From positions 5,671-69,670 of the IMG/VR virus record IMGVR_UViG_3300033052_000036: a stretch of 64,000 nucleotides of DNA, one strand, 5' to 3'. This DNA is from a virus. Of this stretch, positions 1 through 64,000 are shown piece after piece; within the stretch, counting starts at the first letter, position 1; every line of letters starts with the position of its first letter. Under the pieces are notes generated by a model that saw nothing but the letters and a program-made list of their open reading frames with translations, did not search any database and was not told the DNA's origin. The translations under genes were made by a program, and so were the position numbers.

Positions 1-1472
1 TGCGTATCACCGACCTGAAAATCAACAACGTCTTGGGCGCGCGCCGCATCGGCCTGCGCCTGCCGACCCCGATCCTGCTGATCTGCGGCCGCAACGGCGC
101 CGCCAAGTCGAGCATCAATGAAAGCGTGCGCATGGCCTTTTCCGGCGCCGGCGTGCGCGCGGCCGCCAAGACCGGCAAGGACAAGTACGCCCAGCTCGTG
201 AGCGAAGGCGCCAAGGTTGGCCGCGCCGAGGTTGTCACCGACGCCGGCCGCGCCGAGTTCGTCCTGCCGGGCGGAGCATGGGGACTGTTCGACGGCTTCG
301 AGAACGGTCTGCCCGACGCCCTACCCTACGTGCTCGACGCCCAGCGCTTCGCCCAGCTCAGCGCAGAGGAGCGCCGCACCTTCCTGTTCGCCCTGACCAA
401 CTGCGCCGCGACGCCGGCGGAGATCCAGCGGCGCCTCGTGGAAGATAAGGGCTGCAATGCGGACAAGGTCGAGCAGGTCCTGCCGATGGTGCACGCCGGC
501 TTCCCGGCCGCGTGCGAGTTCGCCCAGGCCGAGGCCACCAAGGCCAAGGGCGCATGGCAGGCTGTCACCGGCGAGCGCTTCGGATCCAAGAAGGGCCTCG
601 ACTGGATCGCCCCGAATCCGACCGTCGACATGGACATGGCGGAGGCGATCGCAGCCGATCTCGCCCAGGCGCACAAGGCCGCCGGCGCCGCCCAGGAGAA
701 GCTGGACGCGGCCCGCGTGGGCATCGTGCATCACATGGCCCTGTTCCTCTACCAGCATTGCAAACTGCTCAACAGCATGGAACTGCTGGACGACACCGCC
801 CCGGATAGCCTGCTGCGCGCTTACGAGGCCGAGTTCGGCGGCCCGATCGCCGCTGGCGGCGTGCTGAGCGAGGACGATCACTACATCCTGCGCGACGAGC
901 TGGCGAAGGCGATGCACCGCGAGCACGAGCTGCGCGAGCAGCACGACAAGAACGCGGCCGACATCGCCCGGGCGAAGGCGGCCGCCGAAGTGACCGCCAA
1001 GGCGAAGGCGCACTTCAACGACGTGGCCGAATGGACCGCGATCGCCGAAGCGCTCGCGCCGGACGGCCTGCCGGCCGAGCTGCTGGCCCAGGCCCTCAAG
1101 CCGATCAATCACTTGCTGCGCGCGGCCAGCCTGACGACCGGATGGCGACAGCCGGCGATCGACGCCAACATGAACATCACGGCCGAGGGCCGGCCCTACG
1201 CGCTGCACTCGGTCTCCGAGAAGTGGCGCATCGACGCCATGATCGCGGCCGCGATCGCGCACCTGTCCGGCGTGAAGATCCTGCTGCTGGACGGCTTCGA
1301 CGTGCTCGAAGTGCCCGACCGCGACAAGCTGATGATCTGGCTCGACTCGCTGGCCGAGGTCGGCGCCCTGGAGACCGCGATCATCAACGCCACGCTCAAG
1401 GCGGCGCCGGCGGGCCTGCCGGATTCGATCACAGCGCTGTGGGTGGAAGGTGGGGAGCTGGTACACCCATGA
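1..1472 (+). CDS. SbcC/Rad50-like SMC-family ATPase; start ATG clipped by one base at the window edge
   Basis: Frame reads (M)RITDLKINNVLGARR. Walker A-like GRNGAAKSS, central coiled coil, signature-like HSVSEKWR, Walker B ILLLDGFD. Confidence 0.8.
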   Translation, partial: RITDLKINNVLGARRIGLRLPTPILLICGRNGAAKSSINESVRMAFSGAGVRAAAKTGKDKYAQLVSEGAKVGRAEVVTDAGRAEFVLPGGAWGLFDGFENGLPDALPYVLDAQRFAQLSAEERRTFLFALTNCAATPAEIQRRLVEDKGCNADKVEQVLPMVHAGFPAACEFAQAEATKAKGAWQAVTGERFGSKKGLDWIAPNPTVDMDMAEAIAADLAQAHKAAGAAQEKLDAARVGIVHHMALFLYQHCKLLNSMELLDDTAPDSLLRAYEAEFGGPIAAGGVLSEDDHYILRDELAKAMHREHELREQHDKNAADIARAKAAAEVTAKAKAHFNDVAEWTAIAEALAPDGLPAELLAQALKPINHLLRAASLTTGWRQPAIDANMNITAEGRPYALHSVSEKWRIDAMIAAAIAHLSGVKILLLDGFDVLEVPDRDKLMIWLDSLAEVGALETAIINATLKAAPAGLPDSITALWVEGGELVHP

Positions 1473-1924
1473 CCACCTCGACCGGAACCCGCGAGGGAAA
1501 GACGATCAGACGGTACTCCGCCGAGTTGCGCGAACAGGGTATAAGTCTGGTGCTGACGGAAGGCCTTACGCTCAAGAAAGCAGCGGCCCTCCTGAGCATC
1601 CCCGTAGCGACGCTTGGAAATTGGACAGGAGAAGCGCGCCGGACTTTATCAAAGGGCGCGCAGCACACCAATCCCACTACGGAAGGCATTCACCCTGCCC
1701 TTCACCGCGCTGTGCGCCTTGCGCCAGAAGGTAGCTTCTTCCTTCTGACACAGGAACTCGCCGACCTGCTCCGCTGCGATAGCGCCACAATCCTCCGAGC
1801 GTGCAGGGAGAAGGGGTATTACGAAGGGATCCGGCCGTACATCCTGGCCGGCCGGCACTTGTGGCCGATCGAGAAAATCTCCGAAATGCTATACGCCGCC
1901 GAAAAAGGGGCACACACACCATGA
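1469..1924 (+). CDS. Double helix-turn-helix DNA-binding protein (IS3 OrfA-like HTH plus excisionase/AlpA-like HTH)
   Basis: ATGA overlap with the upstream stop. N-terminal RRYSAELREQGISLV...AAALLSIPVATLGNW; C-terminal LLTQELADLLRCDSATILR...GRHLWP. Confidence 0.7.
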   Translation: MTTSTGTREGKTIRRYSAELREQGISLVLTEGLTLKKAAALLSIPVATLGNWTGEARRTLSKGAQHTNPTTEGIHPALHRAVRLAPEGSFFLLTQELADLLRCDSATILRACREKGYYEGIRPYILAGRHLWPIEKISEMLYAAEKGAHTP

Positions 1925-2004
1925 ACACCCCAGCAAATAGCTGGAGCGACGCCGATGCCGGCGATTCAGGCAAACCACTTGACCACCCAACCGAAGGAAT
2001 CAGC

Positions 2005-2319
2005 ATGACCGAAGAAACCACCCAACCAGCAGAGCAGACCGCCATGGAGCAGGCCGACCAGCCAATCAATCCCGCCGAAAGCGTCTACGAGGCCGAGATT
2101 GCCCCGCTGCTCGCCGCCCTCGGCGATAAGTGCCGCGAGCTGAATTTCCCGGCCCTCGTCGCGATCGGCACGCCGCCCGATACCGCGCCGTTCACGGTCC
2201 GCCTTACGGTCCTGCCGACGCGCGAAGGCCTCATCCCGAACGTGTTCAGCTCGGCGGCCTACGCCATGGGCGCACAAGGCCCGCACGCTGACGATGTCAT
2301 TGCGGAGACCCCGCAATGA
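2005..2319 (+). CDS. Hypothetical phage protein
   Basis: GAAGGA RBS before ATG 2005; alternative start at 1921 (ATGA overlap). Acidic globular composition. Confidence 0.7.
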   Translation: MTEETTQPAEQTAMEQADQPINPAESVYEAEIAPLLAALGDKCRELNFPALVAIGTPPDTAPFTVRLTVLPTREGLIPNVFSSAAYAMGAQGPHADDVIAETPQ

Positions 2320-2501
2320 TGGCCGTCACGGTCACGCCGGGCGCTGCGCTCGGCGCCGTCCTGATCGCCGGCGCGATCGGCGTGGCCCTGGGCCTGTGGA
2401 TCGCCTACAAGCTGCGCCGCGGCCCCAAGCACCGCGCGCGCGGCGGCCACTGCGGCGGCCACGACCACGACTTTGATACCGGCGGCGCCGGCGACGACTG
2501 A
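2316..2501 (+). CDS. Small single-pass membrane protein
   Basis: ATGA overlap. Hydrophobic ALGAVLIAGAIGVALGLWIAY followed by a basic/His-rich tail. Confidence 0.65.
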   Translation: MMAVTVTPGAALGAVLIAGAIGVALGLWIAYKLRRGPKHRARGGHCGGHDHDFDTGGAGDD

Positions 2502-2545
2502 CCACAACCGGCGGGGCTGCGGCCCCGCTATCTACAGGAGCATCC

Positions 2546-2845
2546 ATGCGCTTTATCGTTACTGGCCATCGCGTCGACCATGAAATGATCGGCGAGCTGG
2601 TCGAGATCCCCCAGGCCCCGGGCGAAGTCTTTGCCGTCCACCCGAACGTGTTCAAGGACATGAAGGAGGCGCCTTTCAGCGTCACCCACGTCGATTCCGG
2701 TTTCCGCATCGGCAAGGGCACGAGCATTCAAGGCGCGATCCACCACGCGCTCAATACGGCCCTCGACAACGGCCCCGAGAAGCTGGCGGCCGCGCTCGAT
2801 CTCGCGATCAGCCTGCGCAACAGCGTTGCCGTGAAAACGCAATGA
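2546..2845 (+). CDS. Hypothetical phage protein
   Basis: AGGAG RBS; normal amino-acid composition; coupled to the next ORF. Confidence 0.75.
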   Translation: MRFIVTGHRVDHEMIGELVEIPQAPGEVFAVHPNVFKDMKEAPFSVTHVDSGFRIGKGTSIQGAIHHALNTALDNGPEKLAAALDLAISLRNSVAVKTQ

Positions 2846-3030
2846 GCGGCCAGCTCGCACCGCCGGCCACGGCCGCCCAGGCTCTCGCCGAGCTGCGCGA
2901 GCTGCTCGCCAGCGACGGCTACGCCGTCACCTTCCTCTCCATGGGCGAATACCGGGCCGCGCTGCTGCGCACGGCCAGCGAGTACGCCCGCCGCTTCCCG
3001 GCCCATGACAGCGCACCGATCCCGGGCTGA
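2842..3030 (+). CDS. Hypothetical phage protein
   Basis: ATGA overlap with the upstream gene; helical composition. Confidence 0.6.
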   Translation: MSGQLAPPATAAQALAELRELLASDGYAVTFLSMGEYRAALLRTASEYARRFPAHDSAPIPG

Positions 3031-3247
3031 GCTGGTCGACCTCGCGCGCCGGATCCGCTCGCCTCGAACACCGCCCATCTACCACTTCTCGCCCTGGAAC
3101 GTGGAGCAGTTCGCCGAGGCGATCGCGGCCGGCGCCGGCGATCCGCTGGAGGTGGCGAACAGCCTGCCGCGCCATCAATCGGCGTGCATACCGCTAAGCA
3201 AGAAGGATGTCTTGGCCCTGCATCGGGCTCTTAGTCGCATATCTTAG
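3005..3247 (+). CDS. Hypothetical phage protein
   Basis: Continues the + strand operon and ends just before the parA promoter; start uncertain. Confidence 0.5.
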   Translation: MTAHRSRAELVDLARRIRSPRTPPIYHFSPWNVEQFAEAIAAGAGDPLEVANSLPRHQSACIPLSKKDVLALHRALSRIS

Positions 3248-3273
3248 TTTTGATTCTTTTTCGGGTATTTGCG

Positions 3274-3302
3274 TTGCAAATAGTCATCTTGCGATTTATC
3301 AT
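3274..3302 (+). promoter_or_regulatory. Sigma70-type promoter of parAB
   Basis: TTGCAA (3274-3279), 17-bp spacer, TATCAT (3297-3302); AAGGA RBS before ATG 3334. Confidence 0.7.
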
Positions 3303-3333
3303 GCAATGGCCTACAACTTGATTAAGGACAACT

Positions 3334-4473
3334 ATGGACCAAGATCCACGCATTGCACGGCTGCTCGGAGAAGCGGCCGGCGCAGTTTACCCGCGTCCCT
3401 ACCTGGGCGTGCGCCTGAAACTGGCGAAGGAATTTGCCGACTACGACGGCGACGATCGTAAATTCCGCGACCTCGCCAAGCAAGCCGGCGTCGCCATGCC
3501 CGGCGAAAACATCCAGAAGTTCTACACCCCGGCCGAGATCCGCCGAATCCGCCAGTTCATCATGTCTCGCCAGTCCGAGAATGCCGGCATGGCGGTGAAA
3601 CTTGCCCTGATGATTTTCCGCATCACGAAGGGCGGCGTAGGCAAGACCACGACCTCTGCCAACGTCGCCTCCTGCTTAGCGCATTTCGGCTTTCGCGTGC
3701 TCGTGATCGATGCTGACTCCCAGGGTTCGATCAGCACCACGCTCGGCTACAACATCAGCACGCCGGATCTCGTGCACGTCGGCACGCTGCTGGAGCGTAT
3801 CAGCCGCGGCGTGCCGTCGGGGATCCGCGATGCGGTTGTCCCGATCTACGAGGGCGGGATGCTCGACCTGATCCCGGCCGACATCACGCTCGCCAACGAA
3901 GCATGGATGTACTCGGCCAGCGCGCGCGAAAGCCTGTTTTCCCGCCTGATGAAGAAAGAGGCCGAGTTCTTCAACGAGTATGACGCGGTCATTGTCGACT
4001 GCGCCCCGGGGACCTCGCTGCTCGCCACTTCCATGATGGCCGCGAGCGACATTGTCACGGCCGTTGTCACACCTGAGCCACAAGCGCTACTCGGCCTGTT
4101 CGGCCTGGAATCGAACCTGCGCGAGATCAATGAAGTGCTGCGCGATCCCAGCTCGCCGGTATCGATGCACATTGTCACGAACCGATTCAGCCAGTCCTAC
4201 GGCGCCCACATGAAGGCGCTGCAATGGCTGATCGATGAGTTCGGCCCGTATGTGAACGACACAGTCGTTCGCAGCTATGCCGGCTTCATGCGCGAGGTGA
4301 ACATGGAGGACGTGACCAAGTCGGCGCCGCTGCTGGAACGCGAGCCCACCAGCTCGGCCGCGCGCAACATCATGGACCTGACCCGCTCCCTTATCCATCT
4401 GTACAACGTCCGCATGCGCGTACCCGCCTTCCCGGTGCCGGTGGCGGCCGCTGAAAGCGAGGTCGTAGCATGA
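3334..4473 (+). CDS. parA: Type Ia ParA partition ATPase with N-terminal HTH extension
   Basis: Deviant Walker A KGGVGKTT, A' VIDADSQG, B VIVDCAPG; about 95-aa N-terminal extension. Confidence 0.95.
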   Translation: MDQDPRIARLLGEAAGAVYPRPYLGVRLKLAKEFADYDGDDRKFRDLAKQAGVAMPGENIQKFYTPAEIRRIRQFIMSRQSENAGMAVKLALMIFRITKGGVGKTTTSANVASCLAHFGFRVLVIDADSQGSISTTLGYNISTPDLVHVGTLLERISRGVPSGIRDAVVPIYEGGMLDLIPADITLANEAWMYSASARESLFSRLMKKEAEFFNEYDAVIVDCAPGTSLLATSMMAASDIVTAVVTPEPQALLGLFGLESNLREINEVLRDPSSPVSMHIVTNRFSQSYGAHMKALQWLIDEFGPYVNDTVVRSYAGFMREVNMEDVTKSAPLLEREPTSSAARNIMDLTRSLIHLYNVRMRVPAFPVPVAAAESEVVA

Positions 4474-5507
4474 GCGGTAATCGCCCAGGTGGAGGCGCGA
4501 AGGCCTCTGGCTTGGCCGGCCTCATGGCCGCCGGCAAGCTCCGCGAGCCGGCGAACGGCACTACTGGCAACTCGCCGGCCGGCTGGGTGCCACGCCCGTC
4601 GCTCACCGGCGTGGCGCCGGCGAAACTAGAGCCCGTACATGTCGCGGAATGGGATCTTGCCCCGGACGGCAAGATCTTCATTCTCCCGGTCGACCTGATC
4701 GATGACTCTCCCTACCAGCCCGAGCACGAAAGCCGGGACCGCTACGAGCCGGAAGGCCTCTCCGAGCTGGCCCACACGATTGCACACGAAGGCCAGAAAG
4801 AGCCCATCCAAGTGCGCCGCGTCGACGGCCGCTTTGAGCTGATCGCCGGGCATCGCCGGATCCGCGCCGTCCGCCTGCTTGGCTGGACGGAGATCCAGGG
4901 CATGATCCGCACGCTGGACGACGCCGGCGCCGAGCGCGCGCTGATGGTGCACAACGAGGGCGTCCGGGGAGATCCCGACTATCGGAAGGCGAAACGGTAT
5001 CAACGTGCGCTCGATCGCGGGTATGCGAAGAACCAGAGCGATCTGGCGGCCATGTTCGCCGCGACGCAAGGAACGGTCTCGCGCCGCCTCAAGATGCTGC
5101 GCCTGCCGGCGCCGATCATCGCCCTGCTGAACGAGGACAATGCTCTGTTCGGCTGCACAACCGGGCTCGTGGTCGAAGAACTGGCCCAGCAGCATCCAAC
5201 CAAGATTGATTTGCTTACCCAGGCGGTTGAACGGATCGCGAAGGAAAACGCCTCTGAGAACTCCATCAAGAGCTGGTTCATGCAAATGCTCCAGACGCAA
5301 GGCCGGGATGCGTCACCGCCGGCAGAGCGGCCGGAACCGCACGTAATCAAGGACGCGCGCGGCATTCGCCTCTATACCGCTAAACTGGAAGGGCGCGCGG
5401 TGAAGGTTCAATTACATGACACGAAAGCCGCTCCTGCCGTTATACTGGAGAAAGTTTCTGAATTTCTGCGAAAACTGACCGAAGAATCAAAAACAGACGA
5501 ACCATGA
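4470..5507 (+). CDS. parB: ParB/RepB/Spo0J partition protein
   Basis: IDDSPYQP, GQKEPIQVR, ELIAGHRRIRA (GxRR CTPase motif), central HTH (NQSDLAAMFAATQGTVSRRL); ATGA-coupled to parA. Confidence 0.95.
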   Translation: MSGNRPGGGAKASGLAGLMAAGKLREPANGTTGNSPAGWVPRPSLTGVAPAKLEPVHVAEWDLAPDGKIFILPVDLIDDSPYQPEHESRDRYEPEGLSELAHTIAHEGQKEPIQVRRVDGRFELIAGHRRIRAVRLLGWTEIQGMIRTLDDAGAERALMVHNEGVRGDPDYRKAKRYQRALDRGYAKNQSDLAAMFAATQGTVSRRLKMLRLPAPIIALLNEDNALFGCTTGLVVEELAQQHPTKIDLLTQAVERIAKENASENSIKSWFMQMLQTQGRDASPPAERPEPHVIKDARGIRLYTAKLEGRAVKVQLHDTKAAPAVILEKVSEFLRKLTEESKTDEP

Positions 5508-5522
5508 ATATGATTTTCCTTA

Positions 5523-5561
5523 AAAATCAAGGACTTAGAAATTATTCGACTCGAATAATTT
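5523..5561. repeat. 39-bp direct repeat, copy 1: IHF box plus 23-bp palindrome (candidate parS)
   Basis: AAAATCAAGGACTTAGAAATTATTCGACTCGAATAATTT. Matches IHF consensus WATCAANNNNTTR, then perfect palindrome AAATTATTCGA-C-TCGAATAATTT (5539-5561). Confidence 0.85.
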
Positions 5562-5613
5562 ACCGTCCTGCGGTTAAAAGGAGCAAGGGATGAGATAACC
5601 ATCCTTAAATGAG

Positions 5614-5646
5614 AAAACCCCCCAGCTTGCCGGCTGGGGGGTTTTT
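5614..5646. terminator. Intrinsic terminator after parB, possibly bidirectional
   Basis: AAAA-CCCCCCAGC-ttgccg-GCTGGGGGG-TTTTT. Confidence 0.85.
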
Positions 5647-5649
5647 GCT

Positions 5650-6130
5650 TTTTGGAGCTTCGAGAGGGGACCTTAGCGGACCCGGTGCATGAGAAACACC
5701 ATCCTATTCCCCTCCCGCTACTCCGTCAACCTGTACTTTCACCCCCCTTGTGGGGAGGGAAGGGGCTACTTACGCCCCTCCAACCTGCGCGCGTTTGCAC
5801 GTCCATTTGCCTCGGCTCGGCGCGCGCATACAGAACTCGGCATAGAGCGGGATCTCCGAAAATGCCGACTGGTGATAGCGAGATGGTCAAGCCAGCGGAG
5901 CGCGTCCCAAGCGCGTATTGACCAAGCCCCGACGACTCGGATTGAGCGGGGCGGCCACTGCGATATACCTGGCTCCGGCCTCGATGTATCGACGGTCAAA
6001 GCTCAACCTTTCCTTGTCAGGACGGGTTAGGGATAGCTTTGGCCGTCAGCTCAACCCTCCACCAGCCCCGATAAGGGGTTTGAAGTTGAATAGCAAGATC
6101 TTAGGTTGAAGAAATGTTAACTAATACTTG
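5650..6130. ncRNA. Candidate structured non-coding RNA or replication origin
   Basis: About 480 bp with no credible ORF. Stacked hairpins AGGGGC/GCCCCT, TCGGCAT/ATGCCGA, GGTCAA/TTGACC, CCCTCCC/GGGAGGG, and recurring (T/C)CAACC motifs. Confidence 0.4.
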
Positions 6131-6329
6131 GGGTTCAAAAAAAAGCAGCCGGTGCGGTTCGCGCAGCGAATCGGATCGGAACTACACCCGCGACCTGGGC
6201 GAACCGCGACGCGATTTACAACCTCAATCCCCTGCACTCCCCCCTTGGGTATCCACGACCCTGGCTAAATTCCAAGTTTTTGCAAAGTCACTTTTAAACT
6301 CGGTCGTACCTTAACCGAGTGAGATCACC

Positions 6330-6956
6330 ATGCACACTGAATTGAAGAACCCGGAACACGTCGCGCAAGCCTTGATGGCCTTTGCCTTGCAGACCACGCG
6401 CGCGGCGCAAGAACTGATCGAGGCCGGCCAGTCCAGCGCCGAGCTGAGCCCGGAAACCGCCCGTGTCATCCAGATCTGGCAGAACGGGGAGCGACAGGGA
6501 GCACAAGGGGACTACCTGCACCCCACCGCCCAGGCGATCGAGGCCGATTCGGAAACCGAGCTGTTCGCCATCATCACAGCCGTGCGCGCGATGCGTGACG
6601 CGATCGAGCGCAGCGCACTCTCGCCCGCGCTGCGCGTATGGGCGGCCGTCGAGCTGGCCTATCAGCTCATGCCCGGCGACGTTGACGCGGATTACGTGGA
6701 ACTGGTGGCGGCGGACGTGCGCGCCGAGCGCAGCGCGATCCTGCCCTACGATGTCGTCATGCGCACCGTCGGCAAGGCGCTGATCATGGCGAAAACCGCC
6801 GGCCGCGCGCCGCTGCGCCCGGAAATGCGGGACTTCATCGAGCACGCCGAGCGCATGTTCAACAGCGCGAACTTCGCGCCGCGGATTCTCGGCGTCGATC
6901 TGGGCGCCGGCGACGATCAAACCGTGACTACTCGGATTGAGGGCGCCGGATGCTGA
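6330..6956 (+). CDS. Hypothetical phage protein
   Basis: GAG RBS preceded by hairpin ACTCGGT/ACCGAGT; helical protein composition. Confidence 0.75.
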   Translation: MHTELKNPEHVAQALMAFALQTTRAAQELIEAGQSSAELSPETARVIQIWQNGERQGAQGDYLHPTAQAIEADSETELFAIITAVRAMRDAIERSALSPALRVWAAVELAYQLMPGDVDADYVELVAADVRAERSAILPYDVVMRTVGKALIMAKTAGRAPLRPEMRDFIEHAERMFNSANFAPRILGVDLGAGDDQTVTTRIEGAGC

Positions 6957-7240
6957 TGAAACCCACTCCGATCCCGTGGGGCGTGCGCGTCGTCACCAGC
7001 GAGACCTCGCGCGAGGTCGAGATCCTGGGCGCGAACGAGCAGACCATCGCATGCAATTCCCCGGACTCGCCTACGCCGATCTCCGAGGCCGACGCGGTGC
7101 TGATCGTGCGCGCGGTGAACAACCATGACGCGCTGGTGGACCTGCTGCACCAGTACATGCGCCACTCCCCGCTTGACGCACTCGGCTCTCACCTATTCCG
7201 ACGCGGCCGCGCCCTCCTGGCCGGCATGGAGGCCCAATGA
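6950..7240 (+). CDS. Hypothetical phage protein (TPxPW...LIVxAVN type)
   Basis: Overlaps the upstream stop; KPTPIPW and ADAVLIVRAVNNHDALVDLL resemble a common small phage family. Confidence 0.7.
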   Translation: MLMKPTPIPWGVRVVTSETSREVEILGANEQTIACNSPDSPTPISEADAVLIVRAVNNHDALVDLLHQYMRHSPLDALGSHLFRRGRALLAGMEAQ

Positions 7241-7863
7241 AGCGCCGCCACGCCAAACACCAAGCCGGCCGGATGGGTGCGAGCCTGCACCGCGCCCATG
7301 CGGCCCTCACGGCCGAGCGTTACGAGCTGGACTTGGCCCGCAACGCGATCGCCTCCCTGAACCGTCGCAACGAGCACGAGCGTGCCCGGGCGCGCGCCGC
7401 CCAGGAGGATCTGGCCGATGAACTTGGGCGCTTGCGCCGCTTCTTCGCCCAGGTGCATAGCCTCGTCGGGCACACCTCCATGGCGGTCGGCCACCCACCG
7501 CGCTATGACTGGCGAGTGGATCCGCGCGATGTGGTCTATATGCAGCGCCTCGTTCCTTTCGATATGGGGAGGTTCGATCCGAAGGCGATGACCGCCCCGG
7601 TCCCGATCGAACGCGAAATGCTGCGCCTGCTGCGCATTAAGGCGGTTCGCGACGAGATCAACCAATACACCACTGTGCACGTCACGCTGCGCGATCGCGG
7701 TGTCGCATTAGGAATCAGCGATTACGCGATCGACAACGCGCCGAAGGATGTGCTGTGCCAGCGGTTCGCCGACGAGATCGCCGAGCGCTTATTCGATGAA
7801 TTGCGCCCAGGTCACGACGAATTAAATAGGCGGCCTAATCAGCGAAGCATGCCTTTCTTTTAA
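7237..7863 (+). CDS. Hypothetical phage protein with N-terminal coiled coil
   Basis: ATGA overlap; followed by a terminator. Confidence 0.75.
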   Translation: MKRRHAKHQAGRMGASLHRAHAALTAERYELDLARNAIASLNRRNEHERARARAAQEDLADELGRLRRFFAQVHSLVGHTSMAVGHPPRYDWRVDPRDVVYMQRLVPFDMGRFDPKAMTAPVPIEREMLRLLRIKAVRDEINQYTTVHVTLRDRGVALGISDYAIDNAPKDVLCQRFADEIAERLFDELRPGHDELNRRPNQRSMPFF

Positions 7864-7870
7864 TTCTGTG

Positions 7871-7891
7871 GCGGCCTCCGGGCCGCTTTTT
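7871..7891 (+). terminator. Intrinsic terminator
   Basis: GCGGCC-tccg-GGCCGC-TTTTT. Confidence 0.75.
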
Positions 7892-8004
7892 ACATCCCCG
7901 CAATTCTCTCCAATAATTCCAGCTTAAAAAATCCTTCTCGAATCGCATTGTGCGCGATTACAATTACAACCGCCATTTGTAACTTGATGAGAAAGGATTT
8001 TCCA

Positions 8005-8370
8005 ATGGTCGATGTAAGTACACTGTCCCTGGCCGAATTGAAACAATTGCGGTCGGATATTGATGCAGCACTGGCACGCGCCCAGAAGCGCGAAATTGAA
8101 GAAGCGCGGGACAAAGTCATGGCAATTGCGCATGGCTTCAATATGCCGCTCGATACTTTCTTGGAACACGTCGGCCTCCTGGGCGGAAAGAAGGGCGTGA
8201 TTCGCGAGCACAAGATGCCGAAGGCCGCCGGCCCGAAGATCGAGCGCTACCGCAATCCGAATGATCACCGGCAGACTTGGAGCGGGCGCGGCCGCAAGCC
8301 GGATTGGGTGCGCACCTCTGGCCTCCCGATCGAAGCGCTGGAGAACCCGGAATTCAAGGCGCCAGAATAA
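8005..8370 (+). CDS. hns: H-NS family nucleoid-associated protein
   Basis: N-terminal oligomerisation helix (LSLAELKQLRSDID), C-terminal YRNPND..TWSGRGRKPDW signature; GAAAGGA RBS. Confidence 0.92.
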   Translation: MVDVSTLSLAELKQLRSDIDAALARAQKREIEEARDKVMAIAHGFNMPLDTFLEHVGLLGGKKGVIREHKMPKAAGPKIERYRNPNDHRQTWSGRGRKPDWVRTSGLPIEALENPEFKAPE

Positions 8371-8382
8371 CGAATATCCAAT

Positions 8383-8421
8383 AAAATCAATGACTTAAAA
8401 ATTATTCGACTCGAATAATTT
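8383..8421. repeat. 39-bp direct repeat, copy 2: IHF box plus 23-bp palindrome
   Basis: AAAATCAATGACTTAAAAATTATTCGACTCGAATAATTT; 37/39 identical to 5523-5561 in the same orientation. Confidence 0.85.
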
Positions 8422-8426
8422 GGACG

Positions 8427-8465
8427 AAAAAAAAGCGAGCCACGGATACCCGGGCTCGCTTTTTT
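8427..8465. terminator. Bidirectional intrinsic terminator between hns and the giant gene
   Basis: A8-GCGAGCC...GGCTCGC-T6 between convergent genes. Confidence 0.85.
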
Positions 8466-8477
8466 GCTTCTGGCTGA

Positions 8478-11400
8478 TCAGTCGCGGGTTTCGGACAGCT
8501 CCGCACGCACCGACTGCTTGAGGGCCTTCGGCGCCGTCATCGACGTGCGGCGCAGCGCATCCTGGCGCATCGACTTGACCCGGCGCAGCACTGCCGCCAT
8601 GTTCACGTTAATGCGGGTCTCCGGGTTCTTGCTGTTCCAGTCGTCGCGCCACGCGCGCGCCTCGGCCACCATTTCCGGCTTATTCGAGGCGATGCCTTGT
8701 GCCCAATGCTCGGCGATCTCCTGCGATCGCATGCGCGTCTGGGAGATCATATTGAGCGCTTGGCCCTTCGCATCCTGAATATCAGCGGTGCTATTCGGCT
8801 GGAAGCCCAGGATCTTCATCCCCGCCTCCGTCGCGCTCACATCGTTGACCTTATAGCCTCGGGCATCGAGATACGCGCCGGACGAGCCCATTTCCAGACC
8901 CTTCGCAGCATTGCGAATTGCCACCGGCGACATTTCCAGCGCGGCGCCGTCGATGTCGCCGCCCAGCGCTTTACCCGTCGCCTTGAATGCGCGAGTTGCC
9001 AGATCCCCGGCCGGGCCGGCCAATTCGCCAATATCGCGCGTATAGGATTCTTTCTTGGTCAGCAGGCCAGTTGCCGGAATCAGATTGCCCATGCCGAAGC
9101 GGCCGGACACATCAACCGGCATGCCCGGCAGGCTCGAAATACCCTTGAGCGCAAAATCGGCGCCGCCCTCTCCCAGCACTTCGGTGAGAAATTCTTGCTT
9201 CTCCCGTTTCGTGCTGAAGTTGTAGCCCAGGCGTTGCAAGATGCCGTCGATCAGGTCCTCAAGATCCTGCTCGAACGGCAGGCCATCGGCGCCGCCCATC
9301 AGGAACAGCACGGCGATCATGTACAGCGCCGCGCGCCGGCCGGCCGCGCGCTCGGGCGAGCCCGGTTCGCCGGCGTTGAGCATGCGGGTCAGCAGCTCGA
9401 CGTAGGCGATCGAATACTGCTTGAACGTCAGTGCCAGTCCGCCGATCGTGCTGCGCGCCCAGCGCGGCTTGTTGCCGCTGTTGTAGGTGCCCTGGGTCTG
9501 CGTCACCGCCTCTTGCGCGAAGCGCGCCGGATCCGCCATGCCCTGCTCGACGGCCGTGCGGTAGGCCGCGATGAACGTGACGCGACGGTTTGCCAGCTCG
9601 GCCATCGCGAACAGCTTGCCCCAGCCCAGCGAGACCTTGGCGATCGCGTTGTTCAGGGTCGCGCGCGCATCGCCCACCTTCGTGCCGTCGCCCGATTGCA
9701 GCGCGCCCTTGCCGGCGGCCTGGGCTTGCAGGTAGTGAACCTCCTGCGGCGCGACAATGCCTTCTTCCGTCGCCCACTTGAGTGCGGCATCGAGCGCGGC
9801 GTCGCCGGTCTGCTCCTTGCCGGCGTCGCGGATCGCGCCGGCCAAGCGCGCGCCGGCCTTGCCGATGCCACCCCACTGGCTCAGGAATGGCAGCGTCATC
9901 GTGAAAGGCTGCGTCATGTTGACCAGTGCCGAGGCCACCGAGCCACCGAGGAATTGCGCGAACATCAGGCCGCCGAGCATGTGCCCGCCGCCCTGCGGAT
10001 CGCGGATATGCGCGCGCAGCTCCATCGCCGCGTCGGTCAGCTCGCCCTCCTGCTTCGGGATTGCGGTGATCGCCTCATCGATCTTGCCCAGGTTGGCATT
10101 GCCGGCCGTGAGGCGAGCATTCGAGTAGATGAAGTTCGCCAGCACGCGGCCGGCGTCCTCGTTGAAGCCGGCGATGCCCTTGCGGTGGATCATGCGCTTC
10201 ATCGCACTGCGGTTGCTGCGCGCCAGTTTCAGGTAGGTCTGATACACCTCCGTCGATTTGGCGTCGGCCTGGGTGTCGAGGCCCACCATCGAGCCGAACA
10301 GCTCGATCGTTTCCGGGCTCACGCCGGCGAACAGCTTGTAGGCCTCGTCGGAGACCGTGCCTTGAAGGACTTGGGCGCCCGGGTGGCCTTCACGCATCTG
10401 GCGAGCCATGCGCGAGGCCTCGAATTGGGTCTCGAACATGCCGAAGTAGACTTGCTCCATTTCCCCGTCCTCGTTCGCCTGCTGCACGTAGACCGTATGC
10501 TTGCCGAAGCGCGACAGCGGCGCGTAGCCGCGGTCCATCAGATCTTGCGCGCGATCGGCCACATCCATGATGCGGCTGGCCGTATCGAGGTGCATGGTTT
10601 CCTTGTCCGGGTCGCTCTGGGCCAGTTCGATGAAGTGGTCGCGCAGCAGCTCGGCGCCGGCCATCAGCCCGCCGGCCTCGACGGCCTGCTCCAGCATGCC
10701 AGCCGAATCCTTGCCGCCCAGCTTGACCATTTCGCTCAGCGAGAGGTTGGTCAGGCTGGCGTCGGTGGCCGCGCGGAATTCGCGGTACATGGCGATCTGG
10801 GCGTCGCTCAGGTCGAACATGCTGCGCAGCTCGGCATTGGTCCACACCACGCCCGGCTTGAGCTGGGATTCGGTGAACCGGCGCTCGATCGTGGCGTCGT
10901 AGAAGTCCAGCGGGCTCGCGAGCCAAGCGATGTTCTGCTCGTCCGTGATGACGCCCTTCTGCAACAGGATCTCGGCCTTCTGCTCGATCGTCAGGCGCTC
11001 GGCTTCTTCTTCGAGCTGCTGGATCTTGACCGGGTTGCCGTGCGCATCGCGCGCCCAGATCAAGGTGCCCTCGAAGATCGGCGCCGCGATCGCCTTGGTG
11101 TCGGCGGCCGTCAGCGGCTTCTTGCGGTTCTTGCCGAGAATGTCCTTGATGCTGTCCAGGTGCGGGAGCAGGGTCGGCGCCTTGTCGGCGGCCAGCACGG
11201 CGTAGCGCGACACGTCGCCCAGGAACTTCTGGACGGCCTCGTACACCGGCGCGAACAGCGGCGCGCGGCGCGCAAGGTTGTCCATGGTGCCGATCGTCTT
11301 ATGCCACCAGCTCACTTTGCCCGACTGGTTGAACAGGTCGCCGACCATGTAGCCGGCCGGCAGGCGGACATTGGCCGCGCTGTTGGCGGCGCCGGCCAGG

Positions 11401-14400
11401 GCGCCGGCGATGCCGCCGACGGTGTACGCGCCTTCACGGCTACCGACGATGAGCGGACTGCCCGGGTCGAATCCGCCACCGTTGCCCGTCGCGCTCTTGA
11501 TCTGCTCGGGTTCGAGCGTGATCCATGCGGTCTGGTCGCGGAATTCGGTCGATCCGGTCTCGTCGTACTCGTCGTGCACGATCTTGATGCCGTCCTTACC
11601 CATGTCCTTGAGCCACTTCCGGTAGGCGTCCACCTCGGCCTGTCCCAGCTTGCGGCCGTCGTCCTCGCCGTTCGCCAGCAGGCGCGCGCGGCGCTGGAGC
11701 AGCCGGAACGTGGTCTCGTGCGGGTTCTGGATCGACAGGTAGACCGGGTAAATCACGGAGCCCTGGCCTCGGCCGGCGTACATTTGCGCGCCACCCTCGC
11801 CCGGGTTGGTGCTGAACCAGTTGCCCATGGTGTCGACCGAATGCGCGCGGAACTTGGTCGTGAACAGGCGATCGAACTGCTGGATGTCGCCCATGCCCGG
11901 CGCGCGCTCGCTGTCGCGAACGATCGAGCCGTGATAGACGATCAGTGGACGGCCTTGCTCGTCCGTGACCTTGGAATCCTTGAACCAGCGATAGAAAGCG
12001 AGCTGCTTCATAAAGTCGTCCGCGATCGTCTTGCCCTTGCTGTTCGTGATCGGCCGGCGCGCGCCGTCGATCTCGATGGTGCGGTCGGTTGCACGACGCT
12101 CCGCGCCACGGTAGGTCGAGCCACTTTCGCGCACATCATGGATGCGGTGCGCGCCGCGCAGGTAGTCGTTTTCCAATTCCGGCACGCCCAGCTCGCGCGC
12201 CGATTTACCGTCGGCCGAGACCACGTCCTTGAACACAGCTTGCTCGATCAGCGGCGCGAATTGCGTGGTATCCACGCCGTCCGGCAGAACGATGAAGCGT
12301 AGGCCGCCGCTACCAGTCTCGCGCGCCATGCGACGGACCAGCGCTTTGATCTTGAGGATGCCCAGCGGCGACATATCAGTGAGTGCGCCCATGGGCACAT
12401 CCACCAGCAGTTGCACCGAGCTTTTGCTATCGAGCATCACGAGGCTTGCGTGCCCCTGGGGGATCTGCAAGGCCTTGCCGATGCCCGCCACGCCGGCCGG
12501 ATCCGTGACGAGCGTATCGAGCAGCTTGTGCTCGCGCTCGGGCTGGTCGGTGAAGTCGACGCCGTTAAGCCATGGAGCACTGATCACGCCATAGGTGCCG
12601 GCCTGATCGATCGTCGCGTAGCGGTCGTGGTCGATGACGACGTGCGCGCGCAGGCCGGGGATGGCCTGGGAGAAGCGCACGGTCATGTCCTGATCCTCGA
12701 TCGACGGACTAGGATCGCCGCTCGGGTGGTTGTGCAGGATGTAGTAGCCGTCCGCGCCGAATCGCGCCATGTCTTGCTTCACACTGCCCTCCCAACCGCT
12801 CGGGATGGCCGCCGCCGACGGCAGGCGGGACGTGTAGCCGGCCTCGCCAACGATCTTGTCGCCCTTCATGTAGAAGATGCGGAAGGTCTCGAAACGCGGA
12901 TCACGGTAGACCTGGGCCAGTGCGGCCAGATCTCGCGGCGTAGCCGCTACTTGCCCGATGAGCTGGTTGGGCTTGCCGGCGACGAAGTTGGCGAGCAGTC
13001 GGCTACCAAGTACGGTGCCTCGCGCTCCAGAATTGCCGTCACCCCGTTCGCGTAGATGATGTGCCCCGACCCGTCGGGAAAGATCGTCGACCGCAGCACG
13101 GCCGGCTTCTCGCTGAGCCTCGTTGGTGCCGGGTCGGGATTGGACGTTTTCATACGGATCATTATATCCATAACCTTGCTCTGGCTGCATCACGTTTAGC
13201 GCAGGCGCCTGACGGCGGTAGGAGCCGTCGACGTTGCGCAGCGGGTTCACGCGCAGCGCGATCGAGCGCGCCGGCGTGGCCGGGCCTTCCGACAGCAGGC
13301 GAATGACTTCCTCCAGGCGCTTGTTCTTCGCCTCCAACTCGTCTTGTTGCGGGAACCCGCCACCCTTGCGAGCGCGCAGATCCGGCAGGATCTCGTGCGC
13401 ACGCGCGAGGCGACGCTTCATGTCCTCGGCGCGGTACTGGAACGAATCCGGGTTCATCACGCGGTCCAGATCCTCGACGGCCGAGCGCATCGCCGAGGTG
13501 CTGTAGTCCCACTTCTCGCGCCACTTCGTTTCGCCAGAGGCCATGGTGGTGCCGTCCGGGCGCAGGACCGCCAGCGAAGTCTGGTAGCCGCCGGAATCGA
13601 AACGCTCGAACGTGGCCGACAGCTTGAGCCCGCGGAACGTGCCCAGGTCGACCGTGACCGCCTCGCCCTTCTCCAGTCCAACCGACTTGTCCTTTGCCAG
13701 CTCGGCGATCTCGCGCGCGGCATCGGTGCGCGCGATGTACTCGGCGCCGTTCACGAACATCGAGAAGGTCTGTTCATCGCCCATGGCCGAGCTGACGGCG
13801 CCGAGCGCGCCATCGAGCGAGGTCAGGCGACGCTTGCCAACCGAGATCGAGATCTTGGCGCCCTCGTCCTCGCCACCCTGGGCCTTGTAGGCCTCGACCA
13901 CGGCTTTGCGTGCGGCCTCGCCGTCGGTGTAGGTGGTGCCTTCCACGGTGACGGTGCGGCCGAAGCGGGAGGCCTCCATTTCCTCGGCGCCGGCCACTGC
14001 GGCCGCGTGGTCCTCCTGGGCGGCGGCGATGCGCAGCGGCAGGCGTTCGATGTCGCGCTCGGCGTCCTCGATCTGGCTGGTGATGCCCCACTCACGGCGC
14101 GAGTGCTGACGCTTGAGCAGTTCCAGCTTGTCGATCTCGGACATCAACTGCACGCGCTCCAGCAGGAGCGGATCGCCCGATGCGAGCGCGGCCAGCTCGG
14201 CCATGCTGACGGAATCCTCGTCCTCGAAGTCCATGCTGAAAGCGCCGTCGTACTTGCGGATCGCGTTGATGGTCTTGAGCTTGGATGCGTTCAGGCTCCA
14301 CATCTTCGCGTCGATCGTGCGCTCGGTGGCGTAGGCCAGGATCTCGACCTCGAAGTTACCGATGCCGTACTTGTCCAGCAGCGAATTGCCCTGGCGGATA

Positions 14401-17400
14401 ATCCGGCCCTCGCGCTGCTCGATGTCCGACGGCTTCCACGTCACGTCGGCGTGATGCAGGGCCACGAGGCGCTTCTGCACGTTGGTGCCAGCGCCCATGC
14501 GCGGGGTCGAGCCGATCAGCACGCGCACGGTGCCATCGTTGACGGCATCGAACAGCGCTTTCTTCTGGGCGTCGTTCTGCGCCTCCTGCACGAACCGGAT
14601 CTCGTCGGCGGGAATGCCGCGCGCGATCAAGTTGTCCTTGATCTGCTGGTAGGCATTCCAGCCGCCGGCCTGGGCGTTGCGCAGTTCCTCCATTTCGTTC
14701 GGATCGAAGCGCTCCATCTTCTCGCTGACACGGCGCAGCTCGGCCTCGTCGTCCTCGACCACTGCCTTACGCTGGGCCGCGAGCAGGGCGTCGTATTCCT
14801 TGAGGATCGCGTCGTCGCCCTTGCTCTTGGGGACGGAGCGATCGAGGAAAATGAGCTGGGTGCCGCGATCGGCTTCCCACTTGTCATAGACCCGCTTGAC
14901 GTTGTCGGCGATGACATCGAGCTTGCCGCCCTTCTCGTCGCTCGGGCTCGATGGCTCGGCCGCGCGCACGTCGAGCGAGACCTTGCGGGCGCGGTCCATC
15001 AGGCGCAGTCGCGCCTTGTTCCGGTCGTAGGGATCCTTGATCTCGGGCAGGCCATCGAAGCCTTGCAGCACGTCCTCCAGCAGCGCGACTTGCGCCTTCG
15101 TCGGCTGGATCACGACGGACTGGCGATCGCCGCCCTTCACGCGCGGCAGCGGGAACTCGGCGCCGTCGTTGTCCTCGGCATAGGCCTTCTTGATGTCGTC
15201 GTTGTCGACCACGTCGGTGAAGCTGTAGTAGAGGTCCATCAGCGAGCGCATGTTCGACCACGTCCGGCCCAGGCGGTTCACTTCCTTGAGGCGGCCGGTC
15301 TCGTTCGGCTCCCAGCCGGCGTCGGTGCTGACGTACTGCGCGCGCCATGCGTCGAAGTGCTCCAGGCCCAGCTCGGCCAGTTCGCCGGCGGCCAGGAAGC
15401 GCATCATGTTGTACATTTCGACCGCGCTGTTCGAGATCGGCGTGCCGGTCATAAACGTGACCGTGCCCGTCGGGGTCTCGCGCAGCACGCGCACCTTGTT
15501 ATACAGGTCGAAGGCCTTTTGCGAGCCGGTTTTGTTGCCCATGCCCTTCACGCCGGTGAGGCGCGAGCTGTAAAAGAGGTTCTTAAATTCGTGGGCCTCG
15601 TCTACGGTGAGATCGTCAATGCCCATCTGCTCGAACGTGAGCAAGCGGTCCTTGTTCTTGTCGCCTTGAACCTTCTCCATGCGCGCGGTGATGCGGTCGA
15701 CCAGACGCTCGGCCTCTTTCACGCCGAACGGCTTGCGGAAGCCTCCGCCCTCGCCGTTGGCCTCCGCTTCTTCCTGGGCGTCGATCACGGCCTGCTGCGC
15801 GGCGTCCAGTTCGATTTGCAGGTAGCGTTCTTCGGTCTCGGGCGCGATGCCGATGAAGCCGAAAGACGAATGCGGGATGATCACGATGTCGAAGTCGCCG
15901 GTGGCGATCTTGGCGAACAGCTTGCGGCGGCGTTTCTTCTCGAAGTCCGCTTTGCCGGCGGCCAGGACTTTCGCGCCCGGATACAGGCGGTACACGTCGG
16001 CCGCGAATTGTTCGACCATATGATTCGGGACGATCACGGCCGGCTTCTTCGACAGGCCCATGCGGCGGCGCTCCATGGCGCGCGCGATCGCGGTGAAGGT
16101 CTTGCCGGCGCCGACGGTGTGATCGATCAGCATGAAGCGCTCGGCGATGCCGCGCCAGATCGCATTCTTCTGGTGGCGACGCATGCTGATCACGGCGTCC
16201 GGCACTTTGCCCGGGAGGGTCAGGTGCGAGCCGTCGTGCTGGCGGGCGACGCGGGTATTGAATTTCTCGTTGAACAGGTCGACCAGCTTCTTACGGCGCT
16301 CGCCGTCCTTGAATACCCAATCGTTCCATTCGTTCCTGATCGCCTTGGCCTTGAGCAGAGCCAGGGCGGTGCGCTCGGCATCGACGTGGGTTTTCCCGTC
16401 CATGTCGCGGTACGTCACCTTGATCTGGGCGCTATTGAGCATGTCCGAGACCAGTTCGGCCGGCGAATAGCCGTCCGAGCCCCATTCCTCCATCTTCTCG
16501 CGCGTGGTCGGGCCGGCGTTGACGCTGAACGAGTTGGTCAGGGCCGAGAAGGCCACGCGCGCCGGCGAGCCAGTGACGTGCTCGACAAAGTCGGCGTACA
16601 CGGTCGGCGGGATCCAGGCCGAGCCCAGCAGGGCGGTGACGGCATCGGCGCCCCACGGTTCCGGCTGCACTTCTTCCAGGGCGGCGACGTTCTTGGGCAT
16701 GCGCGCAGCGCGGGCGGCGTTCAGCTTGCGCTTGACCTGTCCGGTCAGGTAGTTGCTGCGGGTCTCCCACTGGCCGGTTTCCGGGTCCTTGAACAGCAGC
16801 GGGCGCTCGTCGGCCTCGATCTCCTGCTCGATGTCCGCCATCGACTTGCCCAGCAGCGAAGCGATGCGCTCCAGATCCACGCGGCCGATCTCGGCCATGT
16901 TGATCGCGATCGCGTCGGCCATCGAGCCGGCCGAGGTCGGCGCCTCGTAAGGGACGATGACGCGGCCGGACAGGATCGGGGCAGGCTGGGCCGATGCCGG
17001 GCGCACCTTCTCCTTGCTGCGGGCGGCCTTGGCCGGGGTGATCGCCGGGCGGTAGCCGAATTCGAGCGCTTGCACGAGCGCGCCGTCCGGCATGCCCGAC
17101 ACGAGCGACGAGTTGGCCGGTTCCGAGATATAGCCGTGCGCCATCACAAAGGCGCCGTAGGCGCCGGCCAGAAGCGATCGGTTATCCTCGATCGCCGAGT
17201 CCGCGGCGTTCTCGCTTTCCAGTACCAACTGCTCCTTGAGGTGGTCGCGGAGCTTCACGAGCTTGGTCAGGCGCTCGTGGCGGCCGGCGCCCAGCAGCAT
17301 CGTTGCCGGGATGTCGGCCTCGTTCTCGAACACCTTGCGCTCGTACACGTTCAGCTTCGTGGGCTTGTCGCCCTTCATCTGCTTGACCGGGTTGCCCTTC

Positions 17401-20400
17401 TCGTCCAGCTTGACCTCGACGGTGTACCACTTGCCGTCGGCGCCCAGGTAGAGCGAGTCGGACCATGGCGAGGTCGGGGTCAGGGTGCGCTTGGTCAGCT
17501 CGTAGCCGCCTTCCGGGGTCTCGCGCTCGATGACCTGCTCCAGCACGTCGCCGGCTTCAAGGCGGATCGCGCCGTTCTCGTGGCCGGCCAGGGCGATGCG
17601 CAGGGAATTGCTCATGTCCTCGAAGCGGGCCTTCGAGCGATCGATCCATACCTGATCCTGGGGCGTGCCCTCGGGGAGCGTGGCGATCGCGGCCGCGAGG
17701 CGCGCGGCAAGGTTCTCGCCCTTGTCCAGTCGCACGGTGATGTCGTTCCCGTGCTTCATCGAGCCCGAGCGCTCCAGCACGCCCATGATCATTTCCGGGT
17801 GCGCGCGGAAGTAGGTGTTGACCGTCATCGGGTCGCCGCCCAGCGGATCCGGCACAGTGGTGGTTTTCACCCAATCCGGCACGAGCGCGGCGAGGCGCTG
17901 ACGCTCGAATTCCTTCTCGCGGTCCTTGAGCGGCTTGGTGCGCGCGGCCTCAAATGCCGCTTCCATTTCCTGTTCTTCGAGCGCGGAGCGGCGCTTGAGG
18001 AAAAGAATGTCGGTGACGACTTCGGTACGTGCGTTCTCCTTGAAAGCGGTGTCCGGCAGGCGGATCGCGCCGATCAGCTCAGCCTTCTTCGCCAGCATCG
18101 CGCGCGAGCTGGTGTCGACCTTGTCCATCAGGTAGCGGGAAACGACTTGGATCTGCAAACCGCCGGCGCGCAGCGCGTCGAGGGAGGCCAGGAAGAACTG
18201 GTTGTGGATCGAGTGGCCGTTCAGCTCGGGCTTGAACTGGAAGCGCAGCGATTGCTCGCCGAAGGGCGGGTTGCCGATAGCCAGGTCAAACGCGCCGTCC
18301 GGCAGCGGGACCTTCTGGAAACCACTGTGCAGCACGGTCTCCTGCGGGTAGAGCAGGGCGGCGATGCGCGCGGTCAGGCTGTCGTACTCGACGCCGATGA
18401 ACTTGGTATTGCCTTGCAGGTCGAACGGGATCAGGCCCAGGAAGTTGCCGGCGCCCATGGACGATTCCAGCGCGAGACCGCCACGGAAGCCCAGGCGGCG
18501 CGCGGCGTCCCACATGCCGCTGACGATGGTTTGCGAGGTGTAGTGCGAGTCGAGCGTCGATCGACGGGCGAGCGCGTATTCCTTCGGGGTCAGCAGGTCG
18601 CGCAGCTCGGCGCCGCGCTTGGCCCATGCGTCCTTGAACTGGCCGGTCTCCGGGCTCGGGAAGGCGCTGGCGAGGCCGCCCCAGCCCACATAGCGGGCCA
18701 TGGTGGCTTGTTCTTCGGCGGTCGCGCGGCGGTTGGCCGCCTCGACTGCCTTCATGGTGCGGATCGCGGCAAGGTTGTCGTTGAACTTCTCGACCTCGCC
18801 GCCTTGGCCGAGGCGCACGTCCTCGGTGATGCGGAAGTTGACGGCCGGGATCGCCGGCGCGGCCGGGACCGCTACTCGTGCCCCCGCATCCTCTCCTGAT
18901 ACTCGGCTTCCATTTCGGCCAGCTCGGCCTCCTGCTCGTCGTCCTCGTCCGGTGGTTCCGGCGTCAGCAGGATGTGCGCCTTCAACGCCACTTCCAGCGC
19001 TTCGTGCTCCCGATACCCGTGATGCGTCACCAGATCCGAGATCTGCGCGATCGCCAGCGCGGCCGCCGCCTGCGTCGCCTCGGTCAGCTCGCCCGCCGCT
19101 TTCAGCTCCGCCGTCTTGGCCGGTAGCCACTTCTCCCAATGCGCGCGCGCCTGCGCCGCGAGTGTTGCCTTGTCCATTGTTGTCTTTCGTGCTTGCGTTC
19201 GTGTCAAGTTTAGCGGAATTCTCCGGGCGTGCAACGCCCACGGCATCCATGATTTTGCCGGCGAGTTCCTGGGCGCTCAGCGTCGGCTCCAGCCAGAGGT
19301 TTTCACTGCCGCCGTAGGGGTCGCCCAGGCCGGTTGTGCGCATCATCAGCGTGATTCCGGCCGGCGACGCGGCGCGGCGCGTGCCTTCGGCGCCGATCTT
19401 GACGTAGATCCCGCGCCCGGCGGCCGGGCTCGACATCATCAGCGAGACATCGCCCGACACGCCCGGGCCGGCCGGGTTCGCGCTGACTGCCTTCTTGAGC
19501 TGCTTGCCGGCGCGGTCGCGCGCGGTCTCGAAGCCGGCTTCTTCCAGCGTGGCGGCCACTGCCTTGAGATACTTCTGCACGTCCTTGAGGAATGCGTCTT
19601 TCACGCCGCCCTCGATGTCGTCGCCCGGGTTGCCCGGGAATTCGGTGGTCTGGGCGTAGCCGTCGATCGCGTCGACGCCGTAATCGAGGCGCAGGGTCGG
19701 ATTGGCCGGCGCCTTGGCCTTCTTCGGCGCCGGCGCGGCCTCGGCCGGCTTCGGGTTGGCGGCCGCTTGCGCATCCTGGTCCTTCCAGTAGGCGGCGATC
19801 TTGCCCCGGAACTCCCGGCCCATGTTCTCCCACGTCGAAAACTTGGCCTGCGCGGCCTCGTCCTGATTCACGCCGGTGCCGGCGCGGTAGAGCACGCTTT
19901 CGCGCTCGTTGAACGGCATCGCCGTCCAGCGTTCGCCGGCGGCCTCGTCGGCGAGCTGCTCGGCGGTCTTTTCCGGCGCGGCCGGCATCCAGGCGCGGTT
20001 GACGCGCTGGCCCTTGGTGTTGGTGTACCACGCGCCCGTGAAATGGTCCTCGTTGAGCGCGGCGTGCATGAGGCGGCGCTCGTCGGGCGTCATTTCCTCC
20101 CAGGCCTTCCCGACGATCGGATCGTCGCTGGCGCGCTGGACGCGGCCCATGATGGCGCGCTTGAAGCCCGCGCTCGACCGCTTCCATTCTTCGGCCGCTT
20201 CCTTGGCGGTGTAGGTCTTGAGGTCGCCGGCCGGGATCCACGCGGCGCGCTCGCGCTGCGGCGCAAGCGGATCGTTGGCGTCGGCTTCCTGCTTCGCAAA
20301 GAGCTGGGCGGCCTCGCGCACGTTGTCGCGCGCCCAGGTGGCCCGGGCCTTGATGTTGGCCGGCTTGCCGTCTTTCAGGCGGAACGAACCCATGGAATCG

Positions 20401-20996
20401 TCGCCGACATATACGGTGAACTCGTCGCGGCGCGCGGTCTCGATCACGCGCGCCGACTCGCCGGACTTCAACGTGTATTCGCCGCGGCGCGCGGTCTCGC
20501 TCGTGACTTCGTCGCTCGCGTTGGCCTTGGCCTGCTGCAAGCGGTAGCGCGGCTCCTTCTCGGTCCCGATGTTTTCCACCACATTTTCCGCGATCAGCTT
20601 GGAGAGCAGGCTTTCTACGGCGGCTTCCTCTACGGTCGTGCCGGGCTTGTCCGGGTTTCCGATGATCCCGGCGATCCTTGACAGGGTTAGCGTGCCGCCG
20701 TAGTTCTGCGGATCGAGCGTAAATAGGACCTTGTCGTGCAGGTATTGCTCGGTCAGCAGGGACGGGACGGCAGGGGCCTTCTTCGGGCCGCCCTGGGCTT
20801 CCCATGCGGAGCGCACGGCCTTGATGATGCTGCGCTCCTCCATTTCGGCGAGCTGGATGCGATCGCGCACGGCGCGGATCATGGCGGCCTCGTGCGACAT
20901 GCCGCCTTTTTCGTACTGCGCCGCGACATCGCGGATCTCCTGGGTAGGGAGTTGGCCGGTCAGCCCGAGATCGAGCATGCAGGAGTTAAAGGACAA
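8478..20996 (-). CDS. Giant DarB-like polyvalent protein (4172 aa): N6-adenine MTase, SNF2/SF2 helicase, JAB/RadC, ADP-ribosyltransferase-like and PLxRFG C-terminal region
   Basis: LESSMGAGNF (~18441-18470), GNPPF (~18261-18275), DHTVGAGKT (~16100), DEAH (15591-15602), QREGRIIRQG (~14400), HNHPSGDPSPSIED (~12700), IVYHGS..WFSTNP..VYLSIQNP (~11750-11945), GYAPLSRFG (~10503-10529). Confidence 0.92.
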   Translation of the reverse strand: MSFNSCMLDLGLTGQLPTQEIRDVAAQYEKGGMSHEAAMIRAVRDRIQLAEMEERSIIKAVRSAWEAQGGPKKAPAVPSLLTEQYLHDKVLFTLDPQNYGGTLTLSRIAGIIGNPDKPGTTVEEAAVESLLSKLIAENVVENIGTEKEPRYRLQQAKANASDEVTSETARRGEYTLKSGESARVIETARRDEFTVYVGDDSMGSFRLKDGKPANIKARATWARDNVREAAQLFAKQEADANDPLAPQRERAAWIPAGDLKTYTAKEAAEEWKRSSAGFKRAIMGRVQRASDDPIVGKAWEEMTPDERRLMHAALNEDHFTGAWYTNTKGQRVNRAWMPAAPEKTAEQLADEAAGERWTAMPFNERESVLYRAGTGVNQDEAAQAKFSTWENMGREFRGKIAAYWKDQDAQAAANPKPAEAAPAPKKAKAPANPTLRLDYGVDAIDGYAQTTEFPGNPGDDIEGGVKDAFLKDVQKYLKAVAATLEEAGFETARDRAGKQLKKAVSANPAGPGVSGDVSLMMSSPAAGRGIYVKIGAEGTRRAASPAGITLMMRTTGLGDPYGGSENLWLEPTLSAQELAGKIMDAVGVARPENSAKLDTNASTKDNNGQGNTRGAGARALGEVATGQDGGAESGGRADRGDAGGGRAGDRADLGSGDASRVSGARSAGSGVEGAHPADAGTTGRGRRAGGRAGRNGSRVSGEDAGARVAVPAAPAIPAVNFRITEDVRLGQGGEVEKFNDNLAAIRTMKAVEAANRRATAEEQATMARYVGWGGLASAFPSPETGQFKDAWAKRGAELRDLLTPKEYALARRSTLDSHYTSQTIVSGMWDAARRLGFRGGLALESSMGAGNFLGLIPFDLQGNTKFIGVEYDSLTARIAALLYPQETVLHSGFQKVPLPDGAFDLAIGNPPFGEQSLRFQFKPELNGHSIHNQFFLASLDALRAGGLQIQVVSRYLMDKVDTSSRAMLAKKAELIGAIRLPDTAFKENARTEVVTDILFLKRRSALEEQEMEAAFEAARTKPLKDREKEFERQRLAALVPDWVKTTTVPDPLGGDPMTVNTYFRAHPEMIMGVLERSGSMKHGNDITVRLDKGENLAARLAAAIATLPEGTPQDQVWIDRSKARFEDMSNSLRIALAGHENGAIRLEAGDVLEQVIERETPEGGYELTKRTLTPTSPWSDSLYLGADGKWYTVEVKLDEKGNPVKQMKGDKPTKLNVYERKVFENEADIPATMLLGAGRHERLTKLVKLRDHLKEQLVLESENAADSAIEDNRSLLAGAYGAFVMAHGYISEPANSSLVSGMPDGALVQALEFGYRPAITPAKAARSKEKVRPASAQPAPILSGRVIVPYEAPTSAGSMADAIAINMAEIGRVDLERIASLLGKSMADIEQEIEADERPLLFKDPETGQWETRSNYLTGQVKRKLNAARAARMPKNVAALEEVQPEPWGADAVTALLGSAWIPPTVYADFVEHVTGSPARVAFSALTNSFSVNAGPTTREKMEEWGSDGYSPAELVSDMLNSAQIKVTYRDMDGKTHVDAERTALALLKAKAIRNEWNDWVFKDGERRKKLVDLFNEKFNTRVARQHDGSHLTLPGKVPDAVISMRRHQKNAIWRGIAERFMLIDHTVGAGKTFTAIARAMERRRMGLSKKPAVIVPNHMVEQFAADVYRLYPGAKVLAAGKADFEKKRRRKLFAKIATGDFDIVIIPHSSFGFIGIAPETEERYLQIELDAAQQAVIDAQEEAEANGEGGGFRKPFGVKEAERLVDRITARMEKVQGDKNKDRLLTFEQMGIDDLTVDEAHEFKNLFYSSRLTGVKGMGNKTGSQKAFDLYNKVRVLRETPTGTVTFMTGTPISNSAVEMYNMMRFLAAGELAELGLEHFDAWRAQYVSTDAGWEPNETGRLKEVNRLGRTWSNMRSLMDLYYSFTDVVDNDDIKKAYAEDNDGAEFPLPRVKGGDRQSVVIQPTKAQVALLEDVLQGFDGLPEIKDPYDRNKARLRLMDRARKVSLDVRAAEPSSPSDEKGGKLDVIADNVKRVYDKWEADRGTQLIFLDRSVPKSKGDDAILKEYDALLAAQRKAVVEDDEAELRRVSEKMERFDPNEMEELRNAQAGGWNAYQQIKDNLIARGIPADEIRFVQEAQNDAQKKALFDAVNDGTVRVLIGSTPRMGAGTNVQKRLVALHHADVTWKPSDIEQREGRIIRQGNSLLDKYGIGNFEVEILAYATERTIDAKMWSLNASKLKTINAIRKYDGAFSMDFEDEDSVSMAELAALASGDPLLLERVQLMSEIDKLELLKRQHSRREWGITSQIEDAERDIERLPLRIAAAQEDHAAAVAGAEEMEASRFGRTVTVEGTTYTDGEAARKAVVEAYKAQGGEDEGAKISISVGKRRLTSLDGALGAVSSAMGDEQTFSMFVNGAEYIARTDAAREIAELAKDKSVGLEKGEAVTVDLGTFRGLKLSATFERFDSGGYQTSLAVLRPDGTTMASGETKWREKWDYSTSAMRSAVEDLDRVMNPDSFQYRAEDMKRRLARAHEILPDLRARKGGGFPQQDELEAKNKRLEEVIRLLSEGPATPARSIALRVNPLRNVDGSYRRQAPALNVMQPEQGYGYNDPYENVQSRPGTNEAQREAGRAAVDDLSRRVGAHHLRERGDGNSGARGTVLGSRLLANFVAGKPNQLIGQVAATPRDLAALAQVYRDPRFETFRIFYMKGDKIVGEAGYTSRLPSAAAIPSGWEGSVKQDMARFGADGYYILHNHPSGDPSPSIEDQDMTVRFSQAIPGLRAHVVIDHDRYATIDQAGTYGVISAPWLNGVDFTDQPEREHKLLDTLVTDPAGVAGIGKALQIPQGHASLVMLDSKSSVQLLVDVPMGALTDMSPLGILKIKALVRRMARETGSGGLRFIVLPDGVDTTQFAPLIEQAVFKDVVSADGKSARELGVPELENDYLRGAHRIHDVRESGSTYRGAERRATDRTIEIDGARRPITNSKGKTIADDFMKQLAFYRWFKDSKVTDEQGRPLIVYHGSIVRDSERAPGMGDIQQFDRLFTTKFRAHSVDTMGNWFSTNPGEGGAQMYAGRGQGSVIYPVYLSIQNPHETTFRLLQRRARLLANGEDDGRKLGQAEVDAYRKWLKDMGKDGIKIVHDEYDETGSTEFRDQTAWITLEPEQIKSATGNGGGFDPGSPLIVGSREGAYTVGGIAGALAGAANSAANVRLPAGYMVGDLFNQSGKVSWWHKTIGTMDNLARRAPLFAPVYEAVQKFLGDVSRYAVLAADKAPTLLPHLDSIKDILGKNRKKPLTAADTKAIAAPIFEGTLIWARDAHGNPVKIQQLEEEAERLTIEQKAEILLQKGVITDEQNIAWLASPLDFYDATIERRFTESQLKPGVVWTNAELRSMFDLSDAQIAMYREFRAATDASLTNLSLSEMVKLGGKDSAGMLEQAVEAGGLMAGAELLRDHFIELAQSDPDKETMHLDTASRIMDVADRAQDLMDRGYAPLSRFGKHTVYVQQANEDGEMEQVYFGMFETQFEASRMARQMREGHPGAQVLQGTVSDEAYKLFAGVSPETIELFGSMVGLDTQADAKSTEVYQTYLKLARSNRSAMKRMIHRKGIAGFNEDAGRVLANFIYSNARLTAGNANLGKIDEAITAIPKQEGELTDAAMELRAHIRDPQGGGHMLGGLMFAQFLGGSVASALVNMTQPFTMTLPFLSQWGGIGKAGARLAGAIRDAGKEQTGDAALDAALKWATEEGIVAPQEVHYLQAQAAGKGALQSGDGTKVGDARATLNNAIAKVSLGWGKLFAMAELANRRVTFIAAYRTAVEQGMADPARFAQEAVTQTQGTYNSGNKPRWARSTIGGLALTFKQYSIAYVELLTRMLNAGEPGSPERAAGRRAALYMIAVLFLMGGADGLPFEQDLEDLIDGILQRLGYNFSTKREKQEFLTEVLGEGGADFALKGISSLPGMPVDVSGRFGMGNLIPATGLLTKKESYTRDIGELAGPAGDLATRAFKATGKALGGDIDGAALEMSPVAIRNAAKGLEMGSSGAYLDARGYKVNDVSATEAGMKILGFQPNSTADIQDAKGQALNMISQTRMRSQEIAEHWAQGIASNKPEMVAEARAWRDDWNSKNPETRINVNMAAVLRRVKSMRQDALRRTSMTAPKALKQSVRAELSETRD
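12947..13153 (-). CDS. Candidate nested 68-aa gene in an alternative frame of the giant gene, possibly leaderless
   Basis: TATAAT (13166-13161) lies exactly 7 nt before the ATG. The host frame here is a low-complexity R/G linker; the nested frame reads STIFPDGSGHIIYANGVTAILE. Confidence 0.45.
   Translation of the reverse strand: MKTSNPDPAPTRLSEKPAVLRSTIFPDGSGHIIYANGVTAILEREAPYLVADCSPTSSPASPTSSSGK
18872..19177 (-). CDS. Nested 101-aa gene (TnpV-like by pattern) in an alternative frame of the giant gene
   Basis: MDKATLAAQARAHWEKWLPAKTAELKAAGEL...EALEVALKAHILLTPEP reads as an ordered helical protein, while the host frame is a G/R/A-rich disordered linker. Confidence 0.7.
   Translation of the reverse strand: MDKATLAAQARAHWEKWLPAKTAELKAAGELTEATQAAAALAIAQISDLVTHHGYREHEALEVALKAHILLTPEPPDEDDEQEAELAEMEAEYQERMRGHE
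19207..19234 (-). promoter_or_regulatory. Candidate internal sigma70 promoter for the nested 101-aa gene
   Basis: TTGCAC (19234-19229), 16-bp spacer, TAAACT (19212-19207), 30 nt upstream of ATG 19177. Confidence 0.45.
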
Positions 20997-21240
20997 GGGA
21001 AAGCTCCATCAATAGGGTAAATACAACCGCTTCTTCATCATCTTCGTCAGCGAACAGCGGTATCTCGTAGTGGTCGTCGTCAACCTGATAGCGCGCGTAG
21101 CGGCCGCCTCCACCGCCTACCGTGTCGTGCACGGGCTTCGGCGGGGGAGGCGGGGCGCTGCGCCCGGGCGCGAGGCCCTGGGTCGCCACCATCAGCGCGC
21201 CGGCGCCGAGGCCTTGGATGGCTATCAGCCGTGCATTCAT
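20986..21240 (-). CDS. Small hypothetical protein, acidic C-terminus
   Basis: ATGA-coupled to the upstream gene; overlaps the giant gene start by 11 nt. Confidence 0.65.
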   Translation of the reverse strand: MNARLIAIQGLGAGALMVATQGLAPGRSAPPPPPKPVHDTVGGGGGRYARYQVDDDHYEIPLFADEDDEEAVVFTLLMELSLVL

Positions 21241-21788
21241 GCGCGCTCGATCGTGACGACGCCCTCGGCGGTCTCGGTAATCGTCTGGATTATGTCACCG
21301 GCTTTTCGAGAACTTGAATTTACGATCAGCGGCACTCCCGGGATGAGCCCGTGGATCTTCGCCAGGGCGAAAAGTACCGCGCGCTCGTCCGCCGCCAGCC
21401 CGCCGCCGGCGCCGGCGCCGTCGACGGCGACGGTCTCGGCCTGCATGGGGATGATCTGGACGATGCGCACGCGCCATGTCCCGATCGTGTCCTCGAACGG
21501 GTCGCCGCCGGATTCCTCCAGTAGCGTCCCGTCGACGGTCAGGACGTGGCTGGCCTCCTGCGGCCGCACCTTCCAGCCGTTCATCAGGTAGAAGTAGTTG
21601 GCGATGCTGTTGTCGCCCAGGGTGGTATCGCCGCCGACGACACGCATGGCCTGCGCGTAGATCAGGTTTTCGCCGGCGCCGGCGCTCGCCCAATCCTTCC
21701 AGCGGCTATACATATCCTGCACGTCGAGCGTGGTGGTGCCCGGCGTGAGGATGATCAGGCGGCTCTGGCCGTCGAAAACGTAAGCCAT
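21237..21788 (-). CDS. Putative virion structural protein, paralogous to the N-terminus of 21792-23159
   Basis: FDGQSRLIIL..LDVQDMYSRWKDW..NGWK aligns by eye with LDLTARTYTL..VTLQAIYSKLKELW..SGWK. Confidence 0.75.
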   Translation of the reverse strand: MAYVFDGQSRLIILTPGTTTLDVQDMYSRWKDWASAGAGENLIYAQAMRVVGGDTTLGDNSIANYFYLMNGWKVRPQEASHVLTVDGTLLEESGGDPFEDTIGTWRVRIVQIIPMQAETVAVDGAGAGGGLAADERAVLFALAKIHGLIPGVPLIVNSSSRKAGDIIQTITETAEGVVTIERA

Positions 21789-21791
21789 GCG

Positions 21792-23159
21792 TTATGCCGC
21801 GTTCTTGTAGCTGCGCTCTTTTTCCGACACAAGCGCGAACACTTGGCCGGTGGCCCGACTGATCGTGCCGCGCGCCATGACGAATTTCGCGCCGTTGGTG
21901 CCGCTGGCGATGACGACAACGGCCGCATCGCCACCGGGCGCGCGGCCGCCCTGGGCGTTGCTGTCGTAGGCGAACGTGAACGGAATAGCAGCGCGGCCGC
22001 TGATCAGGCCGGCGATCGGATTGCCGGCGGCGTCGTTGACGGTCACGGCCGTGCCGGTGCCGTAGTTCTGCGAGCCCGGCAGGGTCTCGAACATCATGCG
22101 GTAGGTCGCGGTGCCGTCGGCTTGCAGGTTGGCGTTCGGGGCGATCGTGCCGGCCGCGACGAAGGGCTCGGTGCGCGGCGTGCCGTTCTGGTCGGTGAAG
22201 CGGATCCCGTTGGTGTCGTTCGGGTCATAGTTCTCGATGTAGACGCCGCGCGCGGTCACGAGGGTGTCGCCGTCGAAGGACAGGAGCGCGTCGGCCGTCT
22301 TGCCGGTCACGGTGCCGGCGCCGGCGTCGATGTCGGCGTTCTGGCGCAGCAAGTGCTGGATCCGGGTGTAGATCTGGCCCTTGGTGGCGCCGTTGCCGTT
22401 GATGACGATGCGGAACGGGTACGGCGTGCCGCCGATCGACTTGTTCTGGTCGGCGCCGAAGTAGGTCACGGTGATGCCGCTGTAGGGCGCTCCGGCCATG
22501 GCGCCGTCGGCGGCCACGATCTTGCCGTCGATCGCGGCCGAGACCGCGAACGTCATCTTGCGGGGGCCGGTGTTGGTCTCGGCGATCACGCCCAGGTCGG
22601 ACTGACTGTAGCTCTTGCCGGCCGTGCGCGCGAACACCTTGAAGTAGGCGCGCTCATCGAAATTGCCGTTCGCCGCGTCGCCGAAGATCTGCACGCCTTC
22701 GTTGACGGGACCCAGATAGACGAAGTTGCGGGCGACGCCGCCGGCGGCGCGCTGGTAGTAGAGCTGGTCGGCCGGGTCGATCGTGCCCAGGGTGACGATG
22801 CCGACGTACTGGCGCAGCAGCGCACCCTGGGCGCCGGGCGCCGCGGCTGCGTATTCTTCCCAGCCGCCGTCGCGGTGCAGGTTGCGGGTTGCGTCGTCGG
22901 CCGGCTTCCAGCCCGAGAAGTTCGCGCCGTCGGTGCCGAGCTGGTACTTGCCCGCCTCGGCGTCGATCGCGTACATGGGGAACGGGTGGAGCTGGTAGGG
23001 CATGGTCAGCCACAACTCCTTGAGCTTGGAGTAGATGGCTTGCAGGGTCACGCCGTCCGCGCTCAGGTTGCCGGCGAGGTTGAGGGTGTAGGTGCGCGCG
23101 GTGAGGTCCAGGGTGATCTCAGTACCTACGCGCAGGAGATCTGGGTCGGTGATTTTCAT
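21792..23159 (-). CDS. Putative virion structural protein (455 aa, beta-rich)
   Basis: Long ORF with host-like codon bias and RBS AGGAG; C-terminal ERSYKN motif. Confidence 0.75.
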   Translation of the reverse strand: MKITDPDLLRVGTEITLDLTARTYTLNLAGNLSADGVTLQAIYSKLKELWLTMPYQLHPFPMYAIDAEAGKYQLGTDGANFSGWKPADDATRNLHRDGGWEEYAAAAPGAQGALLRQYVGIVTLGTIDPADQLYYQRAAGGVARNFVYLGPVNEGVQIFGDAANGNFDERAYFKVFARTAGKSYSQSDLGVIAETNTGPRKMTFAVSAAIDGKIVAADGAMAGAPYSGITVTYFGADQNKSIGGTPYPFRIVINGNGATKGQIYTRIQHLLRQNADIDAGAGTVTGKTADALLSFDGDTLVTARGVYIENYDPNDTNGIRFTDQNGTPRTEPFVAAGTIAPNANLQADGTATYRMMFETLPGSQNYGTGTAVTVNDAAGNPIAGLISGRAAIPFTFAYDSNAQGGRAPGGDAAVVVIASGTNGAKFVMARGTISRATGQVFALVSEKERSYKNAA

Positions 23160-23171
23160 ATTTACAGCTCC

Positions 23172-23594
23172 TTACGCTGGGTTGCGGTAGTTACGGTCGA
23201 TGCGCTGGAAAACCGGGATCGTGCTGTCGATCGCGGTCAGCTCGTAGGGGATCTCGATGTTTTCGTATTGGGTGTGCACGATGATGATGCGCACGCTGTT
23301 GTTCGGAGAGCCGGCGGCATATCGATTCAACGTGAACTTGGTCGAGCCGGCCGCGTTTTCATTCGACGCCAGGACGGACAGATCAGGGCTGATGATATGC
23401 ACCTCGCTTCCGGCCTTGATGCCGCTGATCGTCAGGCCAACAGTACCTACCGAATCGGTAGGCAAGCGCTGGTTGACCAAGTGCGTCAGCGACGCCGTGC
23501 TCAGAAAGCGCCCGCGCACGCTTTCCACTGGCAGACGGCTTACGCCGGCGAGCACGCCCGGCTGTGTGTAAGGGACGGAGGGGCGCGTGCTCAT
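23172..23594 (-). CDS. Hypothetical beta-sandwich-like virion protein
   Basis: ATGA-coupled; C-terminal DRNYRNP motif resembles that of the next gene. Confidence 0.7.
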   Translation of the reverse strand: MSTRPSVPYTQPGVLAGVSRLPVESVRGRFLSTASLTHLVNQRLPTDSVGTVGLTISGIKAGSEVHIISPDLSVLASNENAAGSTKFTLNRYAAGSPNNSVRIIIVHTQYENIEIPYELTAIDSTIPVFQRIDRNYRNPA

Positions 23595-25933
23595 GCTACG
23601 TCCCCGATGGTGAAGTCAGGGTCAACAAAGAACTGGTCGGTGTCGAAGGAGGCAATGCGATGCACGCGGAAGTTGACGGAAACCTCCGTGTTGGTCTTGA
23701 CCGGGTAACGGGTCTGGAGTTCGAGGATGCGCTGGTTAAAGAACAGCTCGACGCCATTGCTATAGAAGGTTGCGCGCTCCGCCAGATCGGCCGGATCGAT
23801 GCTCATGGCCGAGTTGCCGAGCGGGCGCGTCCAGATATTTTGACTGGCCGGGGCCGCCAACAGCGGCGGATTGCGGCGCACCAGTGTGGTCTCGCTGCGC
23901 AGGACGTTGTTGGTATCCACATACTGCACGAGGATACTGACATCGCACCGGGTCCACGACATGCTCTTTTCGAGCAGGAAGTTAACCGTAACCTTCTTCA
24001 CCCCACTCGCGGCGGTGAGCCGCTTGGCAAACAGCGGCAATTCCACAGGGTTGTACAGCTCGACCACGTTGGCGCGAATGGATGGCAGTACGCGGTACAC
24101 CCATGAGGTGTTGTCCTCCAGGCGCGCGTTGAGACAGGGCGGATTGGTGGCTGGATTCCATTCGATCATCGCCACAGGCATGTCCAGCATCGTCACGCAC
24201 TTGCCCAGGTTGGAGCTGATGAAGATGCCAGTATGCCCAGCGGTGCCGTTGGAATTGACGCGCGCGTAGTCGCGCAGGTTCGGGCCGAAGTTGGTGATCT
24301 CGCCAAACTCGCAGTTGCGAAAGTTCCAGACCATGTAGAAAGTCGTCACGTTGCCGTAGACGCTCGCCCCCAACTTGGTGCCCGGCCGCCAGCCGCTGAA
24401 GGTGCAACCAATCAGGTTATAGCGATTCGAGGGGGAGTTGGTAGGCGCCCAATCGAGGATACCGCCATCTTGGGCTGCATCCGGGTTGCGGCATTCAAAC
24501 AGGCAACCGACGAAGTCTCCACCACCTTCCCAGCCCGATTTAGTGGCCTGAATCATGTAGGCGCCGGGGCGCTGACGCTCCCACGATACCCGGCAGTTAA
24601 TGAAGGAGGTGCGCTGCTGGGTGCTGCTCGTCGCACCGTGCGCCAGCGCGACGGTGCCGTAGTTGTTGCCAATGAAATCCACGTTCTCGAACGTGTTCTG
24701 GGAGCCGAAGCGAATGATTAGGCGTGGCGAGACGTTGATCACGTTCGGCCCGTAACACGTGAACGAGATTCCGCGCTTGCCGCTCGGGTACAGACTGCCA
24801 ACCATATCGGCATACGAACTGGCCGAACCGACGCCGCAGGTGTAGGTCTGGGCGTTGCTGGTGTTGGTCAGGCCCACGCTGAACTGCGGCTCGGCCCCAT
24901 CGTTTTCCCACGCCGGAATGGTGCCGTCCTTCGCGTAGTTGCGCAGCAGCACCGGCTGGTCAACGGTACCGGAGAAGTGCGGGAACGTGACCACACCGTT
25001 GTTCGGGTTGTTCAGCAGATAGCAGGTGTAGCCGCCGAACTTGCTGTGGCTGCGCATGATCACTTCGTCCCCGGCCTCGACCACACCGGCCAGCGGCGGG
25101 ATCGGAGCGTAGACCCCATACGTATAGGCAGCGATAGCAGACGGCCACATGGCGATAGCCGGGGTTAGGAAATAGCCCCATGCGCCGCTGACGCCGCCGC
25201 TAAAGGTGCGGGTGGTGCCGCCGGTCACACCAGTGAAGCCCACCATCACCGCCGCGAACGCCGAAGTGCCGTTGTAAGCGGCGGAACCGGCGCGGGTCAT
25301 AATTTGCAGGATGCTGCTGTTACCCGGATCGGCGCGGGCAAAGAACACGTCTTGAACCTTGTGTGCGTACCAGCCGGTGACGTGCGGGAGCACGGTGACG
25401 GTATTGGCGGTGCGGTTGATGGCCGCGACGAGATTGGCAACCAGAGTCGCACCGCTTCCGGCGTTGAACTGGTTGTTGCCTGCGGCCGAGGCGACGCAGG
25501 ACAGCTCAGCGCCGGACAACTGGAATTTGTTGCCAGCGGCGGCCGAGGCCCCGGTGAGGTCAATCGAGACCACTGCCGCCACCGCCTTGCCGTAGGCGAG
25601 GCCATCACCCTCCAATGGCTGCCCCCAAATCCATGGGTCTTTGGCGTAGCCGCCCCGCCCGGTCAGTGCCACGCCGCTTCCGTCGCTCAACGGCGTGGAA
25701 GAAAGCGTGTAGTTACCATTACCCGTGCCGTTGCCAAGTTGGACGCTGACATAGATCGGGTAATCGAGCGCATACGGCGCGGGGAAATCCAGAATGGTGC
25801 CGACAAGCAGCGGGTCCCCGGTAGGATCGATCGAGGTCATGTTCATGACCGTGCTGGCCTTGTTTGGGTTGCCGGTGACTCTGACGTTCTCGGTCAGGTA
25901 CAGCCCATGGTCGAGATATTTGGTGCCGGGCAT
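23591..25933 (-). CDS. Putative tailspike/receptor-binding protein with beta-helix-like region (780 aa)
   Basis: G/N/S/T-rich with periodic FENVDF, FINCRV, FVGCLF, LIGCTF, FRNCEF turns typical of right-handed beta-helices. Confidence 0.6.
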   Translation of the reverse strand: MPGTKYLDHGLYLTENVRVTGNPNKASTVMNMTSIDPTGDPLLVGTILDFPAPYALDYPIYVSVQLGNGTGNGNYTLSSTPLSDGSGVALTGRGGYAKDPWIWGQPLEGDGLAYGKAVAAVVSIDLTGASAAAGNKFQLSGAELSCVASAAGNNQFNAGSGATLVANLVAAINRTANTVTVLPHVTGWYAHKVQDVFFARADPGNSSILQIMTRAGSAAYNGTSAFAAVMVGFTGVTGGTTRTFSGGVSGAWGYFLTPAIAMWPSAIAAYTYGVYAPIPPLAGVVEAGDEVIMRSHSKFGGYTCYLLNNPNNGVVTFPHFSGTVDQPVLLRNYAKDGTIPAWENDGAEPQFSVGLTNTSNAQTYTCGVGSASSYADMVGSLYPSGKRGISFTCYGPNVINVSPRLIIRFGSQNTFENVDFIGNNYGTVALAHGATSSTQQRTSFINCRVSWERQRPGAYMIQATKSGWEGGGDFVGCLFECRNPDAAQDGGILDWAPTNSPSNRYNLIGCTFSGWRPGTKLGASVYGNVTTFYMVWNFRNCEFGEITNFGPNLRDYARVNSNGTAGHTGIFISSNLGKCVTMLDMPVAMIEWNPATNPPCLNARLEDNTSWVYRVLPSIRANVVELYNPVELPLFAKRLTAASGVKKVTVNFLLEKSMSWTRCDVSILVQYVDTNNVLRSETTLVRRNPPLLAAPASQNIWTRPLGNSAMSIDPADLAERATFYSNGVELFFNQRILELQTRYPVKTNTEVSVNFRVHRIASFDTDQFFVDPDFTIGDVA

Positions 25934-26388
25934 CAGTTATCTTCCTTGAAATAGATGGTGCGCAGGGCGCGGTTTTCTTCCGGCCCGACAGGCGTATTGA
26001 GGACATAGTTAGCGCGGTCCGCTGCTGCCGGCACTCGGCCGCAAATCAAATGCACGCCCTGGGCTGTCAGCGTGTTCTTGAGGTCTATCCACTTGCGTGC
26101 CATGGCCGACTTGATAAAGGCCTGCACGTCGAGATCCGCGCTTTTCAGCACTTCGATCTGGGCGGGGCCGAAGCGATCGAAGAACGGGCCGACATCGATG
26201 TACCAGTCCCATTCATTGACCGGCTTCACGTAGGTGTCAGGGGCCGGCTTGCTCTCGGCCGGGACCAGCTTGTAGGTGTAGTCGGTAAACGGGTAGTCGG
26301 CCAGCTCATACGGCTCGCTTTCGATGGTGTTGTAGGAGTAGACCCATTGATCGGGGTAGTCCTTCAAGTAAATGTCTACGATGTTCAT
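25933..26388 (-). CDS. Hypothetical protein, possible assembly chaperone of the adjacent spike
   Basis: Coupled to both neighbours; ITVxAFFDRF-like VGPFFDRF motif seen in tail-assembly proteins. Confidence 0.65.
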   Translation of the reverse strand: MNIVDIYLKDYPDQWVYSYNTIESEPYELADYPFTDYTYKLVPAESKPAPDTYVKPVNEWDWYIDVGPFFDRFGPAQIEVLKSADLDVQAFIKSAMARKWIDLKNTLTAQGVHLICGRVPAAADRANYVLNTPVGPEENRALRTIYFKEDN

Positions 26389-26705
26389 GCTGGATTACCT
26401 TTGTTGTTCTTGCGCGTGATGACTACGCGCGTCATCTTCCCGTTATGGTCTCGCTGAATGTCCGCCTCCAGGGTGTCGGCGGATCGGTTCGCCAGCTCGA
26501 CCACGCTCTGCTGGGCGCGCGCGGCGATCGTGGCGACATCCTGCACTTGGCGGGCCAGGGTCAATAGTGCTTCTTCGACCTTGGGCGAGATCGTCGCGGC
26601 CGGCGGCGCCGGCGCGGCTTCTGGTTCCGGCTTTGGCGCCGGCGCCGGCGCCGGCGGCGGGAGGCCCTTGAGGCGGGCGAGGCCTTCGCGGTCTGTCTTG
26701 ATCAT
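26385..26705 (-). CDS. Hypothetical Pro/Ala-rich coiled-coil protein
   Basis: Starts 3 nt after the 2593-aa gene stop; ends IQRDHNGKMTRVVI. Confidence 0.7.
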   Translation of the reverse strand: MIKTDREGLARLKGLPPPAPAPAPKPEPEAAPAPPAATISPKVEEALLTLARQVQDVATIAARAQQSVVELANRSADTLEADIQRDHNGKMTRVVITRKNNKGNPA

Positions 26706-26708
26706 CTA

Positions 26709-29700
26709 TCAACCTCCCATGCACTTGAGCATGTTGCGCAAGTTCTTGATGTCGCTGCGCACCGAGGCAAGGGCCTTGTCGGCCTGGATCTCGTGCGTTT
26801 CCCATCGGCTGTTTTCGCCGTCCTCGACGTAAAGCTCGTGCGGGACCTTCACCTTCTTGTAGAAGGCGAGGGGGATGTCGCTGCCGTCGTCGTAGTCCGG
26901 GTCCACGGGCTCGATCGGCTCGACGGTCTCGGCGTCGCGGGCGCGCTGCTTGAGCGGGCTGATTGGCTCGCCGGGCTCCGATCTCTGGTCGTCGCGCACC
27001 ACGCGGGGCATGCGCGGGGCGTCGGCGATGTTCGACTGCTGGATCTTCTTCATCGCCTCCTTGCGCTTGACCTTCTTCGAGGTCATCGAGCGCACGCGGT
27101 TCGCATCGGCCGACACATTGCCGTCGTAGCCGGCGGCGTTGATCGCGTCGATGCGCGGCTGCAAGCGGTCGTCCGCCAGGGCGCCGAGGATGTGTACGCC
27201 ATGGATGCTGTCGCCGTGCTTGCGCAGCAGGTCGGTAAGTTCCTCGTTCGATACCGCCTCGGCCTGCGACGGGATCCCGATGATCGGCGAAATGCCGTCG
27301 GGGATGCCCAGGTTGCGCATCATCTGCTCGTAGGCCTCGGTCAGCGTCAGCTCGCCGCCTTGAAGCGGGATGATCGCCTGCAAGCCGAACAAGTTGATGT
27401 CCTGGGCGTATTTCTCGACCAGATCCAGCGAGGCGGCCTGATCGCCGACGATGTCCGGCATCACGAGGAACATGCGGCCCATCGCCATGCCGTCGCTCGC
27501 CACGCTCAGCGCGCGTTGCAGTTCTTCGTAGCGGGCCATGACGGTGTCATGGTCGACCACTTCCGGCGCCGCGGCCTCGCGGTTTTCCTTCGCCGCCGCT
27601 TCGCTCTCGCGCATGTTCGCCATGAACACCGAGAAGGCGCCCGAATCCACGAACAGGCGCGCATCCGGGGTGTCGGCGAGCTGCTGGGCGATCTTCGGGA
27701 TCGACGGCGCGGACAGCTCGCGCACCGAGATCCCGACGTTCTTCCCGGCGCCGAACAGGCGCGTGAAGTCGCCCGGGCGCGTCATGCCCGACACGAAGCC
27801 GAGCGGCTGGTCCGGCGTGCTGTATACGCCCGGCTTGAAATTGCCGTCTGGGTCGGTCGGGAGACCGGCGTAGTCGTAGATCTGGGCCATGGCGCGCGCC
27901 TGCTCGGCCGGATCCTCGACGCGGCCCTCTGGCAGTACCAGCTCGTCGGCGACGGCGCGATCGCCGCCTTGACGCTCCGCTACCGCCTCGATCAGTGCAT
28001 TGCGGGCTTCTTCGTAGTCGTAGTTGCCATAGTCGTACTCGATCAGCTCATGGATCTCGTCGGCCGTGAGCCCGGCCTTGAGCGCTTCCAGCACGGCGCC
28101 CGATGCTTCCGGGTACTGCGTCGTCAAGCGGCGCTCGGCCGGCATGTCGATGTAGTTGTTCGCCATGAAGAAGGCGTAGGCGAAGCCCTCGGGGGTCTCG
28201 CTGCGCGCGTTCTTGGTCTCGATCGAGCTGCCGCCGTACTGCGAGTGCATCTTGCTTCCCAGGGTCGGGAACACATTCGCGCTCGGAAGCTCGCCGTTGA
28301 ACTGCCCCCAGATCATCGTGCGCTTGGTGTACGGGTCGCCGAAGTGGTGCGGCTGGAAGCTCAGGCGCGGATCCGGCAGGCCGGTAAGGTTGGTCAGGCG
28401 GCCAACCGGGTTTTCCAGTGCCCAGACGGCCGGGCGGAAATACTCGATCGTGGCGGCCGCCTTGTGCACCAGGGCGACAGACTGCTCGGTGCGGCCGTCC
28501 TCGTCTTTCGCGAGGAAGTGCTTGGCGCCGCTCGATGCGAAGTCCGTGCACGGCGTCGCGGCCAGGATGCAGTACACGTCCGACAGGTCGTAGTTCTCGG
28601 TGAAGTATTCCACCGAGAAGTCAAACACGTCCTGGCCGGTCTGGATGTCGAACGTGAGCACGTTGTAGCCGGCGTCGCGCCATGGCTGACTCCATTCGCC
28701 GGTGAGGTCGAACAGGGACAGCACGGTGCGCTGGGAGTTCTCGGCGCGGTGCTCGCGGCCTTGGCGCAGGGCGTGCTCTTTCCACTCGGCGATGCGGGCC
28801 TCGGCCTGCTCCGGGGTCAGTTCTTCACCCTGCACGCGCTTGTCCATCGACACATACTCTTTGCCCGGGTCGGCAAACAGCGCGGCCCACTCGTCGGTGA
28901 CGGTCTCGAAGGCCTGCTTGTCCATGGTCATCAGGACCTTGTCGCCGTCGACGGGCGCGGTGTCGGTGAGCGGCTGGCCGCGCGCGACGCCGATTTTCTG
29001 GCCGGTCAGGGCGCCGTTGTAGGCCTCGCTGGCCGCGTCGCTGCGCTTGGTCCACTCGCGCAGGGCGATGTGCGCCTCGCGCGGGGCGTCCAGTCGCAGC
29101 TTGCGTTTCTTGCCGGATCCGGTGAACCACGCCTTGAACTCGCCCTCGACCAACTGCTCCCAGGCCTCATTGACGGCGCGGACCTCGTCGGCGGCCGCCT
29201 TGAACTCCGGGCTCGTGAACTGCTCGGTTTTCGGGCCGGTGCCGTCCATACGGGCGTGCTCGGGCGCTTGGCTGTCGCCGGCGTCGTCGTCCGCTGCCTT
29301 TTTGGCCTTCTTGCCCTTGGTGGCCTTGGCGGTGTCCGCGCGGGCCATGTCCACGAGCATGTTTTCGAGCCCGGAATCTTCGCCCGCCTCGGCGGCCTGC
29401 TCTTGCGGCTGCTGCTTGGCCTGCGCCTTCCGGTCCCCGGCCATGCGCTCGGCTTCCCGCGCGCGAACCTGGGCGGCGAGATCGGCGTCACCTTCGGCCA
29501 GCTTGCCCTCGTCGGCGATGCGCTGGAGATTGGTGTCCGCGCGCTTACCCAGCTCGATCAACGGCACGTTGATCGCCAGCTTGCCATGCAGATCGTAGTT
29601 GTCGATCCGGTAGCCATATTCCGGCGCTGCATAGATGCGCACGCTCGCAGTATCGCCGTCGATCGCCTCGACCACGCCCGGGAGCATCTGGGTATAGGCG

Positions 29701-32700
29701 TTCTTCTGCCCGCCCTCGATGTCCGCCCAGAGCGGCATGCTCGTGACCATGCCCACTTTCCAGTGGTCGCGCGCCATGGCCCGCTGCTGCTCCGCCCATG
29801 CGGCCGCTTTCGCCTTCTCGTCCAGATTGCGCTTCTGGATTTCCTTCTCGATCTTCGCCGCGCGCGGGGTGTCCGCAAGCACGGTGCGGGCCTGCAAGAG
29901 TTGATCGTCGGTCATGTCCTTGACCGTCATCTTGTTCAGGTCGATCTTGGACAGGGTCGGCGCCGGCGGCGCCTCGGCCGGTGCCGGCGGCGCTTCCGCC
30001 TCGGTCTGGGCCGGCGCGGGCGCGGCCTCCTGCGTGGCGAGCATGTGCGCCTCGACTTGGCGATAGGCGGCAAGGGTGCTCTCGGCGTCGGCGATCTTTT
30101 TGTCGTACACCCAGGCGTTGCCGGCAGCCTTGGCTTCTTCCTGCAATCGCTTGAGGTGAGTGACGCGGGCCTCGGCCTCGCTGATCCGCTTCGCCATCGA
30201 GCCAGTGCCGGCCGATTTCTGCTCGATCGCCGATCCGTCAACCTGCGATTCCTGCTGCTCGGCGGCTTTGTCAACCTGGGCGGCCGGCGCCGGGGCTGCG
30301 GCCGGCTGCGCCGGCGCCGCTACATAGCCCAGCACGGTATCAGCCGAAAGCGCGGCGATCGCGTCCTCGGTGTCGGTGCCGTCGTGATACTCGGCGATCG
30401 CGTTGTAGGCGGCCTTCCACTGGCGCGCGCTGATCTTGTCGACGTGCGGAGCGGTCTTATCGTTGCCGCGCATGGCCTTGGCGGCCGCGCTGGTCGACGC
30501 GGAGAACGAGCGGAAGCCCTTGCGGACCAGCAGCTCGATCACCTTGGACAGCGCCGGCAGGAGGTCGGCGGCGGTGTGCTGCTGGCCGGTGGCGTTCAGC
30601 TTGGCGCCGAACATGTCGCCCAGCACGTCGCCCAGGTGGCCGAGCGCGTCCTGCAATTCGGCGTCCAGCGCGTCCGGCTCCGGGCTCGCGGCCGGTTCTG
30701 GGGTCGCGGCCGGGCGGAAGTCCTCGACCTGGGCGCCGGCGATGCCAGCTTGCGCGATCGGCTTCTTCGTCTTGCCGCTCTCCAACCAAGCCTTGAGGCC
30801 GGCCACGTCGGTAGTGACGATGCGATCGCCACCCTTCCAATCGGCGTCGTAGTTGCTGCTGTAGGCGGCGCGCGCCTGATCGACGGTGTCGAACCCGATC
30901 AGCACCTTATGCTCATCGAACTTGCCGCTGGCCGGGTCGATCTGGTCGACCACGAACACGGCTTCGCTCTCCAGGTTCTCGCCGATGAACACGTCGACCG
31001 GGTCGCCATCGGCGCCCACGGTGCCCAGGATGTCGCCGTAGTGGTGCTGCATCGTGGTTTCCCACGGCGTACCATCGGGCGCGACGCCACGGCGCACGGA
31101 TCCGGTCGGGTTCTCGATCGAGATCTCCAGCCCTCGCACGCGGACGTGCCCCTTCTTATAGTTGCCGGCCTCCTTCTGGGCCTGCGTGGGCTCTGGGCGG
31201 TCGTTCTGCGGGCTGGTGGCGGCCTCGTGCGCGGCCTTGTTCAGCTCGAAGCGCGCCTTTGCGGCCGCGAGCGCGTCAGCGTCGAGCCAATCGTTAATCT
31301 GGTTCGGGTAGACGCCGTTTTTCTGCTGGGTGCCGCGCGTGGTGCTCGACAGGTGCGCGAAGATCCTGCCATCGCGCTCGGCGCCGGTGCTCAGGATGTG
31401 CCACGTATCGCCGTGACGCTCGATCGTCGGCAGATCGAGCGCCTTCGGGGTCGCGTTGGCGGCTGGAGCGGGTTGCGCGGCCGGTGCGGCCGGCGTGGCC
31501 GGCTTCGGCGCGGGCTCCACCAGTCCGAAGTCGTGCAGCGTCATCCCCATCTTGTCCATCATCGGATGGAGGATCTCGACCGGCTTCTCGCCCAGGAGGA
31601 CGGCGCCGATCGTGTCCGCGATGATCTCGTTCGGCTTGGCCGCGTGCCGGCGGATCTTCTCGTTCGCATGGGACCACACAGCCGGGCGGTACTGCTTCGA
31701 TGCCGCAATCCATTCGTCCCAATTGCTGATCCAGCGCAGCATTTCCGACTTCGGGAAGCCCTTGAAGCCGACGCCGCGCTTCGCCATGATCGCGTGGCCC
31801 AGCTCGTGCGCGAATACATGCTCAGGCGTGACGGCGCCTTCTACCTGCTGATCTTCGGCTGGGATCTCGACTGCGCCCCCGGTGCTGATATAACCGCCGT
31901 TCACTTCCCGAATGGGGATGCCCAGGCGTGCGGCGATTACCTTCAAGCGCTCGCGCACCGACGCCTCTACAGGGCGCGACTGGTCGGCCGAGGCCTCCGG
32001 CGCCGCTGGAATATTTTCAGGAATATTCTGCGGTTCGTTTTGTGGTTCGGCCGGCGCCGGCGCGGTGGCCTGCGGCTCGCCCTGGGCCATGCGCTCCAGA
32101 TAGTAGGCCTTCTGGGCCGCGCTCAGCTTGAACAGCTTGCTCGAACCCTTCTTGTGCAGCACGGATCCGGTCGGGGTCTTGAGGCGCATGCCGGCCGCGA
32201 TCGCGGCGTCGACGGCGGCCGTATTGACTTCGCCGGTTGGTGCCGGCGCGGCCGCGCGCTCGGGAACCGCGTCGACCAGCTCGTTCGGGGTGGCCGGGAT
32301 CGGCGCGGTAGCCTCGGCGATCGCGTCGAGATCCGCATCCGTCGGCTGGGTGTGCTTGAAGCCGTAGCCGGCCAGGGCGCGCGAAAACGCGGCCTGCTTG
32401 TCCTCGGCCGGGATCGACTCGTCCGCCAGCACGCGCTGGAGGGTGGACGTGCGCAGCGCCGCGGTGCCGGCGTTGATCGCGACGTGGTCCTCGTCGTTCA
32501 GGCTCGGGAAAGTGTAGCCCTCGGCCTCCAGCGCTTGCTGGAAGGCGCGCTTCTTGCCGCGCGCCGGGATCGAGGTGTCGGCCAGGATGCGATCGCGCAG
32601 CGCGGCCCGGTTGGCTGCGGCGCGGCTGATCATGTCGCGCTCGATGCGCGCGTTCGTTTCGGCCAGCAGATCGCGCTCGGCCTGCTCGGCGGCCGCGCGC

Positions 32701-34490
32701 TGCTGCGCCTCGTCCTCGGCGAGCATGCGCGCGATCTCGGCGTCCTCCTGGCCGGCCGCCGGCGCGGTTCCTTCGGCGAACAGGTCGCCCGGCTTCGGCC
32801 AGCCGGTGCGCGCCATGACGGCCTCGCGCAGCCGGCCGGCGCGGTTATAGCCCACGTTCAGGTGTTGTTGCAGCGCGCGGATCTGGTTGCCCATGTCCAT
32901 GTCCGCGAAGCCCGGGGTCTGGAACATGTATTGCTGGGCCGCGTCGGTGTGCGGGTCGACCTCGCCGGCGATCGGCGCTTGCGCCGCGCCCTGCTGCATC
33001 TGCTGGCTGGTGGCGGCGGCCTGGGCGGCGGCTTCGTCGGCCAGGAGTTGCTGGTATTCGGCCTGCTGGTCGGGCGGGATCGCGACGCGCTTCTTGCGCT
33101 CGGCGATCAGCGCTTGGTACTCGGTGCGTTCTTCCGGGGTCGGGCGGCGCGGCGCCACGCCCGGGATCACGGTCGTGGATCCGTCCGGGTTGTTGATCTT
33201 CTGCGGCTCGGTGCCATGCCCGATCGCCAGCAGCTCGGCAATGCGCGCATCGATCTCGGCGAGGGATGGCGCGGCCGGTGCTGCCGGCGCTGCGGGTGCG
33301 GCCGGCGCCGGCGCGGCTGGTGCAGCGGCCGGCGGGGTGCCGATCGCTGCGGCCGCTGCTTGGCCGGCGTTCGCTGCCTGCGAGAGCGGGCCGGTATTCG
33401 GGAGCTGGACGGGCTGCGGCGCCGGCTTCTGGAGCGCACCCATGGCGCCGCCCATGGCTGCGCCGGTCACGAGGCCCATGCCGGCGGCGTTGCCCACGCC
33501 GGCGCTCAGATCGTCCTCGCCCATGGCGGCATTCGTAAATACCTGCTCCTGGGCGGACTGCGGCATTTCTTCCAGCACGCCCTCGCTGAGCGCTTGCTTG
33601 CCCACGCGAGCAGCCATGCCGCCACGGGCGCCGGTCGAGGCCGCGCCGGTGGCGATCTCGGTAGCGGCGTCGCCCATCAGCTTGCCGGCGCCCAGGCCGA
33701 TCGCGGCCGTGCCGAGGCCGGCGCCGATCGCTGGGAGCGCGTAGTCCGAATACTCGCGGCCGGCCGCCTGCGCGCGATCGGCGATGCCGCCGGCGGTTTG
33801 CGCGCCTTCGGTGGCCGCGCCGATGCCGACGAGCGTAGTCCCGGCCTTCTCGACGGCCGCTTGAGCGGCTTTCGCGCCGGCGGGGGTCTTGAGCGCTGCT
33901 TGCGCGGCCTTCGCGCCGGCGAGCCCGCGTGCGGCCGCGATGCCCTCGGGGGTTGCAAGAGCGGCCTTCGCCGCGATGCGCTGGGCGGCCGCGCGCGCGA
34001 CGCCCATGCCGCCGAGCATGCCCGGGGCCGACTGCGCGACGGCGCCGACGATCGAGCGCGGGTTCGCCAGTGCTGCGCCGACGGTGTCGGTGAAGCCCTT
34101 GGCCTCGGCTACCTTCGCATCGGATGCCTTCTGACTGTCGCTCAGGTACTCGCCCAGGAATTGATTCGTGGCCTCCGGGTCATAGCCCAGGTGCTCGCGC
34201 ATCGCTTCGCCGGCCTTGCCGCCAGTCGCGAGACTTGCGACGCCGACGGCGGCCGCGCCAAGGTCGACCACGCCTTGCGCGCCCTTGATGGCAAGGTCGC
34301 CAGCGGTGCGCAGCACGCCGGCGGACTGTTCCGCTTCTGGTGCCGCCGGCGGCTTATAGCCCAAGCTGGCCGCAAGCTGGCCCTTGTCCATTTCCGGGTA
34401 GTACAGCTTGTGCACCGCGTCGACAAACTGCGCATCGTCCAGGGATGCCAGATTGGGGAGCTTCTTTCGTGCGTCTGCAAATGCAGTCAT
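26709..34490 (-). CDS. Giant polyvalent internal virion protein (2593 aa): ejection-protein N-terminus, zincin peptidase, inorganic pyrophosphatase-like, C5-cytosine MTase and TGT/DpdA-like domains
   Basis: HELGH (~31794-31808); QKEAGNYKKGH..HYGDILGTVGADGDPVDVF..FDEHK (~30760-31200); SLFDLTG..ATPCTDF..LENPVG (~28130-28740); FVDSGAFS, MPDIVGD, HILG, SADAN (~27070-27790). Confidence 0.9.
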   Translation of the reverse strand: MTAFADARKKLPNLASLDDAQFVDAVHKLYYPEMDKGQLAASLGYKPPAAPEAEQSAGVLRTAGDLAIKGAQGVVDLGAAAVGVASLATGGKAGEAMREHLGYDPEATNQFLGEYLSDSQKASDAKVAEAKGFTDTVGAALANPRSIVGAVAQSAPGMLGGMGVARAAAQRIAAKAALATPEGIAAARGLAGAKAAQAALKTPAGAKAAQAAVEKAGTTLVGIGAATEGAQTAGGIADRAQAAGREYSDYALPAIGAGLGTAAIGLGAGKLMGDAATEIATGAASTGARGGMAARVGKQALSEGVLEEMPQSAQEQVFTNAAMGEDDLSAGVGNAAGMGLVTGAAMGGAMGALQKPAPQPVQLPNTGPLSQAANAGQAAAAAIGTPPAAAPAAPAPAAPAAPAAPAAPSLAEIDARIAELLAIGHGTEPQKINNPDGSTTVIPGVAPRRPTPEERTEYQALIAERKKRVAIPPDQQAEYQQLLADEAAAQAAATSQQMQQGAAQAPIAGEVDPHTDAAQQYMFQTPGFADMDMGNQIRALQQHLNVGYNRAGRLREAVMARTGWPKPGDLFAEGTAPAAGQEDAEIARMLAEDEAQQRAAAEQAERDLLAETNARIERDMISRAAANRAALRDRILADTSIPARGKKRAFQQALEAEGYTFPSLNDEDHVAINAGTAALRTSTLQRVLADESIPAEDKQAAFSRALAGYGFKHTQPTDADLDAIAEATAPIPATPNELVDAVPERAAAPAPTGEVNTAAVDAAIAAGMRLKTPTGSVLHKKGSSKLFKLSAAQKAYYLERMAQGEPQATAPAPAEPQNEPQNIPENIPAAPEASADQSRPVEASVRERLKVIAARLGIPIREVNGGYISTGGAVEIPAEDQQVEGAVTPEHVFAHELGHAIMAKRGVGFKGFPKSEMLRWISNWDEWIAASKQYRPAVWSHANEKIRRHAAKPNEIIADTIGAVLLGEKPVEILHPMMDKMGMTLHDFGLVEPAPKPATPAAPAAQPAPAANATPKALDLPTIERHGDTWHILSTGAERDGRIFAHLSSTTRGTQQKNGVYPNQINDWLDADALAAAKARFELNKAAHEAATSPQNDRPEPTQAQKEAGNYKKGHVRVRGLEISIENPTGSVRRGVAPDGTPWETTMQHHYGDILGTVGADGDPVDVFIGENLESEAVFVVDQIDPASGKFDEHKVLIGFDTVDQARAAYSSNYDADWKGGDRIVTTDVAGLKAWLESGKTKKPIAQAGIAGAQVEDFRPAATPEPAASPEPDALDAELQDALGHLGDVLGDMFGAKLNATGQQHTAADLLPALSKVIELLVRKGFRSFSASTSAAAKAMRGNDKTAPHVDKISARQWKAAYNAIAEYHDGTDTEDAIAALSADTVLGYVAAPAQPAAAPAPAAQVDKAAEQQESQVDGSAIEQKSAGTGSMAKRISEAEARVTHLKRLQEEAKAAGNAWVYDKKIADAESTLAAYRQVEAHMLATQEAAPAPAQTEAEAPPAPAEAPPAPTLSKIDLNKMTVKDMTDDQLLQARTVLADTPRAAKIEKEIQKRNLDEKAKAAAWAEQQRAMARDHWKVGMVTSMPLWADIEGGQKNAYTQMLPGVVEAIDGDTASVRIYAAPEYGYRIDNYDLHGKLAINVPLIELGKRADTNLQRIADEGKLAEGDADLAAQVRAREAERMAGDRKAQAKQQPQEQAAEAGEDSGLENMLVDMARADTAKATKGKKAKKAADDDAGDSQAPEHARMDGTGPKTEQFTSPEFKAAADEVRAVNEAWEQLVEGEFKAWFTGSGKKRKLRLDAPREAHIALREWTKRSDAASEAYNGALTGQKIGVARGQPLTDTAPVDGDKVLMTMDKQAFETVTDEWAALFADPGKEYVSMDKRVQGEELTPEQAEARIAEWKEHALRQGREHRAENSQRTVLSLFDLTGEWSQPWRDAGYNVLTFDIQTGQDVFDFSVEYFTENYDLSDVYCILAATPCTDFASSGAKHFLAKDEDGRTEQSVALVHKAAATIEYFRPAVWALENPVGRLTNLTGLPDPRLSFQPHHFGDPYTKRTMIWGQFNGELPSANVFPTLGSKMHSQYGGSSIETKNARSETPEGFAYAFFMANNYIDMPAERRLTTQYPEASGAVLEALKAGLTADEIHELIEYDYGNYDYEEARNALIEAVAERQGGDRAVADELVLPEGRVEDPAEQARAMAQIYDYAGLPTDPDGNFKPGVYSTPDQPLGFVSGMTRPGDFTRLFGAGKNVGISVRELSAPSIPKIAQQLADTPDARLFVDSGAFSVFMANMRESEAAAKENREAAAPEVVDHDTVMARYEELQRALSVASDGMAMGRMFLVMPDIVGDQAASLDLVEKYAQDINLFGLQAIIPLQGGELTLTEAYEQMMRNLGIPDGISPIIGIPSQAEAVSNEELTDLLRKHGDSIHGVHILGALADDRLQPRIDAINAAGYDGNVSADANRVRSMTSKKVKRKEAMKKIQQSNIADAPRMPRVVRDDQRSEPGEPISPLKQRARDAETVEPIEPVDPDYDDGSDIPLAFYKKVKVPHELYVEDGENSRWETHEIQADKALASVRSDIKNLRNMLKCMGG

Positions 34491-34508
34491 TGCAATCCTT
34501 GTCTTTTC

Positions 34509-36227
34509 TTACAGGCCGAGTACCGCCAGCGCGACATCACGGCGGTTGCCGGCGCGATCGGCGGTGACGTTGAGCGCTTCGCGCGCGGTGTTGAAGTTGT
34601 CCAGCGCGGCCTGGGTCGCTTTCACGTCGCCCGATTTCGCGGTCGCGATGTACACGTCGCGCGCGGATTTCATGGCGTTGGCGCGATCGGTGATCTCCGT
34701 TGCCAGATCCATGACGATGCTATTCATCGCCTTGTCGCCGCTCAGGCCCAGGGCTTGCGCTACCTTGTCCTGCGGCGCGGGCGCGGCCGCCGGCGCGCGA
34801 ATGCCGCCAGCCGGGGCGATCGTCGGGCGCCGCGCGGGCGCCTGCTGTGCCGGGCCTGCCGGCGCGGCTACCGGGTTCGGCGTGCCGCCACCGTTCGCGC
34901 CCTTGAGGCCGAGCGGATCCGCGCCGGCGCCGCCCGCGCTCTTGCCGAGCAGGTCGGCGACTTGCTGGGAGAGGACCGCGTCGCGGGCGATCATGTCCTT
35001 GGCGCCCGGGCTGTTCGGATCCCACATGCCTTCGGCTTGAGCCTTGTTCATGGCGGCCGAGATCTGGTCCTGCTGCTTGAGGTAGCTGTTGAGCTGGGCG
35101 CGGGTTGCTTGGGGCAGGGTGTCGAATCCGAGGTGCTGGGCGCGTTCTTCCGGGCTCAGCGTGCGGCCGAGGGCCTTCTCGATCGACGCCAGCTTGCCGG
35201 CCGGGGTGTTCTCGCGCGACTGGCGGAACTGCGCCCATTGCAGGCGGCGCGACTCGTCCTCGTGCTTCCGGCGCGCGTCGAACTCCTTGCCGGCCATTTC
35301 GCGCTCGAACTTGCGGTGTTCGCGCTGCTCCTGGGAGTTGCGCGCGCGATCGGCGTGCGCGAGCTGCTTTTCCATGTCGAGCATCTGGTACTGCGCCCGG
35401 GTGACATCCAGGGTCGAGCGGGTGCCGTCGGCGTTGCGCACGGTGACATAGTGGGTCGGCACGTCCTCGCCGTTGAGCTTCGTCGTGCCTTCCTCCGCCT
35501 TCACGATCGTGGCGCCGCGCATGGTGCCCACGCTGTTGTAGCGGCTCATGGCCTCGTCGTAGCGGCCCTGGGCCATGAGGCCGAGCGCGTCCTGCACGCC
35601 TTCGTTCTTCATGCGGTTCAGCGCGGAGGTGCGCGAGGCGTATTCGTCGGCCGAGAGCGTGCCCCGATCCATCTTGCGACGCAGGATTGCGAGTTGGCGA
35701 TCGAGCGAGTCATTGAAGTTGGCCGGCTTCGGCACGCCGGCCGCCGGCGCGATCGCGGCCAGCTTGGTCGATACGGCCGGGTCCAGCTTCGGGGAGGTCG
35801 CCGGCGCGGTCGCTACCGGCGCTTTCAGCGGAATCGGCGCGTTCGGGTCCTTCACCATCGAGCCCGAGCCGGGCAGGGCGCCCGGGAGCAGGTCGGCCGG
35901 CGCCGCCTGGGCGGTGTCGATCGCGGCCTGCATCTGGTCGGCGGCTACCGCCTCCTGCGCGGCTGCGAGATCGCCGGCGCTGCTGTCGGCGTTGAAGGCG
36001 GCGGCAAATTCCTTGTCGACCGCCTCGCGATCGGCCTTGTCCTCGGCCTTGATGCGGTCCGCCTCCGCCCATTCCGAGCGCTGGCGATCGCGGGCTTCTT
36101 CCCGAAACGCCGCGTCCTGTTCCTCGCGCGCGGCCGCCCTTGCGCGCCGCTCGTCGTCCGCGATGCGGCGCTGCTCCGCCTGCGCGCCCTGTACCGCTGC
36201 TGCCATTCCGGCCCAATTGATTGTCAT
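34509..36227 (-). CDS. Internal virion (DNA ejection) protein, 572 aa
   Basis: Helical Q/E/R/A-rich sequence; position between the small ejection protein and the giant ejection gene. Confidence 0.75.
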   Translation of the reverse strand: MTINWAGMAAAVQGAQAEQRRIADDERRARAAAREEQDAAFREEARDRQRSEWAEADRIKAEDKADREAVDKEFAAAFNADSSAGDLAAAQEAVAADQMQAAIDTAQAAPADLLPGALPGSGSMVKDPNAPIPLKAPVATAPATSPKLDPAVSTKLAAIAPAAGVPKPANFNDSLDRQLAILRRKMDRGTLSADEYASRTSALNRMKNEGVQDALGLMAQGRYDEAMSRYNSVGTMRGATIVKAEEGTTKLNGEDVPTHYVTVRNADGTRSTLDVTRAQYQMLDMEKQLAHADRARNSQEQREHRKFEREMAGKEFDARRKHEDESRRLQWAQFRQSRENTPAGKLASIEKALGRTLSPEERAQHLGFDTLPQATRAQLNSYLKQQDQISAAMNKAQAEGMWDPNSPGAKDMIARDAVLSQQVADLLGKSAGGAGADPLGLKGANGGGTPNPVAAPAGPAQQAPARRPTIAPAGGIRAPAAAPAPQDKVAQALGLSGDKAMNSIVMDLATEITDRANAMKSARDVYIATAKSGDVKATQAALDNFNTAREALNVTADRAGNRRDVALAVLGL

Positions 36228-36239
36228 GTCGTACCTTTC

Positions 36240-36959
36240 TTACATCCAGCCGAGGTCTTGCAGTGCGCCCGGGTTCGTGTCCAGCGCCGTAGGGGTGAAG
36301 TCGAAATTGCCGGCGGATCCCGTCGTCGCCAGATCGGTCGCGCCCGTTCCCCAATTCATCTTGGAGAGCGCATTGATGCCGGTGCCGACCAGTGAGCCGA
36401 CGCCTTGAGCAGTCGCGCCGGCTTGAGCAGCGCGCGCGCCGGCGATGCCCTGGGCGGTGGCGGCGGCCTGCGCTGCGCCGTTCGCGGCGTTGGTCACAAG
36501 GCCCTTGCCGAGCCCGACGGCGTCGAACTTGCGCGCGTAGGCCTTGTCGGCGGTCTGGGTGCGCGCGGCGTTCTGTGCGGTTGCGCCGATGGCGGCGCCC
36601 TTGAGCGCGAGGTTGGTCTGTGCGGCCGCCGATGCTGCGCTCGACGGATCCAGGCCCGGGGTGCGGCGCAAGCGCTCCTGCGCGAGCCCGATCTGGCTTG
36701 ACACGTCGGCTTGCGCCTCCGCTGCGGCCTTGTCGCGCGCCTCCTGGGTGTCCAGACTCTTTGCCTGGGCGACAAGATCCTGCTCCAGCGGGCGATAGGT
36801 GGTCTTATAGTCCTCGTACTGGTCCTTGGCGATCTCGCCCTGCCATGCGTTCGCCTCGGTGGCGCGATCCATGGCTTCGGCGCCCTTCTTGGCCGCTCTG
36901 TTCGAGGCGATCCCGCCGACTACGGCGGAACCGATAACTGCTGATGCGATTCCTGACAT
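36240..36959 (-). CDS. Internal virion (DNA ejection) protein, P22 gp7-like position
   Basis: MSGIASAVIGSAVVGGIASNRAAKKGAEA-type N-terminus; TAATG overlap with the upstream stop. Confidence 0.75.
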   Translation of the reverse strand: MSGIASAVIGSAVVGGIASNRAAKKGAEAMDRATEANAWQGEIAKDQYEDYKTTYRPLEQDLVAQAKSLDTQEARDKAAAEAQADVSSQIGLAQERLRRTPGLDPSSAASAAAQTNLALKGAAIGATAQNAARTQTADKAYARKFDAVGLGKGLVTNAANGAAQAAATAQGIAGARAAQAGATAQGVGSLVGTGINALSKMNWGTGATDLATTGSAGNFDFTPTALDTNPGALQDLGWM

Positions 36960-37858
36960 TAGGACTCCTGAGTGGTGAATTTGAAACATTCCGCGACACA
37001 TTGCCGATAGTCGACGGTGATCTCGTCGCCGTCGGCGCCGCCGCGACTGCCGGCGATCGGCGCCGTAGCGATCAAGGCCATATCCCCCCGCGCGTTCACG
37101 AGCTGCATGCGCGCATTCGGCGCCTTGGCGTGGTTCGTGAAGCGTCCGGCCGGCGTGCGCATGCCGTTGATGCGCGCCGGCGCGATGATTTCGCCGGCGG
37201 CGATCGCGGCCGTCGCGAACAGCCCTTGCCCCTCGATCGGCGACGGCGCAAGTCGCACCTTGTAGTCGCCCGGGGGGAATGGGATCTGGTCGGCCTCGTT
37301 CTCCGACTGCTGGCGGACCAGCTCGGCCGAGACTCCCAGCTCCGCGATCGCGGCCGCGAAGTCGTCCCGGTCCGCCTGACGCGCCAGGGTGTCCATCGCG
37401 CGCTGGAGATCGTGGTGCGCGGCCCAGCCGGCGCTCTTGTCGAGGAAAGCGGCCTCGATCGCGGCCACGTCGGTAAGGTTGGTGGCGTAGACGTTGAGCC
37501 ACACCACGTCCTCATGCACGTAGCCGACTTTTCGCCCAGGTGGGCCGGTAAAGCACATGGGCGCGACAAGCTCCCGGGTGGATCCGTCCTCCTGAATGAC
37601 CGTGACGCGGCCTTTCAGGAAGATATTGAGCTGTTCAAAGCGTTGGTGATGGCCGATGGCGAACGTACCGGCGGGCATGAACACCTCGCGCACGCAGATC
37701 CCGGGGCCAAAGCGGTGGATTACGGGGCACTCGACCTGCGGGGCTTGCAGCGCGGCGACTTCCGCCGCCTCGACCATGGCCGGGGTGATCGGAGACCCGC
37801 GCAACAGGGCCAGAATCGGCGCCGCGGCGCCCGCTTGATCGGTATGTGAAACGTCCAA
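36959..37858 (-). CDS. Cupin-like domain fused to a SET-domain methyltransferase
   Basis: N-terminal HRFGPGICVREVFMPAG..GHHQ; C-terminal SPIEGQGLFA, GRFTNHAKAPNA, GDEITVDY are the three SET motifs. TTG start uncertain. Confidence 0.85.
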   Translation of the reverse strand: MDVSHTDQAGAAAPILALLRGSPITPAMVEAAEVAALQAPQVECPVIHRFGPGICVREVFMPAGTFAIGHHQRFEQLNIFLKGRVTVIQEDGSTRELVAPMCFTGPPGRKVGYVHEDVVWLNVYATNLTDVAAIEAAFLDKSAGWAAHHDLQRAMDTLARQADRDDFAAAIAELGVSAELVRQQSENEADQIPFPPGDYKVRLAPSPIEGQGLFATAAIAAGEIIAPARINGMRTPAGRFTNHAKAPNARMQLVNARGDMALIATAPIAGSRGGADGDEITVDYRQCVAECFKFTTQES

Positions 37859-37933
37859 AGTCCTGCCTCTCTAAAAAGACAGGACGGAGTGTATGAGTGG
37901 TTTTCCGAAAACTTGGAATTTAGTTTTCTGCTT

Positions 37934-37963
37934 AAAAACCGGGCATTCTCAGCCCGGATTTTT
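37934..37963 (-). terminator. Intrinsic terminator overlapping the stop of the 57-aa gene
   Basis: CCGGGC/GCCCGG stem with T tracts on both strands. Confidence 0.7.
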
Positions 37964-38122
37964 CGGGTAACGGGCCTTCACGGCCGCGATCTTGGCGTTG
38001 TAGGCGTCCATTTTCGAGTTATCGCCCTGGCTCTGCCAGTAGAGCGCGTCCGCCAGATCCGCCAGCGGCGGGTAGGCGGCGCGGCGCAGGGCGTCCACGT
38101 CCTCGGTGTGCTGGATGATCAT
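37949..38122 (-). CDS. 57-aa tail-associated protein (below the ORF-track cutoff)
   Basis: MIIQHTEDVDALRRAAYPPLADLADALYW...IAAVKARYPKNPG; ATGA overlap; RxxxYP...KARYPK pattern of tail-fibre assembly proteins. Confidence 0.75.
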   Translation of the reverse strand: MIIQHTEDVDALRRAAYPPLADLADALYWQSQGDNSKMDAYNAKIAAVKARYPKNPG

Positions 38123-38475
38123 GTGCTGACCTCAAATTGTGCGTCGATGAAGGGGAAGGCCCGGACCGTGACCTCGTAGCGGCCCGGGTAGGTGAATTCC
38201 AGGGTGGCGTGTGACTCGGTGCAGGCGTAGGGCTTGCCGTTGATGATGATCTCGGACGGCACGGGCAGGGCGTTGAGCCTGCGATCGCCGAACGTGGCCG
38301 GGTTCGCCGGGCGCGGCACGATCTGGCCCTTGCGCACGTAGAACAGGTTGCCGTCGATCGGGGCGCCGGTCGGGCTCTCCATGAAGCCCGGTTCGTTCGG
38401 CGCGGCGTGATCCGAGACCCAGCCGATGATCTGGCCGGTCGCGGGCAGGAAGTGGATGTAGGTCTGATACTTCAT
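38119..38475 (-). CDS. Tail-associated hypothetical protein
   Basis: Coupled to the upstream tail gene; TGQIIG..YVRKGQIVPRP pattern. Confidence 0.75.
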   Translation of the reverse strand: MKYQTYIHFLPATGQIIGWVSDHAAPNEPGFMESPTGAPIDGNLFYVRKGQIVPRPANPATFGDRRLNALPVPSEIIINGKPYACTESHATLEFTYPGRYEVTVRAFPFIDAQFEVST

Positions 38476-40019
38476 TTCATTACGCCGAAGATGGTCATGT
38501 TGCGGTTGGTTGCCCAGATTGCATCATTGCTGCGCCGGTACAGCTCCACGCGGTAGGTGCCGGCTTGCAGGAAGCGCGCGCCCGACAGCGCGACGGCGTC
38601 CAGCGGGCTCGATCCGCCGGCGAAAGCCACCTCCAGGCCGTCGATCCGAAGCGACATGTTCCACTCGTGGTCGCCGTCGCGCGAGGCCTGCGAGCAGGTC
38701 ACGAGGGCCAGGATGTGCCCGGGCTGGGTCAGGGTCACGCTGGTCGAGAGAATGTCCTTGTACAGCCATTCCCACTTGTCGAGCACGCGCGCCTCGTCGG
38801 TGCGCGATACGACTTTCGGGATGGTGACGGCATTGCCCTTGATCTGGAGCGTGTCGACGGCCAGATCATCGATCTGGGCGCCGCCGACGACTTTCAGGGC
38901 GAGCTTGTCACGCTCGACCGAGAAGGCCGCGAGCTGCTTTGCGCTGATCGTTTCGGTCGCGACGAGGCTCCCGTCGACGGCCACGAGGCCGGTTCTGGCG
39001 TCGATCGCGAACGGGACCGCGTTCGGCTTGCCCGGGGCGCCGACGGCGAACTTATCGGCCAGGACGAGGAAAGAGGACTCGGCCTTGCCGCCGGTGGTCA
39101 CGCCCGAATTGAGAGCCAGGCCGGCGACATAGCCATCGAGATCGATCTTGACGCCCCACTTGCCGCTCAGGCCCTTGATGGTGTCGGCCGTGACCGTCGC
39201 TTCTTCGCGCAGGATCGCTATCGCCTTGTTGGCGGTGCCGGCGGCCGCTGCGGCGCCCTCGGCGGTGGCCTGGAGCTGGTCAAACTTCGTCGCCACGCTG
39301 CCAACCGGATTCACGGCAATATCAGTGCCGGACTGCACGAGGGCCTGATTCGTGCCCACGCGCGCCCAGATCGTATTGATCGCACTGGCGAGCGCGTTGT
39401 CGTTGTTCGCCGTGGTGGTCAGCTTTTGCTCGATGCCGGCGAGCGAGCGGCCGGTCTCGGCCACGATCGCCGAGAGCTGCTGCGCGAAGCTCTCGCCCTG
39501 GGCGACGCGCGCGATGCGCTCTTGGCCGATGGCGGCCGTGTTCTCGCCGAGGCGCGCAACCAGCGTTTCCCGGGTCGAGACAAGCTGCTCGTTCGTGTCC
39601 GCTACTTGACTCTCGACGCGGTAGATCCCGGTTTGCCGGGCGCGGGCCTCCTGCAAGAGCTGGTAGGCGAAGCTGCCGGGCAGAGTGTCGGGCGCGTCGA
39701 TCGCTTGCAGGCGCGAGAACATCGCCAGCCACGCCGGCGAGCGCATGATCGAGTCGCGGAGCTGGTTCGCCAGCTCGGCGAGCGGCTGGCCGGGGTCGGA
39801 TCCGGTGATCGCGGCCGCCAGTGGCGCGCTGATCGCCTTTACCAGCGCCTTACCCTTGCCGCCGCGCAGGTCGGCCATGGTCAGGAATGCTTGATCCCCG
39901 TTGCCCACGTCGCCATTGCGCACGGCGATGCCGTCGGCCATCGCGCGCAGGACATCGCGCACCTGGGGATCCTTGACCGCCTGAATGGATGCCGACGAGA
40001 TCGACGGTACTGCTGCCAT
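38472..40019 (-). CDS. Tail tip/host-specificity-like protein (lambda J C-terminal-like)
   Basis: Coiled coil followed by KWGVKIDLDGYVAGLAL..FLVLADKFAV..PFAID. Confidence 0.75.
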   Translation of the reverse strand: MAAVPSISSASIQAVKDPQVRDVLRAMADGIAVRNGDVGNGDQAFLTMADLRGGKGKALVKAISAPLAAAITGSDPGQPLAELANQLRDSIMRSPAWLAMFSRLQAIDAPDTLPGSFAYQLLQEARARQTGIYRVESQVADTNEQLVSTRETLVARLGENTAAIGQERIARVAQGESFAQQLSAIVAETGRSLAGIEQKLTTTANNDNALASAINTIWARVGTNQALVQSGTDIAVNPVGSVATKFDQLQATAEGAAAAAGTANKAIAILREEATVTADTIKGLSGKWGVKIDLDGYVAGLALNSGVTTGGKAESSFLVLADKFAVGAPGKPNAVPFAIDARTGLVAVDGSLVATETISAKQLAAFSVERDKLALKVVGGAQIDDLAVDTLQIKGNAVTIPKVVSRTDEARVLDKWEWLYKDILSTSVTLTQPGHILALVTCSQASRDGDHEWNMSLRIDGLEVAFAGGSSPLDAVALSGARFLQAGTYRVELYRRSNDAIWATNRNMTIFGVMK

Positions 40020-40020
40020 G

Positions 40021-41784
40021 TTAGATTTCCTTTAATCCTCGAATGGACGGGCCGCCCTTGAGCCACTTGAAGCGGCCGGTGCCGCTGATCTCGAACTGCC
40101 AGCGGTCGGACGGCTCCAGCCCGGCATGCCCGTCCATGGGCTCGCTCGGGGTGTGGAACGTCGTGCTGCCGGTGGTGACGTTCTCGGTGTAGCCCAGCAC
40201 GCCGTTCTGGTAGAACTTGATGGTGAACTCGCCCTCGCACTCGACCTGCACGGCCGCGAGCACGGCCGGCGCCGGCAGGACGATGTCGCCGGACTTCCAG
40301 CGCAGCGGGAGCGGGGCGCCGCCGCCGAACTGGTACAGGGCATTGCCCTTGACCGTATACATCTGGTCCGACGTGGTCAGGACCAGCGCCGTCGAGGCCT
40401 CGAAGTTCGGCAACTCCGTCATTTCCCCGCCGCCTTCCGACAGGTCGACCATGAAGGCCTTGAACTTGTTCGACTTCGAGAACACGATCAGCCGGCCGTC
40501 GTAGCGGGCAAACTGCATGGTGTTCAGCCATGGGCCGTAACGCGATCGCCACACGTCGCGGGTGAAGAAGCGTTCGGACAGGTTGAAGCTCGGGGTTCCG
40601 CCCTGGATCGTCACCAGTCCGTCATGGCAGGCATAGACGGCCACGCCGGCGAGACTCATCAGGGACCACTTGGACACGCCGGCCTGGGCGATTTCGAGCG
40701 GGAGCTGCGCCATGGCGTCCGGGCTCACGCCGGAAACGATGTAGGGCTCGCCTACGGTCGTCACCAGCGCGCCGGTGCCGTGCCGCGCGGCGCCGACGAT
40801 CGTGTTCTTGACCGTGACGACATACTCGGGCGGCCAGGACCACGGCCGGTAAGGGTCGCTGAACCACAGCTCGCGGCCCTTCCACGCGCACAGGATCCCG
40901 TTGCCGATGTTGAACAGGCCGCGCAGCTTGGGATCCGGCGGGTAGGCGCTCAGGCTCGACAGCGGCTCGTTGAGCGCGCCGGCCTTGACCGCGTCCACTA
41001 CCTGCGGTGCGCCCGGGCGGATCGCCATGGCGTACAGGTAGTCGGAGTTGGTCGTGCTGCCCGACGTGCGGTACAGCCGGGCCTCGCTGATCGGCACGTA
41101 GTCGCCGGCCGGGTCGAATTCCACGGTCACGGTCACGGTGCTGTAGGTGGTGACGCCGTCGTAGCTGATCGACTTCACCTCGACAACGGTAGGCGGGCTC
41201 GGCGGGCCTTCCTCGTTGTACACGTTGGCGTAGGTGTAGGCGTAGGCCCGGGTTTCGGTGGTGTACTGCTTCGCGGCCTTGAAGGCGGCCATCTTGGCCT
41301 CCGTCGCGGCCGCGAGGCGCGTTTCGTAGGTGTCGGCCGGCTCGGCATCGACCTCGACCTCGGGCGGCGCCGGCTCGGGCGGGTGTACCACGTCGACGCG
41401 CGGCGCCTTGGTCGGGCGCGGCACGCCCACGCGGAAGCTCGTGGTGGGCGTGGATCCGCCCAGGGTCGCCAGCGAGATCGGCGTCACGCGGAAGTCGCTG
41501 CCGGTGGTGTAGTACAGCCGATCGGAGGCGTCGCCGGACTGCAACGGGCTCACGGCCGCGTCAACGTCCTCGGTCCACGCATAGAAGCGCAGCCCGTCCT
41601 CGCTGAATACCGACTGCGCGGCGATCGCCAGCTCGCGCATGCGGAAGTCGCCGGCCACCGATCGCAGCTCGTTGTAGCCAAAATCGATGTTCTCCGCCAC
41701 CAGGGCGGCATTCGCAGGGAGATCCGTCGGGTTCACGCGCGGATAGATGCCGGCGAACTTGCGCAGGCTGATCGGCGGGCTCAT
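40021..41784 (-). CDS. Tail tubular/nozzle (DNA stabilisation) protein
   Basis: FAGIYPR N-terminus, YTYANVYNEEGPPSP, LWFSDPYRPWSWP beta-propeller-type repeats. Confidence 0.75.
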   Translation of the reverse strand: MSPPISLRKFAGIYPRVNPTDLPANAALVAENIDFGYNELRSVAGDFRMRELAIAAQSVFSEDGLRFYAWTEDVDAAVSPLQSGDASDRLYYTTGSDFRVTPISLATLGGSTPTTSFRVGVPRPTKAPRVDVVHPPEPAPPEVEVDAEPADTYETRLAAATEAKMAAFKAAKQYTTETRAYAYTYANVYNEEGPPSPPTVVEVKSISYDGVTTYSTVTVTVEFDPAGDYVPISEARLYRTSGSTTNSDYLYAMAIRPGAPQVVDAVKAGALNEPLSSLSAYPPDPKLRGLFNIGNGILCAWKGRELWFSDPYRPWSWPPEYVVTVKNTIVGAARHGTGALVTTVGEPYIVSGVSPDAMAQLPLEIAQAGVSKWSLMSLAGVAVYACHDGLVTIQGGTPSFNLSERFFTRDVWRSRYGPWLNTMQFARYDGRLIVFSKSNKFKAFMVDLSEGGGEMTELPNFEASTALVLTTSDQMYTVKGNALYQFGGGAPLPLRWKSGDIVLPAPAVLAAVQVECEGEFTIKFYQNGVLGYTENVTTGSTTFHTPSEPMDGHAGLEPSDRWQFEISGTGRFKWLKGGPSIRGLKEI

Positions 41785-42311
41785 TGGGCGCCTCCTTCAA
41801 TCGTGGCCTTCAACTTGCCGTAGGCCTCTCTCAAGCCGAGTGCTTGTTCGCGCCATGCGTGGCAGGCGGTGGCGTTGTGGGCGTCGACGGCTGCGACTTC
41901 AGATAGCGGAACGCCGGCGGGTTCTCGGTCAGACTCGGCGACAGGTCCGGCAGGCTCGTTTGCCCACGCGGCGTTGTATGTCCGCACGAAGCCAGCATTG
42001 ATGCTGCAACGGCCGTCATCAGCAGGCGTGACATAGACAGGGACTTGTTTTTCAATCGTTTCTCCTTTCTGGTAGACGGTGCGGATCCGGTCGCGGTACT
42101 TGATCTCGGTTTTCCACATGACGCGCACGGTGGCCTGGGTAAGCTTGGTGGTCTGCTCGGCGCGCTGCTCGGCCCGGGCCAGCTCGCGCTCGCCGGCGGC
42201 GGTCTCGCCCCACAGCACGCCCAGGAGGAACAGGCCGGCGCCGATCAGCAGGTAGCACAGCAGGCGGATCCAGAGGGGAGGGGTGGCAACGGCCAGTTTC
42301 GGCAAATTCAT
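41781..42311 (-). CDS. Rz: Inner-membrane spanin (Rz)
   Basis: N-terminal TM helix (LLCYLLIGAGLFLLGVLWG), coiled coil, periplasmic Cys residues; follows the endolysin. Confidence 0.8.
   Translation of the reverse strand: MNLPKLAVATPPLWIRLLCYLLIGAGLFLLGVLWGETAAGERELARAEQRAEQTTKLTQATVRVMWKTEIKYRDRIRTVYQKGETIEKQVPVYVTPADDGRCSINAGFVRTYNAAWANEPAGPVAESDREPAGVPLSEVAAVDAHNATACHAWREQALGLREAYGKLKATIEGGAQ
41831..42034 (-). CDS. Rz1: Outer-membrane spanin lipoprotein (Rz1) embedded in Rz
   Basis: Alternative frame inside Rz: MSRLLMTAVAASMLASC (lipobox LASC), Pro-rich mature part. Confidence 0.8.
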   Translation of the reverse strand: MSRLLMTAVAASMLASCGHTTPRGQTSLPDLSPSLTENPPAFRYLKSQPSTPTTPPPATHGANKHSA

Positions 42312-42387
42312 GTGGTGCTCCATCGTTTGTTGCTCAAATTCGGCAAAAAGTGGCGATCAAACGGTGTTGATCGCCACTGGTGAGGGT

Positions 42388-42879
42388 CTACGGGGACCTG
42401 TGTTGCTTCGGGATCTCGCCCAGGCACAGCCGGCGCTCGTACTCGCGGCGCCGCAACAGGCCGGGTACGTGCTGGCCGCCGGCGTAGGACCACGCCAGCA
42501 GCCCGTTACAGGCGCCCACGCGATCGCCGGCGTTCAGCTTCTTCACGAGCGAGGCCCGGCAGAAGGCGGATTCGCCGACGTTGTATGCAAACAGGGTGTA
42601 GGCGTCGTACTCGTGCTGCTGGAGCGGGACCTTGGCGCAGCGCAGGACCGCGCGGCCCTTCGCCAGCAGCTCACGCTTGGTCAGCGCGTCGCACTCGGCC
42701 CGGGTGTAGACCTTGTTGCGGACCACGTCGGCGCCGGCGTAGCCTTCGCAGACCGTCCAGACGTTGACGATGTCCTCGTAGGGCACGTAGCGGGTGCCTT
42801 CGAGGTAGGCCACGCTGGAGACCAGTGCGGCCGAGGCCAGCGCGATCGCGGTCAGCGGTCCTTTACTTGCGAGGCTCAT
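42388..42879 (-). CDS. SAR endolysin, GH24 lysozyme
   Basis: Weakly hydrophobic N-terminal SAR segment; E-8x-D-5x-T triad (LEG..EDIV..WTVC); C-terminal GLLRRREYE. Confidence 0.9.
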   Translation of the reverse strand: MSLASKGPLTAIALASAALVSSVAYLEGTRYVPYEDIVNVWTVCEGYAGADVVRNKVYTRAECDALTKRELLAKGRAVLRCAKVPLQQHEYDAYTLFAYNVGESAFCRASLVKKLNAGDRVGACNGLLAWSYAGGQHVPGLLRRREYERRLCLGEIPKQHRSP

Positions 42880-43142
42880 TCAGGCGCCTCCTTGCTGGCC
42901 GGCGAGCGCTCGCGGGTGCCGCGCCGCTCCTTCGAGCGCGGGACCCAGGCCGCGTTGCCGGTGGCCTTGTACTCGCGCCACATCGACCACGCCTTATGCG
43001 AGATCATCAGGACCAGATAGACCAGCGTGAGATAGTTGACGATGTCGGGCACGGTCAGATCCGAGAACGTGTTCGCGGCCGCGACTGCGATGGGAGGTGA
43101 TGCTTTGGTAGCCATGGCTGCTGTTTCTTCCGGGTGTGGCAT
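42876..43142 (-). CDS. Putative holin
   Basis: 88 aa, hydrophobic segments, basic C-terminus, ATGA-coupled to the endolysin. Confidence 0.7.
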   Translation of the reverse strand: MPHPEETAAMATKASPPIAVAAANTFSDLTVPDIVNYLTLVYLVLMISHKAWSMWREYKATGNAAWVPRSKERRGTRERSPASKEAPE

Positions 43143-43173
43143 GGTTGTGGGCTGGAGTGGGTGGTTGAGGACG

Positions 43174-43198
43174 AAAAAAAAGCCCGCCGAAGCGGGCT
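43174..43198 (-). terminator. Intrinsic terminator upstream of the holin
   Basis: AGCCCGC-ttcg-GCGGGCT-T8 on the minus strand. Confidence 0.8.
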
Positions 43199-43217
43199 CA
43201 CGGAAAAAACAGCGCGA

Positions 43218-43727
43218 CTACCTGGGCTTGCCGACGGCCAGCTTGAAGCGGAGCATCTTGGCGAGATCGCCCGGCGACAGGATCCGCGTGCGCTTGGGCC
43301 AGCCCGCGGCCTCGTAGGTCATCACGGAATAGCCGGCGCACGAAAGGACCTTGCGCGCGTTGATGGTCACGCTCAGGCGCAGGAAGTTGATCAGGCCGAT
43401 CACGGGGATCGAGAGCCAACCGTACTTGATGCGCTTGCGCAGCGCGGCGCGGATCGCGGCGATCGTGGCCTCGATGGTGACGCCGTCCGGGCGGGCGTAC
43501 ACATCGAAGTCAATGCCGTCGAGCTGGGACAGCGGAATCGCGTGGTTGTGGCCGCCGTTGATCTCGGACATCCACAGCTCGCCTTCTGCGTTCCAGAAGG
43601 CGATGCCGACATGGGTGTATGGCGAGTGGGTGAAGAACCGCGTCATCGGCGCCAGTACGCCGGTGCGGCCGCGCACGGCGATCAGGTCGCCGGTTTCGAT
43701 GTGTTTGCGTGCGTCGCTATATTGCAT
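43218..43727 (-). CDS. Permuted papain-like (YiiX/YebB, NlpC/P60) amidase
   Basis: GDLIAVRG, YTHVGIA (His precedes Cys), LSCAGY. Confidence 0.75.
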   Translation of the reverse strand: MQYSDARKHIETGDLIAVRGRTGVLAPMTRFFTHSPYTHVGIAFWNAEGELWMSEINGGHNHAIPLSQLDGIDFDVYARPDGVTIEATIAAIRAALRKRIKYGWLSIPVIGLINFLRLSVTINARKVLSCAGYSVMTYEAAGWPKRTRILSPGDLAKMLRFKLAVGKPR

Positions 43728-43751
43728 GAGTGGCTATGCTCCGTTGGTTGA

Positions 43752-44231
43752 TTATGCGTCCTGATCAATCTGGAACTCGACCGTGATCCCTTCCACCACG
43801 ATGGTCTGATTGGCTACCGTATCGGTCACGGTGCATTTCAGGATCGCGGTGGCATAGAAGGAGCCGTTCTTGAGCACGGTCTTGTTCACGCTCGGGCTTT
43901 GCAGCGTGTTGTTGGTCAGCGTCACGCCGACAGGCGTAGTGGTCAGTTCCCATGCGAAGTTGTACGACCCTGAGCCGGTCACTGTCACGCTCGGTCGCCC
44001 CACGAAGGTTGCGCCGCTGTTCGGGTTGGACTTTCCGGGGACCACGACGCTATAGCCGACCGCAGTGAAGTTGCTCTTGCCCCGGAAGTTGCTGTAGCTG
44101 ATCGTGCCGCTCGCCACCCCGGCCTTGCCACGCCAGAAGGAATCTCCCAGGCTCAGGGTGGTCCCGGCCGCGCGGCCGAACTCCACATTGATCTGACTGG
44201 CCGAGATCGAGCCGGACGATGGCAGTGCCAT
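43752..44231 (-). CDS. Tail fibre distal/adhesin-like protein
   Basis: MALPSSGSISASQINVEFG..ISYSNFRGKS N-terminus typical of gp38-like tip proteins. Confidence 0.7.
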   Translation of the reverse strand: MALPSSGSISASQINVEFGRAAGTTLSLGDSFWRGKAGVASGTISYSNFRGKSNFTAVGYSVVVPGKSNPNSGATFVGRPSVTVTGSGSYNFAWELTTTPVGVTLTNNTLQSPSVNKTVLKNGSFYATAILKCTVTDTVANQTIVVEGITVEFQIDQDA

Positions 44232-44896
44232 TACAGCCCCGCCTCGATCTGGTTGACCTGGGCCTGAATGTCGGCGAACACGGTGCGCGCAACTTCGATG
44301 GTCGGGGCCGAGAGGATGGCGTACTTACGCATGCGCTGCTCGGCATCGAGCTTGAACTGTGCCGCGCGCAGGGCGTCGGCTTGCGCGATGATGCGATCGG
44401 CCGCAGTGGCGTAGCTCAGGCCCGCGTTATCGGCGAAGTGGCTGATCCACGGGCTGACTTCGCCAGTGTAGCCGGCTTCCTGATAGGCTCGCGCTGCCGC
44501 CTCGCGCTCCACGTAGCCCATCTGGAAGCGGGTAAAGCGGGTGATGACGCCGGCGATCATCACGTCAACTTGCGCAACCATGTTTTGCCGTTGCTCCTGC
44601 TCGGTCAGCACTTTTGGCGCGTCCGGCTTGAACACTGGAGTGGCGGCCGCGATGACGTTTGATTCCAAGTGCACGAACATTCCGCCCATGCCTTCCGCCA
44701 GCTCCATTGCGATCTCCTGCAACTGGCCGGCGGTAGGTTCCTCGCCCTGGGCAAGCGCTGGGAATGGCCCGGTCACTGTCAAGGGGGAGGCGGCCCGGCC
44801 GCCTTTCTGGTCATCGACTACGGCGTCGAAGGACAGCTTGGCGATCTGCCCGGCTGCGTTGAAGGTGGCTTTCACGTTTTCTACGGTGCGTTTCAT
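44231..44896 (-). CDS. Tail fibre assembly-like protein
   Basis: Follows the fibre; YVEREAAARAY..IIAQAD..RMRK helical pattern. Confidence 0.65.
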   Translation of the reverse strand: MKRTVENVKATFNAAGQIAKLSFDAVVDDQKGGRAASPLTVTGPFPALAQGEEPTAGQLQEIAMELAEGMGGMFVHLESNVIAAATPVFKPDAPKVLTEQEQRQNMVAQVDVMIAGVITRFTRFQMGYVEREAAARAYQEAGYTGEVSPWISHFADNAGLSYATAADRIIAQADALRAAQFKLDAEQRMRKYAILSAPTIEVARTVFADIQAQVNQIEAGL

Positions 44897-47800
44897 CTAC
44901 ATACCTACTTTCTTTTTCAGGACTTCAATCGTTTCCAGAGCCATCTGGAGCTGGTCGCTCAGCCGCACTACTTCCTTGGCGAGTTCGACGGTGGCAACCG
45001 CAGCAGCGCTGCCGTAGTTGAGCGACAGGTAGCCGTCGGACTGCTCCTTGACGGCCTCGGGGATCACGGCCTGCACCGCCTGGGCGCTGAGACCGACATG
45101 GATCTCGCCAGAGTCAATGCGCTCGTAGGTGCCGGACTTCACGCCGGCCCAGCGCTGGATGAAGTCAGGGGCGATCGGGTTCCAGTTGCGTTTCAGCCGC
45201 TCGTCCGAGTAAGCGGTCACGTTGCCGCCCATGGTCAGATTGCCGGACATGTCCATCTGGAACAGGTATCCCGATGCCGAGAACCCGCCGATACGGAAGA
45301 TGTTGTCGTAGTCCAGGCCCATGTTGATGCCATAGGTGCCGGAGCGCAGGAACGACATAACCGCACCGCCGTTGTCCGTACATTGGACGCGCAGGTTCCA
45401 GTTGTTGTTGTTGCCTACCCAGGAGGTCGAGCCGGCGTTGGTCTGGATGGCCTGCATCCCGGTCCAAGTGTTGCCGGTATGGGTAGCGCCCGCCACCGAT
45501 TGCGTGTTCCCCGCCACGTTGGCGAAGTTGACGCTAAAGTTGGACGGGTTCCACACATACATGTTGACGCCGTCGCCGCTACCCCACAGCCACGTAGGCT
45601 GTCCCGACTGGCCTGACCAGTTCCACGCCTGATTGAGCCCGAGGAACGTCTTTACAGCGGCCGCGTTGGTCGAGCGGTAGTAATCATCCCCTCGCTTGGT
45701 GATGATCGCGGTGACGGCGCTGGAGTTGCTGCCCGGATTTCCATCATCGGTCATGTTGATGTAGCTGCCGAGCAGGTAGCCGTTGGGGTCGCGCTTCGCG
45801 ATGCTGTTGCCGACTGCGCTATATGAAGGCGCAGCGCCGGCAAGCAGGCCGGCGTTATCAGCATAGTGAACGCCGACATCGGCCGGCGTGTTGGGGTACA
45901 CCGAGAGGCGCCACCGGCCCTGGCCCGAGTTGTATTCCACCGCCATGTAGTACGGGTTGCTACCGCCGTAGCCATACGGGGAGGTCGATGCGTACAGGCG
46001 CGTGCTGTTCGTGGCGTAGGTGGCGTTGCCGAGCAGGTTGACCGGGCCGCGCGAGTTGCCGATGTCCACGCCGCCATAGTTGTGCGCGATGTAGAACTGC
46101 GCCGGCTCGCCCTCGGCGGTCGTGTTGTAGCTGCGCAGGATCTCGCCGCCGTCGCTGGTCTTGACGATGTAGTTTGCAGCCCGCATCGTGCCGGCGACGC
46201 GAGCATCGCCGTTGTGGTTGACCGAGAACTTGGCGGCCGCCGAGGTGGCCGTGCCAAAGTGGAAGTCAATCGAGTCGACGCCTGCGTAGCCCGCCGTGCC
46301 CTGGAAGTAGCTGATCCCGTAACCTTCGGCATTGCCGAAGCGCCAGATCGGACTACGCCCGTTGATCACGTAGGTCGCACTGGAGAACCCTTCTGCGCCG
46401 GCGGCCGTGACGCGGCCGGTGGTGGAGAGGTTCGTCGTAAAGGTGCCGTAGCCGCCGTAGTTCTCCGAATGCAGGAAGCGACGGCCGGACGGTTGCCACG
46501 TCAGGTTGCCGCCATCGTCCATCAGGAAATACTTGCTGGCATAGGCGTCGTTATCGCCGATCGCGAAGAAGATCCCGCCGCCAAAGGTGGCCGTGCCATA
46601 GCGATAGGCGCCGATCGCAAGATGCTGGCGATAGCCATAATCGGGGATGGTCGTGCGCTGGTGCAGGAGCGGCGAGAACGAGACCGCGTTCTTGGCAACC
46701 TGGGCGTCCGGCGTCATTACCGGGCCGCTGGTCACTTCCTGAATGGTCGAGTACCACAGTGGCGTGCGCGTATTCAGGTTGCCCGTCATGGCGGCGCTGC
46801 CGTCGCGCGGGAGCTTGGTGCTGTCCTGCACGGTGATGTCCGCCGAGCCGTCGAACCCGACGCCGTTGATGGCGCGCGGGGTTGCCAGCTTGGTCGCGGT
46901 GGAGGCGTTGCCGGTGAGCGGGCCGACGAACGAGGTAGCTTTCGCCGCGCCGTTCACTTGCAGCTTGTTCGTGCCGTCGTCGGTCGTGGTGCCGATCAGG
47001 ACATTGCCGGCGCCTTCGGCGATCGCGATGTAGCCACCAATGCCGACGATGCGGATCCGGGTCGCCGTCGTGACGCCGTCGGACGTGTAGATGCCGAAAT
47101 GTTCATCGGACGAGCGGTAGAACAAGCGGGCGTACTTGGCGCCCGATTTCAGGGTCTCTTGCACCTCGCCGGATGCGTGCGAGATCTCCACGCTGGTGCC
47201 GAACACGGGCTGATCGGTGCCCGCCGCGCCGAGCGCAGTACGCGCGGCCGCTGCGGTCGAGGCGCCGGTGCCGCCCTTGGCGACGGAGACCACGCCCAGC
47301 GAATCGCCGTTGGCGCGGGTGTAGCTCGCCATGTTCCATTTGCCGGCGCCGGCCGATACCCACTCGCACCAGTCGCCGGCGGCCGTGGTGATGTTCGCCC
47401 CGGTCAGCAGGTTCAATGCGGCCGCGCCATGGGTAAGCGTGAGCGCGCCCTGGAACGTCATGCGGCGCACGATGCCGGCGGCTGCGGCGTCGAAAGCGTT
47501 GATCGTGGTCGTGCCGGTGACGATGATGGTGTTTGCCTTGGCCGTCCCGATGTTCATGGAGGCCGCGCTGGCGATCGTGACGCTCGGCGCCTCGTTGAGC
47601 GGACCAGTCAGCGCGCCGTTGCGAGCTGGGAGCACGGCATCGGCGGTTTGGCGCAGCTCGACCGGGTCGCCGGTGTTGTAAGCGCGGGCGGTCGTGCCTT
47701 CCTGGGCGCGCACGATGGTGATGACATCGCCGGCGCGCGCCGTGCACAGCACGATCTCGTGATTGATCTCGCTCGTGCCGCTTTTCTGGAACAGGGTCAG

Positions 47801-47932
47801 CTTGAAGTCGTCGCCGGCGCCAGGGTTCGGGAACTTCGCGCCGTCGCCCGCCTTGAGCGTCATGCTGGTGGCGGCTGCGGTGATGTTGGCCGCCAGCTCG
47901 GATGCGGCGTTGTTGGTGAACAGTTGCGTCAT
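44897..47932 (-). CDS. Long tail fibre with C-terminal intramolecular chaperone (peptidase S74)
   Basis: FTNNAASELAANI N-terminus, ASTATKLATPRAINGVGFDGSADIT repeat, YSDERLKRNW cleavage motif and terminal coiled coil. Confidence 0.88.
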   Translation of the reverse strand: MTQLFTNNAASELAANITAAATSMTLKAGDGAKFPNPGAGDDFKLTLFQKSGTSEINHEIVLCTARAGDVITIVRAQEGTTARAYNTGDPVELRQTADAVLPARNGALTGPLNEAPSVTIASAASMNIGTAKANTIIVTGTTTINAFDAAAAGIVRRMTFQGALTLTHGAAALNLLTGANITTAAGDWCEWVSAGAGKWNMASYTRANGDSLGVVSVAKGGTGASTAAAARTALGAAGTDQPVFGTSVEISHASGEVQETLKSGAKYARLFYRSSDEHFGIYTSDGVTTATRIRIVGIGGYIAIAEGAGNVLIGTTTDDGTNKLQVNGAAKATSFVGPLTGNASTATKLATPRAINGVGFDGSADITVQDSTKLPRDGSAAMTGNLNTRTPLWYSTIQEVTSGPVMTPDAQVAKNAVSFSPLLHQRTTIPDYGYRQHLAIGAYRYGTATFGGGIFFAIGDNDAYASKYFLMDDGGNLTWQPSGRRFLHSENYGGYGTFTTNLSTTGRVTAAGAEGFSSATYVINGRSPIWRFGNAEGYGISYFQGTAGYAGVDSIDFHFGTATSAAAKFSVNHNGDARVAGTMRAANYIVKTSDGGEILRSYNTTAEGEPAQFYIAHNYGGVDIGNSRGPVNLLGNATYATNSTRLYASTSPYGYGGSNPYYMAVEYNSGQGRWRLSVYPNTPADVGVHYADNAGLLAGAAPSYSAVGNSIAKRDPNGYLLGSYINMTDDGNPGSNSSAVTAIITKRGDDYYRSTNAAAVKTFLGLNQAWNWSGQSGQPTWLWGSGDGVNMYVWNPSNFSVNFANVAGNTQSVAGATHTGNTWTGMQAIQTNAGSTSWVGNNNNWNLRVQCTDNGGAVMSFLRSGTYGINMGLDYDNIFRIGGFSASGYLFQMDMSGNLTMGGNVTAYSDERLKRNWNPIAPDFIQRWAGVKSGTYERIDSGEIHVGLSAQAVQAVIPEAVKEQSDGYLSLNYGSAAAVATVELAKEVVRLSDQLQMALETIEVLKKKVGM

Positions 47933-48213
47933 CAGTATTCCTTAACCTTGACGATAAACTCGTCCTGCTTCTTTCGTCCGTCGTCGGTCTCGGCCGTGAC
48001 GGTGATCTTGTACGTGGTGCGATTGGTGCCGCCTTCGACCCAGACCTTGACGGTGTTGCCGCTGATCGTGAAGAACACGGTCAGATCCGGCTTGTCGACC
48101 ACGACGGTGACGGTCGAGGCGTCGATCGCGTCGCCCGTCGCGAGCCAGTCGTCAAAAATCACGTCGTAGTCGAGCCGATCGGCCGGCTGCTGCTCGTGGG
48201 TGCCTAAAATCAT
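47932..48213 (-). CDS. Fibre-tail adaptor-like protein
   Basis: LDYDVIFDDWL..VKVWVEGG..YKITVTAET..GRKKQDEF. Confidence 0.7.
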   Translation of the reverse strand: MILGTHEQQPADRLDYDVIFDDWLATGDAIDASTVTVVVDKPDLTVFFTISGNTVKVWVEGGTNRTTYKITVTAETDDGRKKQDEFIVKVKEY

Positions 48214-49400
48214 GCGGATACCTTCATGGTTCGGTTCTGGGAGGGAACGCGGATAGCCCGGTCCTGCGCCGGCACGCGCATCGTTCGAGATAGCGGCGCT
48301 GGCACTGCCGGGTTCGCGATCGCAAGCGCGGTGGCGTTCGACGTGGCGGTAATCGAGGCCTCGCCGGCGTGCCGGCGGTGGGCGATGGCCGAGGCCTCCG
48401 AGGTAATGAGCGCGTCGGCCGCGGCTGGGCGGTAGACCCAGGGCGCGGCGCTGGCCGAGCTGGAGCAGGCCGCGATCGCGCTGCCGATGTGGGCCAGTCG
48501 GGCCTCTGCATCGATCCGCAAGACGCTCACGCCCTGGGCGGCGCCTCGCTGCGCGGTGATAGCGCTTGCCGTGGCATCGCTGACCACTTCGATCGGCGCG
48601 ATCGAGGCGGAGACCGTGACGAGGGGGATAGCGGTGGCCGTGCTGGCGGTTTCCGCAATCTCGACCACAGCCGAGTGCGTGACCATGGCTCGCGCGGTCG
48701 CCGCGCTGGTGGCCGAGCAGTAGGCTTCGTCGGCGGCTGCGATCGTGTAGATCGTCAGCTCGGCGACGGACTTGGCCCGGCCGCCGTGGATATGGGTCGG
48801 GGTCGCGGATCCGGCGCTCAGCACTTCGGCCGTCGCGTAGGACCGCGCCGTGCGCACGCCGATCGCGGATCCGGTGCTGCTCGATGCCGCCGGCAACACG
48901 TCGTAGGCGTCGCGTTGGGTGGTCGACTGGCCGGACCGCTTTACGCCGGCATCGGCGCGGCTGGCGGCGATCGCTTCGCCGGTGGCCTCGGCGTAGGCGG
49001 TGCGATCTGCTGCTGCCGTCGCAGTGGCGACGGAGTCAGCGCGGCCGGCGCCGCCTTGGATGATGGTCCCGGTCGCGCTGGTGCCGACCTGGGTAGCGGA
49101 ATAGGCGAGCGTGTACGACGCCTTGGCTTCCGCCGTGACATTCGCGCGCGCATACGCCGTGATGGCGATCAGGCCGTCCGCCTGAGCGGACGATTGCGCG
49201 TCCGCCTGTACTGTTGGGAGGGCCGTGCGCAGGCCCGCCGCCGTCGCCTCTGCGACGACTGCGGCGGTCTCTGGAATGCCCTGGGTGGTGCGGGTTGGCT
49301 CTGCCGTCGCCGTTCCTAAAGCCACACAGACGGCGCTGGCCAGGACGAATCTCGTAACGCTGGAGTTGAGCGCCGCGCTATTGAGGCTAAAGGAATTCAT
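48210..49400 (-). CDS. Ala/Ser/Thr-rich virion structural protein
   Basis: Repetitive A/S/T beta-strand pattern; operon position. Confidence 0.7.
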   Translation of the reverse strand: MNSFSLNSAALNSSVTRFVLASAVCVALGTATAEPTRTTQGIPETAAVVAEATAAGLRTALPTVQADAQSSAQADGLIAITAYARANVTAEAKASYTLAYSATQVGTSATGTIIQGGAGRADSVATATAAADRTAYAEATGEAIAASRADAGVKRSGQSTTQRDAYDVLPAASSSTGSAIGVRTARSYATAEVLSAGSATPTHIHGGRAKSVAELTIYTIAAADEAYCSATSAATARAMVTHSAVVEIAETASTATAIPLVTVSASIAPIEVVSDATASAITAQRGAAQGVSVLRIDAEARLAHIGSAIAACSSSASAAPWVYRPAAADALITSEASAIAHRRHAGEASITATSNATALAIANPAVPAPLSRTMRVPAQDRAIRVPSQNRTMKVSA

Positions 49401-49409
49401 GGCGGGCTA

Positions 49410-49823
49410 TTAGTCCAGCGAGAGAACGAGGGTGTTGGGCGCGAAGCTCAGCACGTCGCCGACTTGCAGGGTCTTGGCCGATTGCAGCGGCGCCGAGAAG
49501 ATCATGTTGCCGTCGGTCGCAGCATCGAACACACCGATGTGGGTGACGGTCACGGGGTTGACGGTCACGGCATTGAAGGTGATCGAGGCGTTGTTGACGA
49601 CTTGATGCGAGGTGCCCGCGACTGCCGGCGTGCTCCACGTCCCGGTGAGGGTGCGCGCGTACCACGTCGCCGAAGCTGGCACTTCGTTGAGGTTGCCGGC
49701 GTCGGTCGGGTCAGCCGTAAACAGTGCCAAGCGCAGCGATGCGGTCGCCGGCGTGGGGAGTGCTTGGCCGCGCAGGAGTGCATTCAGCACACCCTGCTCG
49801 GCGTAATTGGAAAGTCCTGCCAT
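49410..49823 (-). CDS. Tail-associated structural protein
   Basis: LSNYAE..LALFTADP..HIGVFDAATDGNMIF..KTLQVGDVLSF family pattern. Confidence 0.75.
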   Translation of the reverse strand: MAGLSNYAEQGVLNALLRGQALPTPATASLRLALFTADPTDAGNLNEVPASATWYARTLTGTWSTPAVAGTSHQVVNNASITFNAVTVNPVTVTHIGVFDAATDGNMIFSAPLQSAKTLQVGDVLSFAPNTLVLSLD

Positions 49824-49860
49824 TGGAGGCTCCTATTGGTGGGTGGGTAAAGCTGGGTGA

Positions 49861-50478
49861 TCAGGTCGCGGCCGGCGCTGCCGGCGCGGTGCCTTTCACG
49901 AGGGAGACAAAGCGCGAGTAGTGCAGCGCTGCGAGATCCGCGTTGCCGGCGTACTCGCTGTCCTTCGCGTATGCGCGGTGCATCAGGTAGTCGACCAGGG
50001 CGCCCGTGTAGGAGTCGTCCAGGGAGATCTGCGAACCCGCCGAGAGCGCCGGCGGGATGGCCTCGTAGACCAGCTCGACGGAGTTGCCGCCGGGTGAGGG
50101 CGGGTAGACGTGGAATTGCTTGGGCTGATCAGGCGAGTAGCAGAAGTGCAGGACCCGCTTGTTCGCGCGCGTGGGCGAGTGCCAGTCGGGGACCTGCGAA
50201 TCGAGCGATCGGCGGGCTACCGGCGTGATCGAGGCGCCGTCGGTGTTGTAGGGGATGTCGCGCAGGGCGCGCGCATCGGCCGGCATGTCCTGCTTGGTGC
50301 CCTTTTTCAGCGGGTGGCTGATCGAGAGTACATACAGGCCCGGGTTGAGGATTGCGGCCTCACGCTGGCCGTCGGTGAGCCAGTCAAGGTGACGCTCGCG
50401 GGACCAGCGCCGGAATTGGGTATCTTGCAGCAGGCTCGCGGCGCGATCGATGACGGCGCTGGCGTTGATGGTTCCCAT
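49861..50478 (-). CDS. Head-tail adaptor (DUF6682-like)
   Basis: VIDRAASLLQD..RWS..LDWLTDGQRE, ALVDYLMHRAYAKDSE. Confidence 0.75.
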   Translation of the reverse strand: MGTINASAVIDRAASLLQDTQFRRWSRERHLDWLTDGQREAAILNPGLYVLSISHPLKKGTKQDMPADARALRDIPYNTDGASITPVARRSLDSQVPDWHSPTRANKRVLHFCYSPDQPKQFHVYPPSPGGNSVELVYEAIPPALSAGSQISLDDSYTGALVDYLMHRAYAKDSEYAGNADLAALHYSRFVSLVKGTAPAAPAAT

Positions 50479-50499
50479 GAGGGTGCTTTCGTACAGGCG

Positions 50500-50522
50500 A
50501 AAAAAAAGCCCCGGACGGGGCT
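50500..50522 (-). terminator. Intrinsic terminator
   Basis: AGCCCC-gtcc-GGGGCT-T tract on the minus strand. Confidence 0.75.
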
Positions 50523-50525
50523 GGC

Positions 50526-51155
50526 TTAGCCGAAGGCGCGCGGCTGCACGCGGGACGAGGACCGGCCGAACGACTGCTCGGCCCGGATCCGGGCCTCGGT
50601 GCGCGCTCGCAGGTAGTTCTCGTGGTAGGCGCCGGCCAGGGCGGGCGCGCTGAACTCGTGCCCGGGGATCATCATCAGGCGCGCGATGGCGCCTTGACCG
50701 ATCTCGTAGGCGTAGTCGTTAAACAGCACGTCGGCCACGTTCGTGGCGCGGCGCGTCGGCTTGGTCGACACGCGCAGCACGATCGCGCCGGCGGCGTCCT
50801 CGGCCGGGGTGTAGTCCAGCTCGAACACGCTGCGCGGGCCGGCCAGGATCCCGCGCGGCTCTTGCATGTGCTGGCGGGTCTGCGCGAGGTTGATGTCGTC
50901 CGCTTTCAGGATCGACAGCGGCCGGCCGCGATAGGTGGCGCCCAGGATGAGCGCGGGTTCGGTCTGGGGAGCGGTGCCGATGTCGTACTCGGTCTGACCC
51001 TGGGCCACGTCGATCGGATCGAGCGTTTCCTGCACGATCGGCGCGTGGGTGCAGAAGTCGATGCAAATGTCGCGGATATGCAGCTCGGCCAGCGGATACG
51101 TGCAGCCTGCCACGTAGGGCAGGACATACGGCATGAAGTCAGAGAGAGCAACCAT
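50526..51155 (-). CDS. Head-tail adaptor/tail tubular A-like protein
   Basis: FMPYVLPYVAGC..IRDICIDFC..GAIARLMMIPG..WS-type family pattern. Confidence 0.7.
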   Translation of the reverse strand: MVALSDFMPYVLPYVAGCTYPLAELHIRDICIDFCTHAPIVQETLDPIDVAQGQTEYDIGTAPQTEPALILGATYRGRPLSILKADDINLAQTRQHMQEPRGILAGPRSVFELDYTPAEDAAGAIVLRVSTKPTRRATNVADVLFNDYAYEIGQGAIARLMMIPGHEFSAPALAGAYHENYLRARTEARIRAEQSFGRSSSRVQPRAFG

Positions 51156-51164
51156 CGGCCGGGA

Positions 51165-51524
51165 TTACTTCACGGTGCGCGGGGTGCGAGCGGTGTACGA
51201 GAAGCGCTTGACTTCGCGCTCGATCACTTTGCCGCCTTCGCCCGGTTCGTAGATGACCTGGGTAGCGTTGTCGAGGATCTCGACCACTTCGGTAGGGACC
51301 AAGCACGGCACGCCGCGCGGGATCAGCAGGCCATGGCCGTTGATCGACAGGAAAACGGCTTGGCGGCCGATCTCGCCCTCGCCGGCATTGATGATGACTT
51401 CCATCTTTTCGCCGCTCAGATTGTCGCCGGCATCCGAAACAGGGATGTCCTTGGCGCGCGGCGCCGCTTTCACTGGTGCGGTGTCGTCGATGGTGGTAAC
51501 GCTGGTGTCTTTTGCTGCTGCCAT
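51165..51524 (-). CDS. Capsid-associated hypothetical protein
   Basis: VFLSINGHGLLIPRGVP..VPTEVVEIL, common directly after N4-gp56-type capsids. Confidence 0.75.
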   Translation of the reverse strand: MAAAKDTSVTTIDDTAPVKAAPRAKDIPVSDAGDNLSGEKMEVIINAGEGEIGRQAVFLSINGHGLLIPRGVPCLVPTEVVEILDNATQVIYEPGEGGKVIEREVKRFSYTARTPRTVK

Positions 51525-51552
51525 TTTGTGCTCCTGATTCTTGAAGGGGATG

Positions 51553-51581
51553 AAAAACGCCCGCGCGCTGGCGGGCGTTTT
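51553..51581 (-). terminator. Intrinsic terminator after the capsid gene
   Basis: AAAACGCCCGC/GCGGGCGTTTT. Confidence 0.8.
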
Positions 51582-51605
51582 GGGTGCCTACGGGCCGATT
51601 AGGCG

Positions 51606-52607
51606 TTAGGCGGTGACGGCCGCCTCCAGGCGGCACATCCACTGGTCATTGAGGATGACCGCGCCTTGCATGGCCTTCCACGCCACGCGCCCGCGCTGCG
51701 CCAGCGGATCCGAATCGCTCGGCTTGGGGTTGACGACCATCGGGGTCAGCGCGAACATGCCTTTCAGGGCAACCACGGCGTAGGCGTTCGCCGCGATGTA
51801 CAGGGCCGGGTACACGTCCGAGTTCGCGCCACCGTTCGACAGGGTCGAGCCCTTGACGCCGCCCGCGTCGAGGAACGGGGCGAAGATGGTGGACGACAGG
51901 TAGCGCACGTCCTCGACCTTGCCGATCTCGTTCTCGTAAGGGGTCATCGAACCGTACTTCTCGACCGGCACGAACACGATCTTGCCGTCGGCGCCGACCA
52001 TGTTGCGCACGTCGGCCTCCATGTCCGGGTGGATCAGGCAGATATACGACTTGGCGACGGCTTCGGTGCCGAATGCCGGGGTCGACTTGACCACTTTGGT
52101 GATCTGCTCCGCGTTCTGGCGTTTCAGAGCGCGGACCACCTTGCGCTGTGCGGCCAGGGTGATCACGGTGTTCACGGCCGCGCGGCTGGCGCCGTTGGCG
52201 TAGACCACGTTGGTGCCGGCGCGCAGCACGCCGTAGCGCATGCGCTCGATCATCTGCGCGGCCTGCTCGCCCAGCAGCTCGATCGCTTCGTTCAGGACGT
52301 TGTCCTCGTGGGTGTCCAGCACGACATCGGTGATGGTGATCATCGAGCCGTATTGGGTCAGGGTGCACGGGATGTCCGTGCTCGCCATGGTCTGCGAGCC
52401 CGGGGTGACGCCTTCGGTCAGGGCGCTCGGAGTGGTGTCCAGGGCCGAGTAGCGACGGAAGGTGATGGTTTTCGAGTTGTTCGCGGGCAGAGCTTTCGCT
52501 TGACCGAACTTCTCGATGACCATGAAGGGCAATGCGCGCTTCAGCAGCTCTTTTTCGGCGTAGGCTGCGGTACGCGGCGAAATATCGCCATACTTGGTAT
52601 CTGCCAT
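51606..52607 (-). CDS. Major capsid protein, N4-gp56 family
   Basis: YGDISPRTAAYA, PANNSKTITFRRY, LTEGVTP, PKPSDSDPLAQRGRVAWK. Confidence 0.92.
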   Translation of the reverse strand: MADTKYGDISPRTAAYAEKELLKRALPFMVIEKFGQAKALPANNSKTITFRRYSALDTTPSALTEGVTPGSQTMASTDIPCTLTQYGSMITITDVVLDTHEDNVLNEAIELLGEQAAQMIERMRYGVLRAGTNVVYANGASRAAVNTVITLAAQRKVVRALKRQNAEQITKVVKSTPAFGTEAVAKSYICLIHPDMEADVRNMVGADGKIVFVPVEKYGSMTPYENEIGKVEDVRYLSSTIFAPFLDAGGVKGSTLSNGGANSDVYPALYIAANAYAVVALKGMFALTPMVVNPKPSDSDPLAQRGRVAWKAMQGAVILNDQWMCRLEAAVTA

Positions 52608-52698
52608 TGGGTTTCCTATTTAATGTGGCTGATGGGTTCGGCCGAGTGGCCGGATGGGGGTGTTTGCCAGTGAGGTCCGCACTGGCACGGGACAGCGA

Positions 52699-53559
52699 TT
52701 ACGCTTCGTTCCACGCCCGGGCGTAGTCGTCCGATGCGGTCGGAGCCTTCGGGAGCGAGATCGAACCGCTGCGCACGCCTTCTGCGTCGGCCAGGGCGTC
52801 GTCGTCCACGCCGCCGGCCTTCGACTGCTTGAACTTGGTGAGCAGGCCGATGATTTCCTCGGCGCTGCCGGCGTCGACCACGCGCTGAATGTCGGCCTGT
52901 TCTTCCGGCGACTGCGAGGCCTTCCATGCGTTGAAGTCCGGCGACTCGACCACTTCCATGAAGTCCTCATGGGCGGCGGCGATCGCCTTGAAGTGGTTTT
53001 GCTGGTTGACGTTGCGCAGGTGGTCGATCACTTCGTCCACGGTGGCCGACACGCCGCCCAGGCCTTCGCCGACCTTCTTGGCGGCGATCTGCTCGATGAA
53101 GCCGGTCAGGAGCGCGACGAAGTCCTCGCCGAAGTCCTCGGCCAGCTCCTTGCCGTAGTCGCGGCCGCCGCCCAGGTCGCCCGGTTCTTCGGCCGGCGCT
53201 GGGGTGACGGGTGCGCCGTCGACGGTTTCGGTGCGCTCGACGCTCGAAGTCGCCATTGCGGCCTCGCGTGCGTCCAGCTCGGCCTCGCGGGCGGCGATCG
53301 CGGCCTCGCGCTCTTTCAGGGCCTTCTCGGCGTCGCTTTCGACGGGTTCAGCGGCCGGTTCCGGTGCCGGATCGGCCGCCGGTTCGCCTGCTGGCTCGCC
53401 TGCGGGCTCCGCCGCGGCTTCTGCTGCCGGCTCGCCGGCCGGTTCGGTCAGGCCAAAGACTTCGTCCTCGGAGGGCTCGGTCTTGGGCACTTCGGCCGCG
53501 TCGAACTGCTGCGCGAACTCGGCCGCTTCTTCTTCCTGCTTTTGGGTAGTGGTTGCCAT
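52699..53559 (-). CDS. Scaffolding protein
   Basis: Acidic, E/P/A repeats, coiled coil, immediately upstream of the capsid gene; ends SDDYARAWNEA. Confidence 0.8.
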   Translation of the reverse strand: MATTTQKQEEEAAEFAQQFDAAEVPKTEPSEDEVFGLTEPAGEPAAEAAAEPAGEPAGEPAADPAPEPAAEPVESDAEKALKEREAAIAAREAELDAREAAMATSSVERTETVDGAPVTPAPAEEPGDLGGGRDYGKELAEDFGEDFVALLTGFIEQIAAKKVGEGLGGVSATVDEVIDHLRNVNQQNHFKAIAAAHEDFMEVVESPDFNAWKASQSPEEQADIQRVVDAGSAEEIIGLLTKFKQSKAGGVDDDALADAEGVRSGSISLPKAPTASDDYARAWNEA

Positions 53560-53590
53560 GGGGTTCTCCTGTTGGTGGCATGTCCGGGCG

Positions 53591-53617
53591 AAAAAAAACC
53601 CGCTCGGAGGCGGGTTT
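53591..53617 (-). terminator. Intrinsic terminator upstream of the scaffold gene
   Basis: AAACCCGC/GCGGGTTT with T tract on the minus strand. Confidence 0.75.
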
Positions 53618-53634
53618 CTTCGGGGTGCTGCTGG

Positions 53635-53883
53635 TTAGGTGACGATCGGCGATCGGTCCGGGTCATCGCTGCCCAGGGCCTCGCGCAGCGCGACGAGTTG
53701 GGCGTATGCGCCTTGCCGGCGCCCCAGCTTCTCCGGGGTCACGGTCGCCAGCGAGTGCAGCGCGTCCTCGGCCAGCGCGTCGAGCAGGGCCAGCAGCATC
53801 CGGGTTTGGGGCATCGCGCGGTACTCGCGGAGGGCCGCCAATTCCTCGGTGATTGCGGCGCGGTGCTGCTCGCTGGTCCGCAT
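53635..53883 (-). CDS. Small head-associated protein between portal and scaffold
   Basis: TAATG coupling; RRQGAYAQLVALRE motif. Confidence 0.75.
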   Translation of the reverse strand: MRTSEQHRAAITEELAALREYRAMPQTRMLLALLDALAEDALHSLATVTPEKLGRRQGAYAQLVALREALGSDDPDRSPIVT

Positions 53884-54386
53884 TACAGTGCGCCTACCTT
53901 CTGTTGCGGCGTCCATTCGGCATAGCCGCCGTTTTCCGGCGCGTCGTCGTGGCCTTGGAGCAGCTTCACGGAGGTGCGGCGGTGCGCGTTGCCGTTGTAG
54001 TCGTAGATCACGAGGTTGACCATGCGATCGTTGTGAACAGCCACGATCTTGGCGGTGAGCGGCTGGTCGCCGGCGGCCACCATGCCGCCCGGGCCGCTCT
54101 TGTCGTATGCGCTAGGGTGATACCAGAGATCGCGCCCGACGGACGGGATGATGAAGGGAGCCGGTGCGCGGAAGGTCCAGACGGCGGTGTCGGCGCCTTC
54201 GATGGCGCCGCCGGCAATGCCGATCCCGCCGTAGACGGCATTCAGGTGCGCGACTTGCGGGTTCGGCTCGCCGCGCAGTTCCAGCGTGGTCGTGCCGCCG
54301 TCCATTTCCGGGGTCGCCTCCAGCGTGGTCGTGCCGCCGTTCATGGCGGGGGTGGCGACGAAGGATGCTGCTTTCTGGATGTTCAT
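53883..54386 (-). CDS. Hypothetical phage protein with internal 13-aa duplication
   Basis: C-terminal IIPSVGRDLWY..QPLTAKIVAV..VNLVIYD..GNAHRRTSV domain. Confidence 0.75.
   Translation of the reverse strand: MNIQKAASFVATPAMNGGTTTLEATPEMDGGTTTLELRGEPNPQVAHLNAVYGGIGIAGGAIEGADTAVWTFRAPAPFIIPSVGRDLWYHPSAYDKSGPGGMVAAGDQPLTAKIVAVHNDRMVNLVIYDYNGNAHRRTSVKLLQGHDDAPENGGYAEWTPQQKVGAL
54279..54357. repeat. 39-bp tandem duplication within the CDS
   Basis: Encodes ATPAMNGGTTTLE / ATPEMDGGTTTLE. Confidence 0.85.
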
Positions 54387-54388
54387 GC

Positions 54389-54688
54389 TTACGCCTCGCG
54401 TGCGACGAGCGCGGCGTAGCAGCCGATCGAAGCGCTGCCGACCGGCGCGGTCTCCGGGGTGAAGGCGCCGGCGCCCGACCAGCTCAGGTAGCCGTTGCAC
54501 GACACGGTGACATCCTTAGTGTCGTCGTCGGCTACCAGATCGATCACGGCGCTGGCGTTCGCCAGGATGGCGGCGCGATCGCGCGCGTGGATCGGCTGAT
54601 GGGCCAGCACGGTTGCATCGAACTGCGCTTCAACGGCGGCGCGCGCCGCTTCCTTGTTCGGGGCCTTGATAGAGAACGAATAGCTCAT
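54389..54688 (-). CDS. Hypothetical phage protein
   Basis: AGGA RBS; MSYSFSIKAPNK..VSCNGYLSW family pattern. Confidence 0.75.
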   Translation of the reverse strand: MSYSFSIKAPNKEAARAAVEAQFDATVLAHQPIHARDRAAILANASAVIDLVADDDTKDVTVSCNGYLSWSGAGAFTPETAPVGSASIGCYAALVAREA

Positions 54689-54708
54689 GTTTTTCCTGTG
54701 TAGGGGTG

Positions 54709-56973
54709 TTATCCCTCGATCTGAGGGGTCTCGATGCCGGCCAGTGCGCCGGCGGTTGCGCCGACTTCCCCGCCGATGGGGTCGCGGCCGGCTGCTGGAT
54801 CCGCCGGCATCGGGGGAACCTGGGCGCCCGGATCCGCCGGCGCGGCCGCTCCGGGGGTGGGCTCGGCCGGGGTCCGGTCAACGAAGCCGGCCGACTTGAG
54901 GATCGCATCGCCCGCCGGCGCGACTTCCGGCCGCGCGGTGGCGACGCCGCCCGCCTGCATGCCGGCATAGGCCGCGTCGACGTTGGTTTTCGTGGCGATC
55001 GCTTGGAGGCGCAGGACATCGGCGTTGAGCTTGGCGACTTCGCCGGCCAGCTTCTCCACTTGGAGCTGCGCGGTCTTGAGCTGCAATTCCTGCATCTGCT
55101 GGGCCAGCGCGGCCTGGGCCTTCGCTGCCTCGTTGTTCTGCTCCGCCTTGACCTCGTCCTCGGTCTTGATGATGCTGGTCAGGTCGTGGGCCTGGGCACG
55201 CTGGCGCAACAGTTCTTCGCGCTTGATGTAAGGCGCGTCCTCGGGGGAGATCGTCGCGGCGAACTGGTCGAGCTGCTGGGCGCGCACTTCTTTCGCCATC
55301 AGGGAGGCGGTGCCGCGCGCCTTGATGTCGAAGTCACCCTTGATCGAGTTGTCCGGGTTGAAAGCCATGTTCCACTTGTACAGCGCGTCGATGAAGGTCC
55401 GCGTCACCTCGTCGTAGTTGGTGAGCAGGTCCTTCATCACGATCGAGGCGTTCGCCAGCAGCATCGACATGCCCGACGCGGTGCCCGCTGCGCCGCCGGT
55501 GGCGTTCTGCCCCTGCATGTAGCGCGGGATCGCGGTCACGTCGTCCGAATTTCGCTGGAACATTTCAACGATCGGCATCAGGTATTCGAGGCCGTTCGGG
55601 ATGTTGATCACGCGGATCGCCGGCTGGGAGTTGTCCTCGCCGTTGCGCTTCCAGATCTTGAAGGGGTACATGTCGTCCGCCTTCTCGCTCGGAGACAGGA
55701 GGCGCATGTTCACTTCGAGCTGCGGGCCGGCGGTCAGCGCGCCGTTGTCCAGAACCATGCGCGTTGCCGCGTTGATCATGGTCTGGTCGTCGCGCATGAT
55801 CGAGGCGAAGCCGTCGCCGAAGATGCTGGTCTCGTCCTTGTCGGCGTAGTACAGGTGATACGGGTAGGTGACGCCGTTGATCGGTTGCAGCGAGAGCTTG
55901 ATGATCTCGCCGTTCGGGAGCAGCCATACATTCGCGAAGAATGTCTCGTGCAGACGGTCCTCGGGCACGTTCACGAGGCCGGTCTGGGCCAGCTTCTCGC
56001 CGTCCAGCCATCCCCAGCGCTCGATGACTTCGTATTTACCGTCCTTGTCGCGGTTGGTGGCGACGCGCTCGCCGATCTGGCGGATCTCGCTCTGGAACTG
56101 CGTGCGGCGCATGCGGGCGCCGTCCGGGTTGGCCTGGATGTAGTCGCGGATCTTCTGGCCGGCGAACTTGCGGCGCTGGGCCAGGGCGGCAAACTGGTGG
56201 CGCGGCATTTCGTGCAGCTCGTACACGTAGGCGCAGTCGGCCAGCGTGGTCGCCGACATGTCCGGGTAGAACCGCCAGAGGGGCACGTATTCGAGGAACG
56301 GGACGACGTAGCTCTCGACCACGCTGATCCACTTGCCGTTTTGCAGCACGAACTTGGTGCGGGTCTTGCGCTCCACGAGAGGCGCCTTGAGCACGCCGGT
56401 GCCGTACAGGTGGCCGGAATGCAGCACGTCGCGCGCCACTTCCTTGTAGCGGGCCTCGGCGAGCTGGTCATCCATCACGGCCGTCATGCGATCGGCCGCC
56501 TGCTGGACAAACTTCTTCACGGCCGCATCGATCTCGCGGCGCTCGGGCGCCCGGCCGATCTCCTGGGCGAGCTGCACGGTCAGCATGCGCTTGGTCTCGC
56601 GGTCGACCGACGGGACAGCGGTGGGCTCGGCCGTCCAGTTGCGATCGGAGGTCGACGGGAAAAGCAGGTCCGCCACGCGCGCATCGACCGTCTTGACCTT
56701 CACGCGGGTAGCGCGGACGAAGGCGCGGGAGCGGTTCGCGCCGATCTTGGCCTCGATCTCCGGGTCGTAGATGCCCCGGTACTGGCGCAGATCCTTGAGC
56801 CAGCGCTGTTCGGTCTCTTGTCGATCGAGCATGGCCTGCTCGAACTGCGCGATCAGCACGGGGCCGAGCGCGGCCATGGCGGCGGACTGGTAGGCGGCGT
56901 TATCGTCGCGGTTCATGCCTGCCTCGGCCGCTACGATGTATTCCTGCTGGTCTTTGTCTACTACTTCTGTCAT
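54709..56973 (-). CDS. Portal protein
   Basis: RWLKDLRQYRG, SRAFVRATRVKV, LYGTGVLK, TASGMSML, DFDIKARGT; position after terL. Confidence 0.9.
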   Translation of the reverse strand: MTEVVDKDQQEYIVAAEAGMNRDDNAAYQSAAMAALGPVLIAQFEQAMLDRQETEQRWLKDLRQYRGIYDPEIEAKIGANRSRAFVRATRVKVKTVDARVADLLFPSTSDRNWTAEPTAVPSVDRETKRMLTVQLAQEIGRAPERREIDAAVKKFVQQAADRMTAVMDDQLAEARYKEVARDVLHSGHLYGTGVLKAPLVERKTRTKFVLQNGKWISVVESYVVPFLEYVPLWRFYPDMSATTLADCAYVYELHEMPRHQFAALAQRRKFAGQKIRDYIQANPDGARMRRTQFQSEIRQIGERVATNRDKDGKYEVIERWGWLDGEKLAQTGLVNVPEDRLHETFFANVWLLPNGEIIKLSLQPINGVTYPYHLYYADKDETSIFGDGFASIMRDDQTMINAATRMVLDNGALTAGPQLEVNMRLLSPSEKADDMYPFKIWKRNGEDNSQPAIRVINIPNGLEYLMPIVEMFQRNSDDVTAIPRYMQGQNATGGAAGTASGMSMLLANASIVMKDLLTNYDEVTRTFIDALYKWNMAFNPDNSIKGDFDIKARGTASLMAKEVRAQQLDQFAATISPEDAPYIKREELLRQRAQAHDLTSIIKTEDEVKAEQNNEAAKAQAALAQQMQELQLKTAQLQVEKLAGEVAKLNADVLRLQAIATKTNVDAAYAGMQAGGVATARPEVAPAGDAILKSAGFVDRTPAEPTPGAAAPADPGAQVPPMPADPAAGRDPIGGEVGATAGALAGIETPQIEG

Positions 56974-56985
56974 GGGCACGCCCGT

Positions 56986-57009
56986 AAAAAAGCCCGCTCA
57001 AGGCGGGCT
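56986..57009 (-). terminator. Intrinsic terminator upstream of the portal gene
   Basis: AGCCCGC-cttga-GCGGGCT-T tract on the minus strand. Confidence 0.75.
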
Positions 57010-57040
57010 GCGGTGATTCGTTGGTGTCGCTGTGACGTGG

Positions 57041-57277
57041 TCAGGCGAACGATTCCCAGGCATCGGCGAAGTCGCCGGCCGGCGCTGCGGTGGCGACGCG
57101 ATCGGCCGCAACCTGGGCGGGAGCGTTGGCTGCTGCCGCTGCCGGCGCGACTGGAGCGGCCACTGCGGCCGGCGCCGGCGCTGCCGGTGCTGCTGCTGCC
57201 GCTGCCGGCGCGATCGCGCCCACGGGACCGTTCCACGCTGCGGCGTACTCGGTATCGCTGTTGATGTTGTCTTGCAT
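57041..57277 (-). CDS. Small Ala/Pro-rich protein with scaffold-like terminal motifs
   Basis: AGAGGA RBS; SDTEYAAAWNG ... GDFADAWESFA flanking an A/P linker. Confidence 0.7.
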   Translation of the reverse strand: MQDNINSDTEYAAAWNGPVGAIAPAAAAAAPAAPAPAAVAAPVAPAAAAANAPAQVAADRVATAAPAGDFADAWESFA

Positions 57278-57295
57278 GTCGGTCCTCTGTGGTGG

Positions 57296-58840
57296 TCAAT
57301 AACCTGCGCTCGATGCGGCGCCGGCGTGTTCGTTGCCACCGTAGTGGCGGGAATCGTCCTCGCGCTGCGATCGGGGGATCACGGGCTCGGCGAACGTCAT
57401 GGCCAGCGCGTCGGCGCCGTCCGGGGAGCGCATGCCGCGCTTCTTCATGTCCTCTTTCGACTCGATCAAGCGCGAGCCGTTGGATTTCGTCTTGTAGCTG
57501 GGCGCCGACAGGTCCGAGATCAGGGCCGCATCGCGCGGGAGGCGGTTCGGCGCGTCCTCGATCCATTCCTTCATGCGATACCAGATCTCGGCGCGCTTGT
57601 TGGCGTAGCGCTCGGCATCCTCGGCCCGGGCGGCGCTGTTCACACCGATGACGGGCACGCCCAGCTCCTTGAGCCGGTCCACGATGCCGGCGCCGATGCC
57701 GATCTTGTCGACAAAGATGCCGTCCGGCTTCAACTCATTCCAGTAGCCGGCCAGGATGCCGGCCACTTCCATCGGGCCTTTCTTCTCGTGGTACTCGATG
57801 CGGAAGCACGTCCGGCCGTGGCGGAAGGCGATCGAGGTGCGGTCTGGGCCGTATTCGGCTGGGTCGCAGCCGATGACGAAGGATCCCGTGCGCTCGCGGT
57901 AGTCGCTGTTCACGGCCGCCATGACGGACGTTGGATTGATCAGCGGGTCGGCGGTCGCGGAGTGGAAGGCCAGGGCCGGCGTTGCCGGGTATTCCTGATC
58001 GAACAGCCACTCGAAGCCTTGGCCGTAGCTGACGATCTTGTTGAATCGCCATGCCATCTGCTCCATGTCCAGCCCGTAGGCGTCCATGTAAGCGGCGTCC
58101 TCTTTCGAGAGCTGGAAGCCCTCGGGCACGCGCGTGCGGTATTCGTCCTGCCAGTACCACGGCACGAAGATGGCGATGTACTCGCCGATCCCGGCCTCGG
58201 CGTCCTGCCACATGGAGTGGAAGGCGCCCGAAGTGCCGTTCGCGGTCGACTCGATGATGATCTCAGTGCCATCATTGTTGCCGACGGTGTTGCCCAGGCC
58301 CGCCATGTGGCTCTGCGCGTTCGCCCAGAAAGCGAACTCCGAAGCGTGCAAGAGCTGGGCCGTGTTCGAGCGGCCGACATCCTTGCTGCCGGCGGTCGCC
58401 AGCTTGTAGCCGCCGTCCAGCTCGCCGAACACCAGCTCTTGCGCGTTCGAGGCCTTGGTCGACGGCGCGAGCGGGTTGTTCTCGTGATACCTCTTTACCA
58501 TCGTAAAGAGGTTGTTCGTCGCTTTCTGCTCGTGCGCGACGATGAAGGCGCCCAAGCCCTCGTTGATCGAGGTTTTCGCGTAGAAGCGGGCGCCGATGTA
58601 GGTCGAGGCGCCTTGCTGGCGGCCCTTGAGGATGATCGCGCGGACCTTGCCGGTCTTGGCGAGCTGTTCCTCTAGTCGCGCATGGATGTAGTGCTGGGCC
58701 TTGTTCCAGATAAACGGGATCCGGCGGCCGGCCTTGTCCTTGATGAACATGCACGTTTCATGGTGCAGCTCCAGGTCCTCGCGCAGCGCCGCTATGGTTT
58801 CTTCTAGCTCGGCCTGGGAGTCCTCAAGATTGCGCCGCAT
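57296..58840 (-). CDS. terL: Terminase large subunit
   Basis: ILKGRQQGAST Walker A region, LLHASEFAFW, IIESTANG, nuclease GCDPAEYGPD, SPDGADALAMTF. Confidence 0.93.
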   Translation of the reverse strand: MRRNLEDSQAELEETIAALREDLELHHETCMFIKDKAGRRIPFIWNKAQHYIHARLEEQLAKTGKVRAIILKGRQQGASTYIGARFYAKTSINEGLGAFIVAHEQKATNNLFTMVKRYHENNPLAPSTKASNAQELVFGELDGGYKLATAGSKDVGRSNTAQLLHASEFAFWANAQSHMAGLGNTVGNNDGTEIIIESTANGTSGAFHSMWQDAEAGIGEYIAIFVPWYWQDEYRTRVPEGFQLSKEDAAYMDAYGLDMEQMAWRFNKIVSYGQGFEWLFDQEYPATPALAFHSATADPLINPTSVMAAVNSDYRERTGSFVIGCDPAEYGPDRTSIAFRHGRTCFRIEYHEKKGPMEVAGILAGYWNELKPDGIFVDKIGIGAGIVDRLKELGVPVIGVNSAARAEDAERYANKRAEIWYRMKEWIEDAPNRLPRDAALISDLSAPSYKTKSNGSRLIESKEDMKKRGMRSPDGADALAMTFAEPVIPRSQREDDSRHYGGNEHAGAASSAGY

Positions 58841-59459
58841 GCTTGGCCTTCACGCGCTTGATCACTTCATCGACGGCGCTGCCGCCCTTGTTCTCGTTCT
58901 CGTCCACACCGAAGGCCTCGCGCTCCAGGCTGACCAATACCTTGAGGGAATCGGCGAGCGTTTTCATCGTGCTCGACCTGCTGCCCAGCGAGATCACCTT
59001 GCGGATCAGCTCGTCGCGCTTGTCGACGCCGTTCTCGTTCGGGGCGTAGACCGCCTCGCGGAGCTGTTCGACTAGGTCGAGGTGGTCGGTCTGGGCCTCC
59101 AGCTCGTTGAGCAGGCGCATGGTGAGGCGGCGCGAGCGCTGGATGTCTTGCCGATGGGCAAGGATGATGTCGGACTGGAGTGTTGCATTCGCTTCAACGA
59201 GTTCGCGTTCGTAAGCGGCGGTTTGTATACTTACCGGCTTGCTAACCGCAGCCGCGCTAACCTTCGCAGCCGCTTTCTCGCGGATCTTGGCGCCCAAGTC
59301 ACGGGTCCAGCCTTCTTTCTTCGCGCGCTTGAGGATGCCGGCGTCCGATACCCCGTACTTAGCGCCGATCGCCCGTAGAGCGAGGATGCCCGCACGGTAA
59401 TCGACCTCTACCAGATCCCAGGCTACAGGTGCCTTCTCAGTCTTGGTGTCCTCTGCCAT
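58824..59459 (-). CDS. terS: Terminase small subunit
   Basis: N-terminal HTH (DYRAG..LRAIGAKYGVSDAGILKRAKKEGW); directly upstream of terL. Confidence 0.8.
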   Translation of the reverse strand: MAEDTKTEKAPVAWDLVEVDYRAGILALRAIGAKYGVSDAGILKRAKKEGWTRDLGAKIREKAAAKVSAAAVSKPVSIQTAAYERELVEANATLQSDIILAHRQDIQRSRRLTMRLLNELEAQTDHLDLVEQLREAVYAPNENGVDKRDELIRKVISLGSRSSTMKTLADSLKVLVSLEREAFGVDENENKGGSAVDEVIKRVKAKHAAQS

Positions 59460-59531
59460 GTGTCTCTATGGCCTCGAATGCCTGCCTCTGGGGCTCTGTA
59501 GCAGTCTTGGCTTCCTTTCATGTGTGTTGTG

Positions 59532-60047
59532 TCATCCCTGGGGGCGTTCGTGCCTCTCCGGGGCGTTTGGTGCCTCTGTGGCGGTGCGCGGGCGCGGCAA
59601 GCAGGCGGCGAGCGGCGGGATCGTGACGAACCGGATCTCTCCCCAGGTTCTAACCTCCCCCGGGAACAGGATCTTTCCTACTCGCTCGTCGGTGCTCGAC
59701 GCCGGCGCGCGCAGATCTTCGTAGTCCTCGCTATGCAGGAAGTGCACGCGGCCAATGCTTGTGCCGGACAAGTGCGCGTTTACCATCGCTTCGGCTATCT
59801 CGGCTTGGACCGGCGCAAGGGCGGCGGCCAGTGCTGCGCGTGTCTTGCGCAGCGACTCGGCCGTAAGGAGCGGCGCCGGCGCTTGGCCCACGGTGCATGT
59901 CCCGATTCCCTTGGCGGCCAGCGCGGCAACCTCGGGCTCTATCGTGAACAGGGGCGACATCCACTTGAATGGCGACTGCCCGGGCGCCGGCGTGGGCAAG
60001 TAGGTGTCCATAAACTCCCGCTCGATGTCGGCTGCTGTCCTGCTCAT
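59532..60047 (-). CDS. Hypothetical phage protein
   Basis: AGGAG RBS; ATGA coupling. Confidence 0.6.
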   Translation of the reverse strand: MSRTAADIEREFMDTYLPTPAPGQSPFKWMSPLFTIEPEVAALAAKGIGTCTVGQAPAPLLTAESLRKTRAALAAALAPVQAEIAEAMVNAHLSGTSIGRVHFLHSEDYEDLRAPASSTDERVGKILFPGEVRTWGEIRFVTIPPLAACLPRPRTATEAPNAPERHERPQG

Positions 60048-60769
60048 GTGCTCTCCTGGGTGTCGTGCTCGATCGCGGCCAGCATGTAGCGGCCGGATGC
60101 GAGCATTTCCTTCACGGTGCGCTTGTCCACCCAGCGCGGCACGTCGACCAGCAGGCGGATCTCGCCCTCGGTGGCGTCCATGGTCGAGGCGATCAGGCCT
60201 TGGTCGTCCGCAAGGAGGCGGATCTGGGCGCGGCCGGCGACGTGGTCCTCGATCTCCAGGGCGAAGCGCATGGGACCGAAGGGGCGCGTGCTGCTGGGAG
60301 GCTGGTGGTGAATAGGGGGCGAATCCGGCTCAAACCCGCATGCCTGCTGCGTTTCATGGTGGTGGACATCACGCTCGGGGCGCATAGGTGGATGCCCAGC
60401 GACGTAGTGCACGCGGCGGGGCAACTCGTCCAGTGGGCCGGCGCCGGCCGATCGCTGGTAAGCGCGCCTGAACGTAAACGAGGCGGCGGGCAACGGGCAC
60501 GGGACCAGCGACAACATGCCGGGATCCTTATGCTCGGGGCGGTCCAGCGGCGGCGCCGGCTCACGTCGGACGATGTCGCCGGGCGTAAACGTGGCGATCG
60601 GACCGTGTTCCACCATGAAGCGGGCGAGCTGGATGTCGTCGGCGTCGTCCGGCGGTTCATCGTCCAGGGCGAGCCATGGGCGCAGAGGATCGCGAGCGTC
60701 GTAGCATGTCGGCTGTCTGGGCTCGGGCGTCAAGTCCGGCCGTTCGTGGGGAGTGCGACGAAGTCTCAC
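60044..60769 (-). CDS. Hypothetical phage protein
   Basis: GTG start; globular-looking C-terminal part (FALEIEDHVAGRAQIRLL); N-terminal extent uncertain. Confidence 0.55.
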   Translation of the reverse strand: MRLRRTPHERPDLTPEPRQPTCYDARDPLRPWLALDDEPPDDADDIQLARFMVEHGPIATFTPGDIVRREPAPPLDRPEHKDPGMLSLVPCPLPAASFTFRRAYQRSAGAGPLDELPRRVHYVAGHPPMRPERDVHHHETQQACGFEPDSPPIHHQPPSSTRPFGPMRFALEIEDHVAGRAQIRLLADDQGLIASTMDATEGEIRLLVDVPRWVDKRTVKEMLASGRYMLAAIEHDTQEST

Positions 60770-61051
60770 GGGCGGCGATCCATAAATAAGGGTGCCCCGG
60801 CTACTCCTTGCGGAGCCCGGGGCGGCGCCGGAAAGATCCGAGCGCAGGGGTGAAGCGTGTTCGATAGCAGCGTGGCCGGCGCATTCGAGACCGGGAGCGC
60901 AGGCCGTCGGTTCTCATCCTCTCGGCTCGCGGTCGCTATCGGGGGTGGAGACTGCCGGCGGCAATCCACACTCCTGATAGTCCGTCTTTACACATGGCGG
61001 TAAGACGGCATGTTGTATGCTTCGGGCTTTCGTATCCTTCGAGTCAAGCCT

Positions 61052-61270
61052 ATGACGCCCACGCCCATCCTCGCCTTCCTGTCCAGCAGGCCACTCCCGC
61101 GCCGCTACTGCACGGCGGAGAGCCCTATGCAGGCCCAGGACAGGGACAGCTACCAGTGGGGCCACTCTGACGCGGTCGATGTCGGGCCGTTCTTCAACCT
61201 GCGGCTCTACACTTGCCCTTACTGCAAGCACACCTTTCACGCGCTGGCGCGGCCGACTGGCTCCACGTAG
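61052..61270 (+). CDS. Small zinc-ribbon-like protein on the opposite strand
   Basis: RYCTAESPM..WGHSDA..LYTCPYCKHTF (C, H, CxxC). Confidence 0.6.
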   Translation: MTPTPILAFLSSRPLPRRYCTAESPMQAQDRDSYQWGHSDAVDVGPFFNLRLYTCPYCKHTFHALARPTGST

Positions 61271-61455
61271 ACCGGATGCCAGAGCATCATGGCGTTGCCG
61301 GCGGTTCCCCACTCGGCCAACTCGTCGCGGAGCAGATCGGCGGCTGGGTAGTTGCGCTCCAAGAGTGCCGACTGCCAGCGGGACCAGAGGGCGGACAGCT
61401 CGCGCGCCTGCTCGGGCGACAGGTCCGCCGTGTTCAGCGGTGCGGCGGCCGTCAT
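61237..61455 (-). CDS. Hypothetical phage protein
   Basis: GGAGG RBS, ATGA coupling; NYPAADLLRDEL. Confidence 0.6.
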   Translation of the reverse strand: MTAAAPLNTADLSPEQARELSALWSRWQSALLERNYPAADLLRDELAEWGTAGNAMMLWHPVYVEPVGRASA

Positions 61456-61547
61456 GGTCGAGGCCTCCGGGTGTCCATGCGATCGAGCATGTGCAGCGAG
61501 GCGACGAGGACGAGCCCGGACAGGGCGGCGAACAGTTGCACGCTCAT
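61452..61547 (-). CDS. 31-aa membrane peptide (below the ORF-track cutoff)
   Basis: MSVQLFAALSGLVLVASLHMLDRMDTRRPRP; ATGA overlaps at both ends. Confidence 0.6.
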   Translation of the reverse strand: MSVQLFAALSGLVLVASLHMLDRMDTRRPRP

Positions 61548-61870
61548 GCTTTTTCGGGCTCCATCCAGACGCCGCGGCCGAGCTTGTCCCAGCCCAGGTT
61601 GCGGAGCGCAGCACACAGAATGTTGTGATCGGTGCTCGTGAGGGAGCGGGTCAGCGCGGCGATCTGGATCTGGTACGGCGTGCGCACGTCGATCGGGCTT
61701 GTGGCCGGCGGAGTCCAGCCCAGCTCGACCAGGGCGGCGCGGACAGCCTCGTTCTCCATGTCGACCAGCTTGCGCGAGACCGAGCGCATGATGCCGTCGA
61801 GGTCGTTGTGCTTGGTGTCGATCAGGATGTTGCCGGCGTCGGTCAATCTGGCCTGGATGGCGTAGTGCAT
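61544..61870 (-). CDS. Hypothetical phage protein
   Basis: ATG 1 nt after the upstream TGA; AVRAALVELGWTPP motif. Confidence 0.65.
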   Translation of the reverse strand: MHYAIQARLTDAGNILIDTKHNDLDGIMRSVSRKLVDMENEAVRAALVELGWTPPATSPIDVRTPYQIQIAALTRSLTSTDHNILCAALRNLGWDKLGRGVWMEPEKA

Positions 61871-61871
61871 T

Positions 61872-62165
61872 TCATGCGCCTGCAGGCGCGGGCGCAAGGA
61901 GCTGGTATCGGTAGAGGCCATTGCTGACGTATTCCTTGTTGACGGTGTAGCTGCCGAAACGCTCCTTCCGTAGATGGCGGAGCTGGGCGCTGACACTTGC
62001 CTCGGGCGCTGCGCAGGCCTTGGCGATCTCGCCCAGGGTGCGCCACGCGCCGTCGATCATCAGGTCGCGGATCGTCCTCATCTGCTCGGACAGCCGCGCA
62101 TCATCGCGCTCGGGGATGTAGTCGGGTCCGTTGAAATGGGTCATCGCGCGCCTTTCGGTATTCAT
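61872..62165 (-). CDS. Winged-helix DNA-binding protein
   Basis: DGAWRTLGEIA..EASVSAQLRHLRKERFG..GLYRYQL. Confidence 0.75.
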   Translation of the reverse strand: MNTERRAMTHFNGPDYIPERDDARLSEQMRTIRDLMIDGAWRTLGEIAKACAAPEASVSAQLRHLRKERFGSYTVNKEYVSNGLYRYQLLAPAPAGA

Positions 62166-62362
62166 GGCAGGGCTTTACGTGCCCGTGCTAATTCTTCGGT
62201 CGTCGCCCGCTCCGCGTGAAGCACAGGGCGGCCGAGCTGGTGAGGCCCGGCTACCCCGTGTGAAATCGGCGGTCTTTGTTCGTCAACGACTGCATCCGTA
62301 ACGCGCCACTAGGAATGCGCTGGCGGCCCGCGATGTTCTGCGAGCAGAGTCGCCGTCGTGCG

Positions 62363-62839
62363 TCAGCGGTGAAGGGTTGCGTCGATCTCGATGCGGAGAC
62401 CGACAAGGTGTAGGGCCTCGCCCTCATACAAGCGGCTCGGGGTGAACTCGTAGACAACTTTCCGGCGCTCGTCCAGCACGCGGACATAGATCTCGTCGCC
62501 CTGGCCGCGATAGATATGGATCTGGTGGCCGGTCAGGGTCACGGGATAGCGGTCCCCGTGCGCCGGCGCCGGCGGGGTTCCCGGCGTCACGATCGGCTCG
62601 GGCAGGCCCAGGGCCGGCCAGCCGGTCGCGAACAGGTCAATGTAGGTCGAGGTGAAGATCCGGTGGATGCCATTGCCGACGACGAAGGCGGCGAAGATCG
62701 CGAAGATGGCGTAGCCCCAAGGCGCGGCGCCGAGGCGGTCCATCAGCAGCCAGATCGTGCCCAGCAGGGCAAGGCCCAGGCCGCCCGGGAGATTCTGGTA
62801 GGAGATCACGCGCTTCGGGATTTTGGTCGGCTTCTTCAT
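62363..62839 (-). CDS. Membrane protein with two TM helices and a soluble C-terminal domain
   Basis: AGGA RBS; LGLALLGTIWLLM and WGYAIFAIFAAFVVG. Confidence 0.7.
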   Translation of the reverse strand: MKKPTKIPKRVISYQNLPGGLGLALLGTIWLLMDRLGAAPWGYAIFAIFAAFVVGNGIHRIFTSTYIDLFATGWPALGLPEPIVTPGTPPAPAHGDRYPVTLTGHQIHIYRGQGDEIYVRVLDERRKVVYEFTPSRLYEGEALHLVGLRIEIDATLHR

Positions 62840-62855
62840 GGTCGGTCCTGAAATG

Positions 62856-62882
62856 AAAAAGCCCCGCACGAGGCGAGGCTTT
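62856..62882 (-). terminator. Intrinsic terminator closing the tRNA/ncRNA locus
   Basis: AGCCTCGC-ctcg-TGCGGGGCT-TTTT on the minus strand. Confidence 0.7.
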
Positions 62883-63059
62883 GTGAAATGGTGGCCCGAA
62901 GTTTTTACAGAACCTCGGCTAAACTGGCTGTCTTTCCATGCTGTCCACCTCATTGCCCATACGGCCTATCAAATCTCGCGCACAGAGGTTGCGACCTATG
63001 CCTTGCGTATGGCTGCCCGGGTATAGCCGCCGTTTCCCGGGATAGTGCTTCTTGCGGCC

Positions 63060-63109
63060 ACTCCTACGCTTTCGCGTTTCGCCCGGATCTCACGGGCTCG
63101 TCAGGGAGT
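63060..63109 (-). ncRNA. Type I hammerhead ribozyme
   Basis: Minus strand: ACUCC-CUGACGA-GCCCG(ugagauc)CGGGC-GAA-ACGC(gaaa)GCGU-A-GGAGU. All core nucleotides and three perfect stems are present; GUA cleavage triplet. Confidence 0.9.
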
Positions 63110-63116
63110 TATGGAT

Positions 63117-63188
63117 TGTGGTGGCCGGTGCTGATCTCCGACATGGTCACGTTGCAGACGCTGCGCTCAGCGGGCGCTTTCCACCACA
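63117..63188 (-). ncRNA. Candidate multibranch RNA with loop-loop pseudoknot
   Basis: 8-bp closing stem UGUGGUGG/CCACCACA; hairpin loops contain complementary GCUGA and UCAGC. Confidence 0.5.
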
Positions 63189-63516
63189 CAGCGCGACTCG
63201 TTCCCTTGAAAATACCGTGTTGAAGAAAGGATTTTCACGAACCGCGCTGTCTGGTGCCTGCTAGATTTGTTGATCGCGGCCGTGCGCACAAAGCAGCGCT
63301 TGCCATTCTCTTGATAAGGTACGGTCAACTACTTCCCAACTACCCTGCGGCGCTAAACCCGCAGTCCGTCCGCGATCAACAAGACAGGGCGGTCCCTCTC
63401 TTGTTGCGACTGGCGCGCGCCAATCGTCGGCGAACCCGCCAGCTCGTGTGTGGAACACCCGGCCGGCGGATCTCGTGGCGCCCAGACCTATCTGGAAAGT
63501 GGCGCCCGGTATTGCT

Positions 63517-63593
63517 TGGCGGGGGAAGCAGGGATCGAACCTGCGCATGCCGGAGTCAAATTCCGGTGCCTTAACCAACTTGGCGACTCCCCT
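63517..63593 (-). tRNA. tRNA-Gln (anticodon UUG), CCA encoded
   Basis: AGGGGAG/TTCCCCC acceptor with 1-72 mismatch, GCC-AAGTTGGTTAA-GGC D arm, CCGGA-ATTTGAC-TCCGG anticodon arm, GCAGG-TTCGATC-CCTGC T arm. Confidence 0.95.
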
Positions 63594-63710
63594 CCTTTCG
63601 CTAGACCCACTTTTGCAATCTATCGAATTGAGGCGAATTTTACGGGCAAGTGTGCACGTTTTCCCAGGACTAAAATGCGCAAGTTTTCTTGCACACTGAA
63701 AACATTCTAT

Positions 63711-63764
63711 AAATCAACGACTTAGCAAATCCACATGTGGGTTTGCAAAATCCACATGTGGATT
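63711..63764. promoter_or_regulatory. IHF box followed by two tandem palindromes
   Basis: AATCAACGACTTA (IHF consensus), GCAAATCCACATGTGGGTTTGC (63725-63746) and perfect AATCCACATGTGGATT (63749-63764). Confidence 0.75.
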
Positions 63765-63813
63765 GCAAACCTGCTTACCGTGCTAACGCCTGGGCATTCC
63801 CTCACTTTTTTTG

Positions 63814-63849
63814 ATACTTGAATAACTCAAGCATGATTAATTCAAGTAT
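63814..63849. repeat. Inverted repeat, 10-bp arms with 16-bp spacer (candidate operator)
   Basis: ATACTTGAAT...ATTCAAGTAT upstream of the divergent ORF at 63902. Confidence 0.65.
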
Positions 63850-63901
63850 TATGTTGGCTAGTAGCATGAGTGCAATGCCGCCTCGACAATGAGGGGGAGT
63901 G

Positions 63902-64000
63902 ATGAACCAACTAAGCGAAGGGACCGACGTGACACCACGAGTCAGTCAGGAAATGAGGAATGCCCAAGCGCTGCTCTGGGCTGGCAAGACCGGCTATGCA
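63902..64000 (+). CDS. 5' end of a divergent gene, truncated by the window edge
   Basis: GAGGGGGAG RBS, then MNQLSEGTDVTPRVSQEMRNAQALLWAGKTGYA, open to the window end. Confidence 0.5.
   Translation, partial: MNQLSEGTDVTPRVSQEMRNAQALLWAGKTGYA

Follow-up and report, generated by a model that had tools for sequence, protein, structure and literature searches.

Hammerhead ribozymes have been known in phages since 2011. RiboJ, a synthetic ribozyme insulator, combines a hammerhead with a 23-nt hairpin in a 5′ UTR. Late leaders of phages can also hold tRNA genes, as in the Shiga-toxin phage 933W. Phage hammerheads have been reported to flank genes and to process polycistronic RNA, with cleavage of long transcripts both in vitro and in E. 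coli (Perreault et al. 2011, PMC3088659). The terminated late leaders of lambdoid phages are constitutively made and can be functional small RNAs (PMC7547250). Theta (HDV-like) ribozymes adjoin the tRNA genes of gut phages (PMC10879173).

The locus described here lies in the window, that is, the whole 64,000-nt stretch of DNA that was analysed. It belongs to a phage with an 80-kb genome, an SU10-type portal and giant DarB-like virion proteins. One giant protein of 4172 aa was considered as an N4-type virion RNA polymerase and rejected as DarB-like. Ahead of the packaging and structural genes lie ∼700 gene-free nucleotides that, judged from their sequence, are best read as a patchwork leader of the packaging and structural operon (Table 1).

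Table 1. Features of the late leader and of the genes behind it (positions in the window)
Feature	Position	Strand	Remarks
Conserved putative promoter / 5′-leader segment	63596..63696	-	Three TGCRCA-type boxes; motifs TTCGATAGATT, TGGGTCTAGCG
tRNA-Gln, anticodon UUG	63517-63593	-	ARAGORN; Rfam RF00005, 52.3 bits (cut-off 29)
Hairpin HP1	63478..63508	-	GCGC / ACUUY bulge / CCAG, loop AUAGGN, CUGG / GCGC
Variable hairpin-dense spacer	63110..63477	-	Folding z = −3.58 (63110-63516)
Spacer stem CAACAAGA/UCUUGUUG	63377-63406	-	
Spacer hairpin, loop GUUUAGCG	63345-63364	-	
Type I hammerhead ribozyme	63060-63109	-	Complete core, three stems, covariation
Hammerhead stem I	63109-63105 with 63064-63060	-	ACUCC with GGAGU; only 5 bp
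Hammerhead core CUGACGA	63104-63098	-	
Hammerhead stem II	63097-63081	-	GCCCG/CGGGC
Hammerhead GAAA	63080-63077	-	
Hammerhead stem III	63076-63067	-	CGC-GAAA-GCG
GUA cleavage triplet	63067-63065	-	Predicted cut between 63065 and 63064
Conserved 118-nt RNA block	62947..63064	-	Starts at predicted cleavage site; ∼89% identical in L002
Proposed helix S1	63058-63054 with 63030-63026	-	One compensatory change in L002
Proposed helix S2	63041-63036 with 63021-63016	-	One compensatory change in L002
Proposed helix S3	63012-63006 with 62963-62957	-	
Proposed hairpin in block	63000-62995 with 62986-62981	-	
Possible helix S4	62989-62985 with 62951-62947	-	Own sequence reading
Hairpin CCGAGG/CUUCGG	62896..62918	-	Conserved loop UUCUGUAAAAA
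Intrinsic terminator	62853..62882	-	10-bp stem, then UUUUUCAUUUC; hairpin and U run called at 62858-62882
Shine-Dalgarno AGGA, first late gene	62849-62846	-	∼6 nt past terminator U run
First late-operon gene, 158 aa	62363..62839	-	GC3 0.87; no family match; ATG at 62839
Small terminase subunit	58824-59459	-	
Large terminase subunit	57296-58840	-	
Portal gene	54709-56979	-	

A gene-free, probable leader of the late operon

The initial annotation of this DNA proposed a multi-module non-coding RNA operon running from a tRNA to a terminator, and several of its parts stand. The stretch between the two is indeed non-coding. GC3 periodicity is absent across 62840-63950 (neighbouring genes, 0.85-0.97), and the ORFs inside the leader have a GC3 of 0.51-0.63, as against 0.80-0.87 for real neighbours, with frames that are broken in the relative L002. 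Small plus-strand ORFs were rejected, their frames being broken in L002 too. Also rejected was a 13-aa frame (start codon 62960) that, as read from the alignments, keeps its length in L002 while diverging near its end, and is replaced beyond 62947 in sequencing run X10. The tRNA was confirmed by two independent programs, ARAGORN and Rfam; it has an encoded CCA, an A1-C72 mismatch and G73. A terminator scan recovered the terminator, and the stems quoted in the annotation are present in the sequence. One quoted pairing, GAUUGGCG/CGCCAGUC, would leave a loop of 2 nt, so the actual hairpin is one of 7 bp with a GCGC loop.

Other claims held only in part. Nearly every segment had been said to fold. 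Folding above chance was found for the spacer from tRNA to hammerhead, whose stability was equalled by none of 100 shuffles, and not for the hammerhead plus block (z = −0.39) or the 209 nt downstream of the cut (z = −0.26); the entire 661 nt gave z = −1.99 over 20 shuffles. An Rfam scan of the whole window returned the tRNA as the sole family at the gathering cut-off, with the hammerhead scoring below its own. At E values up to 10 there was no further credible match, weak RsmY, miRNA and snoRNA matches being noise. The annotation had likened the locus to the large phage RNAs GOLLD and ROOL; neither matched even at E up to 10, and relatives do not share the full set of spacer modules. A blastn search of the 738 nt against phage records found the tRNA only. 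Covariation among relatives is present in the hammerhead, across 19 aligned sequences, and a conserved large architecture across the 700 nt is not.

The tRNA and a consensus hammerhead share a strand, no terminator intervenes, and it is therefore reasonable to infer processing at both sites, the tRNA being an RNase P substrate. Upstream of the tRNA, segment 63596..63696 is 77-90% identical in L002, L183, L184 and L190, and the promoter and transcription start presumably lie in this region. A scan for the sigma-70 consensus found no promoter site in the leader, so the transcription start and the co-transcription of tRNA and hammerhead are assumed.

At the other end, an intrinsic terminator precedes the first late gene and leaves no room for a promoter after it, a layout found in five leaders. 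An aligned AGGAC stands 6-9 nt 5′ of the start codon in four of them. Because the terminator ends ∼6 nt before the first gene's Shine-Dalgarno sequence, the transcript is read as an operon leader and not as a free-standing RNA operon. L002, L183, L184 and L190 all retain the terminator, with altered loops and a single change of G-U to G-C. A total of 65 IMG/VR contigs carry its 24-mer unchanged; the contexts there are unrelated and mostly lie between genes.

Related leaders with and without inserts

The promoter segment and the terminator are common to five leaders (the window, L002, L183, L184 and L190). In three of these, L183, L184 and L190, promoter region, terminator and the ribosome site of the first gene are all retained, but there is neither tRNA nor hammerhead. 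The window, L002 and sequencing runs X2 and X10 contain both the tRNA-Gln and the hammerhead block. The two elements thus occur together or not at all in seven of seven sources, which are related and non-independent. Between the two inserts lies ancestral leader, comprising HP1, the UUUAGC hairpin and a pre-hammerhead segment, and because this sequence separates them, the tRNA and the hammerhead are read as two separate insertions that travel together. The segment directly 5′ of the hammerhead is homologous to the sequence immediately 5′ of the terminator in L183 and L190.

The ancestral leader itself is uneven in its conservation. HP1 is near-invariant, with the window, L002, L183 and L184 differing only in its loop and bulge and showing no covariation; L190 is without it. 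L002, L183 and L184 retain the UUUAGC-loop hairpin, its stems covarying, and a GUUAGCG-loop variant is found in L190. The rest of the spacer is far more fluid: ∼200 nt are missing from L002, 357 other letters replace 406 nt in run X2, and a 13-bp long-range helix and the region 63117-63340 occur only in this phage. Among relatives, then, segments occur, vanish or are replaced independently, and the idea of a single multi-module unit was not upheld. Nor was that of a free-standing RNA operon, with the tRNA and the hammerhead unit being accessory inserts that three relatives' leaders do without.

In such an operon the RNAs would be the transcript's sole purpose and would end at the terminator, and the late genes would be expressed from elsewhere. 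A promoter-like segment that runs to a strong, widely used terminator without an ORF would suit it, as would a spacer that folds better than its shuffles. We nevertheless regard it as improbable. The ∼6 nt between U run and ribosome site offer no room for another promoter in any of the five leaders, which are alike in this respect, and close relatives replace or delete the spacer modules. Relatives also keep promoter, terminator and gene with no tRNA or hammerhead, and the transcript is thus present even where the RNAs proposed as its cargo are missing.

Four sequencing runs were compared as contigs, a form that reveals neither RNA ends nor strand or expression, and no run recorded as RNA was listed as containing the stretch. 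Viral contigs were searched for loci that encode a relative of the first late protein; none was found, and the homologue search with this protein returned only the protein itself. Among 80 loci retained from a small-terminase-subunit search of viral contigs, the leader was found only in L004, which is the L002 contig. The distant terminase relatives L185-L189 and the relatives of a 97-aa ORF, L191-L193, had no homologous leader and no hammerhead.

A type I hammerhead ribozyme

The hammerhead of the initial annotation is a genuine type I ribozyme, with a full catalytic core and covariation in 19 aligned relatives. It contains C3-U4-G5-A6-N7-G8-A9, G12-A13-A14, an A15.1-U16.1 pair and an N-U-H site; stems II and III are capped and stem I is open. 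The same core occurs in 26 related copies, and 24 of these 26 subfamily members form the identical three stems. RNAalifold recovers the hammerhead fold from the 19 sequences; of its 15 pairs, 7 have changes in both partners. Pairing reaches 98.7% in stem I and 98.9% in stem III. The covariation score is 0.406, compared with 0.093 in shuffles, and was reached by 0 of 500 shuffles. From its sequence, the ribozyme should cut at the bond given in Table 1.

Scores against the curated models are low: 13.8 bits for Hammerhead_1 (RF00163; gathering cut-off 34) and 29.6 bits for Hammerhead_3 (RF00008; gathering cut-off 48.5). The type III topology suggested by Rfam was rejected, as stem III is then mismatched and L002 lacks its 5′ arm. 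This subfamily, which escapes the curated Rfam hammerhead models, is present in at least 18 viral contigs, 12 metagenome contigs (with some sequences in common) and 2 genome bins. In most copies the ribozyme sits directly 5′ of a start codon. Other copies have no 118-nt block, and the block is therefore not needed for the ribozyme as such. No hammerhead was found in the tRNA arrays of the N4-like (Schitoviridae) phages HN03 and PB119, nor, at the Rfam cut-off, in ten small-terminase-subunit-related loci that include several enterobacterial prophages. A supposed link of the Drum RNA motif to hammerheads was dropped, as PMC5737381 does not bear it out.

The mosaic content of the leader, and the occurrence of the same hammerhead subfamily between genes in many other phages, might suggest recombination debris: a non-functional mosaic of scars in which the hammerhead is a relic from another phage's intercistronic site. 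The intact catalytic core, compensatory change that preserves the stems between the window and L002, and a block conserved far beyond the adjacent coding sequence make this very improbable.

The conserved 118-nt block

The hammerhead and the block together form the best conserved stretch of the neighbourhood: identity is ∼89% with L002 and 96-99% across three runs, as against only 40% for the adjacent protein between the window and L002. In runs X2, X10 and X11 the conserved unit is exactly 62947-63110 (hammerhead plus ∼118 nt), with 1, 7 and 2 differences, respectively. The flanks are changed, and conservation stops at 62946/62947 in all three. The block has no Rfam family match, and a 26-mer from it matched L002 only.

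Helices S1 and S2 may form an H-type pseudoknot, a possibility to which two compensatory changes in a single relative (L002) lend weak support. Its significance depends on the helix length required, with P = 0.27 for at least 4 bp, 0.03 for at least 5 bp and 0.01 for at least 6 bp. A second crossing helix, S4, is also possible. Downstream of the block, the CCGAGG/CUUCGG hairpin recurs in L002 with an identical loop, two compensatory pairs and one mismatch.

Sharp borders of this kind would be expected of an autonomous RNA gene, exchanged horizontally and acting in trans, perhaps in regulation, as a decoy or against defence systems. The ribozyme would then only set the exact 5′ end, and the late leader would be a tolerated landing site with no effect on late mRNA. 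The borders at 63108/63110 and 62946/62947 in three samples, whose flanks differ on one side or on the other, are consistent with such a gene. So are the absence of the cassette from three otherwise collinear relatives, its high conservation relative to adjacent genes, and a terminator with a U run within 65-160 nt downstream. Three observations count against it and leave it, in our judgement, unlikely. Compared with the rest of the phage genome, the block shows no more complementarity than chance would give. The 3′ end is undefined, as the stretch between block and terminator differs among relatives. Finally, the unit was found in one family of close relatives only, and blastn of hammerhead plus block against 50,697 phage records and against E. 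coli genomes detected no copy.

The stretch between block and terminator bears on a further alternative. A highly conserved, structured block 5′ of an intrinsic terminator that precedes an operon has the outline of a riboswitch-like or attenuator leader, in which the block would sense a ligand or factor and control the terminator. The linker is variable and non-homologous: the block lies 65 nt from the terminator here and ∼160 nt in L002, and in run X10 92 other letters replace 62881-62947. With distance and sequence so variable, there is no conserved switching helix. L002 does not retain the hairpin arm able to pair with the terminator, the same terminator serves relatives without the block as well as many unrelated contexts, and no Rfam riboswitch family matches. 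Among the readings considered, this one receives the smallest weight.

A proposed landing pad for RNA cassettes

The reading we prefer, at a probability of about 0.5, is that the late-operon leader serves as a landing pad for RNA cassettes and that the ribozyme cassette is an insulator. The ancestral leader would have run from a regulated promoter through a conserved 5′ hairpin and a variable part rich in hairpins to a terminator abutting the first gene's ribosome site. Two cassettes would have been inserted separately: the tRNA-Gln just past the transcription start, and the hammerhead with its 118-nt RNA just before the terminator.

One precursor would be made from the upstream promoter. Host RNase P and 3′ processing enzymes would free the tRNA, and the hammerhead would cut co-transcriptionally between 63065 and 63064. 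The products would be a tRNA-bearing 5′ part with a 2′,3′-cyclic phosphate end and a downstream RNA with a 5′-OH, the latter compactly folded and probably pseudoknotted. This RNA would either end at the terminator, at ∼205 nt, or become the late mRNA on read-through, by way of partial or factor-dependent antitermination. A search of the 80-kb genome found no Q-type antiterminator (PF06530, PF03589), and the phage genome has no RtcB. As an insulator, the cassette would give the downstream RNA a 5′ end that is defined, protected and independent of both tRNA maturation and the variable upstream leader. A protective or insulating role for the block itself is a conjecture.

A more tentative proposal, possible though doubtful, treats the hammerhead and the 118-nt knotted RNA as a discrete mobile phage RNA gene of an unnamed class. 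Its insertion sites would be late-operon leaders and tRNA clusters, and its function would be tied to phage tRNA genes. A 5′-OH end would be set by the ribozyme, and the RNA would shield or mark this end against host RNases or RNA-targeting defences, or else act in trans.

The locus is a natural comparison set. Its collinear late leaders have both inserts or neither, and share promoter, terminator and ribosome site. Matched leaders with and without the inserts make three hypotheses directly testable: that the ribozyme insulates the message from the upstream tRNA, that the 5′-OH knotted RNA stabilises the late mRNA, and that the cassette is an independent RNA gene.

Comparison with known systems

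The ribozyme itself is most like the type I hammerheads of phages and prophages (Rfam clan CL00010, RF00163). It shares with them the CUGANGA and GAAA motifs, the GUH triplet, three stems of which II and III are closed and I is open, and a phage intergenic RNA context. It differs in scoring below the Rfam cut-offs and in its 5-bp stem I. Its fusion to a conserved 118-nt RNA also sets it apart, as does its place in a non-coding leader behind a tRNA; most copies of its own subfamily directly precede a start codon.

The leader resembles the short PR′-tR′ transcript of lambdoid phages (lambda 6S RNA, StxS; PMC7547250) in its order of promoter, short non-coding leader, intrinsic terminator and late genes. 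The lambdoid leader can likewise carry tRNAs, and its terminated product can be a stable RNA. Here, however, no Q-type antiterminator was detected and the leader is much longer. The lambda paradigm involves no processing by a self-cleaving ribozyme, and the present phage is unrelated.

Theta ribozymes offer a parallel in that a small self-cleaving ribozyme is associated with a phage tRNA gene. The ribozyme here is of another class, and it lies ∼410 nt downstream of the tRNA with ancestral leader between. GOLLD and ROOL (ROOL: PMC5737381) share the phage context, a nearby tRNA and the absence of an ORF; they differ from this locus, which has no Rfam match to them and whose segments come and go or are exchanged independently of one another between close relatives.

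An engineered system offers a further parallel. As in RiboJ, the hammerhead is predicted to strip a variable upstream leader and to leave the downstream message with a structured 5′-OH end. Unlike RiboJ, the phage cassette is natural, its function is putative, and its downstream element is a conserved RNA of 118 nt.

Genomic setting and coding potential

The stretch at 62856-63593 fills a 1.1-kb region that reads as a divergent control region heading a packaging and structural operon, because genes upstream past ~63950 run in the opposite orientation and the packaging genes downstream lie on the minus strand. There, five small genes without family matches precede the terminase and SU10-type portal genes; the IMG/VR virus record as a whole is 80,082 bp. 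The initial annotation had proposed a tRNA and a terminator with no credible ORF between them, and these calls held up. ARAGORN and Rfam agree on a tRNA-Gln(UUG), and the terminator is a 10-bp GC-rich hairpin followed by UUUUUCAUUUC. GC3 is aperiodic over 62840-63950, versus 0.85-0.97 in flanking genes; all ORFs of the stretch have GC3 of 0.51-0.63, versus 0.80-0.87 in real neighbours, and their frames are disrupted by indels in the closest relative. The stems it quoted are found in the sequence, but its view that nearly every segment folds stood only in part. The tRNA-to-hammerhead spacer folds beyond chance (z = -3.58) and the whole stretch weakly (z = -1.99), whereas the hammerhead plus block, a conserved 118-nt RNA starting at the predicted cleavage site (z = -0.39), and the 3′ 209 nt (z = -0.26) do not.

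Features of the window; the leader reads on the minus strand
Feature	Position	Strand	Remark
Tandem units and inverted repeat	63727-63768 and 63815-63849		operator-like
Promoter and 5′-leader segment	63696-63596		inferred
tRNA-Gln(UUG)	63517-63593
HP1 hairpin	63478-63508
GUUUAGCG-loop hairpin	63345-63364
Conserved unit	62947-63110		hammerhead plus 118 nt
Hammerhead stem I		minus	ACUCC with GGAGU; type I fit
Hammerhead core		minus	CUGACGA; type I fit
Hammerhead stem II		minus	GCCCG/CGGGC, then GAAA; type I fit
Hammerhead stem III		minus	CGC-GAAA-GCG; type I fit
Predicted cut	between 63065 and 63064	minus	after GUA; type I fit
Proposed block helix with S1 (63058-63054 with 63030-63026) as its core	63061-63054 with 63030-63023	minus	compensatory G-C to A-U in L002
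S2, proposed block helix	63041-63036 with 63021-63016	minus	compensatory G-C to C-G in L002
GGCCACCA near cassette junctions	63126-63119 and 62896-62889
11-nt-loop hairpin	62896-62918
Terminator	62858-62882
97-aa ORF	61872-62165	minus	late operon
Small terminase subunit	58824-59459	minus	after five small genes
Large terminase subunit	57296-58840	minus	downstream of small subunit
SU10-type portal gene	54709-56979	minus	downstream of large subunit
tRNA-Thr(CGU) call	22116-22208		93 nt
4172-aa ORF	8478-20996	minus

The control region also contains two tandem 21-nt units with the palindrome CCACATGTGG and an inverted repeat, ATACTTGAAT...ATTCAAGTAT around CTTGAGTTATTCAAG, conserved in the related loci L002 and L183; these look like operators. 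The 97-aa ORF belongs to a large small-protein family (>675 relatives, a few auto-annotated as DNA-binding regulators or antiterminators), making its product a candidate regulator of the late operon. Elsewhere in the window, the PHROGs matches of the 4172-aa ORF are to DarB-like antirestriction, methyltransferase and helicase families; the idea that it encodes an N4-type virion RNA polymerase was rejected, with no match to that type. The tRNA-Thr(CGU), called by ARAGORN and unreported by Rfam at its gathering cut-off, could be spurious or else an atypical tRNA.

A hammerhead ribozyme missed by curated models

The sole Rfam match here, to Hammerhead_3, fell below threshold (29.6 bits, cut-off 48.5). 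The type III topology that this match imposes leaves stem III mismatched and was rejected; the sequence fits type I, for which the Rfam model scores 13.8 bits against a cut-off of 34. A pattern search for the core and stem II recovered 26 distinct copies from 18 viral contigs, 12 metagenome contigs and 2 genome bins, with a single copy in this genome. Stems I and III form in 24 of the 26, with differing sequences. RNAalifold recovered the type I fold from 19 aligned copies, both sides having changed in 7/15 pairs, with pairing of 98.7% in stem I and 98.9% in stem III; stem II does not vary, since the search pattern itself held it constant. The covariation score was 0.406, versus 0.093 in shuffles (0/500) and 0.03-0.10 with partners slid. 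On this comparative evidence the element is a true hammerhead, of a kind already described (PMC3088659).

Most other copies are packed between one gene's stop codon and the next gene (L085:5565-5627, L086:1910-1972, L089:3732-3793, L094:6081-6143, L099:1509-1571 and others). UAA or UGA lies immediately 5′ of stem I, whose 3′ strand, GGAG(G), is a Shine-Dalgarno site with ATG 6-10 nt further on. The ribosome binding site is predicted to be sequestered in stem I before cleavage, which would yield an mRNA starting exactly at that site. A 73-kb viral contig carries three intergenic copies in 1.1 kb (L003:8897-10022), resembling the multi-hammerhead arrangements of Perreault et al. 2011.

The 118-nt block

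The block has no Rfam family match, and blastn found none among 50,697 phage records or 5,426 E. coli genomes. Of the 119 helices of 4 bp or more that it could form, 70 are touched by its 21 differences from L002, and only two of these, S1 and S2, show a compensatory double change and no broken pair. Together they suggest an H-type pseudoknot starting 6 nt past the cleavage site, a structure drawn from one informative relative; when substitutions were re-dealt, P was 0.27, 0.03 and 0.01 for helices of at least 4, 5 and 6 bp, respectively. Other differences in L002 and in X10, a public sequencing run, fall in predicted loops or linkers, bar one closing pair, and neither the helix CCAUACG/CGUAUGG nor an internal hairpin has changed. 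By our own reading only, a further crossing helix, ACCUC/GAGGU, ending exactly at the conserved border 62947, would give a second pseudoknot.

Comparative anatomy of the leader

The promoter and 5′-leader segment, the terminator and the first gene's AGGAC ribosome site are common to all five leaders compared. L002 (a 79.8-kb contig; small terminase subunit 89% identical) shares with the window the tRNA-Gln, HP1, and hammerhead plus block. L183 and L184 (small terminase subunit 81% each) keep HP1 and lack the tRNA and the hammerhead plus block; L190, found via the 97-aa ORF, lacks all three. L002 is missing ~200 nt of spacer (63150-63340) and has an extra 95-nt module downstream of the block.

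Contigs of other public runs supplied three partial sources. One X2 contig shows one difference in 62946-63108 and 14 in the tRNA region, and 357 unrelated letters stand in for the 406 nt between them. X10 has 7 differences in 62947-63110, with 92 letters replacing 62881-62947, and X11 has 2 in 62947-63060. These matches and replaced flanks delimit a sharply bordered conserved unit, ~89-99% identical, versus 40% for the adjacent protein (window and L002). In L183 and L190 the sequence directly before the terminator is homologous to window 63117-63145, which lies just 5′ of the hammerhead; the cassette is therefore inserted immediately 5′ of the terminator. GGCCACCA recurs near the two junctions, which is at most a hint. 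The tRNA is a separate insertion near the leader 5′ end, with ancestral leader sequence between the two. Both occur in the window, L002, X2 and X10 and neither in L183, L184 or L190, a small, non-independent sample.

HP1 is nearly invariant across its four leaders, which also keep a hairpin with loop GUUUAGCG on covarying stems (CUGCGG/CCGCAG, AUGCGG/CCGCAU, GCGCGG/CCGCGU, ACGUGG/CCGCGU); L190 has a GUUAGCG-loop variant. The 11-nt-loop hairpin retains its loop in L002 with two compensatory pairs, and in X10 its stretch is replaced. The terminator is generic and widely shared: 65 IMG/VR viral contigs (window and L116-L179) carry its 24-mer, GCCTCGCCTCGTGCGGGGCTTTTT, without a letter changed and in ten or more unrelated contexts, typically with a stop codon on one side and the next gene on the other, which suggests a horizontally shared or strongly convergent module.

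A ~95-nt module just upstream of the terminator (L002:2580-2675, L183 about 4860-4950, L190 about 3130-3225), with shared motifs GUAUCGACUGCC, GGACGGUCCCCUGC and GACGGGGC, occurs whether or not the leader carries the hammerhead, and could be a further structured RNA open to exchange. In eight runs of two studies (X2-X9), all labelled with a single organism, ~11% of sampled words of the stretch occur in each; a related phage or prophage is therefore present in that organism's samples, a possible hint to the host. In X2, hammerhead plus block and tRNA share one 2.9-kb contig at low depth.

A proposed landing pad for RNA cassettes

Only ~6 nt separate the terminator U run from the first gene's ribosome site, so late transcription from the inferred promoter and start site would have to traverse leader and terminator. 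We propose that the leader serves as a landing pad for RNA cassettes. The hammerhead cassette would free the downstream RNA, with a 5′-OH end and a knotted fold, from the 5′ part that carries the tRNA. The 118-nt RNA may act in cis, in protection or insulation, or may constitute an independent RNA gene. A Q-type protein was not found in the genome. With its terminator ahead of the late genes, this leader has a formal parallel in the PR′-tR′ leaders of lambdoid phages, where termination can yield a small RNA with a function of its own (PMC7547250).

Follow-up and report, generated by a model that had tools for sequence, protein, structure and literature searches.

Positions 63109-63060 on the minus strand of the window probably form an active type I hammerhead ribozyme, belonging to the population already known from phages and prophages; as a whole this is the best explanation of the site, with cleavage predicted from the established hammerhead mechanism. 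The window is the whole stretch of DNA that was analysed, 64,000 nucleotides long, and comprises bases 5671-69670 of a source record of 80,082 bp (65% G+C, complete by CheckV). The nearest cultured phage, judged by its large terminase, reaches an identity of at most 43%. Two very large minus-strand ORFs, 8478-20996 (4172 aa) and 26709-34490 (2593 aa), are further features of this 80-kb phage.

Sequence and fold of the ribozyme

Read 5' to 3' on the minus strand, the element begins with ACUCC (63109-63105), followed by the core sequence CUGACGA (63104-63098), stem-loop II (63097-63081; GCCCG and CGGGC, loop UGAGAUC), the second part of the core GAA (63080-63078), stem-loop III (63077-63066; ACGC and GCGU, loop GAAA), A63065 in the position of H17 and finally GGAGU (63064-63060). 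ACUCC and GGAGU together form the 5 bp of stem I, which is open; stems II (5 bp) and III (4 bp) are closed by their loops, i.e. the topology is that of type I. All invariant positions are present (C3, U4, G5, A6, N7, G8 and A9; G12, A13 and A14; the pair A15.1-U16.1; A as H17), and the three stems consist exclusively of Watson-Crick pairs, with no mispair beside the core. RNAfold returns the three-way junction both as MFE and as centroid structure. The minus strand reads exactly as the earlier note had reported it, with a full-consensus core and perfect stems. By the established mechanism, in which the cut lies 3' of H17, self-cleavage is predicted at 63064-63065 on the minus strand, leaving a 2',3'-cyclic phosphate on A63065 and a 5'-OH on G63064.

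The site is the only hammerhead in the 80,082-bp genome according to our descriptor scan, which covers types I, II and III. When the genome is shuffled 300 times with dinucleotides preserved, no motif reaches stems of 4/4/4 or longer, and those reaching at least 3/3/3 occur at a rate of 0.013 per genome. With one additional pair and a bulged base, the loop UGAGAUC of stem II can be read as a GNRA loop, a form that recurs in many members of the family described below. Fast cleavage at physiological Mg2+ requires stem I and loop II to make a tertiary contact, for which no complementary flank is found at the site.

Genomic context

All parts of the locus, i.e. tRNA, ribozyme, 3' RNA, terminator and downstream genes, are located on the minus strand. 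The first is a tRNA-Gln with the anticodon UUG (63593-63517), detected by ARAGORN and by Rfam RF00005 (52.3 bits) and kept in the closest IMG/VR relative (L002) as well as in a contig from the sequencing runs X2/X6. It is followed by a variable non-coding spacer (63516-63110), which is replaced or unalignable in the relatives, the ribozyme (63109-63060), and a conserved structured RNA domain 3' of the predicted cut (63064-62925), which is delimited by comparison with L002, X2/X6, a metagenome contig (X10) and a more distant locus (L107). An intrinsic terminator (62882-62853), composed of a 10-bp GC-rich stem and UUUUUCAUUU, closes this series; its hairpin occupies 62882-62858 and precedes the T tract, and it is identical in L002 and present in X10. 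The earlier note had placed a same-strand tRNA-Gln about 410 nt before the ribozyme and a terminator about 200 nt after it. The distance to the tRNA is 407 nt by ARAGORN, and the terminator begins 178 nt 3' of the ribozyme in the terminator scan, which detects no terminator-like site in the spacer between tRNA and ribozyme.

Directly past the 62858 terminator, an operon begins on the minus strand that continues to the small terminase (59459-58824) and the large terminase (58840-57296), both identified by PHROG matches. Its first ORF is located at 62839-62363, as indicated by the ORF list and the third-position GC profile. The ribozyme itself lies within a stretch of ~750 nt lacking any credible ORF. 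Two plus-strand ORFs extending over the site (62888-63223 and 63052-63264) were rejected on account of indels of 2 and 95 nt at the corresponding place in L002. A mini-ORF on the minus strand (AUG at 62960, MGNEVDSMERQPV) is probably non-coding, as relatives keep only its first 3-5 codons and the box that it covers pairs in a conserved helix.

Two small hairpins common to the window and L002 are retained in the spacer (63478-63110, minus strand). One follows the tRNA immediately (GGGCGCC..GGCGCC), the other is CUGCGG-GUUUAGCG-CCGCAG, with AUGCGG..CCGCAU in L002, a compensatory change. On the other side of the tRNA-Gln, the 100 nt upstream (63700-63594, minus strand) are well conserved in L002 and the X2/X6 contig and include the inverted repeat GUGUGCA..UGCACAC. 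This region is a likely promoter or operator region; a match to the sigma-70 consensus was not found in it.

Conservation in related phages

L002, a contig of 79.8 kb whose small terminase shares 89% amino-acid identity with that of the window, is the sole close one among the small-terminase relatives in IMG/VR; the other 79 loci lack a hammerhead at E <=0.01. As in the window, its tRNA-Gln is followed by a type I hammerhead. Core and stem-loop II of the L002 ribozyme are identical to those of the window, and the changes comprise an extra C-G pair in stem III, a loop III of GUGA for GAAA and a sixth pair in stem I.

In isolates of organism A (runs X2-X9, two studies) a contig of 77.7 kb holds the segment 62946-63108 with 1 change. 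The ribozyme of the X2/X6 contig is identical to that of the window; its tRNA block differs by 14 changes and 5 gaps, and the spacer of ~406-407 nt is swapped for a different sequence of 357 nt. The surface metagenome contig X10 contains 62947-63110 with 7 changes, one of which gives loop III the sequence GCAA. GAAA, GUGA and GCAA, the three forms of this loop, are all GNRA loops, no change falls into the core, and no pair is broken. The order of tRNA and ribozyme is kept in three relatives. Four sequence variants (window, L002, X2/X6 and X10) underlie the conservation of the locus, part of which may therefore stem from recent shared ancestry or from exchange.

Exact 22-30-mers of the 3' domain occur in the L002 contig only among IMG/VR and metagenomes, and in none of the genome representatives. 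A degenerate pattern of the 3' domain added L107 only, and blastn of the module against cultured phages returned nothing. None of the sequencing runs with the locus is on record as RNA; one contig from a run guessed to be RNA ends at 63060, 4 nt from the predicted cut, and is not counted as evidence.

Membership in a phage hammerhead family

At gathering cut-offs, Rfam reports the tRNA alone for the whole window. Hammerhead_1 (RF00163, type I) scores 13.8 bits against a cut-off of 34, and Hammerhead_3 (RF00008, type III), the best hammerhead match in E-value mode, 29.6 bits against 48.5. The RF00008 alignment pairs CUCC with an upstream GGAG, a non-conserved pairing, and has a poor stem III. 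The type III reading derived from it (63147-63071) includes three non-pairs in stem III and was rejected because its upstream strand is missing in L002. Ten related loci with ~25 clear phage type I hammerheads (L084 and L094 among them) likewise yield no Rfam match at gathering cut-offs. Since the same models miss these other phage type I hammerheads, the failure of Rfam at the window site is a problem of model coverage and no defect of the site.

Further members were searched for with the pattern CTGANGAGCCCG-N3-12-CGGGCGAAAC, which is present in 48 IMG/VR loci and in 42 loci of bacterial and archaeal genomes from many phyla. The viral loci contain 85 distinct type I hammerheads as judged by the descriptor, with a maximum of 12 per locus (L108) and variation in all three stems; 120 descriptor matches in 452 kb compare with 0 in shuffles. 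An alignment (A3) of 35 phage type I hammerheads, none with the stem II of the window, forms the basis of a covariance model (R1). Every cell of A3 pairs, as the descriptor itself demanded, and 10 of its 13 pairs are changed on both sides. R1 matches the window site with 48.9 bits (E 8.6e-12) over all model positions (1-56 of 56) and the L002 site with 58.6 bits. R1 gives no match in 707 kb of terminase-related control phage loci or on the chromosome of E. coli O157 Sakai. A weak R1 match at 3941-3989 of the window is ascribed to chance because the GAAA core is missing and the match lies inside an ORF.

Given the R1 score, its E-value of ~1e-11 and the clean 707-kb control, it is well supported that the window site belongs to the type I hammerheads of phages. 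The search with hammerhead models suggested in the earlier note has a divided outcome: both Rfam models stay below their cut-offs, and our own phage model detects the site. The type I identity and the predicted cut after A63065, likewise put forward there, are strongly supported by the sequence, by the family model and by the structure-preserving variation in relatives.

Members of the family differ in their arrangement. L083, L084, L085, L094, L108 and L112 carry type I hammerheads in arrays of 5-12 with small genes in between; the array of L108 comprises 12 type I hammerheads in ~8 kb. One subfamily uses GGAG(G) as the 3' strand of stem I, with an AUG 7-9 nt later (L086:~5570-5640, minus strand; L088:1913-1990; L095, L096, L115, L118, L125 and L129). 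The ribosome-binding site of these members would therefore be paired prior to cleavage and situated at the 5' end of the product afterwards, and cutting might turn on the translation of the gene that follows. In many family members, among them those of L108, L112, L102, L104 and L092, loop II is complementary over 4-6 nt to a tail located 1-2 nt past stem I (e.g. loop II strands GGUGAC, UGAC and UGGC with the tails GUCACC, GUCA and GCCA), which corresponds to the pseudoknot type of tertiary contact that Perreault et al. 2011 (PMC3088659) described. The subfamily of the window, with the loop UGARAUY, does not possess this pseudoknot between loop II and 3' tail.

RNA domain downstream of the predicted cut

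In a blastn comparison with L002, the block 63109-62928 displays 88% identity, the highest of the region; the small terminase gene region (59592-58806) reaches 79%, and the L002 spacer of 208 nt is mostly unalignable with that of the window. The conserved block opens exactly at stem I (63108-63110) in L002, X2/X6 and X10 and ends at ~62946-62928. Because the block starts at stem I and the spacer is replaced in relatives, the ribozyme is, as far as these alignments reach, conserved as one unit with the ~115-140 nt after the predicted cut and not with the RNA preceding it. The earlier note had recognised the identity of the ribozyme and that it does not trim the tRNA, but had missed this joint conservation with the 3' RNA.

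A model of the 3' domain (R2) gives a weak match directly after the hammerhead of L107 (IMGVR_UViG_2928115317_000001). The same stretch is present in L171:6700-7100, from Pseudacidovorax sp. 1753 (NZ_JBEPKY010000002.1), and L107 is therefore probably a prophage of this betaproteobacterium. The layout recurs in L107, where a related domain follows the ribozyme and terminators lie ~600 nt downstream, so intrinsic terminators follow the unit in both lineages.

The consensus fold alignment of three sequences (A5; window, L002 and L107) contains four helices, in which 9 pairs are changed on both sides. Helix 1 is a 5'-terminal hairpin that re-uses the 3' strand of stem I. Helix 2 consists of CCCGGG/CCCGGG, with CCCCGG/CCGGGG in L002, and helix 3 is a long helix (ACCUC..GAGGU) holding the conserved AUGGGCAAUG box. 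Helix 4 is a terminal hairpin of the form GACA-stem-GGARAGAC, in the window GACA-stem-GGAAAGAC. In a fold of two sequences, the 5' end of the domain can instead form a pairing of 10 bp, with one compensatory change. The full 3' RNA of 210 nt folds no more stably than shuffles (z = -0.23). At E-values up to 10, the Rfam search of 62800-63700 assigns the 3' domain to no family of ribozymes or riboswitches and gives no HDV-like match.

A hairpin with (U/G)GACA, a stem of 4-5 bp and the loop GGARAGAC occurs in the window (62948-62925, minus strand) and in L002:5168-5195, and three times around the L107 unit (4366-4391, 4557-4582 and 4680-4705). It may be a putative protein-binding or boxB-like site. 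The TGACA before the terminal hairpin was also considered as a -35 box, which was not adopted as there is no common -10 element.

Proposed mechanism and alternative explanations

Minus-strand transcription would start from the conserved region upstream of the tRNA and proceed through tRNA, spacer, ribozyme and 3' domain, presumably as one RNA. The hammerhead would fold once GGAGU (63064-63060) has been made and would then cut after A63065. Owing to the type I topology, tRNA, spacer and nearly the whole ribozyme would remain on the 5' fragment, ending in a 2',3'-cyclic phosphate. The 3' fragment would start with 5'-OH-GGAGUGG; the 5-bp stem I would fall apart and its bases would refold into the 5'-terminal hairpin, rendering the cut irreversible and leaving a 5' end that should be a poor substrate for 5'-monophosphate-dependent decay. 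A 5' hairpin formed by the 3' product in this way is only modestly enriched across the family, with 30 cases among the 85 members against 18 expected. The 3' fragment would comprise the conserved structured RNA of ~140 nt and either end at the 62858 terminator (~205 nt) or read through into the terminase operon. We prefer the small RNA of ~205 nt ending at the terminator over a late-messenger leader as the product.

The most likely role of the predicted cleavage is to provide a defined 5'-OH end on a small structured RNA or leader, and not to trim the tRNA. The proposal of the earlier note that a hammerhead separates the modules of one non-coding RNA is in keeping with the anatomy of the locus (one strand, no terminator in between, order kept in relatives), with co-transcription and cleavage as its presumed part. 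More tentatively, we consider that the ribozyme and its ~140 nt could be one functional unit, namely a ribozyme-matured, terminator-ended small structured RNA of unrelated proteobacterial phages, situated near tRNA genes or ahead of late genes and controlling, for example, late transcription or a host process.

A rather unlikely alternative is processing of the late messenger, in which the 62858 terminator would be read through late and the hammerhead would detach the long late mRNA, with its five small ORFs, terminases and portal, from the precursor of the tRNA. This mRNA would gain a 5'-OH, hairpin-capped end, with the 3' domain as its leader, a role that Perreault et al. 2011 (PMC3088659) proposed and that accords with the position of the locus directly upstream of the minus-strand structural operon. 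A strong and fully conserved intrinsic terminator, however, lies between the ribozyme and the first ORF, and L107 too has terminators after the domain. The family at large points both ways: its hammerheads typically follow a stop codon and precede a ribosome-binding site, with the stop codon at stem I in 51 of 85 members, but their predicted cuts are ~10-25 nt away from the start codon, compared with 225 nt in the window.

Less probable still is a regulated ribozyme or switch, in which the 3' domain, or a factor binding to it, would control cleavage through helices that compete with stem I. GGAGU(G) is able to pair with ACUCC or else with a downstream CACU..CC or GCGGCUAUACC, both alternatives being accompanied by compensatory changes; ribozyme and domain are conserved as one block, and regulated cleavage of phage hammerheads was raised by Perreault et al. 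2011 (PMC3088659). Stem I is transcribed ahead of its competitors, though, and cleavage would therefore be favoured first; no ligand or protein partner is indicated, and no riboswitch family matches even at E-values up to 10.

An inactive look-alike, or a mobile-element remnant in decay that no longer serves a function, is very improbable: against the scores below the Rfam cut-offs, the short stem I, the single copy in the genome and the tertiary contact that was not found at the site stand an intact core, a chance expectation near zero, the E-value of ~1e-11 with an independent model, and relatives that vary only in ways keeping the structure. Least credible of all is a ribozyme for tRNA end processing, similar to the theta (HDV-like) ribozymes beside phage tRNAs, which the earlier note did not favour either, which is unlikely because the 407-nt spacer to the tRNA 3' end is replaced in relatives, and which is further at odds with conservation together with the following RNA, with the lack of a nearby tRNA in most family members and with a theta ribozyme paper (PMC10879173) that makes no mention of hammerheads, even though the site shares its strand with the tRNA-Gln, the order is kept in three relatives and the family members of L104, L116 and L124 are ~50-530 nt away from tRNAs.

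Comparison with known systems

Hammerheads of bacteria, prophages and phages have been described by de la Pena and Garcia-Robles 2010 and Perreault et al. 2011 (PMC3088659) and are reviewed in PMC6155905. In the 2011 survey, which reports hundreds of hammerheads from bacteria and prophages, type I matches types II and III in frequency; those of prophages often flank genes and cleave in vitro and in vivo (PMC3088659). Both the link to phages and the open function of bacterial hammerheads are restated in reviews (PMC6155905, PMC6765202).

The window site shares with the hammerheads of Perreault et al. the canonical core, the short stems, the phage context and the proposed cutting of a long phage transcript. 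With respect to the three criteria of these authors, it has no change in the core, no mispair adjacent to the core and no bulged short stems. In contrast to the clustered prophage hammerheads of the same study (Perreault et al. 2011), it is present as a single copy with non-coding flanks and does not flank an ORF. The usual layout of stop codon, ribozyme and ribosome-binding site is absent, and the ribozyme is instead fused to a structured RNA that ends at a terminator. With the theta (HDV-like) ribozymes (PMC10879173) the site has in common that a small ribozyme of the self-cleaving kind, here with predicted cutting, is located in a phage tRNA transcription unit; it differs from them by its hammerhead fold, by a distance of 407 nt from the tRNA in place of direct adjacency, and by not being conserved with the tRNA end. 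The site shares its catalytic core and three-way junction with RF00163 and RF00008, whose gathering cut-offs it nevertheless fails to reach.

The site is a well-supported new example of the phage hammerheads known since 2010-2011 and not an element of a novel kind; its sole unusual aspects are the 3' domain fused to it and the setting between tRNA and terminator. That the Rfam hammerhead models miss abundant phage type I hammerheads matters for annotation pipelines. The organism A isolates carry a nearly identical module on a phage-sized contig, so that a related phage seems to be available with cultured strains and experiments are feasible. Most known hammerheads of bacteria and phages are located between genes, where many explanations are possible. 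The combination of a ribozyme with a specific 3' RNA and a terminator suggests a concrete job for this one, which would be to make the 5' end of a defined small RNA.
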